Source: an uncultured Verrucomicrobia subdivision 3 bacterium | Lineage (GTDB): Bacteria > Verrucomicrobiota > Verrucomicrobiia > Limisphaerales > UBA11358 | Direction: 5' to 3' | DNA length: 60,137 nucleotides | Assembly (NCBI GenBank): GCA_903833055.1 | Contig: CAILDU010000048.1 | Coordinates: 1-60,137 of the forward strand | Part shown: piece by piece, positions 1-60,137 of the stretch | Numbering within the stretch: position 1 is the stretch's first letter | Layout of the letters: every line of letters starts with the position of its first letter | Program-made: the position numbers and the translations under genes | Notes under the pieces: generated by a model | What the model was told of the DNA's origin: nothing | What the model saw: the letters and a program-made list of their open reading frames with translations, nothing else | Databases searched by the model: none

Positions 1-60
1 CCGGTCGGGCTTCGCCCTCCCTCCACTGGGAATGGACAAAGAAACAACGAAAACATAAAC

Positions 61-372
61 TCAAACCAGTGCTTGGACTAACACCCAACATGGTCCAGAA
101 AGTCGAGCCCGGTCAAGGCCTTTGCAGTGAGGACAGATGGCGATGATTGGCAGACTCAATTCATGCTCGCGAACTTTCGCCAGCATCTCGCCAATGCCGA
201 GGCCGGTGATGAGCCCAGAAACGCCCTCCTTGCCACAGGCCGCGCCGAGGTGAGTGAGCAGGTAAGCCGCGCCAATGCGCCAGTCCACCCAAAAGAAAAT
301 AACGACTGCCAGTGCTTCACACACCAGCATCGTGACGATGCTAAATAACGATTGTGCAATTTGTTTTTTCAT
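61..372 (-). CDS. hypothetical small membrane protein
   Basis: 103-aa ORF. It is the last gene of a minus-strand string of three ORFs (1258 to 61). The N-terminus is hydrophobic (SLFSIVTMLVCEALAVVIFFWV). No family recognised. Confidence 0.35.
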   Translation of the reverse strand: MKKQIAQSLFSIVTMLVCEALAVVIFFWVDWRIGAAYLLTHLGAACGKEGVSGLITGLGIGEMLAKVREHELSLPIIAICPHCKGLDRARLSGPCWVLVQALV

Positions 373-425
373 TCAGAATTTTTTGTTAATTGCTATGGGG
401 TGTTATCCTGATACGGCAAAAAAAA

Positions 426-1072
<647 letters not shown>

Positions 1073-1076
<4 letters not shown>

Positions 1077-1258
1077 TGTGTGCCTGCCTTTCGTTCTTGG
1101 TGGTTTTGGTTGAGTAACGAAACCGCCGTCTCGATGACGTTTTTTTTGGTTCCGTAAATTTTTTTGAGGCGGCGAAGATTGCCGCGTGTGGAGTTGGAAA
1201 ACTCGAAAGTCTCCTTTGTCCGATTGGTTTTTGCGTCAGCCATATTCAGAGAATACAT
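1073..1258 (-). CDS. small putative ribbon-helix-helix-like DNA-binding protein
   Basis: 61-aa ORF; the start may instead be the MADAK Met at 1243. It shows a strand-helix-helix pattern (ETFEFS / TRGNLRRLKKIYG / KKNVIETAVSLL). It is divergent from ORF 1323..1535. Confidence 0.4.
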
Positions 1259-1317
1259 GAATACAGAAACAGAGCAAGCGGAAACTTTACAAATACAGGT
1301 TTAGCTGTACTGTATTC
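1251..1317. promoter_or_regulatory. cluster of GAATACA motifs in a divergent intergenic region (candidate operator set)
   Basis: GAATACA at 1251-1257 and 1259-1265, AAATACA at 1291-1297, and the inverted TGTATTC at 1311-1317. TACAG-N6-CTGTA lies at 1294-1309. Confidence 0.3.
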
Positions 1318-1322
1318 ACATC

Positions 1323-1535
1323 ATGAATCCTCAAGTTGTCACATTTAGACCAACCGGAAAAAACACGAATCGCGTTTTACTCGCGAAAACATTGGGCATT
1401 AATATGTCCGAAGTGATGAATGAACTAATGGAGAAGTATGGCGACGCCGAACTAAAGAAGCGGACTGCTCAACTGCAAAAGCAAATGGAGCGAGCGAAGG
1501 GATTTGAACCCTCGACGTTCACGTTGGCAACGTGA
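1323..1535 (+). CDS. small putative ribbon-helix-helix-like protein whose 3' end runs into the tRNA-Gly gene
   Basis: 70-aa ORF with a strand-helix-helix pattern (VVTFRP / TNRVLLAKTLG / MSEVMNELMEKYG). The last 50 nt overlap the antisense strand of the tRNA 3' half. Confidence 0.4.
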   Translation: MNPQVVTFRPTGKNTNRVLLAKTLGINMSEVMNELMEKYGDAELKKRTAQLQKQMERAKGFEPSTFTLAT

Positions 1536-1561
1536 TGCTCTACCAACTGAGCTACGCTCGC
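1486..1561 (-). tRNA. tRNA-Gly (anticodon GCC)
   Basis: 76-nt cloverleaf. Acceptor GCGAGCG/CGCTCGC, D-stem GCTC/GAGC, anticodon stem TCACG/CGTGA with loop TTGCCAA, T-loop TTCAAAT, and an encoded 3' CCA. Confidence 0.93.
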
Positions 1562-1619
1562 ATCCAAAGGTCTGTGAATCATAAGCCAACCGCTGCTGCT
1601 GGCAAGCCTGAATTTTTCG

Positions 1620-2102
1620 TTACTTGACGCTTTCGCCCAGCGTTGCGCGAATGACCTTCAACAGATAGTCGTGTTCCAGCGGCTTTTGAAAATATGCCAC
1701 CGCGCCCGTGTTGGTGGCGCGTTGTTTAGCCCCAGGATCGTCGGTGCCGGTGATGACGATAATGGGAATTTTCTTCACGTTATCCAGCCGGTGAAACCAT
1801 TCCATGATGCGAAAGCCATCCCACGGCACGCCGTCCACATCCGGCGGAAAACTCAAGTCCAGCAGAATCAAATCCGGCGCCTCTTTCCGAGCGGTTGACA
1901 CGGCGGTCGAACCGTCCATGGCCGTCAACACCTGATAACCTGCGCCTTGCAGCTTCAGGGAAATGGTCTTGATGACGATTTCGTTATCGTCCACCACCAA
2001 GATTTTTTTGGGCTGTCCGCCAGTGTTCATAAATGTGTTGCTAAAGAATCCTCTGAAACTTCGCACCGAACCTAACAAAGCGCCTGTCTGGCGCAAAGAC
2101 AT
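1620..2102 (-). CDS. single-domain response regulator (CheY-like receiver)
   Basis: KKILVVDDNEIV...DLILLDLSFP...PIIVITG...YFQKP receiver signature. The real start is probably the internal Met at 2030 (MNTGGQPKK). Confidence 0.85.
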   Translation of the reverse strand: MSLRQTGALLGSVRSFRGFFSNTFMNTGGQPKKILVVDDNEIVIKTISLKLQGAGYQVLTAMDGSTAVSTARKEAPDLILLDLSFPPDVDGVPWDGFRIMEWFHRLDNVKKIPIIVITGTDDPGAKQRATNTGAVAYFQKPLEHDYLLKVIRATLGESVK

Positions 2103-2145
2103 TTCTCGGCTTTGCCATGCGCGCCGTCGCCGCTAGAATGTCCGC

Positions 2146-2907
2146 GTGAGCAACGCTTATTACGCCCCCGGCGACCAGCGCGCCGCGAAGGTCAACGACC
2201 TCTTCGCCCGCATCGCCCGCCGCTACGATTTTCTGAACGACCTGCAAAGTTTCGGTTTGCACCGACTTTGGAAACGTCGCGTCGTCCAACTCGCGCAAAT
2301 TAAAAATGGCGACCGCGCGCTCGATTTATGCTGTGGCACAGGTGACATTTCTTTCGCCCTCGCGCGCGCTGGCGCGGCAACCACCGGCCTCGATTTCAGC
2401 GCACAGATGTTGGAAGTCGCCGCAAATAGAAGCCAGAAGTCAGAAGTCAGAAGTCAGAATAAAAATCCGCAATCCACAATCCGCAATCCGCAATTCATCC
2501 AAGGCGACGCGCAGCAGCTTCCGTTTTCGGAAAATTCCTTTGACGTTGTCACCGTCGGTTACGGTTTACGAAATCTTACAAGTTGGGAATGCGGCTTGGA
2601 CGAAATGTTTCGCGTCGCCAAACCCGGCGCACGGCTGATTGTTTTGGATTTTGGGAAACCGGCGAACGCGCTCTGGCGGCAAATTTATTTTACCCATTTG
2701 AAAATGTCCGTGCCGCTGATGGGTTGGTTGTTTTGCGGCGACGCCTCGGCTTACGCCTACATTTTGGAATCGCTCAAACATTATCCCGCGCAACTTGCCG
2801 TCGCCGAAAAAATGCACGCGTTAAAATTGCAAGATGTCCGCGTCATCAATTTGCTCGGCGGCGCAATGGCTATCAATTACGGCGTCAAGCCCGGACGCGC
2901 CGCGTAG
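2146..2907 (+). CDS. ubiE: demethylmenaquinone/ubiquinone C-methyltransferase
   Basis: YDFLNDLQSFGLHRLWKR, the SAM motif LDLCCGTGD, GDAQQLPF and GYGLRN are typical UbiE/MenG blocks. The gene carries an extra loop encoded by heptamer repeats. Confidence 0.9.
   Translation: MSNAYYAPGDQRAAKVNDLFARIARRYDFLNDLQSFGLHRLWKRRVVQLAQIKNGDRALDLCCGTGDISFALARAGAATTGLDFSAQMLEVAANRSQKSEVRSQNKNPQSTIRNPQFIQGDAQQLPFSENSFDVVTVGYGLRNLTSWECGLDEMFRVAKPGARLIVLDFGKPANALWRQIYFTHLKMSVPLMGWLFCGDASAYAYILESLKHYPAQLAVAEKMHALKLQDVRVINLLGGAMAINYGVKPGRAA
2434..2491. repeat. two adjacent heptanucleotide micro-arrays: (CAGAAGT)x3.7 then (AATCCGC/AATCCAC)x4
   Basis: Read directly: CAGAAGT at 2434, 2441 and 2448, with a partial copy at 2455. 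AATCCGC at 2464, AATCCAC at 2471, AATCCGC at 2478 and 2485. In frame inside ubiE (SQKSEVRSQNKNPQSTIRNPQ). Confidence 0.95.
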
Positions 2908-3749
2908 CCGCGCACGAAGCCGACGAACGAAGCCGCGTCGGTGACGCTGTTCTTCCAATTGTATTCGTATTCGATGGAGACATTGCCGGTGAAATTTTGG
3001 CGCTTCAATTCATCAATTACACCTGCGAGATCGCAGTAGCCAGTGCCAGCGGGAACGTCGTGCGCGGTGGGCGAAACTTCATTCATCTCATGCAGGTGAA
3101 CACTGATGATGCGCCCCGACAAAATTTTTAGGCAATCAACCGGCTTCAAACCGGACTGAACCCAATGGCCGATGTCCGCGCACGCACCAATGCGCGTATC
3201 GCGATTTTTGACAACGCTCAAAACGTAATTGGGATCCCACATTTTGTAGTCGGGTTTGTTCGGTTGGTGCTGATGGTCGTGAAAGCCCACGCGAATGTCA
3301 TATTCCTTGACCAGTTTCTCAATCGTGTCCAGCGCATCTACTGATTCGGTGGTGATGCCGTAAAGCTGAAATTTTTTGGCGAACTCAAAAATTTTCCGCG
3401 CGCCAGCCTCGTCCTTCGGAATGCTCACGACGCCGTAATTCACCGCGCGGATGTCGCGCAATTTCAATTGCGCCTGCACCGCCGCGATCATTTCATCGGT
3501 GGCGTTATGGTCGAATTTCAAATCCGGTTTTTCCGCGCTGAATTTTTGGCCGGGATAAAATTCAATGACCTTGCCGCCGGCCGCCGCCGTCTTGTCAATC
3601 GCCTCCATGACCGAAAACTCCTTAAACGTCCACGCCTGACAACCGAGCGCGAGGCCGCCGGTCAGACAGTTGGTCGGAATGGGGGTGGCGGATACGGCGA
3701 ACCCCGCGAAACAAAGCGCGGCGAGCAGTTGGGTGAGTTTGATTTTCAT
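2877..3749 (-). CDS. secreted sugar-phosphate isomerase/epimerase (xylose-isomerase-like TIM barrel)
   Basis: Signal peptide MKIKLTQLLAALCFAGFAVSA from the ATG at 3749, and TIM-barrel-like blocks (VGFHDH, CADIGHW, SVHLHE, SIEYE). The longer ORF to 3881 has no sensible N-terminus. Confidence 0.8.
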   Translation of the reverse strand: MKIKLTQLLAALCFAGFAVSATPIPTNCLTGGLALGCQAWTFKEFSVMEAIDKTAAAGGKVIEFYPGQKFSAEKPDLKFDHNATDEMIAAVQAQLKLRDIRAVNYGVVSIPKDEAGARKIFEFAKKFQLYGITTESVDALDTIEKLVKEYDIRVGFHDHQHQPNKPDYKMWDPNYVLSVVKNRDTRIGACADIGHWVQSGLKPVDCLKILSGRIISVHLHEMNEVSPTAHDVPAGTGYCDLAGVIDELKRQNFTGNVSIEYEYNWKNSVTDAASFVGFVRGYAARPGLTP

Positions 3750-3862
3750 ACGGTGATTTTTTATGGACGTAATTTTGAAGACGGATGCGGCAACGCCCCG
3801 TCTGGTGATAAGGAAATAGTTACCTACGTTCACAATTTTCACCAGCGCGAATCGCCACGGCC

Positions 3863-3884
3863 GCATTGGCCAGATGGCCAATGC
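3863..3884. promoter_or_regulatory. perfect 10-2-10 palindrome in a divergent promoter region (candidate operator)
   Basis: GCATTGGCCA-GA-TGGCCAATGC between the minus-strand isomerase start (3749) and the plus-strand oxidoreductase start (3931). Confidence 0.3.
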
Positions 3885-3930
3885 AAAACGGCTTCAAATT
3901 GATTTGATTTTTCCTATCCGCTGTTAGAAT

Positions 3931-5433
3931 TTGCTAACCATGAAATCTTCCAAGCAAACTCTCTCGCCGCATTGGAACCGCCGCAATTTTCTTAAGTCCG
4001 CCACGCTCGCTAGCGGTGCGGTCGTGTTCGGAGTTCCGACGCTACTGCGCGGTGCGAACCTGAACAGCAAATTGAACATCGCGAGCATCGGCGCGATGGG
4101 CAAAGGCCAGACCGATACTGACCATTGCGCCTCCGAGAACATCGTGGCGTTGTGCGACGTGGACTCAGCCCGCTGCGCCCCCCAGCTGAAGAAGTATCCG
4201 AGCGCAAAATTTTACCAGGATTTCCGCAAGATGTTTGATGAGATGGGCAAGGGCATTGACGCCGTGACCGTTTCCACGCCGGATCATTTCCACGCCATCG
4301 CGGAATCAGCCGCGATGCAATTGGGCAAACATGTCTATGGCCAGAAGCCGCTGACGCAGACGATTTATGAGGCGCGCTATCTGCGAGACCTTGCGCACAA
4401 AACTGGTGTTGTCACGCAGATGGGCAACCAAGGCAGCGCAGCGGATGGTCTGCGGCGTGCGGTGGAATGTGTTCACGCGGGCATCATCGGCCAGGTGCGA
4501 GAAGTTTATGTCTGGACCAACCGCCCGGTCTGGCCACAAGGCATGGACCGACCCGATGGCAGCGATCCGGTGCCGGAAACTTTGGACTGGGACATCTGGC
4601 TTGGACCCGCGCCGGTGCGGCCTTACAAAAAAGGCATTTATAATCCGTTCAATTGGCGTGGCTGGCAGGATTTCGGCACGGGCGCGCTTGGCGACATGGC
4701 GTGCCACACGGTGAACATGCCGTTCCGCTCGCTCGGGCTTGGCTACCCGACGGAAATTGAGGGAACCGCGCTCACGGGTATGAATAAAGAAACGTATCCG
4801 CTGGGCTCAAAAATTCGTTTTGAATTTCCCGCCCGAAAAATTTCCGTGCCCGCCGCGCATAAAAACTTTTTCCACCGGCACGACACGCTGGCTTTTAATC
4901 CGGTCACGCTGTGGTGGCTGGACGGCGGCCAGCCGGATGCGAAAGCGCCGAACGGCCACGATTTTAGCAACAAACCGCCGCGTGAATTGACCGCTGACAT
5001 TGAGGAGATGCTTGGCGAAGTTCCGAAAAGCGCCTGCCTGCTCATCGGCGACAAAGGCAAAATCTTTTCGCCGGACGATTACGGTGAACAATTTTTCATC
5101 CGGCTCAACGACGAAAAAAAATACCGGCATTACAAAAAGCACGAGGCCATCGCCGCGATTCCCGAATCCATCCCGCGCAATCCGCACAAGGGCGACAACG
5201 ACCATCGCCAACATCTCGAATGGATTGCGGCCATCAAGGCCGGAAAGCCGGACATGTGCTACTCGAAATTTTCCGTCGGCGCGCAACTTACGGAAATCAT
5301 GCTGCTCGGCTGCGTCGCCTTGCGCGCGGGGCAGAAGATTGAATGGGACGGCCCGAATATGCGCGCCACCAACTGCCCGGAGGCTGCACAGTTCGTCAAA
5401 CGCGAAAATCGCTCCGGCTGGGTTTTGTCGTAA
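3931..5433 (+). CDS. Gfo/Idh/MocA-family oxidoreductase with a twin-arginine signal
   Basis: Tat motif NRRNFLKSATLASGA, Rossmann block LNIASIGAMGKG, and TPDHFH..A..A...GKHVY.QKPL typical of the family. Confidence 0.9.
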   Translation: MLTMKSSKQTLSPHWNRRNFLKSATLASGAVVFGVPTLLRGANLNSKLNIASIGAMGKGQTDTDHCASENIVALCDVDSARCAPQLKKYPSAKFYQDFRKMFDEMGKGIDAVTVSTPDHFHAIAESAAMQLGKHVYGQKPLTQTIYEARYLRDLAHKTGVVTQMGNQGSAADGLRRAVECVHAGIIGQVREVYVWTNRPVWPQGMDRPDGSDPVPETLDWDIWLGPAPVRPYKKGIYNPFNWRGWQDFGTGALGDMACHTVNMPFRSLGLGYPTEIEGTALTGMNKETYPLGSKIRFEFPARKISVPAAHKNFFHRHDTLAFNPVTLWWLDGGQPDAKAPNGHDFSNKPPRELTADIEEMLGEVPKSACLLIGDKGKIFSPDDYGEQFFIRLNDEKKYRHYKKHEAIAAIPESIPRNPHKGDNDHRQHLEWIAAIKAGKPDMCYSKFSVGAQLTEIMLLGCVALRAGQKIEWDGPNMRATNCPEAAQFVKRENRSGWVLS

Positions 5434-5472
5434 AAAAATTGCCGGCGTAAAAAATTACGCCGGCAATTTTCA
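5432..5472. terminator. bidirectional rho-independent terminator
   Basis: 14-bp perfect stem AATTGCCGGCGTAA / TTACGCCGGCAATT with loop AAAA. It is flanked by an A-run and a T-run and lies between convergent genes. Confidence 0.7.
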
Positions 5473-5492
5473 ATTTTATTTCTGCGCGCCGC

Positions 5493-8400
5493 TTAGCTTG
5501 CGCGCGCGTAATTTTCAATCGGCTCCGCGCCAATCGTTCCGATGAGCGTCTTCGGATAATTAGCCGACTCGACTGCTTCTAAAGTTTTCCGAGCCTGCGT
5601 GAGCCGTTCCGCGATGCCGAGTTTTTCCGAAACGTCCGTGTAATTCGGGCGGCGCAAAAACTGGTTCAGACATTCAACGTGGCGCTTCCACAGGTTGCGA
5701 TCCACTTTTTGTTTCGCCGCCAAACGCGCCGCATACCACGGACTCGCCAGCAGATTTTCGCGCGTAAAAAGTTTCCGCACGTCCGCATGGTCGAGATGTT
5801 TTCCCTCCCACTCGTCGTTGAGCATGATGTGCAGCAACGCCTGCAACGGCGGACACGCCTGCGCGATACTGCCATCGTCAAAATACATTTTTGCGACGCG
5901 CTTCTGCGTGGTCACGATGTTATCCATGCCGTCTACAAAAATGTCTTTGCCCTGCAATTCCGGCTTGAGCATCGCCTCGGTGAACACCGCTTGCGGATGA
6001 TTGAACACGCGGCCGAAAAAGTTGTGCACGAAGCGCGCGTTGATGCGCCAGCCGAGCCGGCTTGCCAAAACTTTTTTGCCGTCGTGCTCGAAGTCGGCGC
6101 ACTTCTCGAGGAATCGGTTCGCGATAAGAAATTTCGGATCGCGTTCCTCGGCGGAAAGACGACACCAGATTTCCGGCACGATCAAACTCACGTCGTGATC
6201 CACGCGCAAATTCGGCCCGACGTAACCGGCGGCGGTGACGAACGCATTTTGTCCCGTGAGAATAAATGAAACGAGCGCGTTGTTCAGATCAATAATCGGC
6301 GGCAGCGCGTTGAACGGCCCTTTCGTCAGCGCGCCTTCGGAACCCGCGCCGGTGGTCGAAGGCGATTTGCCCGTCATGCTGCAAATGACTTCCATGAATA
6401 ATTCCGGCAGTTCAAAAAAGTGAATCGGATTGTAACACGCGAGCGCGCGGATGCCGGTTTCCGGCGGATTATTGCGACGACCCGGCAACACGGCGGTGAC
6501 CGGCGTGTATAACGGTTTTTCCGGCGGCACGCGGCGGCGCAGGCGCGCGGAAATTTCCGCCAGATACGTTTCGCTCGCGCGCACGAGGTCGGGACGCTTT
6601 TGCAAATAACGCGGATTTTTCGTCGGCTTGCCGTCCACGATGCGCGGGTTGGCGGTGCAGACAAAATAATCCGGCGTGCCGGTCGCCGCGACTTCGCCGA
6701 CAAATTTTTGCATTGGCGCGGTGAACTGATGGAAGCCGAGCGCGTCCTCAACCATGTCGCGCGCGTTCGCGGGCGTGAGCGGCTCGTAGTTGGAAAAGAA
6801 ATTTTCCGGCTGCACGAAATCAATTTCCGCCTGTTTGTCGTAGCCGCGATGAATCGCGTCGTCAGGACGCTGGAACAAACGTTGTTCGCAGTTCAGGGCA
6901 AACTTGAGTGAGTGATTTTTATCAATGTCGGCGGGCAAATCTTTCAGCAAACCCGGCGGCACGACCGTGGACGCGGTGATGTCGTCTTCCATCTGCACTT
7001 TGACGGCGGGATGAAAATCTTTGCGCAAACCAAACGTGCGCCACGCGCCGTCGCCGTCAAAACCGACGCGCAAATAAGTCGTGACGAGTTTTTTATTGTC
7101 GCATTTGAGTTCGTTGCCGGGCGTGCCGTTGATGATGTCTACGGCGAAATGTTCGCGCCAGTCGGCGCCCCATTCCGGCTTGTAATAACGCTTCACAACG
7201 AAGACGAGTTCCTTGACGTGCTGCGGCACGCCCGTGAGCCACGCATTATATTCCGGCGTGTAATCGTGTTCGTCCGGCGTGAGTAATTTGATGACGGAAC
7301 CAAGCGAGCGTTCAGGCGAAAGAATCGTGCGCGCGTCGGCGTGCGATTTTTCGACGAAACGATTGGAGTAATCGCGGTCAATCAACTCAGCCACGCGATC
7401 GAAATCATTTTTCATGTCCGACACAAACACGGGGCCGGTCAAAATGGCGTCGGTAATCGGCTTGGAAATTTCTGATTTGCCGCCGCCGGAAACCGTGCAG
7501 GGCTTGTGGCAATAAGTTCCTTCGGCGACCGTTCCGACCAATCGCCATTGGCGCCCGGCGCCCGGCGGTTTTTCCATGCGGACTTTGTAGCCGGACGGAC
7601 GGACGTAAGTTTTTTCCGGCGAAAGTTTGATGGCGTGATCGCCCATCGTGTTCGTCCAAGAAACTTTTTGCGACTTCAGATCAAAATTTGCGTCGTGCGG
7701 GACGTAGAGAATTTCCGGAAATTTTTTATCCACCGCGTAACCTTCCGGCTTCGCGTCCATCGCGCTGGCGAATTGCGAAATCATTTCCTCATAACGATGG
7801 CCGAGCTGGCGGACGTGCGCTTCGCCGCTGAATTCTTCGCCCAAATCGTAGCTCTGGAAAACCAGCGCGCCGCCCGCGTGTTCTTCTTCCGCGAGACCGA
7901 ACAAGTTGGCCGCGTAGCTCAATTGCGTCTTCACTTCTTTTTTACAGTAGCCAAAATAGTTGTCGGCAATAATCGTAACAATGACACCGGTTTCGTCACG
8001 GCAGGTCAGCTTGAACGCGTTGCCGCCGTTGTAAAGTTCGTCTTCTTTTTTCCAGCACATTCCATCGCGGCGCTGGCGTTCGGTGGCGGCATCCCAACTC
8101 GGCAAACCGACAGATTTTTTGGTCAGCTTGATCAAATGCGGCGCGAGAATAATGCAGCCGGTGTGGCCGGTCCAATGTTCCGTGTCGAGCGCGGCGTCAT
8201 TTTCCGGCAGCAACGGATCGCCGCCGTTTTCAAAAATCGTTTCGACGAAATCCAAATTGCTCACGAGATTGCCCGGCACGAAGAAGCGGACTTCCATCGT
8301 TTTCTTTTTGGTGAAGCCCGGAACTTCGGGACACACGAGCGGGCGGATGAGCAGGGTGACGAAACATTCCGCCGGCGACGGCTGCGTGGAGGTGAACGGT

Positions 8401-8909
8401 AGTTTTAATAATTCTTTCGGCGGCGTGAGTGCCTGCTGGAGAATTTTTGCGAACGTAATTTTTGGCACCCCAAGTTTGTCGTCAGGAATCGGCAAGCCGC
8501 CTTCGCAGACGTGAAAAATGCCGGCGGTCGTGCGGCGATCGCTTTTGGGATTGTGCAAAACACCTTGTTTGACGCGGTAAGAATTGATGATGTCGGAAGA
8601 AAAATCGTCGCGGTCAACTGGTAGCGAGAGCACGCGCGCGAGTCCGGCGCGGTCGAGCGTGAACGTGCGCGCGGGCAGCTTGGTCACCGGCGCATCTTGC
8701 AAATAGTCGTAGAGAAACGTCTGGATGCGCGCGTCGGCGGGGCAAAGGTGCTGGCCGAGCAGCCGGTCTTTCTCGCGCGATTGCGCGGCCATCGCGGCGG
8801 CGATCTCGACGAATTCCTTGTCGCCTTCGAGCGGCACGGGTGAGCAGCCGATGAGGGCGAGTTTGACGTTGATGTGCGCGATGAGATGTGCAGGCAACTG
8901 GCTGTTCAT
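5493..8909 (-). CDS. large conserved cytosolic protein; tentatively PPi-dependent phosphoenolpyruvate carboxykinase-like
   Basis: A single 1138-aa ORF with no signal peptide or TM segment. The size and general character match my recollection of the ~130-kDa PPi-PEPCK family. The functional call is from memory and is not verified. Confidence 0.5.
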   Translation of the reverse strand: MNSQLPAHLIAHINVKLALIGCSPVPLEGDKEFVEIAAAMAAQSREKDRLLGQHLCPADARIQTFLYDYLQDAPVTKLPARTFTLDRAGLARVLSLPVDRDDFSSDIINSYRVKQGVLHNPKSDRRTTAGIFHVCEGGLPIPDDKLGVPKITFAKILQQALTPPKELLKLPFTSTQPSPAECFVTLLIRPLVCPEVPGFTKKKTMEVRFFVPGNLVSNLDFVETIFENGGDPLLPENDAALDTEHWTGHTGCIILAPHLIKLTKKSVGLPSWDAATERQRRDGMCWKKEDELYNGGNAFKLTCRDETGVIVTIIADNYFGYCKKEVKTQLSYAANLFGLAEEEHAGGALVFQSYDLGEEFSGEAHVRQLGHRYEEMISQFASAMDAKPEGYAVDKKFPEILYVPHDANFDLKSQKVSWTNTMGDHAIKLSPEKTYVRPSGYKVRMEKPPGAGRQWRLVGTVAEGTYCHKPCTVSGGGKSEISKPITDAILTGPVFVSDMKNDFDRVAELIDRDYSNRFVEKSHADARTILSPERSLGSVIKLLTPDEHDYTPEYNAWLTGVPQHVKELVFVVKRYYKPEWGADWREHFAVDIINGTPGNELKCDNKKLVTTYLRVGFDGDGAWRTFGLRKDFHPAVKVQMEDDITASTVVPPGLLKDLPADIDKNHSLKFALNCEQRLFQRPDDAIHRGYDKQAEIDFVQPENFFSNYEPLTPANARDMVEDALGFHQFTAPMQKFVGEVAATGTPDYFVCTANPRIVDGKPTKNPRYLQKRPDLVRASETYLAEISARLRRRVPPEKPLYTPVTAVLPGRRNNPPETGIRALACYNPIHFFELPELFMEVICSMTGKSPSTTGAGSEGALTKGPFNALPPIIDLNNALVSFILTGQNAFVTAAGYVGPNLRVDHDVSLIVPEIWCRLSAEERDPKFLIANRFLEKCADFEHDGKKVLASRLGWRINARFVHNFFGRVFNHPQAVFTEAMLKPELQGKDIFVDGMDNIVTTQKRVAKMYFDDGSIAQACPPLQALLHIMLNDEWEGKHLDHADVRKLFTRENLLASPWYAARLAAKQKVDRNLWKRHVECLNQFLRRPNYTDVSEKLGIAERLTQARKTLEAVESANYPKTLIGTIGAEPIENYARAS

Positions 8910-9058
8910 GACAAATGAGATTTTTTCAGTCCGTCAGACCATCCGCCAGACCGAATCCTTTGCACCAAGTTTGCTGGCGGAAACGCCTTTGGCAACTTTT
9001 TTTTGCGCAACCGCTGGAGTTTGAGTCATTATTTTCTTAATTGACAAAAGGCTGTAGT

Positions 9059-9075
9059 GAATACAAATTGTATTC
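9059..9075. promoter_or_regulatory. palindrome GAATACA-AAT-TGTATTC abutting the higB start (candidate HigA operator)
   Basis: Perfect 7-3-7 inverted repeat ending 1 nt before the GTG start at 9076. TTGACA lies at 9041-9046 upstream. Confidence 0.4.
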
Positions 9076-9384
9076 GTGCGTATCATCAAAGAGATGTTTC
9101 TGGTGGAGATGGGAAGGAAGCATCCCAAAGCTGCCCGTTATTTGGAAGCATGGCGCACGGTTGTGAAGTCGGCGACGTGGCGAAATTTGGTGGAAGTGCG
9201 CCGGACCTATCCCGGCACGGATTCGGTGAAAATATCAAGCGGTCGTCAAGTGTTGGTGTTTAATGTTTGCGGCAATGACTACCGGCTTATTGTCGCGGTG
9301 CATTTCAACCGCCAGATTGTTTACACTTTGCGCTTTTTGACGCACGCGGAATACAGCAAAGACCGGTGGAAGGCTGAGTTGTAA
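9076..9384 (+). CDS. higB: type II toxin HigB-family mRNA interferase
   Basis: (M)RIIKE..HPKAARYLEAW...W.N..EV...YP..D......VFNVCGNDYRLIVAVHF....VYTLRFLTHAEY is the typical HigB-toxin pattern. The toxin precedes the antitoxin. Confidence 0.85.
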   Translation: MRIIKEMFLVEMGRKHPKAARYLEAWRTVVKSATWRNLVEVRRTYPGTDSVKISSGRQVLVFNVCGNDYRLIVAVHFNRQIVYTLRFLTHAEYSKDRWKAEL

Positions 9385-9457
9385 GACTGTGATAGGTTTG
9401 GAATTTGAAATCAACGCAAAATGAGATGTCTGGCGAGACTTAAACGCATTAAACATA

Positions 9458-9883
9458 ATGAAAACGGCAACACGACTCAACTTTGCAGGAATGCCTAAAA
9501 GTTACACCGGGCTATGCCAGATTCTTACGCCGCGGCCCATTCACGACAAGGTGGATTTTGAGAACGTAACGGAAATTACTGACGCAATGGCCGGCCATAA
9601 ATTGACGGCAGATCAAGAGGACTACTTTGACCTGCTCTGCCAATTGATTGAGAACTACGAAAAAGAACACGGTCAACTGATTGCGCCCAAGGTGACTGGG
9701 CTGGAAATGTTGCAGCATCTTTTGGACGCGCATGACATGAGCGCGGCGGATCTGGCGCGTTTGCTGGAAGTTCACCGGACGCTTGGCGCGATGATTTTAC
9801 GCGGCGAACGCAAGCTGACACTGAATCACGTCCGCACCTTGTCGCGACGTTTTAATGTGTCCGGTGATTTATTTCTTAATTGA
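9458..9883 (+). CDS. higA: HigA-type HTH antitoxin / transcriptional regulator
   Basis: C-terminal Xre-type HTH (GLEMLQHLLDAHDMSAADLARLLEVHRTLGAMILRGERKLTLNHVRTLSRRFNVSGDLFL). It lies directly downstream of higB. Confidence 0.8.
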   Translation: MKTATRLNFAGMPKSYTGLCQILTPRPIHDKVDFENVTEITDAMAGHKLTADQEDYFDLLCQLIENYEKEHGQLIAPKVTGLEMLQHLLDAHDMSAADLARLLEVHRTLGAMILRGERKLTLNHVRTLSRRFNVSGDLFLN

Positions 9884-9901
9884 TGGCCGTCGTGACTTTG
9901 A

Positions 9902-11989
9902 CTACTTCGCATCCATTTTCCAGATGCCGTTCCAATTTTTTGGTGGATTCATGACGAGTTCGGCGCAGCGGGCGGATAAAGTTTTGCTCGGCCCGTCGGA
10001 AAATTCCTTGCCGATGGCGGCGAACATGATTTGCGCCTCGACGAAACGACCGAAGTGGTATTCGTCGAACGCTTTTTTATAGCGCGCGCAAATCTCCGTG
10101 AAGTTCGGCGGCGTGCACGGATTTTCACACTCGAACAATTCCACCGGCTCGCTCTTGCCTTTCACGATGACGCGGTCAATCAAGCGATGCTGACCCTGCG
10201 CGCTGAATTGCGCGAACGCGTCGCGCGTGACGAGCAGCCGCGCGCCGTAAAATTTCGTGAGCGCCTCGACGCGCGCGGCCTCGTTTACGGTGTCGCCGAC
10301 GAGGCCGTAATCGAGTCGCAGCGCCGAACCTTTGTTGCCCACCAACACGCCGCCCGCGTGCAGCGCAACACCGTAACCAAATAGTTTTTGCACTTCCGGC
10401 GTGAGCGTGGCGCGCAAATCTTCCATGGCGGAAATAAGTTTTTGCGCGGCGCGGCTGGCGCGGTCGGCGGCGTCCGGTTGTTTTTGCGGCGCGCCCCAGT
10501 AACTTAAAAATTGGTCGCCAAGAAAATGTTCGAGGTTGCCTTCCTCACCCATGATGGCGCTCGTCTGCGCTTCAAAAACTTGGTTGAGCAAATCGAACAT
10601 TCCTTTCGGGCCGAGCGCCTCGGCGAGCGGCGTGGAGTTTCGCAAATCGGTCAGCAGCAAAACCACGTCGGCGCGGCGCGGTTCCATTGAGCCGGGATCG
10701 GCGAGGACGGCTTCGAGCACGCGCGGCGAAAAATAAAGTCCCATCGTGTGCTTCAATTTCATTCGCTCCAGCCGTTCGACGACGAAATCGTAAACGAAGA
10801 CGACCAAGCCGCTCAACATCAGCACCAGCGTTGGCGGCACGACATGCATGGCTTCATTCGCCGAGCGCAAATGGTTCAATACAAAAAAAGTCAGAAACCA
10901 GTAAGCCGCGGTGACACCGACGACAATCAGCAGGCGTTTGAACGGTTGCTGGACGAGCAGGCAAAGCGCCCCAGCAATCACGCCCGACATGGCGGTTATG
11001 AATAAACAAGCCACCAATGAAGGTGCTTCGAGAAATTCGCCGTGCAGCGCGGCGTTGATAATTTGCAGATGAATTTCCGGCCCGGACATCGCTTTAGGAT
11101 CAAACGGCGTGTCATGAATATCTTGAAAAATTTCAGCGGTCGGGCCGATGAGAATAATTTTGCCCTTAAAAAATTTCCCGTTGTCGTAATTATGTTCCCA
11201 CAATTTTGGCGAAAGCACATCGCCAATGGGATGCGGCTGGTAGCCTTCGCCAGAGCGTGCGGTGTAGCGAAATAACCGGGCATCAAAGCCGGACGGGATG
11301 AGTTCTGGTCGGCCAAATTTGCGGAGCGCGCGGGCATCCATGGATTCGAGGACGGTTTGGGCGGGCAAAACATCACCGATTTGCGCGCCGGTCTGGCGGT
11401 AGCGCGCCCGCCGCAAGATGTCATCAAAATCGGGCCAGATGTTGACGTAACCCAGCCGGTCATCTTCCACTGGCGAATTGGTCTCGCTGATCTGAACTAC
11501 GGATGAATTGGGGAGCTGCAACTCCGTGAAATCACCGCGCCCGGTTTTTTTAGTGCTGATATTGTAGCCAATGATGACGCGGTCTTTGTATTTTTCGAGC
11601 GCGGCGCGCAGTTCGTCGTCGCCGTCGTTTTGCGAGGCGAAAACCAAGTCGAACATAATTACCTTTGCGCCTGCATCGGAAAGTTTTTCGATGAGCCGCG
11701 CCCAAACGGCGCGCGACCACGGAAAAGAATTTTGCAAATTTTTAAGGACGGGTTCGCGGCGAATTTCGTCGTCGCTGAAATCGGCGGCATAAACCGGCTT
11801 GTCAATACCGATGAGGACGAGGCGATCATCCATGGGCGTTTTGCGACCGAGCCGCGCCTGCCAGTCCTGCGCGGAAAATTCCATTTCCTGCAACGGCACA
11901 AACCCGCGCTGCCACAAAAATAAAAACACTAGCGTGCAGACCGCGCAGATGGCGAGGACGATGGCGGTGCGGCGGGCGGCGGGTTTCAT
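9902..11989 (-). CDS. CHASE2 sensor domain / class III adenylate (guanylate) cyclase
   Basis: N-terminal TM, a periplasmic CHASE2-like region, three TM helices, and a cyclase core (VVLLLTDLRNSTPLAE ... HFLGDQFLSYWGAP ... GLVGDTVNEAARVE). Confidence 0.9.
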   Translation of the reverse strand: MKPAARRTAIVLAICAVCTLVFLFLWQRGFVPLQEMEFSAQDWQARLGRKTPMDDRLVLIGIDKPVYAADFSDDEIRREPVLKNLQNSFPWSRAVWARLIEKLSDAGAKVIMFDLVFASQNDGDDELRAALEKYKDRVIIGYNISTKKTGRGDFTELQLPNSSVVQISETNSPVEDDRLGYVNIWPDFDDILRRARYRQTGAQIGDVLPAQTVLESMDARALRKFGRPELIPSGFDARLFRYTARSGEGYQPHPIGDVLSPKLWEHNYDNGKFFKGKIILIGPTAEIFQDIHDTPFDPKAMSGPEIHLQIINAALHGEFLEAPSLVACLFITAMSGVIAGALCLLVQQPFKRLLIVVGVTAAYWFLTFFVLNHLRSANEAMHVVPPTLVLMLSGLVVFVYDFVVERLERMKLKHTMGLYFSPRVLEAVLADPGSMEPRRADVVLLLTDLRNSTPLAEALGPKGMFDLLNQVFEAQTSAIMGEEGNLEHFLGDQFLSYWGAPQKQPDAADRASRAAQKLISAMEDLRATLTPEVQKLFGYGVALHAGGVLVGNKGSALRLDYGLVGDTVNEAARVEALTKFYGARLLVTRDAFAQFSAQGQHRLIDRVIVKGKSEPVELFECENPCTPPNFTEICARYKKAFDEYHFGRFVEAQIMFAAIGKEFSDGPSKTLSARCAELVMNPPKNWNGIWKMDAK

Positions 11990-12100
11990 CGTTTAGTTTT
12001 GGGTGAAAACGTAATGGTGTAGCAGGTTATTCATCGCTGGCAACCTTGACAATTTAATACAGGTGTTAAGTTGTTCTATTGATTCCACGGCGGCGCAAAC

Positions 12101-12949
12101 ATGAAAACTTTTCTTCTTCTGGCCGGCTTGGTCGTTTGCACCCGCGTGTCGGTGCTGGCGGTGACGCCGCTGACAGAAAGCACTTTTACGGAAATCATCC
12201 GCACGGCAGATGTGGTCGCCGCCGCCAATAAATCCGTGACGCCCGCCGTGACGAATAATGTTTTCAAAGCGCCGGACTTGGTTCGCACTGGGCCGGCTTC
12301 GCGCGTGGAAATGACCGCGCCAGATCAAACGATTACGCGCGTCGGGGCAAACACAGTTTTCACTTTTGAGCCGGGCGGCAGAAATATTTTATTGGAAAAA
12401 GGCAGCGTGTTATTTCATCCGCCCGCCGGTGTCGGCGGCGGCACGGTTCGGTATCGCGGCACGGCGGCGGCGGTGCTGGGGACGACGATGATTTGCGTGG
12501 TGCTGCCGGACGGCAGTTTCAAAATTCTCGACCTCGAAGGCCATGTGCAGGTGACGCTGAAAAACAATACTCAAATTTTGCTGGAGGCCGGGCAGATGGT
12601 GATTGTGTCGCCGGATGGAAATGTGTTCAGCGACGTAATGGTTTTTAATCTCCAAGAACTTGCATCGCGTTTGTTACTGGTCGTAGGTTTTTCAAATCCA
12701 TTGTCCTCGCTGCCGTTCATTGCCACGGCGATTCAACTGCAAAACGACCAGATTCTCGCTGGCACATTGCCCAACCTCGTGTCGTTTTTGGTAGCCAGCT
12801 TGGGGCTGGAAATAATGCCGCTCCGAAATTTGCCGCCGTGGATGGTGAACGCGCCCGACCACACGCAGGTTTATGTTTCGCCGGTCACTACGTTTCCCAT
12901 TCCCAACCAGCCGTGGTATTTCGATGTTCACCACGACTTCGACAATTGA
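12101..12949 (+). CDS. secreted FecR-domain protein (paralog 1)
   Basis: Signal peptide MKTFLLLAGLVVCTRVSVLA. FecR-like core RVEMTAPDQTITRVGANTVFTFEPGGRNILLEKGSVLFH. Confidence 0.8.
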   Translation: MKTFLLLAGLVVCTRVSVLAVTPLTESTFTEIIRTADVVAAANKSVTPAVTNNVFKAPDLVRTGPASRVEMTAPDQTITRVGANTVFTFEPGGRNILLEKGSVLFHPPAGVGGGTVRYRGTAAAVLGTTMICVVLPDGSFKILDLEGHVQVTLKNNTQILLEAGQMVIVSPDGNVFSDVMVFNLQELASRLLLVVGFSNPLSSLPFIATAIQLQNDQILAGTLPNLVSFLVASLGLEIMPLRNLPPWMVNAPDHTQVYVSPVTTFPIPNQPWYFDVHHDFDN

Positions 12950-12984
12950 CAAGCTCGGCGTATTCCACTAGAAATTTTCTTAAT

Positions 12985-13863
12985 ATGAAAAACGAATTTT
13001 TGTTATTCGTCGCCTTCGCCAGCTTGGCACTCCCACTCGTTGCCGCGCCGCTGACGGAAAGCACGTTCACGGAAATCGTCAATGACGTGAACACGGTGTC
13101 CGCTACTGGTGACGCGACGACGGCGAAGTCGGGCGACGTTTTGAAAGCGCCGCAGCGCGTTCGCACCGGTCCGTCGTCGCGTGCGGAACTTACCGCGCCG
13201 GATAAGACGATTACGCGCGTCGGCGCAAATACGGTTTTTTCCTACGCAGACAGCGGACGCACATTGAATTTGGAACAAGGCAACGTCCTCTTTCACGCGC
13301 CAAAAGGTCTCGGCGGCGGCACGATTAAATCCGGCGGTGCGGCGGCGGCGGTGCTCGGCACGTCGTTGATTGTATCAGCGACAACCGGCGGCGGGTTCAA
13401 AGTAATTTTGCTGGAAGGCAAAGGCAAAGTGACTTTGCCAAATGGAAATTCCGTTACGCTCAAAGCCGGACAGGAAGTTTTTGTGCTGCCGGGCGGAACG
13501 GAATTCAGCAAAGTTTTCACCATCAATTTGGACAAGCTCGTCGCCGGTTCGCAATTGGTGAAAGGTTTTTCGCATGACCTCTCGTCGTTGCCGCTGATTC
13601 TGCTCGCCGTTCAAGATCAAGATTCGCAAATCAAATCCGGCGCATCGTCGGACACCGGCCAGCCGCCGGAATTTTTCCTGCCGCCGTCGCCACCGGGCAA
13701 CGGCCAAAACGTCCTCGACCCCGCCACCTACAACACGGCGGCGCACTCGCCGCTGAACAACCGGCAGTTCCGTTCGCTAAATAACAACCCCAACCAAGGC
13801 ACGCCGCCGAGTAACGTCGGCCCCGGCGGTCGACCGTTTGGCAGCACTGGATTCCGTGGATAA
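12985..13863 (+). CDS. secreted FecR-domain protein (paralog 2) with a Pro/Gly-rich tail
   Basis: Start at the ATG at 12985 (MKNEFLLFVAFASLALPLVA). It shares PLTESTFTEI and RAELTAPDKTITRVGANTVFSY...GNVLFH with paralog 1. Confidence 0.8.
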   Translation: MKNEFLLFVAFASLALPLVAAPLTESTFTEIVNDVNTVSATGDATTAKSGDVLKAPQRVRTGPSSRAELTAPDKTITRVGANTVFSYADSGRTLNLEQGNVLFHAPKGLGGGTIKSGGAAAAVLGTSLIVSATTGGGFKVILLEGKGKVTLPNGNSVTLKAGQEVFVLPGGTEFSKVFTINLDKLVAGSQLVKGFSHDLSSLPLILLAVQDQDSQIKSGASSDTGQPPEFFLPPSPPGNGQNVLDPATYNTAAHSPLNNRQFRSLNNNPNQGTPPSNVGPGGRPFGSTGFRG

Positions 13864-13881
13864 TTTTTATATTTTCATTTT

Positions 13882-14910
13882 ATGAGCCTTAAAAAATATT
13901 TCCTCACGGCGGCTCTGGGATTGGTCGCGAGCGTGAGCGCCTTCGCACAAATGCCGAACGCCAGTCAGCAAGTGGATTCGCTACAACAGCGCCGCCAGTT
14001 GGAACAGTCCGCGCAAATGATGATTGCCTCCAACGCCGTGCCGGAACTTTACAGCGGCGAATCCAGCGATGTCGGCCCGCAGTCCGTGCTGCAAACCAAA
14101 ACGCGCCGCACTTACTTTCAGGCGTTTGCCGACGCGCAGTATTTCTACACGGACAACATGTTTCTCGCGAATCAGAAGAAGCAGGGCGCGGATGTCCTCG
14201 TCAGCACCGTGCAAGCCGCGCACGCGCCAACCGCGTATGATTTTGCGGACGGAAAATTTTCGCCGCGCCTCGGCTTCCAGCAGCAATGGTTCAACTACGG
14301 TTTGACCGGCCCGCAAACGGTGGATGCCTACAATTTCAGCACCCACACTTTCAGCCGCGCCAACCTTGACCAGTTTGATTTCAACGCCATGACCATTTTC
14401 AGCGACGTATCATGGAGTAAACAAAATTGGACTTTCACCGCTGGTGGTTTTTACCGCCAGCTCAACGACGCGCAAAACACCGACCAGTTTTATAACGAAT
14501 ACGTTCCGAACTGGGCGATTCGCTATGATTTATTTACGAGCGATAAAACCGCCTTGTCCATCGGCTACGAAGGTGATGCGCGCCTGACCGATACCGCCAG
14601 CGTGCCGCCGAAGACCGGTAGCAATTTTAACAACCGCGTGGACAACAGCCTCGTCGTCGCCGGCAGTTGGCGCTTGTGCCGCTACGCGATTTTGCAACCG
14701 TCCTACCGTTTTCAACAAACCCATTTCACCACCACTTGGCGCGATGATTATCTGAATTCTTTCGGCCTTGCGCTCTACATTCCGTTCAACGACTACGTCA
14801 CCCTGCGCGGCTACGTCAGCTACGACATTTTGAAGACCGATGGCTTCTACGTGGAAAACAGCGACACGCTCAACGCCGGTGTCGGCTTGAATCTCACTGT
14901 TCGTTTCTGA
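13882..14910 (+). CDS. putative outer-membrane beta-barrel protein
   Basis: Signal peptide ending AFAQ, alternating aromatic/polar beta-strand pattern, and a C-terminal LNLTVRF (terminal Phe). Confidence 0.65.
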   Translation: MSLKKYFLTAALGLVASVSAFAQMPNASQQVDSLQQRRQLEQSAQMMIASNAVPELYSGESSDVGPQSVLQTKTRRTYFQAFADAQYFYTDNMFLANQKKQGADVLVSTVQAAHAPTAYDFADGKFSPRLGFQQQWFNYGLTGPQTVDAYNFSTHTFSRANLDQFDFNAMTIFSDVSWSKQNWTFTAGGFYRQLNDAQNTDQFYNEYVPNWAIRYDLFTSDKTALSIGYEGDARLTDTASVPPKTGSNFNNRVDNSLVVAGSWRLCRYAILQPSYRFQQTHFTTTWRDDYLNSFGLALYIPFNDYVTLRGYVSYDILKTDGFYVENSDTLNAGVGLNLTVRF

Positions 14911-14917
14911 AATAAAT

Positions 14918-16504
14918 TTACTGCGCCGCGACCGGCGGCTTGTGGTAAGTGTGACACTCCGCGCAAGTGTCCGCCACGCCGCCACGCGGACTGTGGCACG
15001 TCGCGCATGTTTCCTTCGTGGGCAACAAAATATCCGCCGTGTTTTTACTGTGAACCGCGTCATGGCATTGCGTGCAGGCAATGTTTGTATGCTTCGCGTG
15101 ATTAAATTTCGCCTGCGCCAGCCAGCGTTCCGTCAGGATTGGCTTCGTAATTTCCGGCAACCCCGCGTTGGAATTTTTCACCTCGTGGCAATACGCACAG
15201 CCCGGAAAAATCGCGCGCGTCGCGCCACTCACATTCCCCACAATTATTTCCGGCGCAGTCGTAGCTGTGCTGAAGAAAATCCGTTTTTCCAAATCCTCGC
15301 CGCTGCCAAATTGCGTCCGTAAACCAGCGAGTTTCTTCGCTACGAAACCGTTCGCGTCTTCATCCCTGCCAGTCTGCGCGACTAAATTCATATATTGATT
15401 TGGCAGACTCCGTAAAAACGCCGACACAAATTCCGCGCTGCCATGCGGTAGTTGCAATTCCGGTGTTTGCGGATCGAATTGTAGCGAGTGACAAACGCGG
15501 CAGTTCGGCTCGAACGCCACCGGCTTCATGAACGCGCCCGCCGCATCCGGCGAATGACAAAACGCGCAGTCCAGCTTCGCGCCGCCGGGCAATTTCGGAA
15601 TCGTCGCGCCCGTCAGATGCAGCGCGTGATTAAATTTCAACGTGTCCGGATCGCGCAATTTTTCCGTGATAAAACGAAACTGCGGATGGTCGTCCGCAAA
15701 ATGGTTGATTGTTTCCGCTTTCCGCTTTCCGCTTTCCGCTTTTACCCCCGCCATCTTCGTCGCGTCGGCGTGGCAGAAATTGCAGTTCGCATCCGTCGTC
15801 GCTGCAATTTTTATTCCCTGATGTTCCGCGTGGCAGAATGTGCAGGAAATTTGCGCCGCATCCGGCTGATGCACATTTTTACCCGCGTGACATTTCAAGC
15901 ACGACGCATCAATCGCCGTTGGCTCGGCAGCTTTGGCGAGCGCGAGCTTCTTCAAATCCCAAATTCCCGGCTCCGCGTGCAGCGCAACATTTGCCATCCC
16001 ATTCGGTCCCAAATTCCCCGCGACGTGACACGCGCCACAGTTTTGATTCAAGTGATTCGTCACCGCCAGCGCCGCGAACGCCGCGCCGGAATGCGGACTG
16101 GAAATTGTTCCGGGGCTGATGAAATTATTCCGCCACGGCGGATTGCCCAGCACAACCAAAAGCACCGCGCACGATGCCGCGATGACCGCGAGCGTCACGC
16201 GCCCGCGCCAGACGCGCAACGTCGGCACCGGCGAACATTTGGCAATTGGCCGACAGCAACTTCCATTCGGCAGCGGGCCGGACTCGCATTCGCCGCCGGT
16301 GCGCGTGCAAATCCAGCGGCCTTTCGTTTCGCCTTCTTTAACTTTCAGGACGGGTTTGCACTCGGCGGTTGCGCGACAATTTCCTTTTTGATCCGGCCCA
16401 AGCCGACACGCATTGCCTTCGCACGCGTGACCGCAAATCCAGTTTTGATTTGGCCGCGCGTAGTTATGCGCGTCAAAATCCGGCGCGGGCAGTTGCTCGC
16501 TCAT
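14918..16504 (-). CDS. membrane-anchored decaheme c-type cytochrome with a Cys-rich N-terminal domain
   Basis: Ten CxxCH motifs: CGACH, CLKCH, CTFCH, CNFCH, CAFCH, CRVCH, CAYCH, CTQCH, CATCH, CAECH. One TM helix (VTLAVIAASCAVLLVVL) follows about 95 residues containing 10 Cys. The start at 16504 overlaps the upstream stop (ATGA). Confidence 0.9.
   Translation of the reverse strand: MSEQLPAPDFDAHNYARPNQNWICGHACEGNACRLGPDQKGNCRATAECKPVLKVKEGETKGRWICTRTGGECESGPLPNGSCCRPIAKCSPVPTLRVWRGRVTLAVIAASCAVLLVVLGNPPWRNNFISPGTISSPHSGAAFAALAVTNHLNQNCGACHVAGNLGPNGMANVALHAEPGIWDLKKLALAKAAEPTAIDASCLKCHAGKNVHQPDAAQISCTFCHAEHQGIKIAATTDANCNFCHADATKMAGVKAESGKRKAETINHFADDHPQFRFITEKLRDPDTLKFNHALHLTGATIPKLPGGAKLDCAFCHSPDAAGAFMKPVAFEPNCRVCHSLQFDPQTPELQLPHGSAEFVSAFLRSLPNQYMNLVAQTGRDEDANGFVAKKLAGLRTQFGSGEDLEKRIFFSTATTAPEIIVGNVSGATRAIFPGCAYCHEVKNSNAGLPEITKPILTERWLAQAKFNHAKHTNIACTQCHDAVHSKNTADILLPTKETCATCHSPRGGVADTCAECHTYHKPPVAAQ
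15713..15740. repeat. heptanucleotide micro-array (TTCCGCT)x4
   Basis: Four perfect tandem copies. In frame on the minus strand they encode KAESGKRKAE just after heme motif 4. Confidence 0.95.
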
Positions 16505-17316
16505 CGCGCACCTCCGGAAAATCCAAAGACCAAAATAATGTGTAGCGCGGTGAAAATCATCAGTCCGTAAGTCAGCGGAATGTGGACGAACAGCCACAAT
16601 CGCAACGCGAGTTGCAGCGCGCGGTGATAATCCAATCCGTCTTTCTGGCGGACGAGCGCGGTAAGTTTCTCAATCTTTTCTTTTTCCGCGTCGTTGGCAA
16701 AACGGCGCAGGTCGTCGAGTTCCGCGAGCAGCACGCTCACTTCACGCCGCGACTCGGCCAGATGGTTCCAGAAATTTTTCGGGCCGGCGAAAAATGGCGC
16801 GAGGCGTTTCGTGTAAAATTCCGCGATGACCAGTGATTTTGCATCCGCGCCGAGTGCCAGAGTTTCCGCTTCCGTTTTCAATGCATGACGAATGGTGGGA
16901 ATTTTTTCAAAGACAACTTCGCCGCCGCGCGTCGCGAGCCGACGCGGCAAAACACGGCTGAAAAATAATCCGACCATGCCGCTGCCGCTAACCAGAACGA
17001 ACAGCCACGCGAGCACGACCTCAAACCAGCCGTGCGGCGCGCGAAAATTCAGGTGGATGAGAAACAGCAGCGTTGTGAAAAAGCCGAGGTAGATGTGGAT
17101 TTGCAGCCACGTCTCAGATTTGCCGAGCGGCAGGAATGGCAGTTTTTTCCGCACGTTGTAGATCGTCAGCACGAACATTCCCGCGAGCAGCGCCCAGCCG
17201 GTGAGGTAAGCGTAATTCGGTAGCGCATTGTATTTTGCATTCAGCCACAACGCTCCTGCAGTTGCGGCAATCAGCGCGAGCAAACCAAAAATAAATTGTT
17301 GGCGGAAGCGATTCAT
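16501..17316 (-). CDS. polytopic membrane protein with two intramembrane His-x13-His pairs (candidate di-heme b cytochrome)
   Basis: The start at 17316 (MNRFRQQF) overlaps the upstream stop (ATGA). There are five hydrophobic helices. HIYLGFFTTLLFLIH and HIPLTYGLMIFTALH each lie within a TM helix. Confidence 0.7.
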   Translation of the reverse strand: MNRFRQQFIFGLLALIAATAGALWLNAKYNALPNYAYLTGWALLAGMFVLTIYNVRKKLPFLPLGKSETWLQIHIYLGFFTTLLFLIHLNFRAPHGWFEVVLAWLFVLVSGSGMVGLFFSRVLPRRLATRGGEVVFEKIPTIRHALKTEAETLALGADAKSLVIAEFYTKRLAPFFAGPKNFWNHLAESRREVSVLLAELDDLRRFANDAEKEKIEKLTALVRQKDGLDYHRALQLALRLWLFVHIPLTYGLMIFTALHIILVFGFSGGAR

Positions 17317-19037
17317 AACTTCAGCCACTTCGAAAGCGCATCGAGATTGTTCAGGTTCATTCGCTCCAAAGCGCCGTGCGGACACGCACGTTCGCACGCG
17401 GGGCCACCGTGGTTTTCCACGCAGAGATCGCACTTCGTCGCCTTCGCGATGGGTTTCATTTCCTGATCCACGAGCAGTTCGCCGCGTTCGTCGCGCGCCT
17501 CGACCATGCGGATGGCGTCGTAGGGACAATTCGTAAAACAGGATTTGCAGCCGATGCACGTCGCGGGATTGATGACGACCTGGCCGGCGAATGACTCGCG
17601 ATGGATCGCACCGGTCGGGCAGCCGATCATGCAAACCGGATCGGCGCAGTGCATGCAGGCATTGGCGATCATCAGCCGCCCGGCGCTCGGGCCGTGGCGC
17701 AGGAAGCGCGGGTTGTTGTCGTGCGTGGAGGCGCAGGCGCGCACGCAATCGTCGCAACGCGTGCAGCGGTCGAGGTCAATGACCATCGTGGCCGTGCCGT
17801 TGAAGAAACGGTTCTCGGTGAGAAATTCCAAAATCTCCGCGCCAACTTTTTCGCGTGTGGCGATTTCGGGTGGCGCGGAATCCAAATCGTCTTCAACTTT
17901 TTCGACGGGCGGTGGCAGTTCGTTTTTCGGCAGCGACGGCAAAACAATTTCCTCCATCACGCGCGTCGGCACGATGAGCAAATGCGTGTAGCCGATGGCG
18001 CGGAGCGAGAACTGCATATTCACCGCCGCATCTTTGTTGCGCCAGTTGTGGGCAATTTCGTTTAGCCCAAAAATTTGTCCCGCGCCGATGTAGTTCAGCG
18101 TGCGTTCGCCGCCGCCGAATTTCTGGCTGACGCGCGCGAAGCCGGCGCGCAGCAAAACGATTCCGTTCGGATAATCACCTTCGCCAACAATGACGGGCTC
18201 TTTCTCCGGTCGCACGCTGCCGGATTGCGCGAGGCGTTTGTATTCACCCGACCAGTCGTAGTCGCCATAGGTCGAAAATTCCACGGCCTCGGCCACGCGG
18301 TCGAGTTGTTCCTTCGAGAGATTTTTGAACAGCGGCGTGGCGCGGAGATACGAGGCCAGCGCGCGTTCGCGGTAAATTTTATTGATGTGTGTGCGGAGCG
18401 CGTCGTCGTATTTCATAAGGTCGCGCAGACCTTGCCAGCGGATTTCCAAAAGTTCCGCGTCGTCGCTGTCGGCAAAAATTGTGGACGTGCGCGCCATGCG
18501 GCTCAACGCGGCGATTTCGCCGAAGAATTCTCCCGCGAACATTTCCGCCGTGCGGTGCTGATCCAAAATGCGCGGCACGTCCTGCAAAAAAACGCGCGTC
18601 TCCTTTTCATTTTGTCGCGCGCTGACGCCGGAACTTTGCCCGAGCAAGGTGCGCGGCAACATTTCCGGCGGACGCGAACGGTTCCAAAGCTGCGCGAGCG
18701 TGCGGAAGACGCCTTTTTTATTGGTCGCCTGACGACCGAGCAACGACGGCGGGAGATCAGGTTTCAACACTACGCGCGCCGCGCCTTGCAAAATCAGAAA
18801 CGCCGACGTGCCGTAATCGCCCTGACGCATGATGATTTCGCCTTTGCGAAATTTCAGAATGCGCGCGTCGTTGCGGAGGATTTCGCGGAGCGGCGTGCGT
18901 TTGGGAAATTTTTCGGCATCCATCCCACTGAACGGCACGGTCAGAAGCAGACGGCTCACGTCTTCGTCGGTCATGTTCGCGTCGAACGCGGCGTCCCAGC
19001 GTTGCGGGCGTTCGAGAATGGTCGGGGCGGCGGGCAT
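17313..19037 (-). CDS. tandem cyclic-nucleotide-binding domains fused to a four-cluster [4Fe-4S] ferredoxin (DmsB/NrfC-like)
   Basis: cNMP phosphate-binding cassette FGEIAALSRMARTSTIFA and a second CNB-like domain. Four Cys groups: CTRCDDCVRAC, CMHCADPVCMIGCP, CIGCKSCFTNCP, CDLCVENHGGPACERACP. Confidence 0.9.
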   Translation of the reverse strand: MPAAPTILERPQRWDAAFDANMTDEDVSRLLLTVPFSGMDAEKFPKRTPLREILRNDARILKFRKGEIIMRQGDYGTSAFLILQGAARVVLKPDLPPSLLGRQATNKKGVFRTLAQLWNRSRPPEMLPRTLLGQSSGVSARQNEKETRVFLQDVPRILDQHRTAEMFAGEFFGEIAALSRMARTSTIFADSDDAELLEIRWQGLRDLMKYDDALRTHINKIYRERALASYLRATPLFKNLSKEQLDRVAEAVEFSTYGDYDWSGEYKRLAQSGSVRPEKEPVIVGEGDYPNGIVLLRAGFARVSQKFGGGERTLNYIGAGQIFGLNEIAHNWRNKDAAVNMQFSLRAIGYTHLLIVPTRVMEEIVLPSLPKNELPPPVEKVEDDLDSAPPEIATREKVGAEILEFLTENRFFNGTATMVIDLDRCTRCDDCVRACASTHDNNPRFLRHGPSAGRLMIANACMHCADPVCMIGCPTGAIHRESFAGQVVINPATCIGCKSCFTNCPYDAIRMVEARDERGELLVDQEMKPIAKATKCDLCVENHGGPACERACPHGALERMNLNNLDALSKWLKL

Positions 19038-19055
19038 TTTCAGTTCGGAATTGTG

Positions 19056-20363
19056 TTAAGCATCCAAAACCAAATCGTTTTTCGGGCGGCAAACACAGGT
19101 GAAACAACTGCCGGCTTCCGGCGTAGCGTCAGGCTTCTTCAAATAATCCACGTCGCCGGATTTAATGGCGACGACGCACGAACCGCAACTGCCCGCGCAG
19201 CAGCCGGAATCAATTTTTACGCCCTGCGCTTTCGCAAATTCCAAAATATTTTCCGCCGACGGCTCCCAGCGCACGGTTTTATTTGAGCGCGCGAACGTCA
19301 CATTTATTTTTGCGAGATGAACCGTTTCGCTCGGCGTGGGCGCGGCCGTTTTTTTCTTCACCGTCGCCGGACCGAACGCTTCGAAGTGGACGACGCTGTC
19401 CGGCACGCCCCACGCTTCGAGGCCGTCGGTCAGACTTTTCATGAACGCGCCACTGCCGCAGAGGTAATATTCAAAATTATTCGACGGCAGAATTTCCTTC
19501 AAAAGCTCAATGCCCACGCGGCCTTCGTGATGAAAATCTTTTCCCTTCACGTCTTTGTCGCTGGGTTTGCTGTAAGCGATATGCAGATGAATGTTGTCGT
19601 TTTCCGCCGCGAGTTTTTCCAACTCGGCCTTGTGAATGTGTTCGCGGACATTGCGGACGCCGAAGAAAAAATACGCCTCACGCTTCGAGCCGCTCGCGGC
19701 AATCGCGTTCGCCATGCTCAACATCGGCGTGATGCCGACGCCGCCCGCGAGCAGCACGATGGGATTCGACTTGGCCATGTCCAAAAAGAAATGGCCGGTC
19801 GGCGCTTTGACATTCAGGATGTCGCCTTCCTTCACCACGTCGGTAAAAAAACTGGAGCCTGCGCCCGGCGGCAACTCCGGTTTGTCTGGCGGCGATTTTT
19901 CCTTTTTGATCGTGACGCGGTAATATTCTTTTTGATGCGGACTGTCGGAAAGCGAGTAGCAGCGGATGAGCGGTTTGTCGCGTCCGGGCACATCGAGTTG
20001 AAACGTGAGATACTGGCCGGGCTTGAATTGCGGCAGCGGGCGACCGTCGTGCGGCTTCAAATAAAACGCGTTCACGTCCTCGCACTCGGGATTTTTTTTG
20101 ACGACGGAAAATTTTCGTAAACCGTTCCAGCCGGTCTGCGCCTGTTCGGCCTCGCGGCAACGGATTTTGGTTTCGGCGAGTTGGGCGCGCAGTTTTTCCA
20201 ACGCGACGCGTTGCTGGCGGTTTTCGGCCCAAACGCGAAGGAGCGAGCGGAAAATTTCCAACGTCAGCCACGCGAGCAGTCCGGCGAGCAGCGCAAAGCC
20301 GACGGCGAAGCTCAAACTGTCTCCGCTGACTTGCCGCAGGGAATCAATTAGGGTTGCATTCAC
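19056..20363 (-). CDS. membrane-anchored FNR-like FAD/NAD(P)H oxidoreductase with a C-terminal 2Fe-2S ferredoxin domain
   Basis: N-terminal TM plus coiled coil. RCYSLSD (FAD), GGVGITPMLSM (NAD(P)H) and CCAGSCGSC...CFTCVC (plant-type 2Fe-2S). The start codon at 20363 is GTG, so the start is uncertain. Confidence 0.88.
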   Translation of the reverse strand: MNATLIDSLRQVSGDSLSFAVGFALLAGLLAWLTLEIFRSLLRVWAENRQQRVALEKLRAQLAETKIRCREAEQAQTGWNGLRKFSVVKKNPECEDVNAFYLKPHDGRPLPQFKPGQYLTFQLDVPGRDKPLIRCYSLSDSPHQKEYYRVTIKKEKSPPDKPELPPGAGSSFFTDVVKEGDILNVKAPTGHFFLDMAKSNPIVLLAGGVGITPMLSMANAIAASGSKREAYFFFGVRNVREHIHKAELEKLAAENDNIHLHIAYSKPSDKDVKGKDFHHEGRVGIELLKEILPSNNFEYYLCGSGAFMKSLTDGLEAWGVPDSVVHFEAFGPATVKKKTAAPTPSETVHLAKINVTFARSNKTVRWEPSAENILEFAKAQGVKIDSGCCAGSCGSCVVAIKSGDVDYLKKPDATPEAGSCFTCVCRPKNDLVLDA

Positions 20364-21535
20364 GCTGCCACTCCATTAACCAATTTGTCGCCGTGAGTAA
20401 AACAATTTGTCACCCAGCCGCAGGTTTTGTCGCCGGAATTATTCTGGCGGCGAACATTTCCAGTGGCGCGGAAACGCCGCCCAAATTTCTCGGCGCGAAT
20501 TCCTGCGCCAATTCCAGTTGCCACGGCGGCGGTGGCGCGAAACAAAATCAGTTTCTCGTCTGGTCGCTCAAGGATTTTCATTCGCAACGCCCCGCCGCGA
20601 CGCTTACGACGGCGCGCTCGAAGCAAATCGCCGACGCACTGGAAATCAAAGACCCGTCCGCCAGTTCCCGTTGCACGACTTGCCACGCGCCGTTACGTGA
20701 CGTGCCGGAAAGTCTGCGCGGTGAAAATTTCAAGGTGAGCGAATGCGTTTCGTGTGAAAGCTGCCACGGCGCGGCGGAAAATTGGTTGCGCGCGCATACG
20801 CGACACGATTACACGCGCGCCGACCGCACTGCCGCTGGAATGCGCGACTTGCAAAATCTTTACGTCCGCGCGAACACCTGCATCGCGTGCCACCAGAATG
20901 TGGACGCCGACATTCTCAAGGCCGGGCATCCGGAATTAATTTTTGAACTCGACGGCCAGAGCGTCGCCGAACCGAAACATTGGTGCGCGGAGAAAAACGG
21001 CAACGGCGCGCAGGCTTGGCTGGTTGGTCAGGCCGTGGCATTACGAGAAATGAGCTGGCAACTAGCCAATGAAAAATCTCCGACAGAAAGTGAAATCAAC
21101 CGATGGAATGCGCTTGTTTGGCTGATGCAGACGGCCGCGCCGGAGAGCAATTTGAAAATGCCGCCAAAAACCAGAGCCGTTACGATTGCCTACGCTGCCA
21201 GCACCCTTCAAGGCGAAAGTGACCAAGTTGCGCGTGACTTCGCAACGACTGACTGGTCGGATACAAAGACGAGTAAGATTTTGTCTGCATTCGCCAATTC
21301 AAACGAGTCGTTCCGCGACACGGCCGTTTCGCAAAATCTCCAAGCCCGCCGCGCCGAGCGGCTGGTGCTCGCGCTCGACCGCCTCGTCGCCTCGCTGCCG
21401 GAGTATAAAAACAACGAGCCAATGCAATCGTCGCTCAATCAACTTTTCAAACTCGCGCAATCCATTCCCGACTTCGACCCCAAAGAGTTTGCCGCCGCGC
21501 TGGAGAAACTTTCCGCCGCGCTCGCCGCGCATTGA
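20354..21535 (+). CDS. secreted multiheme c-type cytochrome (3 CxxCH plus 1 Cx4CH)
   Basis: CANSSCH, CTTCH, CESCH and CIACH. The ORF-track start (TTG at 20354) overlaps the divergent gene. GTG at 20393 (VSKTICHPAAGFVAGIILAANISSGA) is a more plausible signal-peptide start. Confidence 0.8.
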   Translation: MHSRCHSINQFVAVSKTICHPAAGFVAGIILAANISSGAETPPKFLGANSCANSSCHGGGGAKQNQFLVWSLKDFHSQRPAATLTTARSKQIADALEIKDPSASSRCTTCHAPLRDVPESLRGENFKVSECVSCESCHGAAENWLRAHTRHDYTRADRTAAGMRDLQNLYVRANTCIACHQNVDADILKAGHPELIFELDGQSVAEPKHWCAEKNGNGAQAWLVGQAVALREMSWQLANEKSPTESEINRWNALVWLMQTAAPESNLKMPPKTRAVTIAYAASTLQGESDQVARDFATTDWSDTKTSKILSAFANSNESFRDTAVSQNLQARRAERLVLALDRLVASLPEYKNNEPMQSSLNQLFKLAQSIPDFDPKEFAAALEKLSAALAAH

Positions 21536-21604
21536 ACTTTTCTTTCGCAAGCTCCAACCGTTTTTTCTACCGTTGACCGCGCAGTGCGCTTACGCTGTCC
21601 GCGC

Positions 21605-22483
21605 ATGGCAATTCTCGGCAAACGCAATTCGCTCGCGATCATCCGCGCGTCGCAGCCCGGCCTCTATCTCGACGGCGGCGAACTCGGCGAAATTCTTTTG
21701 CCCGGTCGCTACATTCCTGCCGGTCTCGCGCCCAAGCAAAAGCTCGATGTTTTTGTCTATCGCGATTCCGAAGATCGTCTCGTCGCCACGACGGAAAAAC
21801 CGCACGCGATGGTCGGCGAATTCGGCTACATGAAAGTCATCAACGTGAATCCGCAGATCGGCGCGTTTCTCGATTGGGGACTCGCGAAGGATTTGCTCGT
21901 GCCGTTTCGTGAACAGGAAATTCCTTTGCGCGTCGGCGATTGGACGGTGGTTTTTGTCGCGCTCGACGCACAGACGAATCGCATTCTCGCCAGCACGCGG
22001 CTCAATCGTCATCTCAACCGCGACACGCCCGCGTATCGCGACGGCCAGCCGGTGAGCATTCTTGTCACCGCCAAAACGCCGCTCGGCTACAACGCCATCG
22101 TGGACAACGCGCATTTCGGTTTGCTTTACAAAAGCCAGCTCGCCTACGCGCTCAAGATTGGCGCGCGCATGAAAGGCTTTGTCCGCACCGTCCGCGCGAA
22201 TGGGAAAATTGATTTAAGCCTTGATGCCGTTGGCTACAAACGCGTCGCGCCACTAACGGATTTAATTGTGACCGCGCTCAAAATGAGCGGCGGCAAATTG
22301 ACGTTTGACGACAACAGTTCGCCGGTGGAGATTCGGCAAAATTTCAACGTGAGCAAAAAGGCGTTCAAGCAGGCACTCGGAAAACTTTATAAAACGCGGC
22401 GCATCGAATTTCTTAAACCCGGAATTCAACTGCTCGAAAATGAAACGTGGGCGCCGGGAGCCCGATTAAAACCAAAGCCATGA
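21605..22483 (+). CDS. S1-like RNA-binding protein (CvfB/YitL-like)
   Basis: MAILGKRNSL..GLYLDGGELGEILLP, then repeated S1-like modules and a C-terminal winged-helix-like tail. Its stop overlaps the RNase R start (ATGA). Confidence 0.75.
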   Translation: MAILGKRNSLAIIRASQPGLYLDGGELGEILLPGRYIPAGLAPKQKLDVFVYRDSEDRLVATTEKPHAMVGEFGYMKVINVNPQIGAFLDWGLAKDLLVPFREQEIPLRVGDWTVVFVALDAQTNRILASTRLNRHLNRDTPAYRDGQPVSILVTAKTPLGYNAIVDNAHFGLLYKSQLAYALKIGARMKGFVRTVRANGKIDLSLDAVGYKRVAPLTDLIVTALKMSGGKLTFDDNSSPVEIRQNFNVSKKAFKQALGKLYKTRRIEFLKPGIQLLENETWAPGARLKPKP

Positions 22484-24885
22484 ACGAACAAATCATCCGG
22501 TTGCTGGAAGAAAAAGATTACGTGCCGTTGAGTGCGGAAAATTTGTCGCGCCACCTGCGCGTGTCGCCGGAACGCGAACCGGAATTTCAGCGCACGCTCC
22601 GTAAGTTGGAACGCGACGGCGAAATTGTGCAGATCAAAGGCGCGCGTTATGCGCTCGCCAGCGACGCGGATTTGATTCCCGGTCGCATCCGCATGAACCG
22701 CGCGGGCAAAGGCTTTCTCGCGCCCGACGACGCTTCGCTCAAGGAAATTGCCATTCCCGAAAATGCCACGCTCACGGCGTTGCACGAAGATCGCGTGCTC
22801 GTGCGCCGCGACGTGCGCCGGAAAAATTTCCGCGATGGAGATCAGGAAACCGGCGTGGTCGTTAGAATTTTGGAACGTCGCCGCACGCAAATTGTCGGCA
22901 CGTTGGCGCAGAGCAAAAATTTTCTCTACGTCATTCCCGACGACCCGCGCATTCCGCACGATGTTTATGTGACGCCGCCGCGCGATGTCGGTCGGCCCGC
23001 GCGCGTGGGCGACAAAGTTGTAGTTGAACTTCGCGAATGGGAAGAGCGCAACGCCAATCCCGAAGGCGAAATTGTCGAAGTCCTCGGCGCGCCCGATGAA
23101 GAAGGCGTGGATATGCTTTCCGTGCTGCGCCAATACAACTTGCCGCTGCATTTTCCAAAAAATGTTTTGGCCGAGGCGCACGCCGTCGGTTCGACGGTTG
23201 CAGAAAAAGACTTTGCCGGTCGCCTTGATTGTCGCGCGCACAATGTCGTCACGATTGATCCCGACGACGCGAAAGATTTTGACGACGCGATTTGTCTCGA
23301 AAAAATTTCGCCGGAGCAATGGCGTTTGTGGGTGCACATCGCGGACGTGTCGAATTACGTCAAGCCGGGAACCGCGCTCGACGAAGAAGCGCGCAAACGC
23401 GGCAACTCAACTTACCTCGTGGATCGCGTGATTCCGATGTTGCCGGAAGCGTTGAGCAATGAACTGTGTTCGCTAAAACCGAATGTGGATCGGCTGACGA
23501 AGTGCGTAGAATTTCTCGTGTCAAACGACGGTCGCGTGTTGAGCACGAAGTTTCATGCGGCGGTTATTCATTCGCAAAAGCGTTTCGCCTACGCGCAAGT
23601 TTTGGAAATTTTGCAGCGCGCACCGAGCGATGACCCGATTGAACAGATGCTGCATGCCGCGCATCAGCTCGCGCAGAAAATCCGCAAGCATCGTTTTAAG
23701 AATGGTTCGCTCGAACTGGATTTTCCCGAAACGAAAATCCGTTTGGACGAAAACGGAAAAATTTTACGCATCGAGAAAAACGAAAACGACGTGTCGCACC
23801 AGTTGATTGAGGAATACATGCTGCTCGCGAACGAGGCCGTCGCGACGCGCTTGATGAGTATGCGCACACCGGCAATTTATCGCGTTCACGAGGAGCCGGA
23901 CGCGCGGCGGTTGAACGAATACCGGCAGGAAGTCATGGCGCATAACGTTCAGTGCGGCAACTTGAGCCAGCCGTCCGAAGTGCAAAAACTTTTGGCGAAG
24001 CTCGGCACATTGCCGATTGGTCCGGCGCTCAAGATTGGATTTCTGAAATCGCTCATGCGCGCTTGCTACTCGGTCGAGCCGCTTGGGCATTACGGACTCG
24101 CGAAGAAAAAATACACGCACTTCACCTCGCCCATCCGTCGCTATGCCGACCTCGTCGTGCATCGCGCGCTGTTCGATAAAATCGCGGCGAAGGCCAGCGC
24201 GCTGAAAGAAATCGCCGAGCACATTTCTGTCACGGAAAGAAATTCCGCCGACGCGGAGCGCGACAGCAAGGACGTGAAGCTGTTTGCGTTCTTGAAAGCG
24301 CAATTGGAATCCGGCGAGCCGATAAAATATCCCGCGCTCGTGACGGACGTTCGCAACTTCGGATTTTTTGTGGACGTGACCGGTCTTGCGATGAGCGGCC
24401 TCGTGCCGTTGTCCACGATTGAAGATGACTTTTACGTCTTCGACGATCGGCGGCGAAATCTCGTTGGCCGCCGCACGCGCCGCGTGATTAAACTGGGTGA
24501 CAAACTGACGGTGCAAGTGGCGAAGGTGGATTCGTTCAAGAAGCAGGTGGATTTTTGTCTGGCCGTGGAAGAACGCAAGCCAGCACCGTTGCGCCCGCAA
24601 GCACCGCGTCCTGCGCCCGCGCGTCCGCAGCCATTTTCGCAGCACAAAAAATCTGCGCCGTTCCGGCAGGAAAATAAACGTCCGGCATTCACGCCCGCCA
24701 ATAAATCGCACTGGAAAAAATCGGAACAAAAAGATTCGCGTTCGACGCCATCGCGTCGGGAAGAGGCGCGTCCGCAGCCGGAATCGAAGCCGATGTTTCG
24801 CACGTCCGGTTCGCAACTACCGACCTCGCAGCGGCCATTGATGAAAGCCAGCAACAGCGGCAATTTTTCCAAGCGGCGGCGTTGA
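22480..24885 (+). CDS. rnr: ribonuclease R
   Basis: An N-terminal HTH/cold-shock-like region, the RNB catalytic core (TIDPDDAKDFDDAI, YLVDRVIPMLPE, HFTSPIRRYADLVVHR), an S1 domain and a Lys/Arg/Pro-rich tail. Confidence 0.93.
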   Translation: MNEQIIRLLEEKDYVPLSAENLSRHLRVSPEREPEFQRTLRKLERDGEIVQIKGARYALASDADLIPGRIRMNRAGKGFLAPDDASLKEIAIPENATLTALHEDRVLVRRDVRRKNFRDGDQETGVVVRILERRRTQIVGTLAQSKNFLYVIPDDPRIPHDVYVTPPRDVGRPARVGDKVVVELREWEERNANPEGEIVEVLGAPDEEGVDMLSVLRQYNLPLHFPKNVLAEAHAVGSTVAEKDFAGRLDCRAHNVVTIDPDDAKDFDDAICLEKISPEQWRLWVHIADVSNYVKPGTALDEEARKRGNSTYLVDRVIPMLPEALSNELCSLKPNVDRLTKCVEFLVSNDGRVLSTKFHAAVIHSQKRFAYAQVLEILQRAPSDDPIEQMLHAAHQLAQKIRKHRFKNGSLELDFPETKIRLDENGKILRIEKNENDVSHQLIEEYMLLANEAVATRLMSMRTPAIYRVHEEPDARRLNEYRQEVMAHNVQCGNLSQPSEVQKLLAKLGTLPIGPALKIGFLKSLMRACYSVEPLGHYGLAKKKYTHFTSPIRRYADLVVHRALFDKIAAKASALKEIAEHISVTERNSADAERDSKDVKLFAFLKAQLESGEPIKYPALVTDVRNFGFFVDVTGLAMSGLVPLSTIEDDFYVFDDRRRNLVGRRTRRVIKLGDKLTVQVAKVDSFKKQVDFCLAVEERKPAPLRPQAPRPAPARPQPFSQHKKSAPFRQENKRPAFTPANKSHWKKSEQKDSRSTPSRREEARPQPESKPMFRTSGSQLPTSQRPLMKASNSGNFSKRRR

Positions 24886-24936
24886 GGTTGCAGTGCGCAG
24901 CAATCGAACCGACGAAACGGTGTTCAAATTAATTGA

Positions 24937-25281
24937 ATGGATAATCCGAAGAAAAAATCTTCCAGTAAAAAAACAATTATTAAGGTTGTCATTTGCCTTC
25001 TCATTGGACTTGGCTTGGCTGTTGGCATTCCAAAATTCATTCAAGCGCGGCAAGCCGCTTTGAGAGCGGCTTGCATGAACCATTTAATTCAAATTGATGG
25101 AGCAAAACAGGAATGGAAATTGGAGCATAAAAAGACAGATGCAGATGTTCCAACTTGGGAAGACCTTAAGCCGTATATTACTAGAAATATTGAGTTAAAA
25201 TGTCCGGCTGGCGGAAGTTATACAATTGGAAAAATTGGTGAGCCTCCAAGTTGTTCGATTACAAATCACAGCTTGCAATAG
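24937..25281 (+). CDS. small membrane-anchored pseudopilin-like protein
   Basis: 114 aa with one TM helix (IIKVVICLLIGLGLAVGI), then ACMNHLIQIDGAKQEW...CPAGGSY...PSCS, which recalls PVC type-II pseudopilin C-termini. No G-FTLIE cleavage motif. The surrounding sequence is locally AT-rich. Confidence 0.5.
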   Translation: MDNPKKKSSSKKTIIKVVICLLIGLGLAVGIPKFIQARQAALRAACMNHLIQIDGAKQEWKLEHKKTDADVPTWEDLKPYITRNIELKCPAGGSYTIGKIGEPPSCSITNHSLQ

Positions 25282-25283
25282 AG

Positions 25284-26522
25284 TTAAACCAACTCCGGCT
25301 CTTCAATTTCTTTCGGCGGTTTGGAAAGTGGCGTGCCATCGGCGGCTTCGGGATACTCGAAAATTTTCCCCTCGAAATTGCGGATGACCACGCGGTCGGC
25401 GTTGTGGCTCAAAACGTATTCGGGATTGACCGGCACTTTGCCGCCGCCGCCGGGCGCGTCAATGACGTAGGTCGGCACGGCGTAACCGGTCGTGTGGCCG
25501 CGCAATTTTTCCATGATCTCCAGTCCCTTCCGCACGCTGACGCGCAGGTGCGCGGAGCCGGAAATCAAATCGCACTGGTAGATGTAATACGGCTTCACGC
25601 GGCACATCAAAAGTTTTTGGACGTGCGCTTTCATCACGTCCGCGTCGTCGTTGACGTGCTTGAGCAACACACTTTGGTTGCCGAGCGGAATGCCGGCGTC
25701 GGCGAGACGACCCATCGCGTCGCGCACTTCGGTCGTGAGTTCGCGCGGATGGTTGGAGTGAATGCTCATGAACAGCGGATGAAATTTTTTCAGCATCGCG
25801 CAAAGTTCGGGCGTGATGCGCTGCGGCAAAAATGTCGGGATGCGTGAACCGATGCGGAGAAATTCAATGTGCGGAATCGCGCGCAGGCGGCTCAATAAAT
25901 TTTCCAGTTTGTCGTCGCTCAACAGCAGCGGGTCGCCGCCGCTCAAAAGCACGTCGCGGATTTCCGGATGCGCGGCGATGTAGGCGATTTGCTTGTCAAA
26001 TTCAGGATGAAAATCGTAGCCGCTCGCGTTGCTCACGAGCCGCGAGCGCGTGCAATAACGGCAATACGCGGCGCAACGATCGGTCACGAGAAACAAAACG
26101 CGGTCGGGATAACGATGGACAAGTCCGGGCACAGGCGAGTGCGAATCTTCGCCGACGGGATCGCTCATCTCCCACGGCGCAGTGTGGGATTCTTCGATGC
26201 GCGGAATGACCTGCTGGCGGATGGGACAATGTTCATCCGCCGGATCAATGAGGTTGAAAAAGTAAGGCGTGATGCCGAGCGCGAGTTTGGTGTTCGCGAG
26301 TTTTGCGCCGGCCAATTCTTCCGGCGTGAGCGTCGGCAAAAATTTCTGCAACTGCTCGACCGTCGTGATGCGATTTTTCAACTGCCACTTCCAATCGTTC
26401 CAATCTTTTTCCGAAACGTCGCGCCAATAGCCGCGTCCGGCGGAAGTGAATTTTTTCAACGCTTGAATCGAGTTGCCCGAAGGCGGTTCGCCGCGTCCCG
26501 TGGATGAATTTTCAGCCTGCAT
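25284..26522 (-). CDS. kamA: lysine 2,3-aminomutase (KamA-family radical SAM)
   Basis: Radical-SAM triad CAAYCRYCTRS, the KamA blocks DVLLSGGDPL and YVIDAPGGGGKVP, and a length of 412 aa. Confidence 0.9.
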   Translation of the reverse strand: MQAENSSTGRGEPPSGNSIQALKKFTSAGRGYWRDVSEKDWNDWKWQLKNRITTVEQLQKFLPTLTPEELAGAKLANTKLALGITPYFFNLIDPADEHCPIRQQVIPRIEESHTAPWEMSDPVGEDSHSPVPGLVHRYPDRVLFLVTDRCAAYCRYCTRSRLVSNASGYDFHPEFDKQIAYIAAHPEIRDVLLSGGDPLLLSDDKLENLLSRLRAIPHIEFLRIGSRIPTFLPQRITPELCAMLKKFHPLFMSIHSNHPRELTTEVRDAMGRLADAGIPLGNQSVLLKHVNDDADVMKAHVQKLLMCRVKPYYIYQCDLISGSAHLRVSVRKGLEIMEKLRGHTTGYAVPTYVIDAPGGGGKVPVNPEYVLSHNADRVVIRNFEGKIFEYPEAADGTPLSKPPKEIEEPELV

Positions 26523-26573
26523 TTTTCAGTATGGGGACTATAAGTTTGAATCGCGTTCTGTCAAGTTGACCGC

Positions 26574-27923
26574 TCACGGCGCGAGGCGATTCACGTTCAA
26601 CGGCAGTTCGCTGGCTTTCAATCTGGCTTCCACATCGCGGCGCTGCGCATCCAGCAAATCCAATTTTTTTATCGTGGCGCTGGCGCTGGCGGGACGATGA
26701 AAGAAACCTTTTTTCGGACCGCCGAGAAAATCAGTGAAGGCTTGATGGTAGCCAGCGGCAACCGGCGCGAGCGGCGGCGTGAGGCGAAGCTGGATGAGTT
26801 CCAAATCGCGCAGTTTGGTGCGAAAAATTTCCGCCTGCCGTTCCGCTGGAAAATTTTGCAGGGCGGACTGCAAAGAAATTTCCGCATACACCGGCAGCGA
26901 GTTGGAGGCGTAACGGACATCCACCGGCACGGCGAGCGCGGCGTCTAGTTTTTCGCGACTGACGACGGAGGTCCATTGCGGACCGGGCGCGCGCGCCGCA
27001 AACGCGACGACGCGGAGCGCCCACCATTTTTCCACATCGAGCGGACGTTGAAAATTTTCGCGGAACGCGGCGAAGAAAGCGGATTGCCAATTTTCATGCG
27101 ACGGCAATTGCGCGAGCATCGCGCGCACATTGGCTGCGCCGTTTTTCAGCGCGAGCAAATCGTGAACGAACAATTGCGCGCTGGCGAGATAGACGCCGTC
27201 GTCGTTGCCGTTTAGCTGCGCGTCGGTCGGCCAGCTCATTTGCTCGAAGGTGAGCGCGGGATAATTTTGCAGCGTGCGGCGCGCGGCGGCGAGTGAATCA
27301 AGTCCGCGCCGCTTTTCTTCGAGCCGCGTTTGAGCAAGGCCATCAATGGTTTTATTGGGCGCGGACAAAATGACTTTGGTTTCCGCCGCTTCCAAAATTT
27401 GCCGCGCCAGTCCGTCCGCAAGCCAGGCGGGAACGACCGAGGAACGGCCGCTGACCGGCGCGTTGCGATTGGCAAGTTCGAGCAACAGCACGGTGCTGAA
27501 CGCGCGCGCGCAACGGTTGCGCGGAATGAGGTCAGGCAATTCCACTCGGTAATTCCAAGTGCGAATAAACGGTTGTGCGGCGATGACTACGTCTTCGTCG
27601 GCCGTGCGTGCGGGATGCAGCGCGAGGAAAATTTTGCCATTCCACGGTGCGTTGGCAGCCATGCCGATTTGCGTCCACAGTGCGACCTTGAAGCGCTCGG
27701 CGGAAACGGCGAGCAACGATGGTTCGAGCCGGAGCAAATCAGTGTTCGTGCCCGCTTCGGCGCGGCGGAAATAGGGATTGATGGGCGACGTGACAGAAAC
27801 AATGAACTGGCCGGAAACGCTGCTGGTGGCGGCGGGCGGGGAAAATGAAGTTTGTCCGCGGGCGGCGGCGAGGAACGTCAGTAGGCCGACCACCAGCGCA
27901 CGGAGTGTGCGCGAACGGTTCAT
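26574..27923 (-). CDS. hypothetical secreted protein
   Basis: 449-aa ORF with signal peptide (LRALVVGLLTFLAAARGQ). Its start overlaps the upstream zinc-ribbon gene stop (ATGA at 27920-27923). No family recognised. Confidence 0.7.
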   Translation of the reverse strand: MNRSRTLRALVVGLLTFLAAARGQTSFSPPAATSSVSGQFIVSVTSPINPYFRRAEAGTNTDLLRLEPSLLAVSAERFKVALWTQIGMAANAPWNGKIFLALHPARTADEDVVIAAQPFIRTWNYRVELPDLIPRNRCARAFSTVLLLELANRNAPVSGRSSVVPAWLADGLARQILEAAETKVILSAPNKTIDGLAQTRLEEKRRGLDSLAAARRTLQNYPALTFEQMSWPTDAQLNGNDDGVYLASAQLFVHDLLALKNGAANVRAMLAQLPSHENWQSAFFAAFRENFQRPLDVEKWWALRVVAFAARAPGPQWTSVVSREKLDAALAVPVDVRYASNSLPVYAEISLQSALQNFPAERQAEIFRTKLRDLELIQLRLTPPLAPVAAGYHQAFTDFLGGPKKGFFHRPASASATIKKLDLLDAQRRDVEARLKASELPLNVNRLAP

Positions 27924-28219
27924 TTTTTTTCCGGTTTGGCGGCGGGCTTGGACTCGGTTTTCGTTTCGACCTTCGTGGGTGCGTAATCTTTTTTCGCCGA
28001 CGATTTATAGCCTTCGCTGCGATAGTCGGTGATGTAGAAACCGTCGCCTTTGAACAGCAGTCCCGCGCCCGCGCCGATTTGTTTAGCGACTTTGCCGCGA
28101 CCCCATTTTTTTTGCGCGCAAAGTTCTTTGGGGCAAATTGTCAGCGTGGGCGCGGACATGGACTGGCGCGTCTCAAATTCGTGTCCGCACTTTTTGCAGA
28201 CGTATTCGTAGGTGGGCAT
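27920..28219 (-). CDS. FmdB-family zinc-ribbon protein
   Basis: MPTYEYVCKKCGHEFE...ICPKELC, which is the CxxC...CxxxxC zinc-ribbon signature, and a Lys-rich tail. Confidence 0.85.
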   Translation of the reverse strand: MPTYEYVCKKCGHEFETRQSMSAPTLTICPKELCAQKKWGRGKVAKQIGAGAGLLFKGDGFYITDYRSEGYKSSAKKDYAPTKVETKTESKPAAKPEKK

Positions 28220-28225
28220 GGCGGC

Positions 28226-28990
28226 TCAATGCGCGGGGGCATTGGTGGACGCGCCGAGCGGCGGAATGACTTTTACCGAGCCGTCGGAACCGACCTCGAC
28301 ATTCAGACCATAATTCGCCGGGGCGGGCGCATTCGTCACCGGCGCAGAACGCTGGATGAGCAATTGCGCGCCTTTTTTCGAGCCGTTGTCATTTTTCATG
28401 AGCTGCAACCGGCGCGCGACAAACAAATCATCTTTAATTTTTTTAACCTGCGTGCGAAGTTCGTTCAGGTCATTGAATTTGTGTTCGACCTCGGCCTTTT
28501 GCGCCATCTGTTTTTCCAATGCCTGTTGGAGGAAAATGCTGTTCGTCTCGGAGGCGTTGAGTTTGCTGCGCGTGTCGTCAATGAGACTGTTCAACTGCGC
28601 GATGGTGTTGGTCAGTTCGTTGGCGCGCTGGTCGAGCACTTTGTTCTGCGTTTCCAAATCGCCGATGCGCGAATTGAGCGTGACGATTTGATCCTGCGCG
28701 CTGACGATAGCGATTTTGCTGTCGTTAATCGTCTTGGCGGCGGCGTTGAGGCTGTTGGAAAGCTGCTCGGCCTGCGTCTGACTCAACACGAGATCGTTGG
28801 AGTAAGTGATGTTGACCTGATTGAGATCATTGATTTTCAAATCGGCGTTCATTACCTGATTGGAAAAATCCATGATGGAACTCATGTCGGCAACGTGCTG
28901 TTCCTCGCCGGATTTTTTTACGGCGAACAGCGCAATGGCCAGAGCGACGCAGGCAACCGCCAAAATAACGATGACAATTTTCATCTTCAT
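28226..28990 (-). CDS. membrane-anchored coiled-coil protein
   Basis: The likely start is MKMKIVIVILAVACVALAIALFA at 28990. A long Gln/Asn/Leu-rich heptad region follows. No family recognised. Confidence 0.65.
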   Translation of the reverse strand: MKMKIVIVILAVACVALAIALFAVKKSGEEQHVADMSSIMDFSNQVMNADLKINDLNQVNITYSNDLVLSQTQAEQLSNSLNAAAKTINDSKIAIVSAQDQIVTLNSRIGDLETQNKVLDQRANELTNTIAQLNSLIDDTRSKLNASETNSIFLQQALEKQMAQKAEVEHKFNDLNELRTQVKKIKDDLFVARRLQLMKNDNGSKKGAQLLIQRSAPVTNAPAPANYGLNVEVGSDGSVKVIPPLGASTNAPAH

Positions 28991-29031
28991 AAGGTTAATT
29001 TGTCGGCCAACGCCTTTTATTGTCAAGCTGC

Positions 29032-30162
29032 TTACTTCAACGGCTGATCCACGGCCGCAGCGGCATTCGGACCGGCGGCGTCAGCTTGAGCGCGGACGCT
29101 GGCGTCCAAAGCCTTGAGCGCGGGGTCGGTGATTTCCACCGACTGGTCGGCGCGCAATTTTTTAACGTAGTCCGGCGCGAGCGCTTTGATCTGTTCCGAT
29201 TCCACTTCGTTTTTGCAGATGTCAGCTACGGTCTTGTTGATTTGCGGCAACGTATCGGTGTAGGCAAATTTCTTGGCCGGCGTCAGGTCAATCATTTTGA
29301 GAATGTGATAACCGAATTGCGTGGTGACAACGTCGCTGACCTGATTGTTCGTCATGGAGAATGCGGTCGCTTCAAATTCGGGAACCATCTGGCCGCGCGA
29401 AAATTCCGGCAGTTCGCCGCCTTTTTCCTTCGAGCCGGGATCTTCGGAATACTGGCTGGCGAGCGTAGCGAAATCCGCGCCGCCGCGAATCTGTTTCAGC
29501 AGCGCGTCAATCTGTTTGCGCTTGGCGGCAACGGCGTTCGTCGGCAACGGCGTCCGCGTCGCCGGATCAATCGTCATCAGCAAAATGTGGCGGACGTGCG
29601 CCATTTCCGGCTGTTCAAAATCCGCCGCGTGTTTGTCGTAAAACGCCTTTGCCTGCGCGTCCGTGACGTTGATGTTCAATTCACGTTTGAGCGTGGCTTT
29701 GGCCGTCGCTTCCTGCGCGGCTTTGGCGCGCAAATCATCCGCCGTCATGCCGACCGCCTTGAGCTGGCGATCGAACGCCTCGACGGAACCGAAGCGTTTG
29801 ACGAGATTCGTGTATTGCAAGTTCGCCTCCGCCGCACCCACCGCGCGGTCAGCTGGCGTCGCCAATTGCAACAGCGATTGGATGGTGACCAACTGATTCA
29901 AAATCGCGATGGCAAATTCCGGAGGCAACTGCTGACCTTGCGCGGCGGCATTCGCCTTCGCACCCGTCAAAACTTGATCCAATTCGCTCTGCTTGATGTC
30001 AAAACCCTTCGCCTTGACGATGACCGGGTCGCCGAATAGCGCTTTCATCGTCGCTTCGGGACTGGCGTTGGTGCTGGCGGAAGCCGCCGCCGGAGCGGTG
30101 ACAGCGTTGGCGGAAATCACACCGGCCATCAGCGCGGCGGAAAGGAATAATTTCGTTTTCAT
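29032..30162 (-). CDS. periplasmic parvulin-type peptidyl-prolyl isomerase (SurA/PrsA-like)
   Basis: Signal peptide and the rotamase block HVRHILL...FATLASQYSEDPGSKEKGGELPEFSRGQMVPEFE...FGYHILKM. Confidence 0.85.
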   Translation of the reverse strand: MKTKLFLSAALMAGVISANAVTAPAAASASTNASPEATMKALFGDPVIVKAKGFDIKQSELDQVLTGAKANAAAQGQQLPPEFAIAILNQLVTIQSLLQLATPADRAVGAAEANLQYTNLVKRFGSVEAFDRQLKAVGMTADDLRAKAAQEATAKATLKRELNINVTDAQAKAFYDKHAADFEQPEMAHVRHILLMTIDPATRTPLPTNAVAAKRKQIDALLKQIRGGADFATLASQYSEDPGSKEKGGELPEFSRGQMVPEFEATAFSMTNNQVSDVVTTQFGYHILKMIDLTPAKKFAYTDTLPQINKTVADICKNEVESEQIKALAPDYVKKLRADQSVEITDPALKALDASVRAQADAAGPNAAAAVDQPLK

Positions 30163-30207
30163 TTGGTCAATTGGACTTACAAGTTTCGTTTCGGTTCAAA
30201 AATCGAG

Positions 30208-31809
30208 TTACAACGTTACCACTTTCACATTGCTGATGTCAGCGTCTTTTTTCAGTTCTTCCAGCAACGCCGCTGGCGGCACGCTGTCGAGGCTCAAAAC
30301 CGTCAGCGCCTTGCCGCCTACCGTGTCGCGACCGAGACTCATGCTGGCGATGTTTACCTTGTGCTTGCCGAGCAACGTGCCGAGATGGCCGACGATGCCG
30401 GGCTTGTCGCAATTGTTCAACATCAGCAACGTTCCCGTCACCGGAATTTCCACCGACTGGCTGAACAAACGCACAATGCGCGGATTATTCGGCGAACCAA
30501 AAAACGTGCCGCCAGCGGAAATTAATTTCTCCGCGCCTTTGAACGCCTGCACGTGCACCCATTCGTTGAACGTCACCGGCTCGTCCGATTTCTTTTCTTC
30601 CACCGTGATGCCGATGCTTTGCGCGACGCTGCGAACATTGACGTTATTCACGTCCTTCAAATTGCTCGTCGAGAGGAAGCCACGAATGATCGCGCGCGTC
30701 ACCGGATCAATGTTCGTGAGATTTTTGGCATTGCCGCCGTAAGTGATGTGCAGCTTGTCCGCGCCGGTCGAAAGTTGCGCGAGCAATTTGCCCAGCGCCT
30801 CGCCGAGCGGCAGATACGGTTTCACTTGCTCGGAAGTTTTCGCGTCGAGATACGGCAAGTTGACCGCGTTGCGAACTTCGCCCGTGAGCAAATAGCCCGC
30901 GATGACTTCCGCGACTTCGATGCCGCATTTTTCTTGCGCTTCTTCCGTGCTCGCGCCGAGGTGTGGCGTGAGAATCAAATTCGGCTGCTTGCGATACGGA
31001 TGATCCGCCGGCAACGGTTCCACGGCGAAAACGTCCAGCGCCGCGCCCGCCACCTTATTCGATTCCAAAGCAGCAATTAAATCCGCTTCGCAAATAATTT
31101 CGCCACGCGCGCAATTCACAATTTTCACGCCCGGTTTCATTTTCGCGAACGCCGCCGCGTTCAACATTTCCTTGGTTTCTTTCGTCACCGGCATATGCAC
31201 GGTAATAAAATCCGCCTCGCGATAAACTGCGTCCAAGTCCGCCGCGAACTCCGCGCCAATCGCGCGTGCGCGTTCTTCCGTGAGATACGGATCGTAAGCA
31301 ACGACGCGCATTCCAAACGCCAGCGCGCGTTTCGCGACTTCAGTTCCAATACGGCCCATGCCCAAAATACCGAGCGTCTTGCCCATCAATTCCACGCCGA
31401 CCTTGCCGAGTTCTTTGCGATCCCATTTGCCCGCAGCCATCGAGGCGTGCGCCTGCGGCACTTTACGCGCGAGCGACATGAGCATCGCGAAACTGAGTTC
31501 CGCCGTCGTGATGGTATTGCCGCCGGGCGTGTTCATGACGACCACGCCGTGCTTGGTGGCTGCATCAATATCTACATTGTCCACGCCCACACCGGCGCGG
31601 CCAACGACGCGCAACTGCTTCGCGGCTTCAATCACTTTGCCCTTCACCTTCGTTTCGGAACGCACCACCAACGCCACGGCGTCGGCCACGAGCGGAATCA
31701 ATTCCGCTTCCGGCAACGGCTTCGGCAGCACGACGACTTGAAATTCCGGACGCGATTGGAGCAGCGCAATACCTTTGGGCGAGATGGGGTCGCAAACGAT
31801 TATTTTCAT
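30208..31809 (-). CDS. serA: D-3-phosphoglycerate dehydrogenase (long form with ACT domain)
   Basis: MKIIVCDPISPKGI, the NAD motif GILGMGRIGTEVAKR, the catalytic CARGEI...HLGAST, and a C-terminal ASB/ACT region. Confidence 0.93.
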   Translation of the reverse strand: MKIIVCDPISPKGIALLQSRPEFQVVVLPKPLPEAELIPLVADAVALVVRSETKVKGKVIEAAKQLRVVGRAGVGVDNVDIDAATKHGVVVMNTPGGNTITTAELSFAMLMSLARKVPQAHASMAAGKWDRKELGKVGVELMGKTLGILGMGRIGTEVAKRALAFGMRVVAYDPYLTEERARAIGAEFAADLDAVYREADFITVHMPVTKETKEMLNAAAFAKMKPGVKIVNCARGEIICEADLIAALESNKVAGAALDVFAVEPLPADHPYRKQPNLILTPHLGASTEEAQEKCGIEVAEVIAGYLLTGEVRNAVNLPYLDAKTSEQVKPYLPLGEALGKLLAQLSTGADKLHITYGGNAKNLTNIDPVTRAIIRGFLSTSNLKDVNNVNVRSVAQSIGITVEEKKSDEPVTFNEWVHVQAFKGAEKLISAGGTFFGSPNNPRIVRLFSQSVEIPVTGTLLMLNNCDKPGIVGHLGTLLGKHKVNIASMSLGRDTVGGKALTVLSLDSVPPAALLEELKKDADISNVKVVTL

Positions 31810-31914
31810 AATAAAGTTAAAAAACGGATGGCAAGTTTAGATTTTTGCGCGGCAATGGTCAAACAGCGATTCTGGAAACTGCGCTTGGTTCGAACGGAAC
31901 GGCAATGAGATTTT

Positions 31915-33378
31915 TTACAAGGCCGGATTGCGCGGGAATTTGGCATACGGCAAACGCGTGCCACGATATTCCATTTGGTCGGCGCGAATTGAAATGGGCG
32001 CGGGAAACAACGCCGCGCCGCTGGCGGAAATCAAATCGTCCTGATCCACGCCGTCGCCGCTCACGCCAATCGCGCCGATCAAAACGCCGTTGCGATAGAG
32101 CGGAAAGCCGCCGGGGAAAATCGTGATGCCGTTCGGCACGGCAGCATTCACGTTGGTCATCGTAGAAAAAACCGCGCCATTCAAGGGGTTTGTGAAAACA
32201 AGCGAGCTGGCGGTGACGCTGGAATTGGTTTCCTGCGCGCCGAGCAGCGGGCCGGGCAACGTGCCGTTGATGCCGGGCGGATAAAAACTTTGCGCGAGAA
32301 AACCGACGGTGCGCGTGGAGCAGGCGGTGTTCGATGCTGAATACAGCAGGGCTGTGCGCGCCTTCTGCACACAGACATCCCAACTGAACCGCGTCGTGTT
32401 GGGCGACGTGCAAAATGTGCCGAGCACGATGGGCGTCGCGTCGTCCACGCCGGGATTATTGACGACGGTGATAAACACTTCCGCCGGTTGGCCGGGCGGC
32501 AAACGGATGCCGGCGCGCGTGGTGCGACAACGGTTCGCGGCGGCGGTGATGATATCGAGAACCTCAGTGTCCGTCAGTCGCGCGGCGCCGAGCGGCACGA
32601 ATGACGGATCGTTAATAATGGGTTGGCGCACCTCGCCGGTTTCGCCGCCGATGGTCGCCACGGGATACGCAAATGGCGCGGGCGAATTGGTGAGCGTGAA
32701 CGGTGAAATTTCCATTCCCGGCAAACTGGCGAAAGAAATTACGTTTGTCAGTTTGGTTTTAGTTTCGATGTATTCCAGCCGGATGCCCGCCGCCAAAACT
32801 TTCGAGCCAAGAATTTTATTGGGCGGCGCAAAACCGATTTGTCCCGCGAGCGCGACATCTTCATCGCTGTCCGGTTTGGTGATACGGGCGGGCGTGATGT
32901 TTGTCGGCGCGACGAGTGTGAGGCCGGGCGAACTGCCATAAGTAATGACGCTGCCGGGCGCTTTGAATTTATTGATGTCGGAAAAGCTGAGTTGCGAAAA
33001 ATTCACGCCGACGAGTGGACCGGGCGGCTTGTTGCGGATGCCAATGGGAAAATGTTGCTGCACGATGTCGCCTGCGGTGCGCGACGAAAAAGCATTGTTA
33101 TCACTGCTCAAAAACGCAGCCGTGCCGGCTTTGGCGATGGCTTCGGCAACGAGATTATCATCGCCGAGCAAATTTGTGTTCAGCGACCAGACGCCGAGCA
33201 CCCAGCCTTCGCGGTCGGTGACAGCGACGACGGCGTTCGTGTTGAGCATCGGCAGCACGGTCGCGCGCGTGACCGCCTGCGCGATGACGGTCTGGACATC
33301 AGCGAGTGTAAGTTGAGCGGACGCCGTTCGCGCAACCAGCACGGCGAAAAGCAAAATTGGAAAAATCCGTTTCACCAC
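31915..33378 (-). CDS. secreted protein with GlcG/DUF336-like (haem-degrading-family) segments
   Basis: Signal peptide MVKRIFPILLFAVLVARTASA. N-terminal AVVAVTDREGWVLGVW and C-terminal GGFPLYRNGVLIGAIGVSGDGVDQDDLISASGA resemble the two halves of a GlcG domain, separated by about 300 aa. Confidence 0.55.
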   Translation of the reverse strand: MVKRIFPILLFAVLVARTASAQLTLADVQTVIAQAVTRATVLPMLNTNAVVAVTDREGWVLGVWSLNTNLLGDDNLVAEAIAKAGTAAFLSSDNNAFSSRTAGDIVQQHFPIGIRNKPPGPLVGVNFSQLSFSDINKFKAPGSVITYGSSPGLTLVAPTNITPARITKPDSDEDVALAGQIGFAPPNKILGSKVLAAGIRLEYIETKTKLTNVISFASLPGMEISPFTLTNSPAPFAYPVATIGGETGEVRQPIINDPSFVPLGAARLTDTEVLDIITAAANRCRTTRAGIRLPPGQPAEVFITVVNNPGVDDATPIVLGTFCTSPNTTRFSWDVCVQKARTALLYSASNTACSTRTVGFLAQSFYPPGINGTLPGPLLGAQETNSSVTASSLVFTNPLNGAVFSTMTNVNAAVPNGITIFPGGFPLYRNGVLIGAIGVSGDGVDQDDLISASGAALFPAPISIRADQMEYRGTRLPYAKFPRNPAL

Positions 33379-33431
33379 ACGGCGAGCATAAGCGCTTGCT
33401 TTCCGAAAATAAACAATTTCTCATTGGGCAA

Positions 33432-35630
33432 ATGCGGCGGCCTAAATCAGAGGCACAACAGAATTTTCTCCAGCGGCTTATTTTTGCCGGACTGGTGGCG
33501 GGCGCATCATCGTCTGGTTTTGCGGACGACGCGTTGAAACCGTATCAAGCCGTCAGCACAAATACGCCGCCCGCATCGCCGGAAATTTTCAATCCCGATC
33601 CAAATCCAGTTCAGTTGCCCGAACCGCCGCAGACGAATTTTCGCTGGGTGCGGCGCGTGACCGTCAGCACGAATTCCGAACCGCAACCGCAATTCAATCC
33701 CGATCCCGGCGCGAGCTTGAAAACAAAAACGGATTTGCCCGCGCCACTTTTTAACGAGCCGAGCGCACCGCCGGTTTTCACGCCGCCGGAAATTCCCGCC
33801 GACAAAACTTTGCCGCGCGCCGACGTTCGCCTCGGCGAAATTATGCCGTCGCCGACCGCGCCGCCAATGCCCCGTTACGGTTCCGAGCCGCTGACGAACG
33901 GACTCGCGTTGCCGCGCGCGGATGTGCGCCGCGAATTAAAAATTGATCAAGAATTTCGCGTGCCGAAATATTCGCTGCGAAAAATCGATTGTCCGACGAA
34001 CGCCGTGGCGGTTCCCGACCGCTGGCGCATCGGTTTCGTGCCGTGGAAACGCTACACGAGCGGCGTCATCGAGCAGCCTTACGAGACGCCGAACGCGTCG
34101 CTCTGGGCGCCTTACAAACAAAGCGTGCTCAAGGGCGACGTGCCGATCATCGGACAGGATATTTTTCTCGACCTCACGGCGTCGTCGGAGACGGTGACGG
34201 AAATTAAACGCGTGCCGACGCCCAGCGGTGTCAGCACGGCGAACGCCGGCGAAAATTCTTTTTACGGCACGGGCGAACAAATCAGCATCCAAAATAATCT
34301 GGCGCTCTCGATAAATTTATTTCAGGGCGAAACGGCTTTTCGTCCGGTGGATTGGGCGGTGAAAATCGAGCCGGTCTTCAATGTGAACTATCTCGACACG
34401 CAAGAAAATGGCGTCGTTTCGCCCAACGCCAAGCAGGGCACGGATCGCACAAAAACTTATCTCGCGTTGCAGCAGGCGTTCGTCGAAGTGCATCTCGCGG
34501 ACTTGTCGGACACTTACGATTTTTGCTCGGTGCGCGTCGGCAACCAGCCGTTCAACGCCGATTTTCGCGGCTTCATTTTCAACGACATTAATTCCGGTGC
34601 GCGCTTTTTTGGAAATTGGAACAACAATCTTTACCAATACAACGTCGCCGTTTTTGACATGCGCGAGAAGGACACGGACTCGGAACTAAATACTTTTAAC
34701 GACCGCGACCAAGTTGTTTCCATCGTCAATCTTTACAAGCAGGATTTCATCTGGCCGGGCTACACGGCGGAATGGAGTTTTCTTGCGAACAACGATTTTG
34801 GCGGCACGCATTACGACGGCAACGGCAATCTCGTGCGCCCCGAACCCATCGGCACGGTGCAGGCGCACGACGTGAATGCGTATTATCTCGGTTGGGGCGG
34901 CGACGGTCACATCGGACGCTTCAATGTGTCGCACCAATTTTATCAGGCGCTCGGCTACGACAGTTTTAACGACCTCGCCGGTCGCCCCGTAACCATCAAC
35001 GCGCAGATGGCTGCGCTCGAAGTTTCTTACGACCGCGACTGGGCGCGCTACAAAGCGTCGTTTTTTTACGCGAGTGGCGACGGCAATCCGACCGACGGCA
35101 AAGGCACGGGCTTCGACACGATTGTGGACAATCCGAATTTCACCGGCGGCCCATTTAGTTTTTGGAATCGGCAGGGCTTAAATCTCGGCGGCACGATGGT
35201 AAACTTAAAAAATTCCAGCAGCCTCGTGCCGGATATGCGGACGAGCAAAACTGAAGGTCAGGCGAACTTCGTAAATCCCGGCGTTTATATTTTTGGTCTC
35301 GGCGCGGAATTTGATGTGACGCCGAAACTGCGTTCGTTTCTGAATGCGAATTATATTTTGCTCGCACAAACCGAGCCGGTTCAAACCGCGCTGCTCACCT
35401 CAAAAATCAGCAATGAAATCGGCGAAGACTTGAGCCTCGGTTTTCAGTATCGCCCGTTGCTAACGGACAACATTATTTTTTCCGCCGGCTTTGGCGTGCT
35501 GATTCCTGGCAGCGGCTACCGCGACATTTACGGCAACAGCGGCGCGAATGTGCCGGGCTTCAATAATAATAGCGGGAACGCGACGGCCTTTCCTTATAGC
35601 GGATTGATTGCGATCACGTTCACTTACTAA
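33432..35630 (+). CDS. large outer-membrane beta-barrel protein (alginate-export-like?)
   Basis: The likely start is MRRPKSEAQQNFLQRLIFAGLVAGASSSGFA at 33432. A Pro-rich linker with internal duplications (FNPDP, LPRADVR) precedes a long beta-strand region ending ITFTY. Confidence 0.7.
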   Translation: MRRPKSEAQQNFLQRLIFAGLVAGASSSGFADDALKPYQAVSTNTPPASPEIFNPDPNPVQLPEPPQTNFRWVRRVTVSTNSEPQPQFNPDPGASLKTKTDLPAPLFNEPSAPPVFTPPEIPADKTLPRADVRLGEIMPSPTAPPMPRYGSEPLTNGLALPRADVRRELKIDQEFRVPKYSLRKIDCPTNAVAVPDRWRIGFVPWKRYTSGVIEQPYETPNASLWAPYKQSVLKGDVPIIGQDIFLDLTASSETVTEIKRVPTPSGVSTANAGENSFYGTGEQISIQNNLALSINLFQGETAFRPVDWAVKIEPVFNVNYLDTQENGVVSPNAKQGTDRTKTYLALQQAFVEVHLADLSDTYDFCSVRVGNQPFNADFRGFIFNDINSGARFFGNWNNNLYQYNVAVFDMREKDTDSELNTFNDRDQVVSIVNLYKQDFIWPGYTAEWSFLANNDFGGTHYDGNGNLVRPEPIGTVQAHDVNAYYLGWGGDGHIGRFNVSHQFYQALGYDSFNDLAGRPVTINAQMAALEVSYDRDWARYKASFFYASGDGNPTDGKGTGFDTIVDNPNFTGGPFSFWNRQGLNLGGTMVNLKNSSSLVPDMRTSKTEGQANFVNPGVYIFGLGAEFDVTPKLRSFLNANYILLAQTEPVQTALLTSKISNEIGEDLSLGFQYRPLLTDNIIFSAGFGVLIPGSGYRDIYGNSGANVPGFNNNSGNATAFPYSGLIAITFTY

Positions 35631-35677
35631 AATTTGCGTAATGAAATTAAATCGGACAAACTCACGGTAAATGCCGG

Positions 35678-38600
35678 ATGAAAAATAAAGGAACAATCCA
35701 GCGCGGCGCGCGTTTGAAATTTCTGCATTCTGCATTGTTCATTCTGCCTTTGCTCGCCGCGTTGTCGCTGTTGGCGCAAGAAAATCCGTCCGGCTCCGGC
35801 CCGGAAATTTCGGTTCCAAAAAATATTCCCGCCGACGCGACGCACGCGTTGCCAAAACCAAACTGGATTGACCAATCACAAGCCGACGCGGACAAAAAAT
35901 CTCGCGGTTGTCTCGAATGCCACGTCGGCAGCGAGTCCATGCACGCGTCAAAAAATGTCGTGCTGGGCTGCACGGATTGCCATGGCGGCAATGCGACGCC
36001 GGGCTTGAAACAAACGCAGGCGCACGTCGCGCCGCGTAATCCGGTTTTCTGGCAAAGCTCGGCGAACCCGAACGACTCGACGATTTTGCTCAATCACGAA
36101 TCCGCCGAGTTCATCAAATTTGTAAATCCCGGCGATTTGCGCGTCGTGGAGGAAACCTGCGCGCCGTGCCACGCGGATATCGTCCACAACGTCAGCCACA
36201 GCATGATGCGCCATGGGGCGATGCTCTGGGGCGCGGCGCTCTACAACAACGGCGCATATCCGGCAAAAAATTATCGCTTCGGCCAAGCCTACGGTTTGGA
36301 CGGCTCGCCGCTGCGATTGGAAAGTCCGGTTCCCGTCACGCAGGCAATGACCGACCGCTGGGGAATTTTGCCGTTCATTGATCCGCTGCCGCGCTTTGAA
36401 ATTTCGCAACCGGGCAATTTGCTCCGCATCTTCGAGCGCGGCGGCGAAGAGCAATCGCAGCTCGGCAATCCGAATCCGTTTGAAGAACCCGGCAAGCCCG
36501 CGCGCCGTTTGAGCGAGCGCGGACTCGGCACGTTGAACCGGATTGATCCCGTATTTTTGAATTTGCAGAAGACGCGCTTGAACGATCCGCTGCTGGATTT
36601 CATGGGCTCAAACAATCATCCGGGCGATTATCGCAGCAGCGGCTGCACGGCGTGTCACGTTGTTTATGCGAACGACCGTTCGCCCACGGATTCCGGCTGG
36701 TATGCGAAATACGGCAATCAAGGCTTGAGTTTTTCCGCCGACAAAGCGATTCGCAAAGACGAGCGCGGACATCCTATCACGCACCAATTCACGCGCGCGA
36801 TTCCGACGAGTCAGTGCATGAACTGCCATATGCATCAGGGAAATTTGTTCGTGAATCCATTTCTTGGTTTCACTTGGTGGGATCAGGAAACCGACGGCGA
36901 ATTCATGTATCCGGCCAAGCAAAAAAATCCGACGCCGGAAGAATTGACGCGCGCCATTCGTGATAATCCCGAGGCCGCCGCCGCGCGCGGTTTGTGGGGC
37001 GATTTGGATTTTCTCGAAAAAGTTTCCGAGTTGAATCCGAAATTGAAAGATACGCAGTTCGCCGATTACCACGGTCACGGCTGGATTTTCCGCGCGGTGT
37101 TCAAGCACGATCGCGAAGGCAATTTACGCGACCGCGATGAAAATATTATTACGGCAGACGACCCGCAGAAATTTGCGAAGGCCGTTCACTTGAAGGACGA
37201 ACATCTCGCGCACGGAATGCAATGCGCCGACTGTCACTTCGACGTGGACGTTCACGGCAACGGCCTACTTTACGGCGAGCCGCGCGCGGCGACGACCATC
37301 GAGTGCATTGATTGTCACGGCACAATTCAAAAACGCCCGTCGCTCGTGACGAGTGGCAACGGCGGTATTTGGACCGGCACAAACATCGCCAATGTGGATT
37401 TGCGCGCGAATAATACCGCGTTTGGCCCGCGCTTTTTCTGGCAGGGAAATAAATTGTTCCAGCGTTCTTCGATGGCGCCGGACTTGATTTGGGAAGTGCC
37501 GCAAACCATTGATACTATTGATCCGAATTCGTCGCACTATAACGCAAAGTCGGCTTACGCAAAAACTTTGGGACGCGACGGAAAAACTTGGGGCGCAGTG
37601 CCGGAGCCAAAAAATTGCACGCGCGATTTGGCGCATGACAATTCAAATGTCGGTTGCCAAGTCTGCCATTCGTCGTGGGCAACTTCCTGTTTCGGCTGTC
37701 ATTTGCCGATGCGCGCGAACCAGCGCGTGCCGGCGAACAAATTTGAAGGCACGACCACGCGCAATTTTACGAGCTACAATCCGCAGGTCGTGCGCGATGA
37801 TGTTTTTCAGCTCGGCGTGGATGCGAGTTACAAGAGCAATCGCCTCGCCGTATTGCGCTCGTCGTCCGCCGTCATCGTGAGTTCGCAGAACGCAAATCGC
37901 GAATGGGTTTATTCGCAGCAGCAGACCATCAGCGCGGAGGGTTACAGCGGCGAGGCTTACAATCCGCACTTGCCGCATACAACGAGCGGCGTGGGCACGA
38001 CGAAAAATTGCGAAGACTGCCACGTTGCGAAAGCCAATGACAACAATGCTTGGCTCGCGTCGCTGCTCGGTTTCGGCACGGGCACGGTGAATTTCTTTGG
38101 CCGCTACGCCTATGTCGGCGAAGGCAAGGGCGGACTCGACGCAGTGATTTGGACGGAGCAAGACGAACCGCAGGCCGCGCTCGGCAGCCATCTGCATCGC
38201 CTCGCGTATCCCGACAATTACAAAAAATTCGTCGAAGAAGATCACAGCATTTTGCACGACGGCGAACGCAAGGAAGCAACCGAGATTCTCGATTTGATTC
38301 AGCGCGGCGAGTATCTTTACACCGCGAATGGCAAAGATGGCTTCGAGGTTTTTGATATTGCAAACATTGATCAAAAAGGCTTTTCCGAACGCATCAGCAC
38401 CGCGCCAGTTTCGCCGCTCGGCCAACGCACTTACGTCCGCACGAAATACGCCACGAGCGTCACGCTGCCGAGCACGCTTGGCGTGGATCCGCTGCGAACG
38501 CATTTGCCGGAAAATCAGGAGCAACCCGTCAGCCCGATTTACGCGTGGGTTTTTGTGACTGACCGCGAGGAAGGTTTGGTGATGGTCACGGTCGGCACAT

Positions 38601-39538
38601 TGCTCGACGGCAATCCTGACAATAATTATTTCGATAAGGAAAAAATTATCCGCTTCAATCCGGATGGAAAACTTTCCGGCGCGATGCACAGTTTCATGGC
38701 GGGAACGAATCTTTACGTCGTCGGCAAAAACGGATTGTTTGTGGTCGGTCTGCGTAATGACGCACTCGAAGCGCCAATGTTGGCGGGCGAATTGACCGAC
38801 GGTTTAAAAAATCCGCGCGCGGTCGGCGTGCAATTCCGTTATGCGTTTGTGACGGACGATGAAGGTTTCAAAGTCCTTGATGTCACCGAGCCGACGAAAC
38901 CGAAATTGATTCCCGGCGCCTTCGTGCCGCTCAAAAACGCGCAGCGGTTTTATCTCGCGCGCACTTACGCCTACGTTGCGGATGGTGCGGATGGATTGGC
39001 GTTCATTGACATTTCCAATCCGGAAAAACCGAAACTGGAACGGCTTTACAACGCCGATGGAAAATTGAACGACACGCGCGCGGTGCAAATCGGTTCGGTC
39101 AATGCGTCGGAATTTGCGTTCGTTGCGGATGGGAAAAATGGATTGCAAATCTTGCAGATGATTTCGCCGGAAAATGTTCCGGGCGCGATGGGTTTTAGTC
39201 CCGCGCCGAATCCAAAACTCATCTCAACATTCCCGACGCGCGAACCGGCGGTGGCGGTCGGTCGCGGGCTTGACCGCGACCGCGTGGTGGATGAAAGCGG
39301 AAATCAAACGGTCGTGTTCGGACGCAAGGGTTCACGTCCGTTTAATCTCGCCGAGATGAAAAAGTTTTACGAGCGCGATGGTGAACTTTACACGGTGGAA
39401 AATGTTTTTTCGCGCGATGGAAAACTGGTCACGCGCAGTGGCGATGAGTTGAAACCGACAGCGGAATTTCAATCCGAAACGCAGGAAGCCATTGCACCAC
39501 CGAGTAATAATGAGCGTTTGCTGCGGCGCGGCGAGTAA
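35678..39538 (+). CDS. decaheme c-type cytochrome fused to a C-terminal LVIVD-repeat (beta-propeller-like) region
   Basis: Signal peptide. Ten CxxCH motifs: CLECH, CTDCH, CAPCH, CTACH, CMNCH, CADCH, CIDCH, CQVCH, CFGCH, CEDCH. C-terminal repeats [58 protein letters not shown]. Confidence 0.88.
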
Positions 39539-39546
39539 AAATCTTT

Positions 39547-42288
39547 TCAGTGCGGCGATTCGGGGCGCTGAAAAATAATCGTGTCGGACGGATGATGGAC
39601 ATTGCCGCGCGGCATGATGAGCTTGGCGACGAGGCCGCTCCAGCCGGTCTGATGCGAAGCGCCCACGCCGCGTCCGCTGTCGCCGTGAAAATATTCGTGG
39701 AACAAAATGTGGTTCTTGAAATGCGGGTCGGTCGCGAGCTTCGGATGATATTTCAAAACGGGACGCTGGCCGTCCGCACCGGGCTGAAATAATTTTACGA
39801 GCCGGAGCGATAGTTCATCCGCGACTTCCTTGAGGGTCAGAAATTTTCCCGAACCGGTGGGGCATTCGATTTTGAAATCGTCGCCGTAGTAATGGTGAAA
39901 TTTCTGGAGCGATTCAATGAGGAGAAAATTCATCGGCAGCCAGATGGGGCCGCGCCAGTTGGAATTACCGCCGAAAAGTCCGGCTTCGGATTCCGCCGGC
40001 CAGTAACGGACTTCATGAATTTCGCCGCCGCAATCAAGTTGATACGGTTCGGTCTCGTGAATTTTTGACAGCGCGCGGATGCCGTGGTCGCTCAAAAATT
40101 CCGTCTCATCAAGCGCGCGACGCAGCAGACATTTCATGCGGTGACCGCGCAGCAGCGAGAGCAAATGGCGCTCGCCGACGCCGTGATCCTGCCAGCGCGA
40201 AACGAGATTCGCGAGGTCGGGACGATGCTTGAGAAACCATTCCATGCGCGCGGTGAAGGCGGGCAGACGTTTCAGCAAAGCGGGATCCAAAGTCTCAACG
40301 GCAAACAGCGGAACGAGGCCGACGAGCGAGCGGACTTTGAGCGGAATTTTTTTGCCGTCGGGCAGACAAAGTTCGTCGTAATAAAATTCATCCGTTTCGT
40401 CCCAGAGCGCCAGGCCGTCATCGGGCATGGCGTTGTCGCTGACGCCGTTGATGGCGGCGGCGATGCTCAAAAAATGCTCGAAAAATTTCGTGGCGATGTC
40501 CTCGTAAACTTTATTGTGCTGCGCGAGTTCGAGCGAAATCCGCAATAGATTCAGGCAATACATCGCCATCCAGCTTGTGCCGTCGGCTTGATTGATGAAG
40601 CCGCCGGTGGGCAATGCGGAGCTGCGATCGAACACGCCAATGTTGTCGAGACCGAGAAATCCGCCTTGAAAAATATTGCGGCCTTGCGCGTCTTTGCGAT
40701 TCACCCACCAGGTAAAATTCAAAAGTAATTTATGGAAGACGCGTTCCAAAAATTCCAAATCGCCTTTGTCGTGTTCGTCCGTTTCGCGGCGATGTTTGCG
40801 ATCCATTTGGAAGACACGCCACGTCGCCCACGCGTGCACGGGCGGATTCACGTCGCCGAACGCCCACTCGTAAGCGGGCAACTGGCCGTTCGGGTGCATG
40901 AACCATTCGCGCGTGAGCAGGTCGAGTTGACGCTTGGCGAACTCGGAATCAATGAGCGCAATCGGGATGCAATGAAACGCCAAATCCCACGCGGCGAACC
41001 ACGGGTATTCCCATTTGTCCGGCATCGAAATAATGTCGGCATTGTTCATGTGCGACCAATCGGCGTTGCGCGCGTGACGACGTTCCGGCGGCGGCGGCGG
41101 TTGCGTCGGATCGCCGTTGAGCCACGTCCGCACGTTGAAACGATAAAATTGTTTCGACCAGATCATGCCGGCGAAAGCCTGCCGCTGGATGGAACGCAAA
41201 TCGGCGTCGTGCAGACCGTCCTGCACTTCGGCGTAAAACTGATCGGCCTCGGTCAGCGCTTGTGAAAAAACCGCATCAAAATCTGTGAACGGTTTTGTGG
41301 CGGACTTGCGCGCGAGGCGCAATTGGATGGAGCGCGAGCCACTGGCGGGAATTTCCAATTCGTAATGCGCGCACATTTTTGTGCCGACGCGTTTGGGATT
41401 AACCGCGTCTTTATTGCCTGCAATGAGGTATTCGTGAAAGGCGTCTTTGAAAAATCCGGCAACTTTTTCTTCGCCGTAAATCCGCTCACGGTTCGTTTCG
41501 TTTTCGCAAAACAGCAAGTCGGGTAAAGTTTTTCCGTCGTCGGTCGCGCCGGGATGAAATTCAAAGGTGCCAAGTTCTTCGTGTTCGACGGCGACGGCCG
41601 AGCCGCCGCGCACGGCGCGTAAATTGGGTTTGTGCGCCTCTTTTTTCCACGACCATGAGTTGCGAAACATCAGGTGCGGCAGCAGATGAATCGTCGCCGC
41701 TTCGGGTCCGCGATTGTGAACGGTGACGCGCATCAAAATGTCGTCGGGCGCGGCCTTGGCGTATTCTACGAAGATGTCGAAGTAACGGTCGTCGTCAAAA
41801 ACGCCGGTGTCGAGCAGTTCAAATTCGCCGTCCGTTTTTCCGCGCTTCGCATTTTCCGCGACGAGCTGATCGTAGGGAAAAGCGCGTTGCGGATACTTAT
41901 AAAGCATCTTCAGGTAGGAATGCGTCGGCGTCGCGTCGAGGTAATAATACAGTTCCTTCACGTCCTCGCCGTGATTGCCCTCAGCGTTGGTGAGGCCGAA
42001 AAGACGCTCCTTCAAAATTGGATCTTTGCCGTTCCACACCGCGAGCGAGAGACAGAGACGTTGTAAACCGTCGCTGAAACCGGCGATGCCGTCTTCACCC
42101 CAGCGATAGGCGCGGCTGCGCGCGTGGTCGTGCGGAAAATATTCCCACGCCGTGCCGCCGGGCGAATAATCTTCGCGCACAGTTCCCCACTGACGTTCGG
42201 AAAGATAGGGTCCAAAAAATTTCCACGGCTGCGCGCCTTTTTTTTCTTTGGCGAGCCGGACTTTTTCAGCAATGACAGCAGCACACAT
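39547..42288 (-). CDS. GH63-like glucosidase (MGH1-like glycoside hydrolase)
   Basis: N-terminal [44 protein letters not shown] and the (alpha/alpha)6-type C-terminal half, both typical of the ~900-aa bacterial GH63-like family (recollection). Confidence 0.8.
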
Positions 42289-42365
42289 CCTTGAGCCTTA
42301 TTTAACAATTTTCTGACTGTCGGCAAGTGCCGATTTTTTATCCGTCCTTGTTTCTAAAATTTTCT

Positions 42366-45300
42366 TCAACGAGCGACCGGCTGTTTCTGCCGCCAGTCGC
42401 GCAAATGAACTAAAGCTTTTTCCGCCTGCGCGTCGAGGCTGGCGAGCGTTTCGCCCGCGCTGTTCGCATCGCTCACCTCGGCGGCGTCTTCGACCGTTTG
42501 GAGCATTTCCGAGAGCGGGCGGAAACCGAACAGCGCAAGTAATCCTTTCAGCGAGTGCGCGGCGCGTTTGAGATCGGGCCAGTGGGCGGCGGCGTGCAGC
42601 CGATGGATTTCCTTCAAGCGATCCGGTAGCTCATTTACGAAATCCGCCGCCATGTCGCAAACGGCGGCGCGGCCGAGGTCGTTGCACAGTTGTTCAATCT
42701 GGCCGTCATCAAAAATTTTGTCGCTGGCGGAACGCGCGGGAACGGCGGCGAGCAGCGATTGATAAAGTTGCTGCGAGGTGAACGGCTTGGGCAAATAGTC
42801 GTCCATGCCAGCGGCGAGGCAGCGTTCGCGTTCGCCGACGAGCGCGTTGGCGGTGATGGCAATGATGCGGACGCGCGGTGAAATATTTTTTTCAGTTTCG
42901 ATTTTACGAATCTCGGCGGTGGCTTCGTGGCCATCGAGTTCCGGCATATTGCAGTCCATTAAAATGGCGTCGTAAGTGCCGGAAGAAAATTTATTTACGG
43001 CTTCGCGACCGTTTTCCGTCCAGTCGGCCTTGACGCCAAAACCATCGAGCATGAGCTGCCAGAGCTTGCGATTAAAGGGATGATCCTCGGCGGCGAGAAT
43101 GCGGAGATTGGAAATGGGCGTGGTCTTGACGACGGTTTCGCGCGCAATAATTTCCGTGTCGCCGGGCAGCCGGACGGGCCGCAACGCTTCCGGTTTTTTG
43201 CCGGCGACCACGTTCACCAGCGCGTCAAACAAAGATTGTTCGCGGGCGGGTTTGAGCAACACGTTGGCGAACTGTGCCAAATCATTTTGTTCATCGCCCA
43301 ACGTCGCCGTGGGGCCGGCGAGCAAGATACATTGGACGCGGCCACGTTGTTCCATGAGCAACGTGCGCAGCGCAGCGCCGCCGAGTTCGAGCATTTCATC
43401 GTCACACAAAACAACGGGCAGAATTGTCGAGCGGATATCGTGCCGGAGCGTGCGCAATAATTCCGTGGCCGTCGCGACCTCGGAACAATCCACGCCCCAG
43501 CCGCGCAAACGTTCCGCCAGCGATTCGCGCAGACTGGCATTGGGCGCGGCGATAAGCACACGTTCGAAAACGAGACCGGGAAAACTGCGCTCGATGGCGG
43601 ATTGCGGCGGCACGGCGAAGGGCAATTCAAACCAAAAAGTTGAGCCGGTTCCCACCGCGCTGTGAACGCCGATGCGGCCGCCCATGAGTTCAATAATTTT
43701 CCGCGAGATGGCGAGGCCGAGACCGGTGCCGCCGAATTTGCGGGACGACGACGTGTCCGCCTGCATGAACGGCTGAAATAATTTATGGGTCTGTTCCGGC
43801 GTGAGGCCGATGCCTGTATCGGTAATTTCAAAACGGAGTTTGATCCGGCCTTGCGCGTGTGTGATTGGCTGGACGCGGATGATGACTTCGCCGCGCTCGG
43901 TAAATTTGACGCCGTTGCCGACGAGGTTGAGCAGCACCTGCCGGAGGCGGACGGGATCGCCAATCAACCGGTGCGGCACGTTGCGGCGGACGATGGCGGC
44001 GAGGTGAATTTTCTTTTCCGGTTCGCGCGTGGAAGCGTTTTCGAGCACGCCATCCACGATGTCGCGCAGGGAAAAATTTTCCTGCGCGATGTTCATTTTA
44101 CCCGCTTCAATCTTGGAGAAATCGAGCACGTCGTTGATGACGTGGAGCAGCGCGTTGGCGCTCGCGGCGGCGGCGGCGGCGAATTCTTTTTGGCGCGGGT
44201 CGAGGCGCGTCTGCGAAAGTAATTCAATCATGCCGAGAATGCCGCTTAACGGCGTGCGAATCTCGTGGCTCATGTTCGCGAGAAATTCGCTCTTGGCAGC
44301 GTTGGCGCGGTTGGCTTGCGCGGCGGCGGCGTTGGCCTCCTTCGCGGCAATCTGAAACTGGAGATTGGTTTTTTCCAGTGCGGCTTTGGCTTCCTGCACC
44401 GCGAGTTCGGCTTGCTTGCGGGACGTGATGTTCTGAATGACGGCCTGATATTCGAAATGTTTTCCGCTGTCATGGGTGAACCGGCGAATGTTGCATTGCT
44501 GCCATTCCACATGGCCGGCGGCGGCGACGGCGCGACGGTCAAACGAGCAGACCGGACGGTCGGCGGGCAGCGCGGCCAGATTGTCCCGCAACGTTTTCGT
44601 TTCGGCGATGGTGAGCAATTGGAAAAAATCCGAGCCGAGCAGTTGCGCTTCCGTCTGGCCGTGAAACTCACAGAAGGCTTGATTTACAAAGGTGATTTCG
44701 CCATCGGGCAGAAAGCGGCAGATTAAATCTGACTGGTCAGCGACGACGGTGCGCAGCCGTTTTTCATTTTCCGCGAGATTGATTTCTGCGCGTTGCCGTT
44801 CGGTGGCGATGGCCGCCAACAACAAATTGACTAATGCCGTCACGCAAATGTAAACGCCGAACAACCGCAGTCCGCCTAAATCGTCGTCGGTCAAAAATGG
44901 GCCGCGGCCATGCAGGAAAAAATAGACGACCATGCTTGCCGCCATCATCGTGCCCGCAACCGCACCGCGCGGGCCGAATCGGAATCCGCCCCACAACAAA
45001 AACGGCACGGGCAGATAGACGAGCGGATAATTGTGGATGCCATAAACGAACCAGGTGTTGAAGGCGACGAGCGTGCTGGCAATCAAACCGGCGGCGCAAA
45101 CGAAAGCCTCCGCGCCTTTCCGGAAATTCCAGTGCCACAGCGAACGGCTCGTCCACACGATAAAAAATGGCGGCAACACCAGCACGGCGAGCGCATTCGG
45201 AACCCACCACGCCAGCATATTGGGCAGCAGTGCGTCCCACGAAATTCGGTTTTCGCACGCCAGTCCGGCGGCGTTGAGCGCGGCGTTGAGTGCGGCGCCG

Positions 45301-45560
45301 AAACCGCAGACGACCAAGAGATAGCTCGCCACGTCGCGCACTCGTTCCTGCGCGTTTTCAAATTTAAAAAGCCATTTCAACAACGCCGCCGAGCCGAGCG
45401 CGATGAGCGTATTGCCGACGGCGGTGATGACCATGAACCAGCCAAACGGCACGCCGCCAAAAAATAAAAATAGGAACGCGCCGAGCGTGATAGCGAGCCA
45501 GTAGCGATAACCCAAAATAAAAACCACCGCCAACGCCAGCCCCGCCAGCGGCCAGAACAA
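42366..45560 (-). CDS. MASE1-PAS hybrid sensor histidine kinase with receiver(s) and an HPt domain; the 5' end is possibly frameshifted
   Basis: A multi-TM MASE1-like N-terminus, PAS, HisKA (SEFLANMSHEIRTPL), HATPase, a receiver (ILAAEDHPFNRK...ILMDCNMPELDG) and HPt (AAHSLKGLLALFG). The called start is TTG. An upstream ORF (to 45682) looks like the missing N-terminus in another frame. Confidence 0.9.
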   Translation of the reverse strand: MFWPLAGLALAVVFILGYRYWLAITLGAFLFLFFGGVPFGWFMVITAVGNTLIALGSAALLKWLFKFENAQERVRDVASYLLVVCGFGAALNAALNAAGLACENRISWDALLPNMLAWWVPNALAVLVLPPFFIVWTSRSLWHWNFRKGAEAFVCAAGLIASTLVAFNTWFVYGIHNYPLVYLPVPFLLWGGFRFGPRGAVAGTMMAASMVVYFFLHGRGPFLTDDDLGGLRLFGVYICVTALVNLLLAAIATERQRAEINLAENEKRLRTVVADQSDLICRFLPDGEITFVNQAFCEFHGQTEAQLLGSDFFQLLTIAETKTLRDNLAALPADRPVCSFDRRAVAAAGHVEWQQCNIRRFTHDSGKHFEYQAVIQNITSRKQAELAVQEAKAALEKTNLQFQIAAKEANAAAAQANRANAAKSEFLANMSHEIRTPLSGILGMIELLSQTRLDPRQKEFAAAAAASANALLHVINDVLDFSKIEAGKMNIAQENFSLRDIVDGVLENASTREPEKKIHLAAIVRRNVPHRLIGDPVRLRQVLLNLVGNGVKFTERGEVIIRVQPITHAQGRIKLRFEITDTGIGLTPEQTHKLFQPFMQADTSSSRKFGGTGLGLAISRKIIELMGGRIGVHSAVGTGSTFWFELPFAVPPQSAIERSFPGLVFERVLIAAPNASLRESLAERLRGWGVDCSEVATATELLRTLRHDIRSTILPVVLCDDEMLELGGAALRTLLMEQRGRVQCILLAGPTATLGDEQNDLAQFANVLLKPAREQSLFDALVNVVAGKKPEALRPVRLPGDTEIIARETVVKTTPISNLRILAAEDHPFNRKLWQLMLDGFGVKADWTENGREAVNKFSSGTYDAILMDCNMPELDGHEATAEIRKIETEKNISPRVRIIAITANALVGERERCLAAGMDDYLPKPFTSQQLYQSLLAAVPARSASDKIFDDGQIEQLCNDLGRAAVCDMAADFVNELPDRLKEIHRLHAAAHWPDLKRAAHSLKGLLALFGFRPLSEMLQTVEDAAEVSDANSAGETLASLDAQAEKALVHLRDWRQKQPVAR

Positions 45561-45791
45561 AGTGACTTGCCCGAAGAGCAGTAATATGATTTTTTGAAGA
45601 GCAGTCCGCCCAGAAAATAAACCACCAGCAGCGCCGTCGAACGCAACAGCGCCGGCAAGACTGGTTGTGGTGTATCACTCACGCCGGTTTCCTTTTAACG
45701 AAAAATTGCAGTCAAGGCCAGCAATATGCAAGCGGCCTTCCAAAAATTAACCGCTGACCGGCGGGCGAATTTCGTTTATGCTCCGCGCACG

Positions 45792-47234
45792 ATGAGCAAG
45801 CTGTTGTTGATTGATGATGAAGAGGACGTGCGGTATTCGCTGCAACGCATTCTCGCTTCGGAAGAAATTGAACTCGCCACCGCGTCCAGCGGCGAAGAGG
45901 GATTAAAAGTTATTCCAAAATTTAAGCCCGACCTCGTGTTGATGGACGTGCGGATGACCGGCATGACCGGCATGGAAACGCTTCGCAAAATTCGCGCGAC
46001 CGATCCCAAGTTGCTCGTCATTTTGATGACGGCTTACGGCACGACGCAAACCGCCATCGAAGCGATGAAGCTCGGCGCTTACGATTATTTGCTCAAGCCG
46101 TTCGACATCGCCAAGCTCAAGGAAGTCATCGCCAATGCGCTCAAGGCCGCGCGCGACATGAAGCAGGTCGTGTCCTACGCACCGCTTCTCGAATCCGAAG
46201 ATTACGAACTCGGCATCATCGGTCGCAGCGGCCCGATGCAGGGCGTTTTCAAACTCATCGGCCAGATTGCCGCGACCGATACCACCGCGCTCATCACCGG
46301 CGAAAGCGGCACGTGCAAAGAACTCGTCGCGCGCGCGATTTATCATCACAGCGACCGCGCGACGCAGCCGTTCCTCGCCGTCAACTGCGCCGCAATTCCA
46401 GAACAACTTTTGGAAAGCGAATTGTTCGGTCACGAAAAAGGCGCGTTCACCGGCGCGACCGTCCAGCGCATCGGCAAATTCGAGCAATGCAATAAAGGCA
46501 CGATTTTCCTCGACGAAATCGGCGACATGACGCCCGCGACGCAGACAAAAATCCTACGCGTGCTGCAATCCGGCACGTTCGAGCGCGTCGGCGGCAACTC
46601 GCCGCTGAAAGTGGATGTGCGCGTCATCGCCGCCACGAACAAGCCGTTGGAGGCCGCCGTCGCCGCCAAACAATTTCGCGAAGATTTATTTTATCGCCTC
46701 AACGTCGTGCGCATCCACCTGCCGCCGTTGCGCGACCGCCGCGACGACATTCCGCTGCTCGTGAATTACTTTCTGGAAAAAATCGCGCGTGAACATTCAC
46801 GCAAACCGAAATCCATCGCCGCCGCCGCTGTAAAATTATTTGAAAAATATCATTGGCCCGGCAACGTCCGCGAATTGGAAAACGCCATCCGCCGCGCGCA
46901 CGTCCTCGCCAAAAGCGACGCGATTTTGCCCGGCGATCTGCCGCCGGAAATTTCCGGGGCCGCCACCGGCGTGGCCGCGCCACCCACAAATAATTCCACC
47001 AGCGACGGCACAACCAGCGATGCCGCCACGCTCGCGCGCCAGCTTTTTCAAATCGCCAAACGCGATCCGAAATTAAAAATCATTCCCGCTGTCGAGCGCG
47101 AATTGGTGATTCAGGCCTTGATTGAAACGGACAACAATCAGGTTCACGCCGCCAAAATGCTCGGTATCACGCGCGCGACGCTCCGCAAACGCATCGAAAA
47201 ATTTGGCATTCAGCGGGAATTGAATGTTAAGTGA
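45792..47234 (+). CDS. sigma-54-dependent response regulator (NtrC family)
   Basis: Receiver (MSKLLLIDDEEDV...DLVLMDVRMTGMTG), an AAA+ domain with GAFTGA (EKGAFTGA), a Walker A reading GESGTCKE, and a C-terminal Fis-type HTH. Confidence 0.92.
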   Translation: MSKLLLIDDEEDVRYSLQRILASEEIELATASSGEEGLKVIPKFKPDLVLMDVRMTGMTGMETLRKIRATDPKLLVILMTAYGTTQTAIEAMKLGAYDYLLKPFDIAKLKEVIANALKAARDMKQVVSYAPLLESEDYELGIIGRSGPMQGVFKLIGQIAATDTTALITGESGTCKELVARAIYHHSDRATQPFLAVNCAAIPEQLLESELFGHEKGAFTGATVQRIGKFEQCNKGTIFLDEIGDMTPATQTKILRVLQSGTFERVGGNSPLKVDVRVIAATNKPLEAAVAAKQFREDLFYRLNVVRIHLPPLRDRRDDIPLLVNYFLEKIAREHSRKPKSIAAAAVKLFEKYHWPGNVRELENAIRRAHVLAKSDAILPGDLPPEISGAATGVAAPPTNNSTSDGTTSDAATLARQLFQIAKRDPKLKIIPAVERELVIQALIETDNNQVHAAKMLGITRATLRKRIEKFGIQRELNVK

Positions 47235-47250
47235 ACTGCCGAACCCCTTC

Positions 47251-47278
47251 TTGACACAACCCTGTTCACTGCTATTCT
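47251..47278 (+). promoter_or_regulatory. candidate sigma-70-type promoter for rpmH
   Basis: TTGACA (47251-47256), a 16-nt spacer, then TATTCT (47273-47278), about 45 nt upstream of the rpmH start. Confidence 0.3.
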
Positions 47279-47321
47279 CCCACGCTCCGGTTTTTGCGCC
47301 GGAAACAATTTATTTAATTTT

Positions 47322-47459
47322 ATGAAACGCCAGTATCAACCGTCGAAAATCCGCCGGAAACGCCAGCACGGGTTCCTCAACCGCAACTCCACCAAGAGCG
47401 GCAAGGCCACCCTCGCCAACCGCCGTCGCAATGGCCGCAAGCGCCTGACGCCGGTCTGA
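47322..47459 (+). CDS. rpmH: 50S ribosomal protein L34
   Basis: Not in the ORF track because it is under 60 aa. Manual translation gives [45 protein letters not shown], a canonical L34. Confidence 0.92.
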
Positions 47460-47463
47460 TTTT

Positions 47464-47835
47464 GTGAATCCCGCGCCGCCGAAACGCCTGCGCTTTGGCC
47501 GTTCGTCGCGGCTCGCGCAAAACCGCGATTTCGCGCGCGTGCGCCAGCGCGGAGAACGTCTCGTGGTCGGCTGCCTCATCGCAAACTGGAACAAATTGCC
47601 CGACGGCTCCGCGCCCAAACTCGGCGTCGTCACCAGCAAAAAAATCGGCGATTCGCCCGCCCGCAGCCGCGCGCGCCGCTTGCTCCGCGAAAGTTTCCGA
47701 CAGCATCAACACGAATTTGCGTCGCCGGTGGAACTCGTTTTAGTCGCGCGCAATTCCATTGTGCAAAAAGATTTTGCCGGAGTGGAAAAAGATTTTCTCG
47801 CCGCGCTGCACCGCGCGAAGCTGCTCAAGAACTAA
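47464..47835 (+). CDS. rnpA: ribonuclease P protein component
   Basis: GTG start 4 nt after rpmH. RLRFGRSSRLAQNRDFARV...G.VTSKKIGDSPARSRARRLLRE is the typical RnpA pattern. Confidence 0.88.
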   Translation: MNPAPPKRLRFGRSSRLAQNRDFARVRQRGERLVVGCLIANWNKLPDGSAPKLGVVTSKKIGDSPARSRARRLLRESFRQHQHEFASPVELVLVARNSIVQKDFAGVEKDFLAALHRAKLLKN

Positions 47836-47839
47836 AATC

Positions 47840-48133
47840 GTGAATCTCTTCCAGCACATTTTGATTTTCGCCGTGCGCGCTTATCGTCTGGTGATTTCAC
47901 CGGCGCAAACATTTTTGTTTGGCGGAAATTCCGGCTGTCGCTTTACGCCGACGTGTTCGGCTTACGCAATAGATTCAGTGCGGGAACACGGCGCAATTAC
48001 AGGAACAATTTTGTCGGCCAAACGGATTTGCCGCTGCCAGCCGTGGGGCGGCTGCGGTCACGATCCGGTTCCGAAAGCAGATGGCAGATGGCAGATGGCA
48101 GATGGGGAAATTGCAGCGGCGGACACTCATTAA
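47840..48133 (+). CDS. yidD: membrane protein insertion efficiency factor YidD, with a repeat-encoded C-terminal extension
   Basis: GTG at 47840. AVRAYRLVISP....CRFTPTCSAYA...HG...G......RICRCQPWGGCGHDPVP is the canonical YidD sequence. The 22 residues after DPVP are encoded by the heptamer array. Confidence 0.85.
   Translation: MNLFQHILIFAVRAYRLVISPAQTFLFGGNSGCRFTPTCSAYAIDSVREHGAITGTILSAKRICRCQPWGGCGHDPVPKADGRWQMADGEIAAADTH
48078..48105. repeat. heptanucleotide micro-array (GCAGATG)x4
   Basis: Four perfect tandem copies at the yidD 3' end, in the yidD-yidC junction. Confidence 0.95.
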
Positions 48134-48140
48134 AATTTTC

Positions 48141-49988
48141 ATGGATAAAACAGGAATCATTGTTATTTCACTTTGCGGCGCACTGCTCGTCTGGTGGTTT
48201 GTGGAGCAGAAAAAAGTTGCCGATCAGCAGGCGCAATACGCCGCCGCCCATCCGGTCGCAATTGCAGCGACCGGCACAAACGCGCCGTCAGCATTGACGC
48301 CGGTGAATACCGCGCCGATGCCCGTAACTGTTTTTGACACGAATGCGCCGGAGCAAACGCTCGTGCTGACAAATGGACGCGCGCGTTACACATTTACGTC
48401 GCGCGGCGGCGGCTTGAAGTTGATTGAGCTGCTGGATTATCGGCAGACGGTTTCGGCGCGCTGGAAAGATTCGGTCACGAACGCAGCAGCGGCCGTTTCG
48501 GCGTTGAACGCGCGGACGACGGTTCCCGCACTGGCAATTCTCGGCGGCGAAAGTTTGATTGGCGACGGCAATTTCACTTTGACCCAAACCGCCGGTGGCG
48601 TGCGCATGGAAAAATCTTTTCCCAACGGCTTGCGCTTGGTGAAAAATTTCCAGTTGAGTTCCAATTTCCTCGTGAATGCGAGCGTTCGCATCGAGAACAC
48701 TTCCAGCCAGCCGTTGAATTTGCCCGCGCAAGAATTCGTGGTCGGCACGGCGACGCCGATGGACGTGGATGACAACGGCCAAGTCGAAGGCGCGATGTGG
48801 TTCAATGGTGAAACGGCAGTGGATCAACCGTTGTCGTGGTTCGCGGGCGGCGGCATGGGTTGCACGCGCGGCGCGCCGCGTTCGGAATTTCGCGCTGGCA
48901 GCAATAACGTGATTTGGGCGGCGGCGCACAATCAATTTTTTGCGATGGTGGCGATGACGCCGACCAACTTGCCGGCACAGCAAATCGTCGCGCGCACGGT
49001 GACGTTGCCGCGTTTTCAAAACGTCGGCACGATGACAAATGTGGCCGCGCCGCAAGGCATTCAAACGGCGCTGGAATATCCGGCAATGACGTTGTCGGCG
49101 AATTCAGGCTTTGACCGGCAAATTGTTTTCTTCGCCGGACCGAAGGAATACCGCGTGCTCGCCCAGATTGGCGAAACGCTCAATAACCATGCGGATCAGG
49201 TGATGAATTTCGGCAGCGGCTTCGGCAGCTTCTGGGGCGTCGGCACATTTTTTGCCAAGCTGCTTTTGTCCGCGATGAACGCGGTTCATGATTTAACCAC
49301 GCTTGGTTATGGCTGGACGATTGTGCTGATCACGGTGCTGATCAAGTTGATGTTCTGGCCGTTGACGGCGGCGAGCACGCGCTCGATGAAGCGGATGCAG
49401 GCGCTCGCGCCGGAACTCGCGGAGCTTAAGGAAAAATATAAAGATGACGTGCAGAAACTCACGTCGAAGCAGTGGGAACTTTACAAGAAAAACAAAGTGA
49501 ACCCGATGAGCGGCTGTCTGCCGATGGTCATCCAAATGCCGGTGTTCATTGGCTTTTTCACGATGATTCGCAGCGCGATTGAATTGCGCGGCGCACATTT
49601 TCTGTGGGTCGCAGATTTGTCCAAGCCGGACACGCTATTCATGATTCACAGCGTGACGTTCATTCCGATTATTTGCACGCCGGAAGGTTTACCGTTCAAT
49701 CTGCTGCCGCTGTTGATGGGCGGTTCGATGTTGTGGCAATCGCATTTGACGCCGCCGTCGCCGGGCATGGATCCGGCGCAACAAAAAATGATGCGCTGGA
49801 TGCCAGCGATGTTCATTTTGTTTCTCTACAACTATTCGTCCGGCCTCGCGCTTTACTGGACGGTGAACAATTTGCTCACCGTGATGCAGACGAAATTGAC
49901 GAAATCAAATGTGCCATTCACACCGGTGGTCACGACCGGTCCGGCAACGAATCCGGCCTTGACGCCCGCGTCAAAAAAGAAAAAATAA
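48141..49988 (+). CDS. yidC: membrane protein insertase YidC
   Basis: The likely start is MDKTGIIVISLCGALLVWWF. A large periplasmic P1 domain precedes the conserved core (GWTIVLITVLIKLMFWPL, NPMSGCLPMVIQMPVFIGFF, GLALYWTVNNLL). Confidence 0.92.
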   Translation: MDKTGIIVISLCGALLVWWFVEQKKVADQQAQYAAAHPVAIAATGTNAPSALTPVNTAPMPVTVFDTNAPEQTLVLTNGRARYTFTSRGGGLKLIELLDYRQTVSARWKDSVTNAAAAVSALNARTTVPALAILGGESLIGDGNFTLTQTAGGVRMEKSFPNGLRLVKNFQLSSNFLVNASVRIENTSSQPLNLPAQEFVVGTATPMDVDDNGQVEGAMWFNGETAVDQPLSWFAGGGMGCTRGAPRSEFRAGSNNVIWAAAHNQFFAMVAMTPTNLPAQQIVARTVTLPRFQNVGTMTNVAAPQGIQTALEYPAMTLSANSGFDRQIVFFAGPKEYRVLAQIGETLNNHADQVMNFGSGFGSFWGVGTFFAKLLLSAMNAVHDLTTLGYGWTIVLITVLIKLMFWPLTAASTRSMKRMQALAPELAELKEKYKDDVQKLTSKQWELYKKNKVNPMSGCLPMVIQMPVFIGFFTMIRSAIELRGAHFLWVADLSKPDTLFMIHSVTFIPIICTPEGLPFNLLPLLMGGSMLWQSHLTPPSPGMDPAQQKMMRWMPAMFILFLYNYSSGLALYWTVNNLLTVMQTKLTKSNVPFTPVVTTGPATNPALTPASKKKK

Positions 49989-49992
49989 TTCC

Positions 49993-50445
49993 ATGTCCGC
50001 ACAACCCAAAGTCATTCTGGAAAAAATTCTCGGCTCGCTCGGTTTTTCCGCGACCGTGACGGAACAAAAATTTGGCGACGACCTGACGCTCGACGTGACC
50101 ACGGAGGAATCGGGACGCTTGATTGGCCGGCAGGGACAGACGCTTGCGGATTTGCAATACATCGTGAATCGTATTTTGTTCCAGCAGGATCAAACCGCGC
50201 CCAAGGTAACGGTGGACGTGGGCGGCTATCGCACGCAGGCGCGCGATGCGCTCATAAAAAAAGCGCAGGAAGCCGCCGAAAAAGTCCGTCGTTGGGGTGA
50301 CGCGGTGGAACTGGAAGCGCTGAACGCCTTTGATCGCCGCATCGTGCATCATGCCTTGCGCGACGATGCCGGTGTAGAAACACACAGCGTGGAAGTGGAT
50401 GGCTCGGACAAAAAAATGTTAATCCTGCGCCCCAAAAAGCATTGA
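49993..50445 (+). CDS. jag: KH + R3H RNA-binding protein (Jag/KhpB-like)
   Basis: KH block GRLIGRQGQTLADLQYIV and R3H block LNAFDRRIVHHAL. It sits directly after yidC, as in the classical cluster. Confidence 0.85.
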   Translation: MSAQPKVILEKILGSLGFSATVTEQKFGDDLTLDVTTEESGRLIGRQGQTLADLQYIVNRILFQQDQTAPKVTVDVGGYRTQARDALIKKAQEAAEKVRRWGDAVELEALNAFDRRIVHHALRDDAGVETHSVEVDGSDKKMLILRPKKH

Positions 50446-50475
50446 GCGATCCAATTATTTTAATTTCTGAAAACA

Positions 50476-50507
50476 AAAAAGCGCGAACAACATTGTTCGC
50501 GCTTTTT
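50476..50507. terminator. bidirectional rho-independent terminator
   Basis: AAAAAGCGCGAACAA-CA-TTGTTCGCGCTTTTT between convergent jag and the lipoprotein gene. Confidence 0.7.
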
Positions 50508-50520
50508 GTTTTGACGAAAT

Positions 50521-50907
50521 TTATTGATCTAGAACTTTCAAAGTGTAGGACGGTGACCAGGAACTGTCCGGCTGCGGATCGGTGCCGAAGCTGTTGCACA
50601 GGTAGTCGAATTTGAAACGGTAGGTCACGCTGTTCGCGGTCGGCGGCACGGGCACGAGACCTTCCCAACGATTTTTGACAATCGGCACCGGGCGCAGCGG
50701 AAACGGCTGGCCGTGGACGATGACATAAGGCCGGACGCTATCCCAACGCAACGCCTGCTGGTCGGAGTTGAACGCGACTTCCACGGGATAAAGATTGTCG
50801 GCATTGCGCGGCTGCTGGCTTGCCGTCATGCGTGTAAACGTGCCCGTGGTGCTGCAACCCGCGAGCAGCAAAATCGGCAATAAAGGCAGAAACTTTTTCA
50901 AATTCAT
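50521..50907 (-). CDS. small lipoprotein
   Basis: Start at 50907: MNLKKFLPLLPILLLAGCSTT, with the lipobox LLAGC. No family recognised. Confidence 0.65.
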   Translation of the reverse strand: MNLKKFLPLLPILLLAGCSTTGTFTRMTASQQPRNADNLYPVEVAFNSDQQALRWDSVRPYVIVHGQPFPLRPVPIVKNRWEGLVPVPPTANSVTYRFKFDYLCNSFGTDPQPDSSWSPSYTLKVLDQ

Positions 50908-50990
50908 CCCGAGAACCTGCCGAAAAAACGTCGTTTTGTAAAGTTGATTCCAACCTTGAACGGCGCGCCACTTTCGGTAATCCTCGCCCG

Positions 50991-52760
50991 ATGAACTCCC
51001 CAAGTCCTTCCCGCCCGGCGGCGAGCAACTTTCGCTGGATCATTTGCGCGCTGCTGTTTTTTTCCACGACCGTCAATTACATGGATCGTCAGGTCATCAG
51101 TTACCTCAAGGAATATTTTTGCACCCCAGCCGAGCTTGGTGGTTTCGGCTGGACGAACACGGACTTCGCGCATCTGACTGCGTTCTTCACCGGCTTTTAT
51201 GCCGGCATGACGATTTTGGCCGGCTGGGTCATTGACAAGATCGGGACTAAAATGGGACTAGCCCTTTCGCTGATCGTCTGGTCGATTTTCGGCATCGCCA
51301 ACGCCTTTGTCGGGCGGCTGGTGAACATGCACGTGCTGGTGCGCAGCCTCTTCGGCATCGGCGAGGCCGGAAATTTTCCCGCTTCAATTAAAACGGTCGC
51401 GGAATGGTTTCCCAAACGCGAACGCGCTTTGGCCACCGGCATTTTTAACAGCGGTTCCAACTTCGGCGCGATGATCGCCGCGCTGTTCGTGCCGTGGTGC
51501 CTCGTTTATTTCGGCAACGAAAAAGGCTGGAAGATGGCCTTCATTCTCACCGGCGCGGTTGGTTTCATCTGGCTGATTTTTTGGTTCTGGCTCTACGACA
51601 CGCCGAGCAAATGCAAACGGCTCTCGCAGGCGGAATATGATTTGATCCACAGCGATAAAGACGAAGTTCAAGCAGCGCAAGACGGTGATAAATCCGGCAA
51701 GAAAGTTGGCGCCAAACTTTTTTCTTTCGCCGGTCGTCTGCCGCGCTCCGCGTTTTGGGGCATGACCATCATGATTCACATCCTGTGCGTCTTCATTTAT
51801 TTCATCACCAAAAAAATTGTCGGAGCCGACGTGCTGCAAAATAAACCATCGCTGATTTTTTTCGCGGTGACCGTCGCGGTTGCCGTCGCGGCGAGCATGG
51901 CACTGCACGTCCGCCGCTGGCATGACCAGAATAAATCCGGCTGGCTGGTGTTGACGTATCTCATTCCGGTCGTCGCAGGATTTGTCTCGGTAATTGTGCT
52001 CGGATTTGAAAATCAGATTTATCTCGTTGGCGTCGCACTGGCATTGTTGGCGATGGCCGTTGCCGGATTCAGCGCGGGCGCATCCGAACCAAATCAATTT
52101 GGCAACGTCGGCAGCCCCGGCTTGCTCGGCCATCGCCAAACGTGGTCGTTCTTCGTCGGCAAACTTATGACCGACGGCATCTGGTGGTTTTATCTTTTTT
52201 GGTTGCCGGATTATTTGGTGAAACAATTCAACATGAAAATCCACGACACGATGTGGCCGACGTTCATTGTTTACGGCGTCGCCATCATCGGCAGCGTTTA
52301 CGGCGGCAGCATTCCGATGACGCTGATGAAACGCGGAATGCCGGTTTACAAAGCGCGCATGACCGCCATGTTTCTCATCGCGCTCTGTCCGCTCGTCGTG
52401 CTGTCCACGCAGTATTTTGGCAACGTCAGCCATTTCGGCGACATGGCGAAATACTATGCCGTCGCCGTCATCTGCATCGGCGCCGCCGCGCATCAGGCGT
52501 GGTCGGCAAATTTGTTCACGACCGTTTCTGATATGTTTCCGAAAACGAGTGTTGGCTCCGTCACCGGCATCGGCGCGATGGCTGGCGGCCTCGGCGGCGT
52601 CATCGTGCAACTCATCGCGGGCACGCTGACTGACACCTACAAATCCACGCCGCAAACCGCTTACCTCATCATGTTCGTCATTTGCGCCGGAAGCTATTTG
52701 ATTGCGTGGGCGGGAATGAAAATGCTCGTGCCGAGTCACAAACCCATCACGGATTTGTAA
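50991..52760 (+). CDS. MFS transporter (hexuronate/ExuT-like) with a DUF805-like four-helix module inserted in the central loop
   Basis: MFS blocks NYMDRQVIS, GWVIDKIGTK, EAGNFPASIK..AEWFPKRERA and DGIWWFYLFWLPDYL. The central insert has GRLPRSAFWG...VRRWHDQNKSGWLVLTYLIP...NQFG. Confidence 0.85.
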   Translation: MNSPSPSRPAASNFRWIICALLFFSTTVNYMDRQVISYLKEYFCTPAELGGFGWTNTDFAHLTAFFTGFYAGMTILAGWVIDKIGTKMGLALSLIVWSIFGIANAFVGRLVNMHVLVRSLFGIGEAGNFPASIKTVAEWFPKRERALATGIFNSGSNFGAMIAALFVPWCLVYFGNEKGWKMAFILTGAVGFIWLIFWFWLYDTPSKCKRLSQAEYDLIHSDKDEVQAAQDGDKSGKKVGAKLFSFAGRLPRSAFWGMTIMIHILCVFIYFITKKIVGADVLQNKPSLIFFAVTVAVAVAASMALHVRRWHDQNKSGWLVLTYLIPVVAGFVSVIVLGFENQIYLVGVALALLAMAVAGFSAGASEPNQFGNVGSPGLLGHRQTWSFFVGKLMTDGIWWFYLFWLPDYLVKQFNMKIHDTMWPTFIVYGVAIIGSVYGGSIPMTLMKRGMPVYKARMTAMFLIALCPLVVLSTQYFGNVSHFGDMAKYYAVAVICIGAAAHQAWSANLFTTVSDMFPKTSVGSVTGIGAMAGGLGGVIVQLIAGTLTDTYKSTPQTAYLIMFVICAGSYLIAWAGMKMLVPSHKPITDL

Positions 52761-52775
52761 GCGGTTTTATTAAGC

Positions 52776-52814
52776 AAAAAGCCCGTTGAAGATTTTTCTT
52801 CAACGGGCTTTTTT
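52776..52814. terminator. bidirectional rho-independent terminator
   Basis: AAAAA-GCCCGTTGAAG-ATTTTT-CTTCAACGGGC-TTTTTT between convergent genes. Confidence 0.75.
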
Positions 52815-52829
52815 GTTTGCCGAATTAAA

Positions 52830-53642
52830 TCAAATTGTCTGGCTCAAATAACCACCATCCACACGGATATCCGTGCCGGTCACAAACGAACTGGCCGCGT
52901 GCGACGCGAGGAAAACGCATGCGCCGACAAGTTCCTTGGACTCACCAAAACGGTTCATCGGCGTGTGACCCCAAATCGCTTTCGTGCGCGCCGTGGGTGA
53001 GCCGTCGTCGTTGAACAGCAGCTTTCGATTTTGTTCCGCCGGGAAAAATCCGGGCGTGATGGTGTTTACGCGCACGCCTTTGGTTGCCCATTCACGCGCG
53101 AGGAACTGCGAGAGGTTCAGCACCGCCGCCTTTGCGGCGGAGTAACTCATCACGCGCGAGAGCGGCAAATGCGCGGAAACACTGGCGATATTGATGATGC
53201 TACCTTTGCCGCGTTTGCACATGCCTGGCCCAAATTCCTGACATGGCAAAAACGCACCGCCGATATAATTCAAATCCAGATTCGCCTGAAGCGCTTCGAG
53301 TGAAATGTTCTCGAACGGATTTTCCGCCGTGACCGTCACCTTCGGATCGTTGCCGCCCGCAGCGTTCACGAGAATCGTCGGCGCACTGAGCGCGGCTTCG
53401 ATTTTCTTGTGTGCTTCCGCAAGGCTTGCGCGCGAACTGGCGTCGCAGGAGAAAAACGCTGCGTTGCCGTCAGCATCTTTGATGGCTTTGACACGCGCGT
53501 TGCCACGTTCTTCATTGCGGCCAAGCACGGCGACTTTCGCGCCTGCCGCAGCAAGACCGTCCGCCAGCGCGCCGCCCAGCACGCCCGTCGCGCCGATGAC
53601 TACGGCGACTTCGCCCTTGAGTGAAAAAATTTCAGAATTCAT
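52830..53642 (-). CDS. SDR-family oxidoreductase (probable hexuronate-pathway dehydrogenase)
   Basis: GATGVLGGALA (TGxxxGxG-type), NAAG and the catalytic S...YSAAK. Its neighbours are an ExuT-like transporter and kdgK. Confidence 0.88.
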   Translation of the reverse strand: MNSEIFSLKGEVAVVIGATGVLGGALADGLAAAGAKVAVLGRNEERGNARVKAIKDADGNAAFFSCDASSRASLAEAHKKIEAALSAPTILVNAAGGNDPKVTVTAENPFENISLEALQANLDLNYIGGAFLPCQEFGPGMCKRGKGSIINIASVSAHLPLSRVMSYSAAKAAVLNLSQFLAREWATKGVRVNTITPGFFPAEQNRKLLFNDDGSPTARTKAIWGHTPMNRFGESKELVGACVFLASHAASSFVTGTDIRVDGGYLSQTI

Positions 53643-53649
53643 ATTTTGG

Positions 53650-53823
53650 TTAACTGATTTTATCCGCCAATTTTAAAAGGAACTTTCCCAACTCACGCGC
53701 TTCTTCCGCGCTCAATTCTGCAGGATCTTGAGACTTGTTATTTATTTTTAAATGAATAGAAGCGGATTCATCCGTCCAAAGAGAGATTTCCCCGCCCGCT
53801 AATTCATGAATATTTTCATTCAT
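53650..53823 (-). CDS. possible small hypothetical protein (57 aa)
   Basis: Only the non-overlapping tail of ORF 53650..54114 is plausible (MNENIHELAGGEISLWTDES...). It is AT-rich with no family recognised. Confidence 0.3.
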   Translation of the reverse strand: MNENIHELAGGEISLWTDESASIHLKINNKSQDPAELSAEEARELGKFLLKLADKIS

Positions 53824-53842
53824 AGTGGGTGGGGAAGATGTT

Positions 53843-54937
53843 TTACCGCACCACACGCGCGCCGCCGCCGCCGAAAGTTTTTTCCACTTCCTTGCGGGTG
53901 GCCATGCTGGTGTCACCGGGTGTCGTGGAAGCGAGCGCGCCGTGCGCTGCGCCATATTCCACGGCCTTCTGCGCGTCGTTGAATTCGAGGAAACCAAATT
54001 GCAATCCGCTTGCGAAACTATCGCCGCCGCCAACGCGATCGAGAATTTCGAGGCCCGGATACTGGCGGCTTTCATGGAACTTGCCGTCGTGCCAGAGAAT
54101 CGCGCTCCAGTCATTCTTCGTCGCGGTGATGACGTGACGCAGCGTGGTCGCAGCGACCTTGAAGTTCGGAAATTCTTTCACGGCCGTTTCAATCATCGTT
54201 TTGAAGGCATCCGTTTCGATATGCTTGAGATCTTCCGCGCCTTTGACGGCGAAGCCGAGTGACGCGGTGAAATCCTCTTCGTTGCCGATCATCACGTCCA
54301 CATACTTCGCGATTTCGCGATTCACTTCCTGCGCCTTCTTCAGGCCGCCGATGGTTTTCCAGAGCGAGGGGCGATAGTTCAAATCGTAGCTGACAATCGT
54401 GCCGTGTTTCTTGGCGGCTTTGACGGCCTCAACGGTCAGTTCAGCCGTGGAAGCGGAGAGCGCCGCGTAGATGCCACCGGTGTGAAACCAGCGCACGCCG
54501 ACCTTGCCAAAGATGTGATCCCAATCAATGTCGCCGGGTTTGAGCTGCGAGGCGGCGGTGTTGCCACGATCAGGATTGCCGACCGCGCCGCGAATGCCGA
54601 AGCCGCGTTCAGTAAAATTCAAACCGTTGCGGACGGTGCGGCCAATGCCGTCATCTTCTCGCCACTTGATGAAGTCCGTGCAGACGCCGCCTTGCATGAT
54701 GAAGTCCTCGACCAAATGGCCGATTTCGTTGTCCACGAACGCGGTGACGACGGCCGTTTTGTAGCCGAAACATTTGCGCAAGCCGCGCGAGGTGTTGTAT
54801 TCGCCGCCGCCTTCCCAGACTTGGAAATTGCGCGCAGTGCGGATGCGGCCTTCGCCGGGGTCAAGGCGCAGCATGACTTCGCCGAGCGAGATCTGGTCGT
54901 ATTTACAGGTGGATTTGTCGCGTAATTGAATTGCCAT
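53843..54937 (-). CDS. kdgK: PfkB-family sugar kinase, 2-dehydro-3-deoxygluconokinase-like
   Basis: Start at 54937 (MAIQLRDKSTCKYDQISLGEVMLRLDPG). The C-terminal motif is RVGGGDSFASG..FG, and the gene lies in a hexuronate cluster. Confidence 0.85.
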   Translation of the reverse strand: MAIQLRDKSTCKYDQISLGEVMLRLDPGEGRIRTARNFQVWEGGGEYNTSRGLRKCFGYKTAVVTAFVDNEIGHLVEDFIMQGGVCTDFIKWREDDGIGRTVRNGLNFTERGFGIRGAVGNPDRGNTAASQLKPGDIDWDHIFGKVGVRWFHTGGIYAALSASTAELTVEAVKAAKKHGTIVSYDLNYRPSLWKTIGGLKKAQEVNREIAKYVDVMIGNEEDFTASLGFAVKGAEDLKHIETDAFKTMIETAVKEFPNFKVAATTLRHVITATKNDWSAILWHDGKFHESRQYPGLEILDRVGGGDSFASGLQFGFLEFNDAQKAVEYGAAHGALASTTPGDTSMATRKEVEKTFGGGGARVVR

Positions 54938-55083
54938 AAAGTTTCCAGATTCTAATGAAAAAACGTGAACGAACTCAAACACAATGATTCGCGCAAAATG
55001 TTCAACGCCGAATGTTGCCGCCCGATGAATGAAACCGCGAACCACGCCAAACTCGCGAACGCTTTTCAACGCAAAGATTTTGA

Positions 55084-55110
55084 CACGAATTGCACGAATT
55101 AACGCGAATT
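55084..55110. repeat. three ~10-nt-spaced direct repeats CACGAATT / CACGAATT / CGCGAATT
   Basis: Read directly. They lie immediately upstream of the left inverted-repeat element. Confidence 0.6.
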
Positions 55111-55114
55111 CAAA

Positions 55115-55240
55115 TACGCTGAAGGCGTAACGGAAATTAGCCTAGGGTTGTGAGGAACGAACTACCCTAGGAAAACGTCCCACAAAATAATTCTCCCTCT
55201 CCTCGCCGAACGAGGAGAGGGCCGGGGTGAGGAGTCGAAA
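55115..55240. repeat. left copy of a ~125-bp structured repeat element (two internal hairpins)
   Basis: It is the reverse complement of 58504-58630. Internal hairpins are CCTAGGGT..ACCCTAGG (55141-55171) and CCCTCTCCTCG-CCGAA-CGAGGAGAGGG (55195-55221). Confidence 0.9.
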
Positions 55241-55278
55241 GCGTTGCGGCGACCTCCAGATTTCGACATCATTCCGAA

Positions 55279-58200
55279 ATGCAATCGGCTGACATCATCT
55301 GCAAATGTGAGTCGTGGGAAAATTTCCAGCGACTTGCTTCGCAGTTAGGTGAAAAAGAGAAGGGCGACATATTTGAACGCCTCGTCCAGCTTTACCTCCA
55401 ACTCGAACCGATTTACTTCGCCCAAATCAAAAACGTCTGGCTGCTTGCAGAAGTCCCGCTTGAAATTCATACAAAATTAAATCTCCCAGAGCCGGACAAA
55501 GGCATTGACCTTATTGCTGAAACACACAAGTCGGAATTTTGGGCAATTCAAGCAAAGTATCGCGATGACCAGAAGGCTTCGATTCCTTGGGATGAGCTTT
55601 CGACTTTTACCGGTTTAGCTTTTGGTGTCTGTCGAAACATCAGCTTTGGCCTAATTTGTTCGACGACCGAGCACATCACGCAAGTTCTTCAAAACAACGA
55701 GCGCATCGGTTTCTGCACAATTGAAACGTGGGCGCATCTTGGCGGTGATTTCTTTCGCCGGGCGCAGGCAAAAATGCTGCACCATGCCGCCGCGCTTGAG
55801 CCGTATCAGCCGCGCGGCCACCAGATGTCTGCCATTGCCGCCGCCAAGGATCATTTCGCCACCAAATTGTCATCGCGTGGCAAGCTCATCATGCCATGCG
55901 CGTCCGGCAAAAGTCTCACCGCTTACTGGATTGCCGAAGATTTGAAAGCGACTTGGATTTTGGTTGCCGTCCCCAGCCTTGCGCTCATTAAACAGACGCT
56001 TTCTGTCTGGATGCGTGAATTTGTGGCGAGTGATGTTCAACCGGATTGGCTCTGCGTTTGCAGCGATGCCTCCGCTGGCGAAGTGGATCACGACGATCTC
56101 GTCACCTATGCACACGATTTAGGCGTGCCCTGCCTGACCGATGCTGATGGCATCGCTGACAAACTCCGAAATTTTTCCGCAGCTCGGCGCGTGGTTTTCA
56201 CTACTTACCAAAGTGGCGAAGTTCTGGCGCTCGCGGCTCGCAAGGCCGGTGTCATTTTTGATTTTGGCGTCATGGATGAGGCGCACAAAACCACCGGACG
56301 TAGAGATGGGATGTTTGCCTTTTTGCTCTTCGACGAAAATTTGCGGGTTAAGCAAAGGCTGTTCATGACGGCCACCGAACGCCGTTTCATTGGCAGTTCA
56401 AACCAAATCGCCAGCATGGAAGACCCGGAAATTTACGGGGAAACTTTTCATTCCATGAGCTTCAAGGCGGCGTTGGAATGCCAGCCGCCGATTTTGAGCG
56501 ACTACCAAATCATCACCATTGGCGTGCGTGAATCAGAAGTCGCGCGGCTGGTCAGCAGCAACAGCTACGTCAAACCTGACACCGGCAAATGGTCGGTCGT
56601 GACGGCCCAAACTTTCGCGGGGATGGTGGCATTGCAAAAGGCCGTTCAACAATACGGCATCCGCCATGCCGTCTCATTTCACAGCAGCATCGCCCGCGCG
56701 AGCCAGTTCAAACATCTGTTCGACCAACTTTCTGCTGTGAACGGCAATGGCAAAATCACGTCGTTTCATGTTTCCGGAAAAATGACGACCAGTGCCCGAG
56801 ATTCCCAAATCCGCGCGTTTCTCGCCGCATCGCCCAGCCTGCTCACGAATTCCAAATGCCTCACCGAAGGCGTGGACGTGCCGGAGATTGATTGCGTGAT
56901 GTTCGCCGATCCGAAGACGAGCAAGATAGGCATCGTGCAGGCGTGCGGACGTGCGTTGCGCCTGTCGGATGGCAAAACGCAAGGCTACATCATCGTGCCG
57001 TGCGTCGTCAGTGACGGCGCAACCGTTGAACAAGTCCGGCAAAGCGTCGCCTTCCAATTTGTCCTCGACGTGATTTGCGCGCTGGCGGCACAGGACGAAC
57101 GCATCATCGAAGAATTTCGCGCGGTATCGCAGGGCAAGCAATTCGGCTCGCGGCCAATCGTTTCGTTTAATCTGACGGAAGTAATCGCCGAAAATATCAA
57201 CACCGATAATTTTGTCCGCGCCATCGAGTTGGAATGTTGGAACAAACTCGCGCGTCTGGCATGGAGGCCATTTGAAGATGCCCGCAAATTTGCTCGGTCG
57301 CTTGAATTACATGACATTGAAGAATGGCTTGCTTGGACACGCGGCAAAATTCCAAACAAGCCGAAACGGCCGCTAGATATTCCCATTGCACCAGCAACTG
57401 TTTACCCAAAGGAATGGGAAGGATGGCGAGATTGGATGGGGACAGAAATGTTGTCATTTGAGGAAGCGCGTAAATTTGCGCGGAGTTTGGGTTTGCGGAC
57501 TCAAAGACAATGGCGGGATTATAGCAGCGGCAGGAGAACTGAATTACCTCTAAAGCCAGATGGTATTCCTTCTTCGCCAGAACGTGTATATGCCAAAGAT
57601 GGTTGGCTCGGTTATGGCGATTGGTTGGATACCGGCAATATCTCACCCACAAACAAGCGTGCGCGTAATTTTAATGCTGCAAGAGAATTCGCCCGCACGC
57701 TGGACCTGAAATCTCCCGCCGAATGGGATCTATATTGCGATGGTAAAATGGTAGGGAAGCCAGAGCGCCCGATTGATATTCCTAAGAAGGTTCAGCGCGC
57801 ATATAAAGAAAAGGGTTGGATTGGCTGGGGAGATTGGTTGGGTTGCGAGTGGGTGGAACTGCCACCGCGTGAAGTAAAGGCTCGTAAAAGACAGTTTCTA
57901 AAATACGAAGATGCACGTCAGGTTGCGCGAACACTTGGCGTAAAAACCAGCTTGGTATGGTTGAAATTTACAAAGGGAGAAATGAAACAACTTGGAGATT
58001 TTCCCCCAAACATTCCACGAAATCCTGCAAACTACTATGGAAAAGAATTTCTCGGCTGGGGTGATTTTCTGGGGACTGGTCAATTATCACCGTCAAACCG
58101 TCGAAAGCAATTCTTGCCATTTGAAAAGGCGCGATCATTTGCCAGAAATCTCGGCCTCAAGTCTTCAGTTGAATGGCATAACTACCGCGCTGGAAATATG

Positions 58201-58503
58201 CCGGATAAGGGCAAGCTACCAGATAACATTCCTTGGGGACCAAAAGAATCCTATCGCGATAAGTGGGTGAGTTGGCAAGACTGGCTCGGATCGTCAGACA
58301 AGCAGAGCCGGTGGCGAACATTCGAGCAGGCGCGCACATGGGCGCGAACGCTTGGCCTGCGAACCGCCCGCGAATGGTTTGCGTATTGCGACGGCAAAAT
58401 GCCCGACAAGCCACCACGCCCGTCCGACATTCCCAAAGATATTTACGGCGCATACGAGAAAAAAGGCTGGCAGGGAATCCACGACTGGCTCGGCGTTGCT
58501 TGA
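55279..58503 (+). CDS. PD-(D/E)xK nuclease-like N-terminal domain + SF2 (DEAH) helicase + six C-terminal ~65-70-aa tandem repeats
   Basis: Nuclease-like GIDLIAE...FWAIQAKYR. Helicase motifs PCASGKS (I), MDEAH (II), MTAT (III) and QACGRALR (VI). The repeat unit is F.EAR.FAR.LGLK...W..Y...........P..IP..P...Y...GW.GWGDWLG. Confidence 0.9.
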   Translation: MQSADIICKCESWENFQRLASQLGEKEKGDIFERLVQLYLQLEPIYFAQIKNVWLLAEVPLEIHTKLNLPEPDKGIDLIAETHKSEFWAIQAKYRDDQKASIPWDELSTFTGLAFGVCRNISFGLICSTTEHITQVLQNNERIGFCTIETWAHLGGDFFRRAQAKMLHHAAALEPYQPRGHQMSAIAAAKDHFATKLSSRGKLIMPCASGKSLTAYWIAEDLKATWILVAVPSLALIKQTLSVWMREFVASDVQPDWLCVCSDASAGEVDHDDLVTYAHDLGVPCLTDADGIADKLRNFSAARRVVFTTYQSGEVLALAARKAGVIFDFGVMDEAHKTTGRRDGMFAFLLFDENLRVKQRLFMTATERRFIGSSNQIASMEDPEIYGETFHSMSFKAALECQPPILSDYQIITIGVRESEVARLVSSNSYVKPDTGKWSVVTAQTFAGMVALQKAVQQYGIRHAVSFHSSIARASQFKHLFDQLSAVNGNGKITSFHVSGKMTTSARDSQIRAFLAASPSLLTNSKCLTEGVDVPEIDCVMFADPKTSKIGIVQACGRALRLSDGKTQGYIIVPCVVSDGATVEQVRQSVAFQFVLDVICALAAQDERIIEEFRAVSQGKQFGSRPIVSFNLTEVIAENINTDNFVRAIELECWNKLARLAWRPFEDARKFARSLELHDIEEWLAWTRGKIPNKPKRPLDIPIAPATVYPKEWEGWRDWMGTEMLSFEEARKFARSLGLRTQRQWRDYSSGRRTELPLKPDGIPSSPERVYAKDGWLGYGDWLDTGNISPTNKRARNFNAAREFARTLDLKSPAEWDLYCDGKMVGKPERPIDIPKKVQRAYKEKGWIGWGDWLGCEWVELPPREVKARKRQFLKYEDARQVARTLGVKTSLVWLKFTKGEMKQLGDFPPNIPRNPANYYGKEFLGWGDFLGTGQLSPSNRRKQFLPFEKARSFARNLGLKSSVEWHNYRAGNMPDKGKLPDNIPWGPKESYRDKWVSWQDWLGSSDKQSRWRTFEQARTWARTLGLRTAREWFAYCDGKMPDKPPRPSDIPKDIYGAYEKKGWQGIHDWLGVA

Positions 58504-58630
58504 TTTCGACTCCTCACCCCGGCCCTCTCCTCGTTCGGCGAGGAGAGGGAGAATTATTTTGTGGGACGATTTCCTAGGGTAGTCGCTTCGCTCCAACCCT
58601 AGGCTAATTTCCGTAGCGCCTTCAGCGCAT
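58504..58630. repeat. right (inverted) copy of the ~125-bp structured repeat element
   Basis: It starts the nucleotide after the helicase TGA. The first 65 nt are identical to the reverse complement of 55176-55240. The remainder is similar, and the differences fall mainly in one hairpin loop. Confidence 0.9.
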
Positions 58631-58659
58631 AAAAAACAGCCTCCATTTCTGGAGGCTGT
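58631..58659 (-). terminator. rho-independent terminator for the minus-strand gene 58703..59395
   Basis: ACAGCCTCCA-TTTC-TGGAGGCTGT. On the minus strand the stem is followed by TTTTTT. Confidence 0.65.
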
Positions 58660-58702
58660 CACGTTTTCTGGTTTTGATTTATTGCCCGCCGTGGCTCACG
58701 GC

Positions 58703-59395
58703 TTACGGATGCGGGGTCGCGGGCGGCGGCGTGGGCGGGGTCGGGCTGGCGTGGCTCGCGGTGGTGTCCACGATGATGCGCGCGTTTTCGTAATTGCTCA
58801 CGAAGGTCGCGTTGGTGATCTGGCCGGTCAGGTCGTCCATGATTCCCAAATCCACGTCGGCAGCGTCAAACTCGGCTTGGAGATTTCCAGTGACAGTTTT
58901 GCCAGCGGCGCGGGTGTCGCGCGGTTTGCTGATGAGAAGATTGTAAGCGGCAATCGCATTCGTCAACGCGGTCAGCTTGGCGGCGGTCACGCCGTAGGGG
59001 GCAAGGTTGACGATGTTCGTGTTCGCGGTGGTGTAGATGTTCTGGCAGTTGTCGCGGGATTGCACGTCGCGTCCACCCATCAAATCGCTCATGGAAAAAT
59101 CCACGGACGTTGCGAGCGTGTTGTTCTTGGTTTTCACGGCGTAGGCGTGAACGGCGTTTGCGATTGGCAACGCGGCGGCGCACATGGCCTGTCGCGCAGC
59201 CTGTTTGTCCTGTGCCACGCCGCTGGTGTCCTGCGCCTGACTTTGGGAAAAAGTCTGGATGTTGGTGACGTGGGTTTTCAGGTCGGTATAAGCATCGGCA
59301 AACGCGGTCAGCGATTGCCAAGCGGTCGGAGTGCCATCGCAGATTCCCTCGACGGCCAGATACATGGTGAGCTTGTTTAGCTGTTTAGTGTTCAT
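58703..59395 (-). CDS. hypothetical alpha-helical protein with a Pro/Thr-rich tail
   Basis: The likely start is MNTKQLNKLTMYLAVEG at 59395. About 230 aa with no family recognised, ending SPTPPTPPPATPHP. Confidence 0.65.
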   Translation of the reverse strand: MNTKQLNKLTMYLAVEGICDGTPTAWQSLTAFADAYTDLKTHVTNIQTFSQSQAQDTSGVAQDKQAARQAMCAAALPIANAVHAYAVKTKNNTLATSVDFSMSDLMGGRDVQSRDNCQNIYTTANTNIVNLAPYGVTAAKLTALTNAIAAYNLLISKPRDTRAAGKTVTGNLQAEFDAADVDLGIMDDLTGQITNATFVSNYENARIIVDTTASHASPTPPTPPPATPHP

Positions 59396-59454
59396 ATATT
59401 TTATGCCTTTCTTGCGGGGTTCGATTATTAGAACCGTCGAAAGGGGGGAAATGT

Positions 59455-59787
59455 TCAAAAATAGTCGAAAATCGAGGAAATATGAGGTTTCAGGCGTCCC
59501 AAATGACCCGGCAGACAGGCCAAGTCTGTCGCCAGACGTGCCATAGATGCCGGAAGTGGCGACATTTGAGCAGCACGACAGGCCAGATGAATCGGCAGAC
59601 GCGCCAAGTGACCTGACAGAGACGCCAAATGCTCCAGCAGACTCGTCAGAGAAGCCGGAAGATTGACCAAATGGATTGGCAGACAGGCCAGAGACGCTGG
59701 CAGTTTGACCAGACGAGACGGCAGTTGCGTTATTTCTGGCGGCAGAAAGGCCAGTTGAATTTCAAACCTGCACCGATTTGAATTCAC
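59455..59787 (-). CDS. hypothetical protein built of ~12 xxLxxLP heptads
   Basis: 110-aa ORF running through the 21-nt repeat array. Variation among units concentrates at codon third positions and at Leu first positions, which is a coding-like pattern. Confidence 0.5.
   Translation of the reverse strand: MNSNRCRFEIQLAFLPPEITQLPSRLVKLPASLACLPIHLVNLPASLTSLLEHLASLSGHLARLPIHLACRAAQMSPLPASMARLATDLACLPGHLGRLKPHISSIFDYF
59510..59761. repeat. twelve tandem, strictly in-register degenerate 21-nt repeats (plus-strand consensus GGCAGAC.GGCCA...)
   Basis: Units start at 59510, 59531, 59552 and so on up to 59741, with no indels. G1, A4, G5, C12 and A13 are nearly invariant. Confidence 0.9.
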
Positions 59788-60137
59788 TCAAATTCCACGC
59801 CGCTTCGCCGACTTCGTGCGCGAGGTGATTCAGCTCCTCGATCTCCGCCTTGGTGAACAGCAGACCGCCGTGTTGCTTGGACAATCCGCCCCAGCGCGCT
59901 TCCGGCTGGCCGGGCAACAGGCACTTCTCGTTGCCGTGACCGAGCACGTCTTCGATGATCGCCTTCACGTTCTGGACTTGCGAACGGCCTTTGACATAGT
60001 CGTTGCCCTTCATCGCGTCGGGATGGATGACTTGAAAATAAAACGTCGAGCCGCGCTTCTCGCCTTCGCCGCCCAGCTTCGTTCCGCGAATTTGCGGCAG
60101 CGAACCGCCGATGTAACCCGCGTAAAGTTCGTCAATC
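59762..60137 (-). CDS. C-terminal part of an Ldh_2-family (malate/L-lactate/ureidoglycolate-type) dehydrogenase; truncated by the window edge
   Basis: The frame is open to the window end: IDELYAGYIGGSLPQIRGTKLGGEGEKRGSTFYFQVIHPDAMKGNDY...LLPGQPE. The family call is from recollection. Confidence 0.6.
   Translation of the reverse strand, partial: IDELYAGYIGGSLPQIRGTKLGGEGEKRGSTFYFQVIHPDAMKGNDYVKGRSQVQNVKAIIEDVLGHGNEKCLLPGQPEARWGGLSKQHGGLLFTKAEIEELNHLAHEVGEAAWNLSEFKSVQV

Follow-up and report, generated by a model that had tools for sequence, protein, structure and literature searches.

The closest described relative of the locus analysed here is ptdABCDEFG, a gene set named in a 2024 preprint that describes it in silico, reports no function and makes no mention of cyclases in its text (bioRxiv 10.1101/2023.11.21.568154). 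It encodes an FAD/NAD(P) oxidoreductase (PtdC), a tetrahaem protein (PtdD), a cNMP-binding 4Fe-4S protein (PtdE), a ferric-reductase-like membrane protein (PtdF) and a decahaem protein (PtdG), besides the pentahaem PtdA and the porin PtdB. Outward electron transport across the envelope, as we propose for Ptd, has been proposed for the porin–cytochrome conduits MtrCAB, Geobacter Pcc and Verrucomicrobial porin–MHC, and the Verrucomicrobial cluster of He et al. (2017) includes an octahaem periplasmic cytochrome (PMC5615132). With regard to signalling, secreted FecR-domain proteins pair with CHASE2 receptors (PMC5192318, PMC5498481), and in S. meliloti CHASE2 adenylate cyclases act together with an outer-membrane (OM) receptor (PMC7529298).

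A Ptd core in a Verrucomicrobial lineage

The window (the whole stretch of DNA analysed, 60,137 nucleotides) carries the Ptd electron-transfer cluster in a Verrucomicrobial version: by sequence, the four-gene module and the cytochrome gene divergent from it are ptdC-E-F-G and ptdD, matching the preprint's C, D, E, F and G components. The preliminary description knew of no characterised system of this composition; the set is already named as ptdCDEFG. An ORF check and Pfam searches found the nine genes and their domains where they had been placed, and all of the domain assignments hold; to these we add three envelope genes lying outside the region first delimited.

9902..11989, (-) strand, CHASE2 sensor–class III nucleotidyl cyclase fusion, 695 aa (Pfam CHASE2 1.2e-39, Guanylate_cyc 4.3e-09)
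12101..12949, (+) strand, FecR-domain protein 1, secreted (Pfam FecR 2.2e-06; signal-like N-terminus)
12985..13863, (+) strand, FecR-domain protein 2, secreted paralogue (Pfam FecR 1.5e-10; signal peptide)
13882..14910, (+) strand, putative outer-membrane protein belonging to the sensor module, 342 aa (signal peptide, C-terminal ...LTVRF)
14918..16504, (-) strand, PtdG, membrane-anchored decahaem cytochrome c (Pfam multihaem cytochrome families; ten CxxCH)
16501..17316, (-) strand, PtdF, 5-TM membrane protein, 271 aa, putative di-haem b cytochrome (invariant His)
17313..19037, (-) strand, PtdE, cytoplasmic, 574 aa, tandem CNB domains and four-[4Fe-4S] ferredoxin (Pfam cNMP_binding 5e-22, Fer4_7/Fer4_11)
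19056..20363, (-) strand, PtdC, membrane-anchored NAD(P)H/FAD reductase with C-terminal 2Fe-2S (Pfam FAD_binding_6, NAD_binding_1, Fer2)
20354..21535, (+) strand, PtdD, secreted c554-like tetrahaem cytochrome (Pfam Cytochrome_C554 2.5e-08)
31915..33378, (-) strand, HbpS-like secreted protein, family f10 (Pfam HbpS-like 6.2e-16)
33357..35630, (+) strand, ~750-aa putative outer-membrane protein, family f8 (ends ...AITFTY)
35678..39538, (+) strand, 1286-aa secreted decahaem cytochrome with LVIVD beta-propeller, family f9 (ten CxxCH; Pfam LVIVD 3.8e-17)

The ORFs stand as originally located, with the ends of the second FecR, decahaem, membrane-protein and perhaps tetrahaem genes revised: the second FecR gene most likely starts at 12985 (MKNEF..., with a signal peptide) instead of 12838, ptdG probably starts at 16504, and ptdD may start at a GTG at 20393. 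The convergent stop codons of the two modules (14910 and 14918) are 7 nt apart, as first counted. Within the four-gene operon, ptdE/ptdF and ptdF/ptdG share ATGA start/stop overlaps, and ptdC is separated from ptdE by 18 nt.

Compared with loci in the full A-B-C-D-E-F-G order, the window proteins are 47–52% (PtdE), 33–45% (PtdF) and 40–51% (PtdC) identical. In a set of 80 loci, which span five or more phyla (Verrucomicrobiota, Planctomycetota, Alpha-, Gamma- and Zetaproteobacteria, SAR324) and are not phylogenetically independent, PtdE is accompanied by PtdF in 78, by PtdG in 76, by PtdC in 73 and by PtdD in 69. The family comprises 576 clusters at 50% identity (E<=1e-30), and the species-representative genome set contains no fewer than 591 stretches that match it. 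The core is thus kept as a unit across phyla, and the recurrence of the same gene set in dozens of genomes places its arrangement far beyond chance.

The window variant nevertheless differs from the preprint cluster in several respects. Neither a PtdA pentahaem protein nor a PtdB porin was found in the window, where the HbpS-like, ~750-aa putative OM and decahaem/LVIVD genes take their place as partners. Moreover, ptdD diverges from ptdC, whereas the preprint cluster, like proteobacterial and planctomycete loci, has it between C and E; PtdE carries four 4Fe-4S motifs where the preprint gives two; and a CHASE2 cyclase/FecR/OMP sensor sits within the cluster. The preprint hosts are marine or saline, while the window organism belongs to a freshwater or soil Verrucomicrobial lineage.

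Subunits of the putative electron path

Among solved structures, PtdC is closest to the flavohaemoglobin reductase module (1.7e-53) and, over its full length, to phthalate dioxygenase reductase. PtdF crosses the membrane with five TM helices, has a cytoplasmic insert of 115 residues, and is a putative di-haem b cytochrome, as judged from four invariant His (H74, H88, H245 and H259, spaced 14 residues apart in two TM helices) and from sub-threshold Pfam matches to DUF4405 (20/34), Ni_hydr_CYTB (10/34) and Ferric_reduct (4/34); no Pfam match to it was significant, and its AF2 model is mediocre and gave no PDB fold match. In its logic PtdC–PtdF resembles the NOX/FRE ferric reductases and Fre–MsrQ, in which a flavin hands electrons taken from NAD(P)H to a pair of b-haems that carry them through the membrane; the two His pairs of PtdF would likewise bind two stacked haems, supplied by a cytoplasmic NAD(P)H flavoreductase. 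The likeness is echoed by weak matches to NAD_binding_6 (PtdC) and Ferric_reduct (PtdF members). In contrast to these systems, however, the Ptd subunits are separate, 2Fe-2S and four 4Fe-4S clusters are interposed, and the membrane subunit has the helix number and insert described above.

All ten CxxCH motifs of PtdG are invariant across 52 homologues; they are preceded by an N-terminal domain of ~100 residues with eight invariant Cys, which is cytoplasmic, and by one TM helix, so that the protein is not simply periplasmic, as first described. PtdD contains three CxxCH and one CxxxxCH motif, indicating a tetrahaem protein.

PtdE combines two parts. Pfam cNMP_binding matches fall in several stretches of the protein, and in its AF2 model (pLDDT 86.5, pTM 0.83) residues ~40–370 have as best PDB fold matches the tandem CNB domains of PKA-R and PKG (E 1e-17 to 1e-15, probability 1.0), with low TM-scores (0.2–0.4) that we attribute to a different domain arrangement. 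PtdE thus shares with PKA-R/PKG CNB-A/B a predicted tandem fold and, in CNB1, the canonical FGE...R[TS]A cassette, which is kept in 82–97% of 38 diverse members (G173 in 37, E174 in 31 and R183 in 35). It differs in a ~70-residue insert in CNB1, in a non-canonical CNB2 cassette lengthened by about 18 residues, and in having an Fe-S domain as output and no kinase. The C-terminal 150 residues match HycB-, HydN- and DmsB-like ferredoxins (1e-17 to 1e-12) and carry, invariant, the four Cys motifs of the HycB/DmsB-type four-cluster ferredoxin found in HycB, HydN, DmsB, NrfC and HybA. Unlike these proteins PtdE lacks a Tat signal and is cytoplasmic; unlike HycB/DmsB-type subunits it forms one polypeptide with tandem CNB domains, and its membrane partner is not of the NrfD or DmsC type. 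A natural PtdE–PtdF fusion exists (P0162).

We suggest that inner-membrane-anchored PtdC would take electrons from NAD(P)H via FAD to its 2Fe-2S cluster, from which they would run along the four [4Fe-4S] clusters of PtdE, cross the membrane via two b-type haems on the four invariant His of PtdF, and enter the ten haems of PtdG and then soluble PtdD.

The cyclase module and its association with ptd

The cyclase retains the two metal-binding Asp, the Asn and the Arg. Its substrate-specifying positions are His and Gly, and with His replacing the canonical Lys the sequence does not discriminate between cAMP and cGMP, the products first suggested. Orthologues are numerous (63–89% identity), and each of the seven orthologue contexts inspected contains a FecR gene along with the cyclase, in keeping with the known pairing of CHASE2 receptors with periplasmic FecR-domain partners (PMC5192318, PMC5498481). 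The 342-aa protein has no significant Pfam match; its signal peptide, its C-terminal Phe and sub-threshold BBP2_2 and OMP_b-brl matches among family members make it a putative OM barrel. Since it travels with FecR and cyclase (L004, L005, L008, L074, L081–83, L087), we assign it to the sensor and reject it as the OM end of the electron path. In its components, a CHASE2 cyclase with neighbouring FecR-domain proteins and a small OM protein that would serve as an input spanning the envelope, the module can be likened to the NsrA (OM)–CyaK/CyaD1/D2 pathway of S. meliloti (PMC7529298). The outputs of known CHASE2 pathways are transcriptional (Clr) or two-component, whereas the closest CNB receiver in the present locus is a subunit for electron transfer.

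Juxtaposition of the two modules is not peculiar to this genome. In four of the seven cyclase orthologues inspected the cyclase/FecR/OMP module lies inside the larger cluster, between ptdG and three envelope genes, and it is flanked by ptdG on one side and the f10/f8/f9 genes on the other in L002, L005, L081, L082, L083 and L087. Considering the 80 ptd loci, 15–16 have a class III cyclase within 10 kb, in six architectures (CHASE2, 7TMR-DISM, REC-cyclase-Metallophos, FHA-cyclase, cyclase-AAA16-TPR and one with an uncharacterised N-terminal region); the cyclases that flank ptd clusters in other phyla are of other architectures. Additionally, 14 of 17 cyclase genes are at most two genes from the ptd cluster, as against 44% of all flanking genes, and domain matches in the flanks number 17 for cyclase, 3 for REC, 2 for HATPase and 9 for ABC ATPase.

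The CNB domains in the iron-sulfur subunit, together with the adjacent nucleotide-making sensor, suggest that a second messenger switches electron flow across the envelope. On balance we lean, with a little better than even confidence, towards a Ptd core with an embedded cyclic-nucleotide sensor, in which nucleotide binds PtdE and switches or tunes electron flow. The CHASE2 cyclase, its periplasmic FecR partners and the small OM protein would sense an envelope or external cue and make cyclic nucleotide, which the PKA-R-like tandem CNB domains would bind, altering electron flow or complex assembly. Nucleotide binding and gating, the order of the carriers, the outward direction and the acceptor are what we infer from this arrangement.

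In other proteins, domains of the CNB fold bind non-cNMP ligands. The two modules might be independent neighbours, with CNB-like domains that bind something else or are purely structural, and with CHASE2/FecR/OMP signalling elsewhere, for example to a CRP-type regulator or a CNB–ABC exporter. The cyclase subfamily does occur away from ptd (L084, L085, L086) and so is not dedicated to ptd, a cyclase within 10 kb is absent from about 80% of the ptd loci, CNB2 is non-canonical, and the nucleotide specificity of the cyclase is not clear from its sequence. Yet where the cyclase lacks an adjoining ptd its neighbour is another cNMP_binding protein, an ABC exporter, which fits a local cyclase-to-CNB-effector logic; and the embedding of the module among ptd-system genes in six relatives, the unrelated cyclase architectures at ptd in several phyla, the excess of flanking cyclases over REC and HK domains, which are usually the more frequent, and the conserved canonical CNB1 cassette likewise speak against independence, which we consider unlikely.

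The presumed outer module and the possible fate of the electrons

On the preferred reading, that of a nucleotide-switched Ptd core, electrons would probably end in this lineage at the outer module of putative OM, decahaem/LVIVD and HbpS-like proteins (31.9–39.5 kb), a part that PtdA and PtdB would play in Proteobacteria and Planctomycetes. About 10 kb of housekeeping genes separate this presumed module from the core in the window, but in relatives the corresponding genes are close by: f10 is 46–53% identical to genes beside ptdG or the cyclase, f8 (which has no Pfam match) 44–62% identical to genes adjoining the core in L007, L010, L019, L021, L025 and L038, and f9 62–72% identical to genes adjoining the core. 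The likelier outer partners of the electron path are the putative OM protein f8 and the f9 decahaem/LVIVD protein (33.4–39.5 kb). The MtrCAB, Pcc and porin–MHC conduits (PMC5615132) likewise join multihaem c-type cytochromes to a putative OM protein, whereas inner-membrane entry in Ptd is NAD(P)H-linked, with no quinol dehydrogenase, and homology to MtrA, MtrB or MtrC was not detectable in Pfam beyond generic multihaem motifs.

Alternatively, the Ptd core could work like Fre–MsrQ–MsrP, delivering electrons from NAD(P)H to a reductase in the periplasm that serves detoxification, repair or nitrogen-oxide chemistry, with no extracellular transfer; the terminal enzyme would be PtdA elsewhere and the decahaem/LVIVD protein here, and nucleotide control would still be possible. 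Consistent with this, the preprint puts PtdA in the NrfA COG, likens PtdC to flavohaemoglobin reductase and records ptd in nitrite oxidisers (bioRxiv 10.1101/2023.11.21.568154); the best solved relative of PtdC is indeed the flavohaemoglobin reductase module, an HbpS-like protein is part of the cluster, and Pfam found no homology to MtrAB or Pcc porin–cytochromes. We nonetheless hold this to be improbable, given a putative OM protein or porin in both cluster variants, at least 24 c-type haems (PtdG 10, PtdD 4, f9 10), a number more typical of long-range conduits, and the failure to identify a catalytic site.

Finally, inward flow that would reduce NAD(P)+ at the expense of a donor outside the cell or in the periplasm, such as Fe(II), reduced humics or nitrite-derived electrons, is very improbable: although ptd occurs in lithoautotrophs needing reverse electron flow, namely Zetaproteobacteria (L050) as well as Nitrospina and Nitrospirales (Table S7, bioRxiv 10.1101/2023.11.21.568154), the cluster has no ion-translocating or energy-coupling subunit, transfer to a low-potential acceptor against the inside-negative membrane potential would on bioenergetic grounds be unfavourable, and most carriers among the loci are heterotrophic Verrucomicrobia and Planctomycetes.

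Gene content of the locus and its identity with the ptd cluster

Reading of the ORFs and Pfam searches bore out the gene positions and domains of the preliminary description, with gene boundaries slightly corrected. The genes are listed here under the names of the ptd cluster, and f8, f9 and f10 denote families of outer-module genes.

Predicted genes of the system in the window
9902-11989, minus strand: CHASE2 domain (Pfam, 1.2e-39) and class III cyclase domain (4.3e-09)
12101-12949: FecR-domain paralogue 1, with signal peptide (Pfam)
12985-13863, start revised: FecR-domain paralogue 2, with signal peptide (Pfam)
13882-14910: secreted protein of 342 aa, without a Pfam family
Within 14918-20363, strand opposite to the 342-aa gene: PtdE, 574 aa, cNMP_binding (Pfam, 5e-22) and 4Fe-4S dicluster families
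Within 14918-20363, same strand as PtdE: PtdC, FAD_binding_6/NAD_binding_1/Fer2 (Pfam)
Within 14918-20363, same strand as PtdE: PtdG, multihaem cytochrome, and PtdF, small membrane protein
Divergent from ptdC: PtdD, Cytochrome_C554-like (Pfam)
31915-39538: f10, HbpS-like secreted protein; f8, putative outer-membrane protein of ~750 aa, no Pfam family; f9, decahaem/LVIVD protein of 1286 aa

In the DNA the order C-E-F-G is found on one strand, with ATGA start/stop overlaps at PtdE/PtdF and PtdF/PtdG and a gap of 18 nt between PtdC and PtdE, and the convergent stop codons of the cyclase module and the redox operon are 7 nt apart. The preprint that names the ptdABCDEFG cluster (bioRxiv 10.1101/2023.11.21.568154) describes PtdA as a pentahaem cytochrome, PtdB as a porin, PtdC as an FAD/NAD(P) oxidoreductase, PtdD as a tetrahaem cytochrome, PtdE as cyclic-nucleotide-binding with 4Fe-4S clusters, PtdF as a ferric-reductase-like membrane protein and PtdG as a decahaem cytochrome. 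Since the gene combination matches, the operon and the divergent cytochrome are ptdC-E-F-G and ptdD, a membership judged from composition and order. Table S7 of the preprint covers 20 genomes, marine or saline, with cultured carriers that include Tistlia consotensis and Roseibium aggregatum; according to the same text, the function of ptd ‘remains completely unknown’.

Across 98% of its length the window PtdE shares 47-52% identity with E genes from loci that have the complete A-G order, and the window PtdD shares 25-32% identity with its homologue in other phyla. There ptdD lies between ptdC and ptdE, whereas in the window it is divergent from ptdC. No match to PtdA or PtdB was obtained anywhere in the window by tblastn with six PtdA-like (f5) and six PtdB-like (f6) queries, and f8, f9 and f10 genes occur in their place. 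An NCBIfam scan of all proteins gave no equivalog model for any Ptd protein, and literature searches for a characterised homologue surfaced the ptd preprint alone. The locus is a variant of a known but uncharacterised cluster type. Its composition had already been given the name ptd in the preprint. The earlier interpretation is partly borne out: there is indeed an electron-transfer operon, it is conserved, and its link to a cyclase is well backed by comparison between genomes.

The PtdE family counts 5117 proteins at E<=1e-10 among the scored candidates and 576 clusters (50% identity) at E<=1e-30, with matches in at least 591 stretches of a one-genome-per-species collection. We fetched 80 ptd loci with 10-kb flanks each, from Verrucomicrobiota, Planctomycetota (including Ca. 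Uabimicrobium amorphum), Alphaproteobacteria (including the isolate Hwanghaeella grinnelliae, locus L046), Gamma- and Zetaproteobacteria and SAR324. In tblastn searches with the window proteins, PtdE was accompanied by PtdF in 78/80, PtdG in 76/80, PtdC in 73/80 and PtdD in 69/80 loci, several of the missing partners falling at contig ends; the four-gene operon proposed in the preliminary description is thus a conserved unit, with its partner genes found in 73-78 of the 80 neighbourhoods. Clustering of all locus ORFs gave two layouts. The first, PtdA> PtdB> C> D> E> F> G>, is as published and is carried by Proteobacteria, Planctomycetes, SAR324 and some Verrucomicrobia; the second, D< C> E> F> G> without PtdA or PtdB, is that of most Verrucomicrobia and is often flanked directly by f10 HbpS-like, f8 (~750-800 aa) and f9 decahaem/LVIVD (~1300 aa) genes.

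A candidate electron path across the envelope

PtdC has an N-terminal TM helix, an FNR module whose nearest solved relative is a flavohaemoglobin reductase (1.7e-53), and a C-terminal plant-type 2Fe-2S domain like that of phthalate dioxygenase reductase. The ferredoxin part of PtdE, which lacks an export signal, matches HycB, HydN and DmsB and has four complete Cys motifs, all sixteen cluster-ligating Cys being invariant; natural PtdE-PtdF fusions also occur. In PtdF the His pairs H74/H88 and H245/H259, invariant in 58 and 34 sequences, are placed on two TM helices with a 14-residue spacing, which falls within the pattern taken to indicate a di-haem b protein (two His pairs, two TM helices, 13-14 residues between). 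Matches of PtdF to Pfam were all below gathering scores: DUF4405 in 20 of 34 members (best 7e-06), prokaryotic cytochrome b561 (Ni_hydr_CYTB) in 10/34 and Ferric_reduct in 4/34. Sequence and profile searches of PDB with PtdF were empty, and an AF2 model from a shallow alignment (pLDDT 73, pTM 0.57, weak in the TM region) had no Foldseek match in PDB below E=0.85.

PtdG carries ten CxxCH haem motifs, all invariant, and ahead of its single TM helix an N-terminal domain of ~100 residues (window 16204-16504) with eight Cys invariant in 52 homologues; this domain is on the cytoplasmic side of the helix and its Cys spacing fits no standard Fe-S motif. PtdD has three CxxCH and one CxxxxCH motif and matches c554 in Pfam.

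The most economical reading of these features is a path from NAD(P)H to the outer module, of which we infer both order and direction. Electrons would pass from NAD(P)H via FAD to the 2Fe-2S cluster of PtdC, from there to the four 4Fe-4S clusters of PtdE, across the membrane through two putative b-haems of PtdF, and on via decahaem PtdG and tetrahaem PtdD to the outer module. The same carriers may serve a periplasmic reductase instead of an extracellular acceptor, or electron flow through them may be inward. The f8, f9 and f10 genes of the window are 44-72% identical to genes adjoining ptd in relatives. In many Verrucomicrobial relatives they lie directly beside ptdG or the cyclase; in the window ~10 kb of housekeeping genes separate them from the ptd core. 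All three are present at 31915-39538, and therefore the system reaches past the region originally delimited, the likely outer partners of the path being encoded elsewhere in the window. Compared with the Mtr/Pcc conduits, the window shows no homology to the MtrA/MtrB or OmaB/OmbB families and gives generic multihaem Pfam matches only, the Mtrc-MtrF_II-IV match scoring 23.9 bits against a cut-off of 30. In the Verrucomicrobial porin-MHC cluster of He et al. (2017; PMC5615132) the periplasmic cytochrome is octahaem.

If Ptd moves NAD(P)H electrons over the inner membrane to multihaem cytochromes without the quinone pool, it would be a new entry point into extracellular or periplasmic electron transfer, in abundant heterotrophs of freshwater, soil and sea. 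The core is widespread, with hundreds of sequence clusters in Verrucomicrobiota, Planctomycetota, several proteobacterial classes, SAR324, Nitrospinota and others.

Cyclases beside ptd clusters

A census by iterated HMM over all locus ORFs, checked with Pfam, placed a class III cyclase no further than 10 kb from ptdE in 15 of the 80 loci, or 16 with L073, which we count as ambiguous because its HMM cyclase match was unconfirmed, Pfam seeing an FHA fragment only. Six Pfam-checked architectures are represented.

Cyclase architectures near ptdE
CHASE2-cyclase: the architecture of the window
7TMR-DISMED2/7TM-cyclase: SAR324
REC-cyclase-Metallophos: Zetaproteobacteria
FHA-cyclase: Tepidisphaeraceae
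cyclase-AAA16-TPR: Alphaproteobacteria
cyclase with uncharacterised N-terminal region: divergent from ptdC in four planctomycete loci

The REC-cyclase-Metallophos fusion (L050, 14715-16946) follows a Zetaproteobacterial ptd cluster and combines a cyclase with a possible phosphodiesterase in one protein. As a control, the same procedure applied to the 628 flanking genes returned 17 with a cyclase domain, compared with 3 receivers, 2 histidine-kinase ATPases and 9 ABC ATPases. Of these 17 cyclases, fourteen are no more than two genes away from the cluster, as against 44% of all flanking genes; the three exceptions are CHASE2 cyclases, and what lies between them and the core is mostly their FecR/OMP partner genes. 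Although the counts are not phylogenetically independent, unrelated sensor architectures converge on a single catalytic domain, and this speaks for a functional link between cyclases and Ptd; the CNB (cyclic-nucleotide-binding) domains of PtdE would be the obvious receiver of the signal. The neighbourhood may instead be coincidental and the CNB ligand something else, and it is this alternative that the convergence speaks against. A link between a cyclase and a CNB-bearing Fe-S subunit finds no mention in the accessible text of the ptd preprint, and literature searches turned up no other paper describing one.

The CHASE2/FecR/OMP module adjoins ptdG in loci L002-L005, is partly present in L008, and is arranged in other ways in L017, L042 (Luteolibacter) and L074 (Puniceicoccaceae), so that the worry that the cyclase/FecR pair might neighbour ptd in this genome only is dispelled. 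Seven cyclase orthologues (63-75% identity) were also looked up. Four of these contexts (L081, L082, L083 and L087) are superclusters of the form D< C> E> F> G> OMP< FecR< (FecR<) CYC>, which continue past the cyclase with HbpS-like, ~780-aa and LVIVD-decahaem genes, and in L081-L083 with an NHL-repeat gene too; here the sensor has redox genes on both sides. The other three contexts are without ptd genes, and dedication of the cyclase subfamily to ptd was rejected on this ground: in L084 and L086 the cyclase adjoins an ABC exporter with a cNMP_binding domain, plus FecR, and in L085 cyclase and FecR stand alone at a contig end. L042, one of the 80 ptd loci, unites both arrangements (G> CYC> ABC-CNB> FecR<). 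From these contexts the subfamily is not ptd-dedicated, yet regularly lies beside a CNB-domain effector, the ABC exporter being an apparent second pairing of this kind. This pairing, in which the exporter has its cNMP_binding domain at the C-terminus, is seen at L084 12102-14321, L086 12150-14381 and L042 16490-18679.

The window cyclase keeps the two metal-binding Asp and the transition-state Asn and Arg expected of an active class III enzyme, its TDLR, LGD, VN and AAR motifs aligning with OaPAC and with the bacteriophytochrome-adenylate cyclase fusion (PDB 6fht). The canonical specificity pair (Lys with Asp/Thr for ATP, Glu with Cys/Ser for GTP) is absent: His replaces Lys in NLEHFLGD and Gly occupies the second position (window 10600-10700), and both substitutions are conserved throughout the subfamily. 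Because His stands for the substrate-specifying Lys subfamily-wide, the sequence does not predict the product of the cyclase. In the other ptd-adjacent cyclases the first specificity position is Lys, Glu, Asp or Ala.

A CHASE2 gene beside a signal-peptide FecR gene was found in the window and in 7/7 orthologue contexts. CHASE2 receptors paired with secreted FecR-domain proteins have been described (PMC5192318, PMC5498481), and in S. meliloti the outer-membrane receptor NsrA acts with CHASE2 adenylate cyclases (PMC7529298); the earlier notion of an envelope-spanning input device therefore has precedent. The 342-aa protein, with just sub-threshold BBP2_2 and OMP_b-brl matches (Pfam on nine family members; PDB profile search), is by its sequence a putative outer-membrane barrel. 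We rejected it as a PtdB-type porin of the electron path: it has no similarity to PtdB and co-varies with FecR and the cyclase, and in L074 its family member lies far from ptdG, still with FecR and cyclase. This small OMP is part of the sensor, not of the electron path.

PtdE as a possible nucleotide-gated subunit

The AF2 model of PtdE is confident (pLDDT 86.5, pTM 0.83), and its top PDB fold matches are the tandem CNB-A/B domains of PKA regulatory subunits and PKG (E 1e-17 to 1e-15). A CNB domain of the PKA-R/CAP type combines a beta-barrel fold with a Gly-Glu ... Arg-[ST]-Ala cassette, and CNB1 has such a cassette, G173 being kept in 37/38, E174 in 31/38 and R183 in 35/38 diverse members. 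The CNB2 cassette is lengthened and less canonical, R346 being kept in just 27/38.

We tentatively suggest, at somewhat less than even weight, that PtdE is a wire gated by a second messenger, in which a nucleotide produced by the co-encoded envelope sensor cyclase binds the PKA-R-like tandem CNB domains and so directly switches on or off a quinone-independent route by which electrons of NAD(P)H cross the envelope to multihaem cytochromes. In the lineage of the window that nucleotide may be non-canonical, given the His-for-Lys cyclase. If true, it would be the first case in which a cyclic nucleotide allosterically controls a chain of respiratory or extracellular electron transfer, in a family that spans at least five phyla. 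The recurrence of cyclases beside a CNB-bearing Fe-S subunit offers the testable idea that a second messenger controls electron flow itself, not just expression. The analysis also gives an orphan class of CHASE2/FecR sensors a likely receiver in PtdE; cultured carriers exist for such tests (H. grinnelliae, T. consotensis and R. aggregatum). Additionally, one or two FHA domains occur in the PtdE relatives P0126, P0130, P0155 and P0215, and FHA-cyclase fusions adjoin ptd clusters (L054, 10308-11486), a hint of an extra phospho-threonine input.

Finally, we judged several flanking genes of the window to be unrelated to the system (a HigB toxin pair, CvfB, RNase R, KamA-like, SurA-like, PGDH, GH63, a MASE1 kinase and a sigma54 regulator). 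The HigB-type toxin gene (Pfam 2.9e-23) and its 141-aa partner ORF (9076-9883) lie directly beyond the cyclase gene, the position occupied in relatives by the remaining supercluster, and may mark a point of rearrangement. Two divergent genes at 42366-47234 encode a sigma54-dependent response regulator and a MASE1-PAS hybrid histidine kinase that also has receiver and Hpt domains; they adjoin a GH63-like gene, and such a gene also borders the ptd supercluster in L082 and L083. An ORF of 1138 aa (5493-8909, minus strand) has no Pfam family at E<=1e-4, and in a protein of 1074 aa (55279-58503, plus strand) type III restriction helicase domains are joined to an Mrr-like restriction endonuclease domain.

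Follow-up and report, generated by a model that had tools for sequence, protein, structure and literature searches.

A Limisphaerales ptdCDEFG Locus as a Candidate Quinone-Independent Pathway for Outward Transmembrane Electron Export

Described Systems With Comparable Architecture

The ptdABCDEFG cluster was named by Elbon, Stewart and Glass, who described its function as "completely unknown" and already termed PtdF "ferric reductase-like" (bioRxiv 10.1101/2023.11.21.568154). In their account, the hosts are marine or saline Alpha- and Gammaproteobacteria, Nitrospirales, and Planctomycetes, and ptdD lies between ptdC and ptdE. Judged by sequence, the cluster described here, located in a 60,137-nucleotide stretch of DNA from an uncultured Verrucomicrobial bacterium (the window), is a Verrucomicrobial copy of this named, functionally uncharacterised cluster. 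The system was therefore already known, although the first-pass annotation of the window had presented it without a name. In numbers of hemes (4 and 10) and in domain content, the window proteins agree with the published ones. Several features nevertheless differ: in the window ptdD is inverted and divergent, hosts of window-type loci are freshwater, soil, and bog Verrucomicrobiota, four Fe-S motifs are counted in PtdE where two were stated, and PtdG is not simply periplasmic, as it has a predicted cytoplasmic 8-Cys domain and transmembrane (TM) anchor. The marine relatives also add a pentaheme PtdA and a porin PtdB, whereas ptdA and ptdB were found neither in the 60-kb window nor within 8 kb of any Verrucomicrobial locus.

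MsrQ and Fre of E. coli are a precedent for a split NOX-like system: the b-heme protein in the membrane receives electrons from a cytoplasmic NAD(P)H reductase of the FNR family, a polypeptide of its own, and hands them to a periplasmic partner, the same arrangement as proposed for Ptd. The quinone pool is argued not to be the donor in this system (PMC12525009). In MsrQ, as in the PtdF model, the cofactors are held by a four-helix bundle formed by h2-h5. MsrQ has six TM helices and holds one heme and FMN, whereas PtdF features five TM helices, four invariant His residues (two hemes, predicted), and a 110-residue cytoplasmic insert. Ptd further adds a 2Fe-2S center and a four-cluster Fe-S wire between flavin and heme, and its acceptors would be multiheme cytochromes instead of a molybdoenzyme. 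A purified DUF4405 protein was found to bind heme b and has four central His residues (PMC11334425). DUF4405 proteins are modelled with six TM helices and are linked to ApbE flavinylation clusters, while PtdF has a large cytoplasmic insert and is neighbored by Fe-S, FNR, and multiheme genes.

The NOX, FRE, and SpNOX proteins follow the same logic, passing electrons from NAD(P)H through flavin to a stack of two bis-His b-hemes that spans the membrane, and like PtdF they carry their His pairs on TM3 and TM5 with a spacing of about 13 residues. The NOX dehydrogenase follows TM6 in the same polypeptide; that of Ptd is a separate membrane-anchored protein accompanied by Fe-S carriers, and PtdF lacks TM6 and falls under the Pfam threshold for PF01794. 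The acceptor of NOX and FRE is O2 or Fe(III), whereas that of Ptd would be heme c.

Cytoplasmic Fe-S proteins, a membrane cytochrome b, and periplasmic multiheme cytochromes c are also combined in Tmc, Hmc, and DsrMKJOP of sulfate reducers and in Rnf-MmcA of Methanosarcina, which connect cytoplasmic and periplasmic redox pools much as the Ptd architecture would. Unlike Ptd, these systems are built from HdrD-like CCG proteins and NarI-like cytochrome b, and none is known to have an FNR-type NAD(P)H module or a cNMP-binding domain. They usually carry electrons inward, the source being hydrogen or formate oxidised in the periplasm.

Organization and Conservation of the Locus

Inspection of open reading frames and motifs in the window confirmed the order and coordinates of four minus-strand genes at 14918-20363: ptdC (19056-20363, 435 aa), ptdE (17313-19037, 574 aa), ptdF (16501-17316, 271 aa), and ptdG (14918-16504, 528 aa). 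The initial gene list had left out the divergent tetraheme gene ptdD on the plus strand (20393-21535), whose adjacency to ptdC is conserved. ptdC and ptdE are spaced by 18 bp, while ptdE/ptdF and ptdF/ptdG share 4-nt ATGA start/stop overlaps at 17313-17316 and 16501-16504, respectively. These overlaps had been taken to imply stoichiometric co-expression; the overlaps stand and may reflect such co-expression, but at the ptdE/F/G junctions the spacing in several orthologous loci is 100-250 bp, and in one locus ptdE and ptdF lie about 2.1 kb apart.

Gene order is kept in every related locus with enough flanking sequence. The C/D/E/F/G set is present in 26 of 32 Verrucomicrobial loci, the other six ending early at contig ends, and also in Planctomycete and other metagenome-assembled genomes (MAGs). 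When the full ptdA-G locus L038 was aligned onto the window by tblastn, PtdC, D, E, F, and G were 46%, 29%, 45%, 43%, and 24% identical to their counterparts. At the level of sequence, this strict co-conservation across phyla supports the window genes forming one machine, in line with the operon first proposed. Locus L033 contains an E-F fusion and ptdG but neither PtdC nor PtdD in the vicinity, which suggests that some systems may use a donor other than NAD(P)H. In the window and in loci L037-L039, the cluster includes no subunit of the NrfD or NapC type and none of another kind that interacts with quinones.

The NAD(P)H Reductase PtdC and the Fe-S Protein PtdE

The domains of PtdC, PtdE, PtdF, and PtdG are all encoded on the minus strand. 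PtdC begins with an N-terminal TM anchor (residues 17-37, 20253-20315), and carries an FAD domain (FAD_binding_6, 19788-20111), an NAD(P) domain (NAD_binding_1, 19434-19754), and a C-terminal Fer2 domain of the plant-type [2Fe-2S] kind (19080-19286, E=9e-10), as well as the motifs RCYSLSD and GGVGITPMLSM. Among NCBIfam models, PtdC scores highest with the reductase half of flavohemoprotein (269 bits, under the cut-off). It is predicted to be an NAD(P)H:FAD reductase that is tethered to the membrane and ends in a plant-type [2Fe-2S] domain, and its TM helix, motifs, and Pfam matches agree with its initial description as a membrane-anchored FNR-like reductase.

The second gene had been read as a cNMP/4x[4Fe-4S] protein, and this reading holds. 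PtdE has cyclic-nucleotide-binding domains at about 17943-18920 (Pfam cNMP_binding, E=5e-22), including the phosphate-binding cassette G..FGEI.ALSR..R..T (18468-18545). The C-terminal part of the protein is a 4x[4Fe-4S] wire domain (Fer4 families, 17343-17789) with four ferredoxin-type Cys motifs and 16 Cys. The cassette and all 16 Cys are invariant among 32 orthologs. In a search of the PDB, the four-cluster subunits HycB3, HycB, ArrB, and NrfC aligned as a whole with residues 418-565. Neither a Tat nor a Sec signal is present in PtdE, which appears to be a cytoplasmic protein with its predicted cNMP-binding cassette intact.

PtdF, a Putative Di-Heme Cytochrome b

The AF2 model of PtdF (pLDDT 95.3) features five TM helices, TM1 (17230-17313), TM2 (17143-17214), TM3 (17047-17118), TM4 (16945-17028), and TM5 (16519-16608), with a cytoplasmic helical domain between TM4 and TM5 (16609-16944) and a long cytoplasmic helix into which TM5 runs. 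The segment HIYLGFFTTLLFLIH holds H74 (17095-17097) and H88 (17053-17055) in TM3, and HIPLTYGLMIFTALH holds H245 (16582-16584) and H259 (16540-16542) in TM5, each pair spaced as His-x13-His. The PtdF family comprises 1717 clusters at 50% identity; among 142 diverse representatives (36-54% identity), H74 and H88 are conserved in 100% and H245 and H259 in 98%. Invariance, topology, and the modelled helices agree with the original proposal that two His pairs lie inside TM helices.

Positive-inside charge counts agree with the proposed bundle. Together with a natural PtdE-PtdF fusion (P0198), the positive-inside rule indicates that the N-terminus of PtdF is cytoplasmic, and the fusion likewise places PtdE on the cytoplasmic side. 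In this orientation, H74 and H245 would lie at the cytoplasmic level of the membrane and H88 and H259 at the periplasmic level. Direct couplings (DCA) are enriched between TM2-TM3, TM3-TM4, TM4-TM5, and TM5-TM2, forming a TM2-3-4-5 ring, the enrichment being only moderate at an effective sequence number of about 225; TM3-TM5 is at background, with I87-A257 in register. Topology and co-evolution thus place the His residues on TM3 and TM5, and not outside the membrane or on non-facing helices. All four His are predicted to line up in depth on TM3 and TM5, which would stand diagonally opposite each other in a bundle of four helices.

Family assignment is less direct. PtdF gives sub-threshold Pfam matches to DUF4405, Ni_hydr_CYTB, and Ferric_reduct, the best being DUF4405 (PF14358; 16.9 bits against a cut-off of 26.7), and its relatives match di-heme b families only, all below threshold. 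DUF4405 is a sub-threshold match in 43 of 117 family members, and its 66-residue model fits both PtdF hairpins, TM2-3 and TM4-5. Upon removal of the cytoplasmic insert, Ni_hydr_CYTB aligns near full-length with PtdF relatives (E=2-4e-4, sub-threshold). The search for ferric-reductase folds suggested with the first-pass annotation gave no significant Foldseek match in the PDB, other PDB searches were likewise without a hit, and hhalign against E. coli MsrQ returned E=0.12. Membership of the NOX/FRE ferric-reductase or DUF4405 family is not demonstrated by these sequence comparisons. Of the NOX/FRE-type di-heme arrangement first envisaged, the His spacing and the predicted location of the pairs on two TM helices (TM3 and TM5) hold, but family thresholds are missed and five TM helices are predicted instead of six. 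PtdF is best described as a putative di-heme cytochrome b with five TM helices.

The Multiheme Cytochromes PtdG and PtdD

PtdG contains exactly 10 CXXCH motifs in a periplasmic domain (14921-16114), as expected of the decaheme cytochrome first annotated. Overlooked at that stage was a conserved 8-Cys domain of about 100 aa on the cytoplasmic side (16205-16504), N-terminal to the single-helix TM anchor (16139-16195) and composed of two 4-Cys repeats (C24, 33, 43, 49, 66, 73, 83, and 90). The 10 motifs, 10 further His, and the 8 Cys are 91-100% conserved in 33 orthologs, Planctomycetes included, with the CXXCH motifs and the 8 N-terminal Cys scored as invariant. No Pfam or PDB relative of the N-terminal domain was found. 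PtdG is predicted to be a membrane-anchored decaheme cytochrome c.

The open reading frame of ptdD has a TTG start at 20354, and a GTG start at 20393 yields a canonical signal peptide. Its product matches Pfam Cytochrome_C554 and features one CX4CH and three CXXCH motifs plus four conserved distal His (25 orthologs). ptdD adjoins ptdC wherever the upstream flank suffices, and sits within the operon as ptdC-ptdD-ptdE in L037, L038, and L039. PtdD is predicted to be a secreted tetraheme c554-like cytochrome and part of the Ptd set, so the chain would not end at the decaheme as first drawn, and in marine relatives PtdA and PtdB belong to it as well. One conserved distal His per heme marks both PtdG and PtdD as pure wires.

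A Neighboring Cyclase Cassette

A CHASE2-domain adenylate/guanylate cyclase (9902-11989, 695 aa; Pfam CHASE2, E=1e-39, and Guanylate_cyc) is encoded on the minus strand, as are ptdC, E, F, and G. Between the cyclase gene and ptdG, the plus strand encodes two secreted FecR-domain proteins (12101-12949 and 12985-13863; Pfam FecR) and an OM-barrel-like protein (13882-14910). In 19 Limisphaerales loci the cyclase gene neighbors the ptd genes; it was not found in the flanks of more distant ptd loci, while the FecR and OM-barrel genes are kept in many Limisphaerales loci only. The OM-barrel-like protein shows no similarity to PtdB. CHASE2+FecR and CHASE2-cyclase+OM-barrel modules have already been described (PMC5192318, PMC13001267). 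The FecR and OM-barrel genes probably form a sensing cassette with the cyclase and not part of the electron chain, and the cyclase might supply the cyclic nucleotide to which PtdE would respond.

A Model for Electron Export and Its Alternatives

The locus, as a Limisphaerales ptdCDEFG, probably encodes a chain that exports electrons across the membrane without the use of quinones. Their source would most likely be cytoplasmic NAD(P)H, their route Fe-S clusters and two b-hemes, and their destination the fourteen c-hemes in the periplasm. What is observed are the genes with their motifs and cofactor-binding signatures, the invariant residues, the predicted topology, the synteny, and the fusion described above; from these we infer which cofactors are bound, which subunits touch, which way the electrons flow, how the chain is regulated, and what kind of acceptor it serves, as follows. 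The FAD of membrane-tethered PtdC would take electrons from NAD(P)H and pass them to its [2Fe-2S] cluster, from which they would travel along the four [4Fe-4S] clusters of PtdE, docked on the cytoplasmic helical domain of PtdF. They would then cross the membrane via two stacked bis-His b-hemes between TM3 and TM5 of PtdF, to be taken over by the ten bis-His c-hemes of PtdG, which would be anchored beside PtdF by its TM helix and its cytoplasmic 8-Cys metal-binding domain. Exit would occur via the soluble PtdD tetraheme to a periplasmic or cell-surface acceptor.

A different donor is conceivable for the membrane step. PtdF could be a quinone-reactive cytochrome b (NarI/CybB/HydC-like) connecting the quinone pool with the periplasmic multihemes, with PtdC and PtdE as auxiliary or regulatory input. 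The near full-length Ni_hydr_CYTB alignment and the lack of PtdC near L033 are compatible with this. MsrQ, a ferric-reductase-domain protein, has also recently been reported with bound ubiquinone, which makes a quinone interaction of PtdF conceivable (PMC12525009). However, PtdC and PtdE are kept with PtdF in nearly all loci, PtdE is naturally fused to PtdF, a five-center Fe-S chain to the cytoplasmic heme would be superfluous in a quinol oxidase, and no quinone-site motif was noted, so this reading is unlikely.

The intact cNMP-binding cassette and the adjoining cyclase/FecR/OM-barrel cassette in Limisphaerales could also point to a redox and cyclic-nucleotide sensor, signalling in either direction between periplasm and cytoplasm without bulk conduction. 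This is improbable, since Pfam and NCBIfam reveal no HTH, kinase, GGDEF, or similar output domain in the Ptd proteins, about 22 redox centers far exceed those of any known sensor, and ptdAB are among the highly transcribed genes in ODZ MAGs (bioRxiv 10.1101/2023.11.21.568154).

Also improbable is an inward chain, in which the periplasmic cytochromes would accept electrons from nitrite-linked donors, reduced humics, or Fe(II) and deliver them to NAD(P)+ for biosynthesis. In its favor, nitrite-oxidising Nitrospirales, whose metabolism depends on reverse electron flow, are reported to carry ptd genes (bioRxiv 10.1101/2023.11.21.568154), and bis-His multiheme wires are in principle reversible. However, electron movement from the positive to the negative side opposes the membrane potential, the step from c-type hemes to NAD(P)+ (about -320 mV) is strongly uphill, and the cluster lacks a proton- or sodium-coupling subunit in the window and L037-L039. 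That the genes are neighbors by chance or inherited synteny, for which an uninformative sigma-70 promoter and terminator scan and the intergenic gaps noted above leave some room, is effectively refuted by conservation of the set in Verrucomicrobiota, Planctomycetes, and L038 (24-46% protein identity, order locally rearranged) and by the E-F fusion, with the 4-nt overlaps also speaking against it.

The first-pass idea of a disassembled NOX-type wire is partly supported: as a mechanism it agrees with all computational tests run, while the missed NOX/FRE family thresholds and the five TM helices of PtdF stand against a full match. Control of electron flux through the chain, or of its assembly, by cAMP or cGMP is suggested by the cNMP-binding cassette that PtdE keeps intact.

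Gene Content and Relation to the ptd Operon

Four closely packed genes occupy the minus strand between 14918 and 20363. The first, ptdC (19056-20363, 435 aa), encodes an N-terminal TM helix followed by the Pfam domains FAD_binding_6, NAD_binding_1 and a C-terminal Fer2, and it lies 18 bp from ptdE (17313-19037, 574 aa), which encodes cyclic-nucleotide-binding domains (E = 5e-22) and four ferredoxin-type Cys motifs. These are followed by ptdF (16501-17316, 271 aa), with a weak DUF4405 hit (E = 0.009) as its sole Pfam match, and by ptdG (14918-16504, 528 aa), which carries exactly ten CXXCH motifs; an ATGA overlap occurs at both the ptdE/ptdF and the ptdF/ptdG junction. The gene set and the motifs quoted for it in the first-pass annotation were borne out, each being found where that annotation had placed it. 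On the plus strand, ptdD (20354 or 20393 to 21535) encodes a secreted, c554-like tetraheme cytochrome. The mechanical ORFs of ptdC (GTG at 20363, minus) and ptdD (TTG at 20354, plus) overlap head to head. Taking the GTG at 20393 as the start of ptdD leaves just 29 bp between the two start codons, so that each promoter must sit within the coding region of the neighboring gene. A promoter and terminator scan gave counts no higher than those in shuffled controls.

The ptdABCDEFG operon was defined in a recent preprint (bioRxiv 10.1101/2023.11.21.568154), where PtdA is a pentaheme protein with a beta-sandwich, PtdB a porin, PtdC an FAD/NAD(P) oxidoreductase, PtdD a periplasmic tetraheme and PtdG a periplasmic decaheme cytochrome. 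The hosts reported there are marine or saline Alpha- and Gammaproteobacteria, Nitrospirales and Planctomycetes, and in the words of its authors the function "remains completely unknown" (10.1101/2023.11.21.568154). A full-text literature search returned no second paper using the name. When PtdC to PtdG from a complete ptdA-G locus (L038, record title Alphaproteobacteria) were searched against the window by tblastn, each matched at the expected gene, with E values from 5e-164 to 1e-5 and identities of 46% (PtdC), 29% (PtdD), 45% (PtdE), 43% (PtdF) and 24% (PtdG). The window thus holds clustered homologs of all five proteins. With PtdA and PtdB of L038 as queries, no match was found anywhere in the 60-kb window, nor within 8 kb of any Verrucomicrobial locus or of the Planctomycete locus L037; the adjacent pentaheme PtdA and porin PtdB, the "penta" of the name, have no counterpart among the genes of the window. 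The five matches, the lack of a ptdAB match and the divergent ptdD together identify a ptdCDEFG cluster that lacks ptdAB and has an inverted ptdD.

Since the ptd system is already described and named, though without an assigned function, the cluster in itself is no discovery. On its gene content, the locus is a new ptd variant, Verrucomicrobial, ptdAB-less and with ptdD inverted, and going by the names of the MAG records it is of non-marine origin. What is new here is the evidence from invariance and geometry for the putative heme ligands, a natural fusion of PtdE and PtdF, the four-cluster count of PtdE, a cytoplasmic Cys-rich domain in PtdG and the association with a cyclase. A Verrucomicrobial porin-MHC cluster described by He et al., which combines an 8-heme component with a 20-strand porin (PMC5615132, PMC6344600), was considered as the same system and rejected because it is without FNR, Fe-S and cytochrome b genes.

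The FNR-Like PtdC and the Predicted Fe-S Protein PtdE

PtdC has the features of an FNR-like [2Fe-2S] reductase of the PDR, Hcr or PaaE type. Its three Pfam domains score above their cut-offs (FAD_binding_6, 35.5 bits; NAD_binding_1, 69.4 bits; Fer2, 38.8 bits), and the motifs RxYS, GGxGxxP and Cx4Cx2C...C are kept in orthologs. In NCBIfam, PtdC comes closest to the reductase half of flavohemoprotein, with a score of 269 bits that stays below the cut-off.

PtdE resembles the four-cluster wire subunits of the DmsB, HycB and NrfC type. In 32 orthologs, none of the 16 Cys in its four CxxCxxCxxxC(P)-type motifs varies, and residues 418-565 align with the complete four-cluster subunits HycB3 (full-length, E = 1.4e-17), HycB, ArrB and NrfC in the PDB, so that four clusters are expected, whereas the preprint counts two (10.1101/2023.11.21.568154). 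The protein reached no NCBIfam equivalog cut-off, and a search for an export signal found none. Its CAP/PKA-type cNMP_binding domain scores 78 bits against a Pfam cut-off of 27.5, and in the first of its cNMP domains the phosphate-binding cassette G-x2-FGEI-x-ALSR-x2-R-x2-T is invariant in the same number of orthologs (32). An invariant cassette argues that nucleotide binding is probably retained.

Putative Heme Ligands and Predicted Topology of PtdF

In an alignment with 141 representatives (36-54% identity), H74 and H88 of PtdF are invariant (100%), H245 and H259 are present in 98%, and G40, W70, G113, G116 and W241 are kept in 98-100%. An AF2 model built from a 117-sequence alignment (pLDDT 95.3) consists of helices 2-29, 35-58, 67-88 and 97-129, a helical cytoplasmic domain, and helix 209-266. 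Five of these segments are TM helices, the fifth of which runs into a long cytoplasmic helix; the chain ends five residues past TM5. The first-pass annotation had proposed two bis-His pairs inside predicted TM helices, and the model together with charge counts agrees, placing H74 and H88 on TM3 and H245 and H259 on TM5 with i and i+14 spacing within each pair.

The charge distribution fits the positive-inside rule for an N-in topology. The locus L033 (8001-10532) encodes an 843-aa protein, P0198, in which a complete PtdE is fused to the N-terminus of PtdF, and this fusion likewise places the PtdF N-terminus in the cytoplasm. With the N-terminus inside, TM3 and TM5 both run from inside to outside, which puts H74 and H245 close to the cytoplasmic side of the membrane, with H88 and H259 close to the periplasmic one. 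In L033, the fusion gene is followed by a 10-heme PtdG, and neither PtdC nor PtdD is found within 8 kb; this arrangement raises the possibility of a different electron donor in some lineages.

Co-evolution was analyzed by mean-field DCA on 380 family sequences (effective number 225). Among the top 100 couplings, four link TM2 to TM3, four TM3 to TM4, four TM4 to TM5 and eight TM5 to TM2, against about two expected per helix pair, and the top couplings thereby form a TM2-3-4-5 ring. Couplings between TM3 and TM5 are at background, and the strongest such pair, I87-A257, shows a parallel orientation in register with H88 and H259. This signal is moderate. Together with the model, it gives consistent support, short of proof, for a predicted four-helix bundle in which the His-bearing helices lie diagonally with space for hemes between them. 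The same geometry has been described for the h2-h5 bundle of the ferric-reductase domain (FRD; PMC12525009). PtdF shares with the FRD the paired His on helices 3 and 5 of such a bundle, with a predicted heme site toward either face of the membrane.

PtdF as a Distinct Family

Despite this shared geometry, PtdF reached no cytochrome b family at curated thresholds. The window protein gave no match to the FRD model PF01794 (NOX, FRE, MsrQ, STEAP), the gathering score not being reached; among its relatives, 13 of 117 matched below threshold, at best with E = 5e-4, and in place of the six TM helices of an FRD the PtdF model has five. DUF4405 (PF14358), of which one protein has been purified and binds heme b (PMC11334425), scored 16.9 bits (E = 0.009) against a gathering cut-off of 26.7 bits, and some close homologs, a small number, are flagged as PF14358 in precomputed annotation. 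The recurring sub-threshold matches in the 117 members were to DUF4405 (43), Ni_hydr_CYTB (18), Ferric_reduct (13) and DUF4079 (2); Cytochrom_C_asm appeared in 7, and the rest were scattered over unrelated families with one to four members each.

The Pfam models were rerun on ten constructs in which the cytoplasmic insert of PtdF relatives had been deleted in silico. The matches were still sub-threshold and were restricted to di-heme b families. The 66-residue DUF4405 model fitted both hairpins, TM2-3 and TM4-5, Ni_hydr_CYTB covered nearly the entire mini-protein (E = 2-4e-4), and PF01794 appeared in one construct (E = 2e-3, model positions 1-52 of 121). Neither sequence nor profile searches matched PtdF to a PDB entry. 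Foldseek, a method weak on all-helical membrane folds, returned no PDB match at E < 0.3 for the PtdF model, the best being a chemoreceptor ligand-binding domain (E = 0.34). By hhalign, the family profile did not match E. coli YodB; with E. coli MsrQ it gave E = 0.12 and paired W70xxxH74...H88 with W147xxxH151...H164, a helix alignment that is suggestive only.

PtdF is therefore a distinct family of five TM helices with a 110-residue cytoplasmic insert, whose matches to the FRD and DUF4405 models stay below the family thresholds. It probably belongs to the same broad clan, and our conclusion is that it would work like an FRD or DUF4405-type di-heme b protein. The split NOX-type mechanism put forward in the first-pass annotation, which had left out PtdD, is accordingly supported as an analogy and not as a statement of family membership.

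The Cytochromes PtdG and PtdD

Both cytochromes are multiheme c-type proteins with predicted heme attachment. PtdG orthologs share ten invariant CXXCH motifs, ten further conserved His (one per heme) and a signal-anchor, and PtdD has four heme motifs, four conserved distal His and a signal peptide. With one conserved distal His per heme, the two look like pure bis-His wires with no open catalytic site. An AF2 model of PtdG from a shallow alignment was unusable (pLDDT 42).

Eight invariant Cys lie within the 100 residues ahead of the single TM helix of PtdG and make up two repeats of four, each following the pattern W-x-C...C-x2-GP-x3-G-x-C-x5-C-x-P. Verrucomicrobia and Planctomycetes keep this layout, as do L033, L038 and L039. 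Because the c-heme domain must be periplasmic and Arg residues precede the TM helix, the 8-Cys domain is assigned to the cytoplasm; it probably binds metal and has no relative in Pfam or the PDB. The domain lies at 16205-16504 in the window, at ~10540-10850 in L033, ~8400-8667 in L038 and ~5740-5842 in L039. In the last three, the gene-caller starts fall downstream of it, leaving the deposited PtdG proteins N-terminally truncated. The domain has previously been overlooked.

Distribution and Locus Variation

An exhaustive HMMER search places PtdF in 1717 representative clusters at 50% identity (E <= 1e-3), 313 of them at E <= 1e-30. A locus scan with one genome per species yielded 32 loci, all but three with Verrucomicrobiota titles, mostly Limisphaerales but also Luteolibacter, Akkermansiaceae and Verrucomicrobiales; the remaining three were L007 (Methylacidimicrobium fagopyrum title), a Bifidobacteriaceae-labelled contig and a Verrucomicrobiota contig with a partial gene only. 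Of the 32 Verrucomicrobial loci, 26 have the full set of C, D, E, F and G, as do L037 and L039; contig ends cut the remaining six short. In tblastn searches with the window proteins, wherever the flank suffices, the order ptdC-ptdE-ptdF-ptdG is kept, down to a PtdF identity of 47%, and the multiheme gene diverges from ptdC. Beyond Verrucomicrobiota, these five proteins occur with the tetraheme gene inside the operon. The Planctomycete contig L037 (239 kb) reads FNR, c554, c554, cNMP/Fe-S, PtdF-like and multiheme cytochrome, and L038 and L039 are arranged similarly.

Several loci show peculiarities of their own. In L037, two tandem PtdD-like tetraheme genes (3808-6133) have ptdC on one side and ptdE on the other. 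In L003, a Limisphaerales MAG, ~2.1 kb (1777-3904) separates ptdE from ptdF, against a 4-nt overlap in most loci; this insertion could come from a mobile element or from an assembly error. L012 (CAYPTV010000257.1), filed as a 'Bifidobacteriaceae' MAG, and L007 (JAMFSJ010000060.1), filed as a 'Methylacidimicrobium fagopyrum' MAG, carry Limisphaerales-like ptd genes (76-85% identity), and both contigs are probably mis-binned or mis-labelled.

A Neighboring Cyclase Cassette

Downstream of ptdG lies the block 9902-14910. Its CHASE2 adenylate/guanylate cyclase (9902-11989) is encoded on the minus strand, like ptdC, E, F and G, whereas the plus strand encodes two secreted proteins with FecR domains (12101-12949, 12985-13863) and one protein resembling an OM barrel (13882-14910). 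The block is similar to known signalling cassettes that pair CHASE2 sensors with FecR-domain proteins or in which a CHASE2 cyclase works with an OM barrel (PMC5192318, PMC13001267). The cyclase adjoins the ptd block in 19 Limisphaerales loci, and it was not found in the flanks of L021, L022 and L024, of more distant Verrucomicrobia or of non-Verrucomicrobial loci. That the cassette might supply the nucleotide that PtdE would bind is an attractive but tentative idea, based on adjacency in a single order. The OM protein was also considered as a PtdB equivalent and rejected for want of similarity.

An Rfam scan found no RNA element in the ptd region, and tRNA-Gly(GCC) at 1486-1561 (minus) is the sole Rfam/ARAGORN match in the window. 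For two large ORFs, 5493-8909 (minus, 1138 aa) and 26574-27923 (minus, 449 aa), no Pfam model matched at E <= 1e-5.

Proposed Mechanism and Implications

In the proposed path, electrons would pass from NAD(P)H to FAD and then to the [2Fe-2S] cluster of PtdC, on to the four [4Fe-4S] clusters of PtdE and the two putative b-hemes of PtdF, and finally through the ten c-hemes of PtdG and the four of PtdD to an acceptor beyond PtdD. From established bioenergetics, outward flow would be favored by both redox potential and membrane potential, and inward flow to NAD(P)+ would be uphill on both counts. The architecture has its closest precedents in the Tmc, Hmc and Dsr complexes. The closest functional precedent is MsrQ with Fre, a split NOX-like pair (PMC12525009). 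No coupling subunit was found in the ptd cluster, nor any quinone-interacting subunit (NrfD, NapC or similar), and the lack of the latter suggests that the path bypasses the quinone pool; a quinone site within PtdF itself is a possible alternative. For the ptdAB-less Verrucomicrobial variant, the endpoint of the path is probably periplasmic, or else served by an unrelated outer-membrane route.

A more speculative extension, which we consider unlikely as a whole, is that Ptd acts as a cyclic-nucleotide-gated 'electron valve'. The CHASE2/FecR/OM-barrel cassette would sense a signal from the envelope, leading to a rise in cAMP or cGMP, whose binding to PtdE would allow quinone-independent discharge from NAD(P)H to the periplasm via PtdF and PtdG, with the 8-Cys domain of PtdG as an extra metal or redox site clamping the decaheme to the Fe-S module. 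If true, Ptd would represent a new class of transmembrane electron export, one that is regulated, does not conserve energy and is widespread across the PVC superphylum and among marine bacteria.

The proposed mechanism is testable, and the family is large, widespread and uncharacterised. The four His residues, the E-F fusion, the Cys-rich domain of PtdG, the corrected cluster count of PtdE and the candidate upstream cyclase offer experimental handles. Both Verrucomicrobiota and Planctomycetes carry the five-gene cassette, and ptd is also reported from Nitrospirales and abundant Alpha- and Gammaproteobacteria of oxygen-deficient waters (10.1101/2023.11.21.568154). If the mechanism is right, these organisms would place NAD(P)H reducing power straight onto periplasmic multiheme wires, bypassing the quinone pool and under second-messenger control, which would be relevant to redox balancing, to the reduction of humic substances and iron in bog, soil and lake habitats, and to nitrogen-cycle chemistry in oxygen-deficient waters.

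Follow-up and report, generated by a model that had tools for sequence, protein, structure and literature searches.

The closest described system is the "ptdABCDEFG" operon. A 2024 preprint named one of its products PtdE, called the function of this protein "completely unknown" and counted two 4Fe-4S clusters in it; the organisms in the preprint's table were all described as coming from saline environments, and ptd genes were also noted in the nitrite oxidisers Nitrospirales and Nitrospina, together with a likeness to nitrogen-cycle enzymes (bioRxiv 10.1101/2023.11.21.568154). In the window (the whole stretch of 60,137 nucleotides that was analyzed), a single open reading frame of 574 amino acids at 17313..19037 encodes a PtdE-like protein with tandem cNMP-binding (CNB) domains and a predicted four-cluster ferredoxin domain, as identified from the reading frame, Pfam matches and homologues. 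The initial annotation had given the same limits for this gene and had left out its strand, which is the minus strand. CNB and 4Fe-4S domains lie together in one protein (Pfam), as in the preprint's definition of PtdE; genes for PtdC, PtdF and PtdG flank it, and a tetrahaem PtdD gene lies nearby. Assignment to PtdE was judged against the E genes of two loci (L054 and L079). These loci display the gene order pentahaem, ~500-aa protein, C, tetrahaem, E, F, decahaem, which is the full ptdA-G order, and the window PtdE is 52 to 53% identical to their E proteins over aa 1 to 573.

Compared with the published operon, the window has the same PtdE architecture and the same oxidoreductase, tetrahaem, ferric-reductase-like and decahaem neighbours. 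It differs in that PtdA and PtdB are lacking, the tetrahaem gene is divergent instead of being placed between C and E, a CHASE2 cyclase/FecR block flanks the operon, and the host belongs to the Limisphaerales, outside the preprint's table. PtdA (pentahaem) and PtdB (porin) were not found in the 60-kb window by tblastn with three PtdA and three PtdB queries; of 80 loci, ten had them, all from Alphaproteobacteria, Opitutaceae or Planctomycetota.

The view of the fusion as unusual did not hold in the sense of rare or unnoticed. The architecture has ~576 representatives at an E value of ≤1e-30 among 50%-identity clusters, was found in at least 8 phyla and is present as full-length relatives in 222 species-level genomes; besides the earlier name PtdE, it carries the JGI label 'Fe-S-cluster-containing dehydrogenase component/CRP-like cAMP-binding protein'. 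As one outcome that would speak against its proposal, the initial annotation had named an architecture both common and with an assigned function; the fusion proved to be common, but it carries no assigned function. Our analysis refines the published picture: the CNB-ferredoxin fusion was already known as PtdE, while the four-cluster count, the C-(D)-E-F-G core, the wider habitats and the signalling neighbours are added here. The conserved unit is C-(D)-E-F-G, which is much more widely spread than the porin-containing ptdA-G form, is not limited to saline habitats and repeatedly adjoins signalling enzymes that suit the PtdE sensor domains. We propose, with a probability of roughly one half, that PtdC-(D)-E-F-G form a conserved electron-transfer complex, with PtdE as its cytoplasmic Fe-S subunit and signal gate.

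The CNB module and its signalling neighbours

The domain scores for PtdE were far beyond chance. In a Pfam scan, cNMP_binding (PF00027) matched with an E value of 5e-22 (78.1 bits versus a cut-off of 27.5) in three stretches. These correspond to CNB1 (aa ~45-210; 18408..18905, minus strand), which is divided by a partly conserved insertion of ~65 aa at aa ~93-160, and to CNB2 (aa ~251-365; 17943..18287, minus strand), in which the best stretch (aa 279-364) is located. A Foldseek search with the AlphaFold model of aa 1 to ~380 matched the tandem CNB-A/B domains of the PKA regulatory subunit and PKG (best E value of 4.9e-19), and the two CNB domains that had been read from the sequence were thus borne out. 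For CNB1, phmmer and profile searches also gave matches to the CNB domains of PKG and PKA-R, over aa 48-92 and 163-248, and the pLDDT of the model was 85 to 93 in both CNB barrels and below 55 in the CNB1 insertion.

The phosphate-binding cassette of CNB1, FGEIAALSRMARTSTIF (aa 172-188; 18474..18524, minus strand), is intact, as had been stated for the quoted motif FGEIAALSRMARTSTIFA, which was located at aa 172-189. It has Gly-Glu and Arg-Thr in the canonical spacing, which we take to be GE-x8-R[TA]A of PKA and PKG (PKA RI-alpha and PKG sequences); CNB1 carries Gly-Glu and Arg-(Thr/Ala) at this spacing, and CNB2 does not. Among 219 diverse homologues, a set that reaches down to ~35% identity, the CNB1 cassette was conserved at G173 (98%), E174 (90%), R180 (96%), R183 (93%) and T184 (70%). 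The CNB2 cassette (FGLNEIA...SLRAIGY) is noncanonical and lengthened, with 19 residues from Glu to Arg instead of 9 (read from the sequence); G324, E327 and R346 of this domain were found in 98%, 89% and 84% of the same homologues. The mean top-residue frequency in PtdE homologues was 0.55 to 0.63 for the CNB domains and 0.74 for the Fer4 domain, compared to 0.19 for the linker, which indicates that the regulatory half of PtdE is under real constraint. Pfam and NCBIfam scans returned no HTH family, in agreement with the initial annotation, and no other output domain. A Crp/Fnr transcription regulator was rejected as an identity for PtdE because a C-terminal HTH is missing and the C-terminal half is a ferredoxin domain.

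Signalling genes are located next to the operon. A CHASE2 class III nucleotide cyclase is encoded at 9902..11989 on the minus strand (Pfam CHASE2, 1.2e-39; Guanylate_cyc, 4.3e-9) and showed PDB matches to adenylyl cyclases and Cya2. The positions that specify the substrate are occupied in this enzyme by an atypical His/Gly pair, in which His replaces the substrate-specifying Lys; therefore, its product is uncertain, and we regard it as a candidate source of the PtdE ligand. A block at 12101..14910 on the plus strand, which is conserved together with the cyclase, comprises two secreted FecR-domain paralogues (12101-12949 and ~12985-13863; Pfam FecR) as well as a protein with a signal peptide and the C-terminal end ...TVRF (13882-14910), a putative outer-membrane beta-barrel. 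These three proteins probably act together with the CHASE2 sensor; pairings of such sensors with FecR-domain proteins of the periplasm have been described (PMC5192318). A homologue of the cyclase was observed near the operon at 26 loci from two verrucomicrobial orders. The cyclase and FecR genes flank the operon in the window and at 21 Limisphaerales loci, and they were also present at Akkermansiaceae/Luteolibacter loci, at ~30% identity. No cyclase was found within 8 kb in Limisphaerales relatives at 60 to 72% identity, at most Akkermansiaceae loci or at any alphaproteobacterial or planctomycetal locus. In some members of the PtdE family, FHA domains precede the CNB domains or are placed between them. 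In "Ca. Uabimicrobium" and in L081, FHA domains are present on both PtdC and PtdE, and the gene immediately upstream encodes a Ser/Thr kinase.

The CNB domains could alternatively be free of ligand, in which case PtdE would be an Fe-S wire whose N-terminal half serves as a scaffold or docking platform for PtdC, PtdF or PtdG. This reading fits the lengthened, noncanonical CNB2 cassette, the lack of a nearby cyclase at most loci and the 65-aa insertion of CNB1, which could be a protein-protein interface and in which G101 and Q116 were invariant and W118 was nearly invariant (≥90%) among 74 homologues. However, the Gly-Glu and Arg-Thr ligand-contact residues of CNB1 are 90 to 98% conserved across very divergent members, and the recurrent FHA additions and neighbouring signalling enzymes point to regulation. 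Gly-Glu and Arg-Thr are the residues through which canonical CNB domains make contact with the ribose 2'-OH and the cyclic phosphate, and since these residues have been kept in CNB1, we consider a pure scaffold unlikely.

It appears quite improbable that the CNB-like domains sense a molecule other than cAMP or cGMP (a nucleoside, another nucleotide or a redox metabolite), so that the gate would report the metabolic state and not the level of a second messenger. CNB-fold domains of the CRP/FNR superfamily have varied ligands, and both the atypical His/Gly pair of the neighbouring cyclase and the Foldseek matches, which include the nucleoside-binding, cAMP-independent trypanosomal PKA-R structures 6hyq, 6flo and 6h4g, are consistent with such a ligand. 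On the other hand, the phosphate-binding R183 is present in 93% of the members and the CNB1 cassette has the canonical length, whereas the trypanosome proteins are altered at cassette positions (the structure titles list E311A/T318R/V319A back-mutations).

In the proposed signal gate, regulation would fall to the PKA-R-like tandem CNB module at the N terminus of PtdE. With cAMP or cGMP bound to CNB1, the packing of the CNB domains against PtdC or the ferredoxin domain would change, and the wire would be opened or closed as a result. The adjacent CHASE2 cyclase would be the source of the ligand in this lineage, and it would probably sense a periplasmic or outer-membrane cue via the FecR-like proteins.

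The ferredoxin domain, operon partners and predicted electron path

The C-terminal part of PtdE contains a HycB/HydN/DmsB-type ferredoxin domain (aa 418-560; 17358..17786, minus strand). The four Cys groups that had been noted there were confirmed: the 16 residues are arranged as C425/428/431/435, C461/464/469/473, C494/497/500/504 and C536/539/548/552, the patterns CxxCxxCxxxC, CxxCx4CxxxCP, CxxCxxCxxxCP and CxxCxnCxxxCP are present, and the quoted motif CMHCADPVCMIGCP was located at aa 461-474. All 16 Cys were invariant in 74 homologues, and each was at least 98.6% conserved in the 219 diverse homologues. Fer4_11 scored 37.7 bits in the Pfam scan (cut-off of 26.2). The best solved relatives of the domain were the four-cluster HycB3/HycB4, HycB, ArrB-type proteins and NrfC, and a profile alignment over the full domain paired PtdE aa 416-567 with residues 7-166 of the 184 residues of HycB3 (E value of 2.2e-22). 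PtdE is therefore predicted from its sequence to hold four, presumably occupied, [4Fe-4S] clusters, which supports a cluster count of four and not of two as published. No score for a named equivalog (HydN, DmsB, NrfC, DsrO and others) was reached in NCBIfam, where the best match had 65.8 bits versus cut-offs of 200 to 1000.

The PtdE gene is translationally coupled into the operon. Upstream of it, at a distance of 18 nt, ends a PtdC-like reductase gene (19056..20363, minus strand), whose product has a TM helix at its N terminus (as judged from the sequence), the domains FAD_binding_6 and NAD_binding_1 and, at the C terminus, a 2Fe-2S domain of the plant type; PtdC matched the reductase part of the NCBIfam Hmp model at 6.8e-80, below the cut-off. 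The ATG of the gene for a PtdF-like membrane protein of 271 aa (16501..17316, minus strand) overlaps the TGA of PtdE (ATGA), and the stop codon of PtdF is in turn overlapped by the ATG of PtdG (ATGA). The latter gene (14918..16504, minus strand) encodes a decahaem cytochrome c of 528 aa with a Cys-rich N-terminal domain, one TM helix and then 10 CXXCH. A PtdD-like tetrahaem cytochrome (c554-like; Pfam Cytochrome_C554, 2.5e-8) is divergently transcribed at 20393..21535 on the plus strand, with a probable GTG start and a signal peptide. Its haem sites are CANSSCH, CTTCH, CESCH and CIACH (three CXXCH and one CX4CH), and it is homologous to the tetrahaem gene between C and E of L054, L079 and other loci.

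The gene order was conserved among informative loci drawn from Verrucomicrobiota, Planctomycetota and Alphaproteobacteria: C was found upstream of E on the same strand at 68 of 76 loci, F directly downstream of E at 68 of 72 and G downstream on the same strand at 64 of 66, although synteny among close relatives may be mere common descent. A natural E-F fusion (P0137) matches the window PtdF with its residues 568-842 (38% identity; E value of 5e-63), and a second fusion, P0162, is similar to it. Neither a molybdo- or hydrogenase catalytic subunit nor an NrfD/DmsC-type anchor was found near the PtdE gene.

Five TM helices are predicted for PtdF. Two of them, TM3 and TM5, contain the H-x13-H motifs (H74/H88 and H245/H259), the His residues of which were conserved to at least 97% among 70 homologues. 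The ferric-reductase/NOX-type di-haem domain likewise has a His pair on each of two TM helices. Against Pfam, PtdF gave only weak, sub-threshold matches to DUF4405 (27 of 40 members; best value of 6e-5) and cytochrome b561, and the threshold of Ferric_reduct (PF01794) was not reached (1 of 40 members; E value of 0.084). Foldseek with a low-confidence model (pLDDT of 67.5) returned no structural relative at an E value of ≤0.001, the best being 0.43. Given the poor model and the sub-threshold Pfam matches, it is the His motifs that suggest haem binding by PtdF.

The ptd operon probably serves to move electrons over the membrane, with NAD(P)H as the donor and multihaem cytochromes as the acceptors. 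NAD(P)H would reduce the FAD of the membrane-anchored PtdC, and the electrons would proceed to its 2Fe-2S domain, pass over the four [4Fe-4S] clusters of PtdE, cross the membrane via two b-type haems on the four invariant His of PtdF and arrive in the periplasm at the decahaem PtdG and the tetrahaem PtdD. In its logic, this path would resemble a split NADPH oxidase or the Fre-MsrQ pair. Within this scheme, we infer haem binding by PtdF, the direction of electron flow, the identity of the ligand and the gating.

An inward flow of electrons, from periplasmic donors via the multihaem cytochromes to NAD(P)+ or a cytoplasmic acceptor, would leave PtdE as the wire and could be favored by the resemblance of PtdD to cytochrome c554, which takes electrons from hydroxylamine oxidoreductase. 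It would also suit the presence of ptd in Nitrospirales and Nitrospina, which need reverse electron flow, and the noted similarities to nitrogen-cycle enzymes (bioRxiv 10.1101/2023.11.21.568154). We nevertheless judge this direction very unlikely, as inward movement opposes the membrane potential, the reduction of NAD(P)+ by c-type haems is strongly uphill and no energy-coupling subunit is encoded. Moreover, the hosts among Limisphaerales and Akkermansiaceae are generally heterotrophs. Finally, although FNR of the same CNB-fold superfamily senses via Fe-S clusters, there is very little to suggest that PtdE is a redox sensor and not a conduit, with clusters that report the redox state and a CNB module that transmits or integrates this signal to another protein, since PtdE lacks an output domain, its 16 invariant Cys follow the arrangement of HycB and DmsB, which are wire proteins, and it is translationally coupled to, and sometimes fused with, a membrane protein and lies between the reductase and the cytochromes.

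Proposed gating and comparison with known systems

CNB domains control kinases, channels, exchange factors and transcription factors; our literature search found no characterised CNB control of an iron-sulfur electron-transfer protein. Ligand control of a redox wire is our best hypothesis for PtdE and is strengthened by the cassette conservation, the FHA variants with an adjacent kinase and the adjacent cyclase. Together with the E-F fusions, these observations are support for gating, not proof. Tentatively, and with some doubt, we suggest that PtdE may be the first second-messenger-gated electron wire. In this case, the Fe-S subunit would be the direct target of cAMP or cGMP, with an FHA phospho-threonine input in some lineages. 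This switch would turn on or off a NOX-like export of electrons from NAD(P)H, independent of quinones, to multihaem cytochromes of the periplasm or the cell exterior; here, it would answer an envelope signal that runs from an outer-membrane barrel via FecR-like proteins to the CHASE2 cyclase. If gating is true, bacteria of at least 8 phyla would use second messengers for protein-level control of an electron conduit through the membrane. The Ptd conduit would spend NAD(P)H and dissipate the membrane potential. Its control would bear on extracellular electron transfer, on the design of switchable bio-electronic wires and on how redox balance is kept in oxygen-deficient waters, in which transcription of ptd genes is high.

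The Cys-group spacing of PtdE is identical to that of the HycB/HydN/DmsB/NrfC ferredoxins, including HycB3/HycB4 of hydrogen-dependent CO2 reductase (PDB 7qv7), and the presumed shared role is that of a linear [4Fe-4S] chain. In contrast to these proteins, PtdE lacks a catalytic or NrfD/DmsC partner nearby, and its ferredoxin domain is fused to a 400-aa sensor module. This module resembles PKA-R and PKG in its tandem CNB domains with a connecting helical region (Foldseek E values of 5e-19 to 1e-15 over ~350 to 380 columns) and in the canonical Arg-Thr-type cassette of CNB1. It differs from them in an identity of only 12 to 17%, the 65-aa CNB1 insertion and the lengthened CNB2 cassette; moreover, it would regulate an electron-transfer chain in place of a kinase.

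NOX and Fre-MsrQ carry out NAD(P)H-driven transmembrane electron transfer via two b haems. Ptd is similar in its cytoplasmic-side NAD(P)H/FAD dehydrogenase and the two H-x13-H pairs on two parallel TM helices of PtdF, and the EF-hand control of NOX5 is analogous to the proposed regulation by a sensor module. Unlike NOX and Fre-MsrQ, Ptd divides its components among three proteins and includes, in addition, a 2Fe-2S centre and a four-cluster Fe-S relay, and PtdF has five predicted helices instead of six and stays below the Pfam Ferric_reduct threshold; compared to NOX, the acceptors would be multihaem cytochromes and not O2. For the Tmc and Hmc complexes of sulfate reducers, a single operon encodes a multihaem cytochrome c of the periplasm together with a cytochrome b in the membrane and an Fe-S protein on the cytoplasmic side. 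Ptd would share this combination, whereas Tmc and Hmc differ from it in their subunit families (CCG-type Fe-S protein, NrfD-like subunits) and have neither an NAD(P)H reductase nor sensor domains.

Architecture of the CNB-ferredoxin protein PtdE

The ptdE gene is a single open reading frame of 574 amino acids (aa) on the minus strand (17313-19037). Its product matched the cyclic-nucleotide-binding (CNB) family cNMP_binding (PF00027) of Pfam in three stretches (E 5e-22; 78.1 bits versus a cutoff of 27.5) as well as several 4Fe-4S families, among them Fer4_11, a family of four-cluster proteins (37.7 bits versus 26.2). The C-terminal half contains four Cys groups (C425/428/431/435, C461/464/469/473, C494/497/500/504, and C536/539/548/552), and none of the 16 Cys residues varied across an alignment of 74 sequences; in 219 diverse relatives, their conservation was 98.6% or higher. 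When a family profile was searched against PDB sequences, aa 416-567 aligned end to end with HycB3 of the hydrogen-dependent CO2 reductase (E 2.2e-22), while PKG and the regulatory subunit of PKA (PKA-R) were matched by the N-terminal half. The invariant Cys residues and the end-to-end HycB3 alignment indicate that the ferredoxin domain carries a predicted four 4Fe-4S clusters and not the two credited to PtdE in the preprint that named the ptdABCDEFG cluster (bioRxiv 10.1101/2023.11.21.568154). The combination of CNB domains and a ferredoxin with four Cys groups proposed in the initial annotation was thus confirmed by PF00027 and Fer4_11, and both quoted motifs are present.

Neither a helix-turn-helix (HTH) nor any other output domain was found with Pfam or NCBIfam. 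The lack of an HTH, which had been noticed before, rules out a Crp/Fnr-type regulator. A periplasmic, Tat-exported ferredoxin was ruled out, since PtdE lacks a twin-arginine signal and its NAD(P)H- and cNMP-binding partners indicate a cytoplasmic protein. The NCBIfam matches of aa 415-570 to HydN, DmsB, the AegA N terminus, DsrO and NrfC were all below threshold. A genuine DmsB, NrfC, HydN or AegA subunit was rejected since all equivalog scores fell far under their cutoffs and neither a catalytic nor an NrfD-type partner gene lies close by.

An AlphaFold2 model of PtdE (mean pLDDT 71.7; pTM 0.63) reached pLDDT values of 85 to 93 in the CNB barrels. Confidence was lower in the ferredoxin half, which was expected because the clusters are absent from the model. 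In Foldseek searches against the PDB, aa 1 to ~380 matched the tandem CNB-A/B domains of PKG and of the regulatory subunits of PKA (e.g., 6rsx, 4.9e-19; 4z07, 6.5e-17; 1cx4; 1rgs), which makes the sensor half PKA-R-like and not CRP-like. The first domain (CNB1, aa ~45-210) is split by a poorly modelled insertion of ~65 aa, in which G101 and Q116 are invariant and W118 is nearly invariant. Its phosphate-binding cassette, FGEIAALSRMARTST, has the canonical length and retains the Gly-Glu and Arg-Thr pairs, the ribose and cyclic-phosphate contact residues of PKA and PKG; G173, E174 and R183 were conserved in 98%, 90% and 93% of 219 sequences. The cassette of the second domain (CNB2, aa ~251-365) is lengthened and non-canonical (FGLNEIA...SLRAIGY), and the same 219 sequences retained G324 (98%), E327 (89%) and R346 (84%). 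The mean top-residue frequency was 0.55 to 0.63 in the CNB domains, 0.74 in the ferredoxin domain and 0.19 in the linker (aa 366-399). By this measure, the CNB domains are almost as constrained as the ferredoxin domain, and the linker varies freely.

The operon around ptdE and its membrane partner

The gene is the second in a run of four co-directional genes, all on the minus strand. A PtdC-like protein with an N-terminal transmembrane helix, FAD_binding_6 and NAD_binding_1 domains and a C-terminal 2Fe-2S domain is encoded 18 nt upstream (19056-20363). Directly downstream, the ATG of the ptdF-like gene (16501-17316; a membrane protein of 271 aa with five hydrophobic helices) overlaps the ptdE stop codon (ATGA), and a second ATGA overlap connects it to the ptdG-like gene (14918-16504), whose 528-aa product combines 10 CXXCH motifs with a single transmembrane helix. 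A PtdD-like protein, a c554-like tetrahaem cytochrome bearing a signal peptide, is the product of a divergent gene (~20393-21535).

An open reading frame of 418 aa that overlaps ptdE (16501-17757) was dismissed as an ORF-calling artefact, the real PtdF start being the ATG at 17316. For PtdG, the GTG at 16597 was dropped in favor of the ATG at 16504, where similarity to distant homologues first begins. The probable starts of PtdC (GTG 20363) and PtdD (GTG 20393) are separated by only ~29 bp (20364-20392), so that the promoters must overlap coding sequence; equally tight spacing recurs in Limisphaerales loci. The PtdG N terminus (16150-16504, minus strand) is Cys rich, with ~95 aa ahead of the transmembrane helix and no signal peptide. 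At least nine Cys residues of its pattern (YxRPNQxWxCG...C...C...EC...RWxC...C...CC...C) are common to alphaproteobacterial and planctomycetal homologues, and this domain could bind a further metal ion or Fe-S cluster on the cytoplasmic side, where E and F meet. Elsewhere, the window encodes a multihaem protein of 1286 aa (35678-39538, plus strand), in which 10 CXXCH motifs are accompanied by a region of LVIVD repeats (beta-propeller) and which bears no relation to the Ptd genes. It also encodes a hybrid histidine kinase of MASE1-PAS type that has receiver and Hpt domains (42366-45560, minus strand) and a fusion of an Mrr-like nuclease with a ResIII helicase, 1074 aa long, that may act in restriction or defence (55279-58503, plus strand).

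PtdF gave only sub-threshold Pfam matches (DUF4405 and cytochrome b561), and its model, built from a shallow alignment (pLDDT 67.5), returned nothing significant in Foldseek. Each His of its two H-x13-H motifs (His74/His88 and His245/His259) was retained in 97% or more of 70 homologues. Natural PtdE-PtdF fusion proteins exist (P0137, 843 aa; P0162, 856 aa; and P0170), and the C-terminal 275 residues of P0137 correspond to the PtdF of the window (38% identity; E 5e-63). These fusions fix the PtdF N terminus in the cytoplasm, so that both His-bearing helices run outward from the cytoplasm. This would put H74 and H245 close to the cytoplasmic side of the membrane and H88 and H259 close to its periplasmic side, an arrangement that we infer to be that of a two-haem transmembrane relay with predicted haem binding. 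Five further homologous proteins (P0174, P0188, P0191, P0200 and P0206) carry an N-terminal extension of ~350 aa without a Pfam match.

Signalling neighbours and a proposed electron path

FHA domains have been added to several PtdE relatives, at the N terminus in P0126 and between the CNB domains in P0130, P0215 and P0369. At two loci of Ca. Uabimicrobium, L044 (3652-9698) and L047, and at L081 of a relative (4778-12034), FHA domains are present in PtdC as well as in PtdE, and the adjacent upstream gene, in divergent orientation, codes for a Ser/Thr protein kinase; these operons thus pair sensor domains with a signalling enzyme of matching type. From these architectures, the N-terminal half of PtdE appears to behave as a signalling module.

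In the window, a CHASE2 class III nucleotide cyclase is encoded beyond the operon (9902-11989, minus strand). The Lys that specifies the substrate in adenylyl cyclases is replaced by His (EHFLGD), and Gly (DYGLVGD) occupies the other specificity position, so that the enzyme could use either ATP or GTP. Its orthologues show 80 to 97% conservation of the catalytic domain versus 42 to 80% for the CHASE2 sensor. Two secreted FecR-domain paralogues and a 342-aa protein are encoded between the operon and the cyclase (12101-14910, plus strand). The latter, which has a signal peptide, a final Phe (...TVRF) and no Pfam match, is a putative outer-membrane beta-barrel. Periplasmic FecR-domain partners of CHASE2 sensors have been described (PMC5192318), and the layout of barrel and FecR genes resembles a Fec-like trans-envelope signalling module that would feed the CHASE2 cyclase. 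The block or, at a minimum, its cyclase adjoins the operon in 21 Limisphaerales loci and recurs in five Akkermansiaceae/Luteolibacter loci at ~30% identity (80% in L066); many other loci lack it within 8 kb of the operon.

The most economical reading of the Ptd operon is a split NOX-like conduit. Electrons from NAD(P)H would pass to FAD and on to the 2Fe-2S cluster, all within PtdC, then through the four 4Fe-4S clusters of PtdE to the two predicted b haems of PtdF, and finally to the decahaem and tetrahaem cytochromes in the periplasm, with the tandem CNB module of PtdE gating the flow on a cyclic-nucleotide signal. Tight control would make sense, since outward export would cost NAD(P)H and membrane potential. 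We estimate a probability of roughly 80% that PtdE is an electron-transfer wire. The ligand control of such a wire, suggested at the outset, has gained contextual support from the FHA/kinase loci, the cyclase and the E-F fusions; gating by cNMP is nevertheless a tentative proposal, to which we give slightly less than even odds.

Distribution and comparison with the ptd cluster

A scan of 50%-identity representatives yielded 6265 PtdE relatives at E ≤ 1e-3 and 576 at E ≤ 1e-30, mostly full length, and full-length relatives occurred in 222 species-level genomes. The fusion, initially called unusual, is therefore not rare, and the ptd preprint means that it had not gone unnoticed. The further possibility raised, that the architecture is common and already has a function, held in its first part only: the function of ptd "remains completely unknown" according to the preprint. 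Relatives were found in Limisphaerales, Akkermansiaceae/Luteolibacter and Opitutaceae; further groups were Ca. Uabimicrobium, Phycisphaerae, Rhodospirillaceae, Hwanghaeella, Sneathiella, Zixibacteria and Poribacteria. The nearest relatives (95 to 100% identity) belong to Limisphaerales/Verrucomicrobiia MAGs. Source names were generic only, such as "cyclic nucleotide-binding domain-containing protein" or [quoted passage not shown]

Among the 80 loci fetched, the reductase lay upstream of ptdE on the same strand in 68 of 76, the membrane protein directly downstream in 68 of 72 and the decahaem cytochrome downstream in 64 of 66. Of the loci whose downstream sequence reached 8 kb, L035 alone had C, D and E with F and G undetected; rearrangement or mis-assembly may explain this departure from the synteny.

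The preprint describes PtdA as a pentahaem cytochrome, PtdB as a porin, PtdC as an FAD/NAD(P) oxidoreductase, PtdD as a tetrahaem cytochrome, PtdF as a ferric-reductase-like membrane protein and PtdG as a decahaem cytochrome, and its Table S7 lists 20 organisms, which it describes as all from saline environments (bioRxiv 10.1101/2023.11.21.568154). Several of them are cultured, including Roseibium aggregatum, Tistlia consotensis and Sulfidibacter corallicola. A literature search for a functional study of a CNB-ferredoxin fusion retrieved this preprint alone. Two of our loci, L054 and L079, reproduce the ptdA-G gene order exactly, with E genes 52 to 53% identical to the PtdE of the window; this identity, together with the shared architecture and neighbours, identifies the window protein, at the sequence level, as a PtdE orthologue. 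PtdA and PtdB join the core in ten of the 80 loci only (alphaproteobacterial, Opitutaceae and planctomycetal), and the conserved unit is C-(D)-E-F-G. No PtdA or PtdB homologue was found within the window, whose operon differs in this respect from the full ptdA-G cluster. The window locus is of a named but uncharacterised kind, present here in a porin-less, cyclase-linked verrucomicrobial variant.
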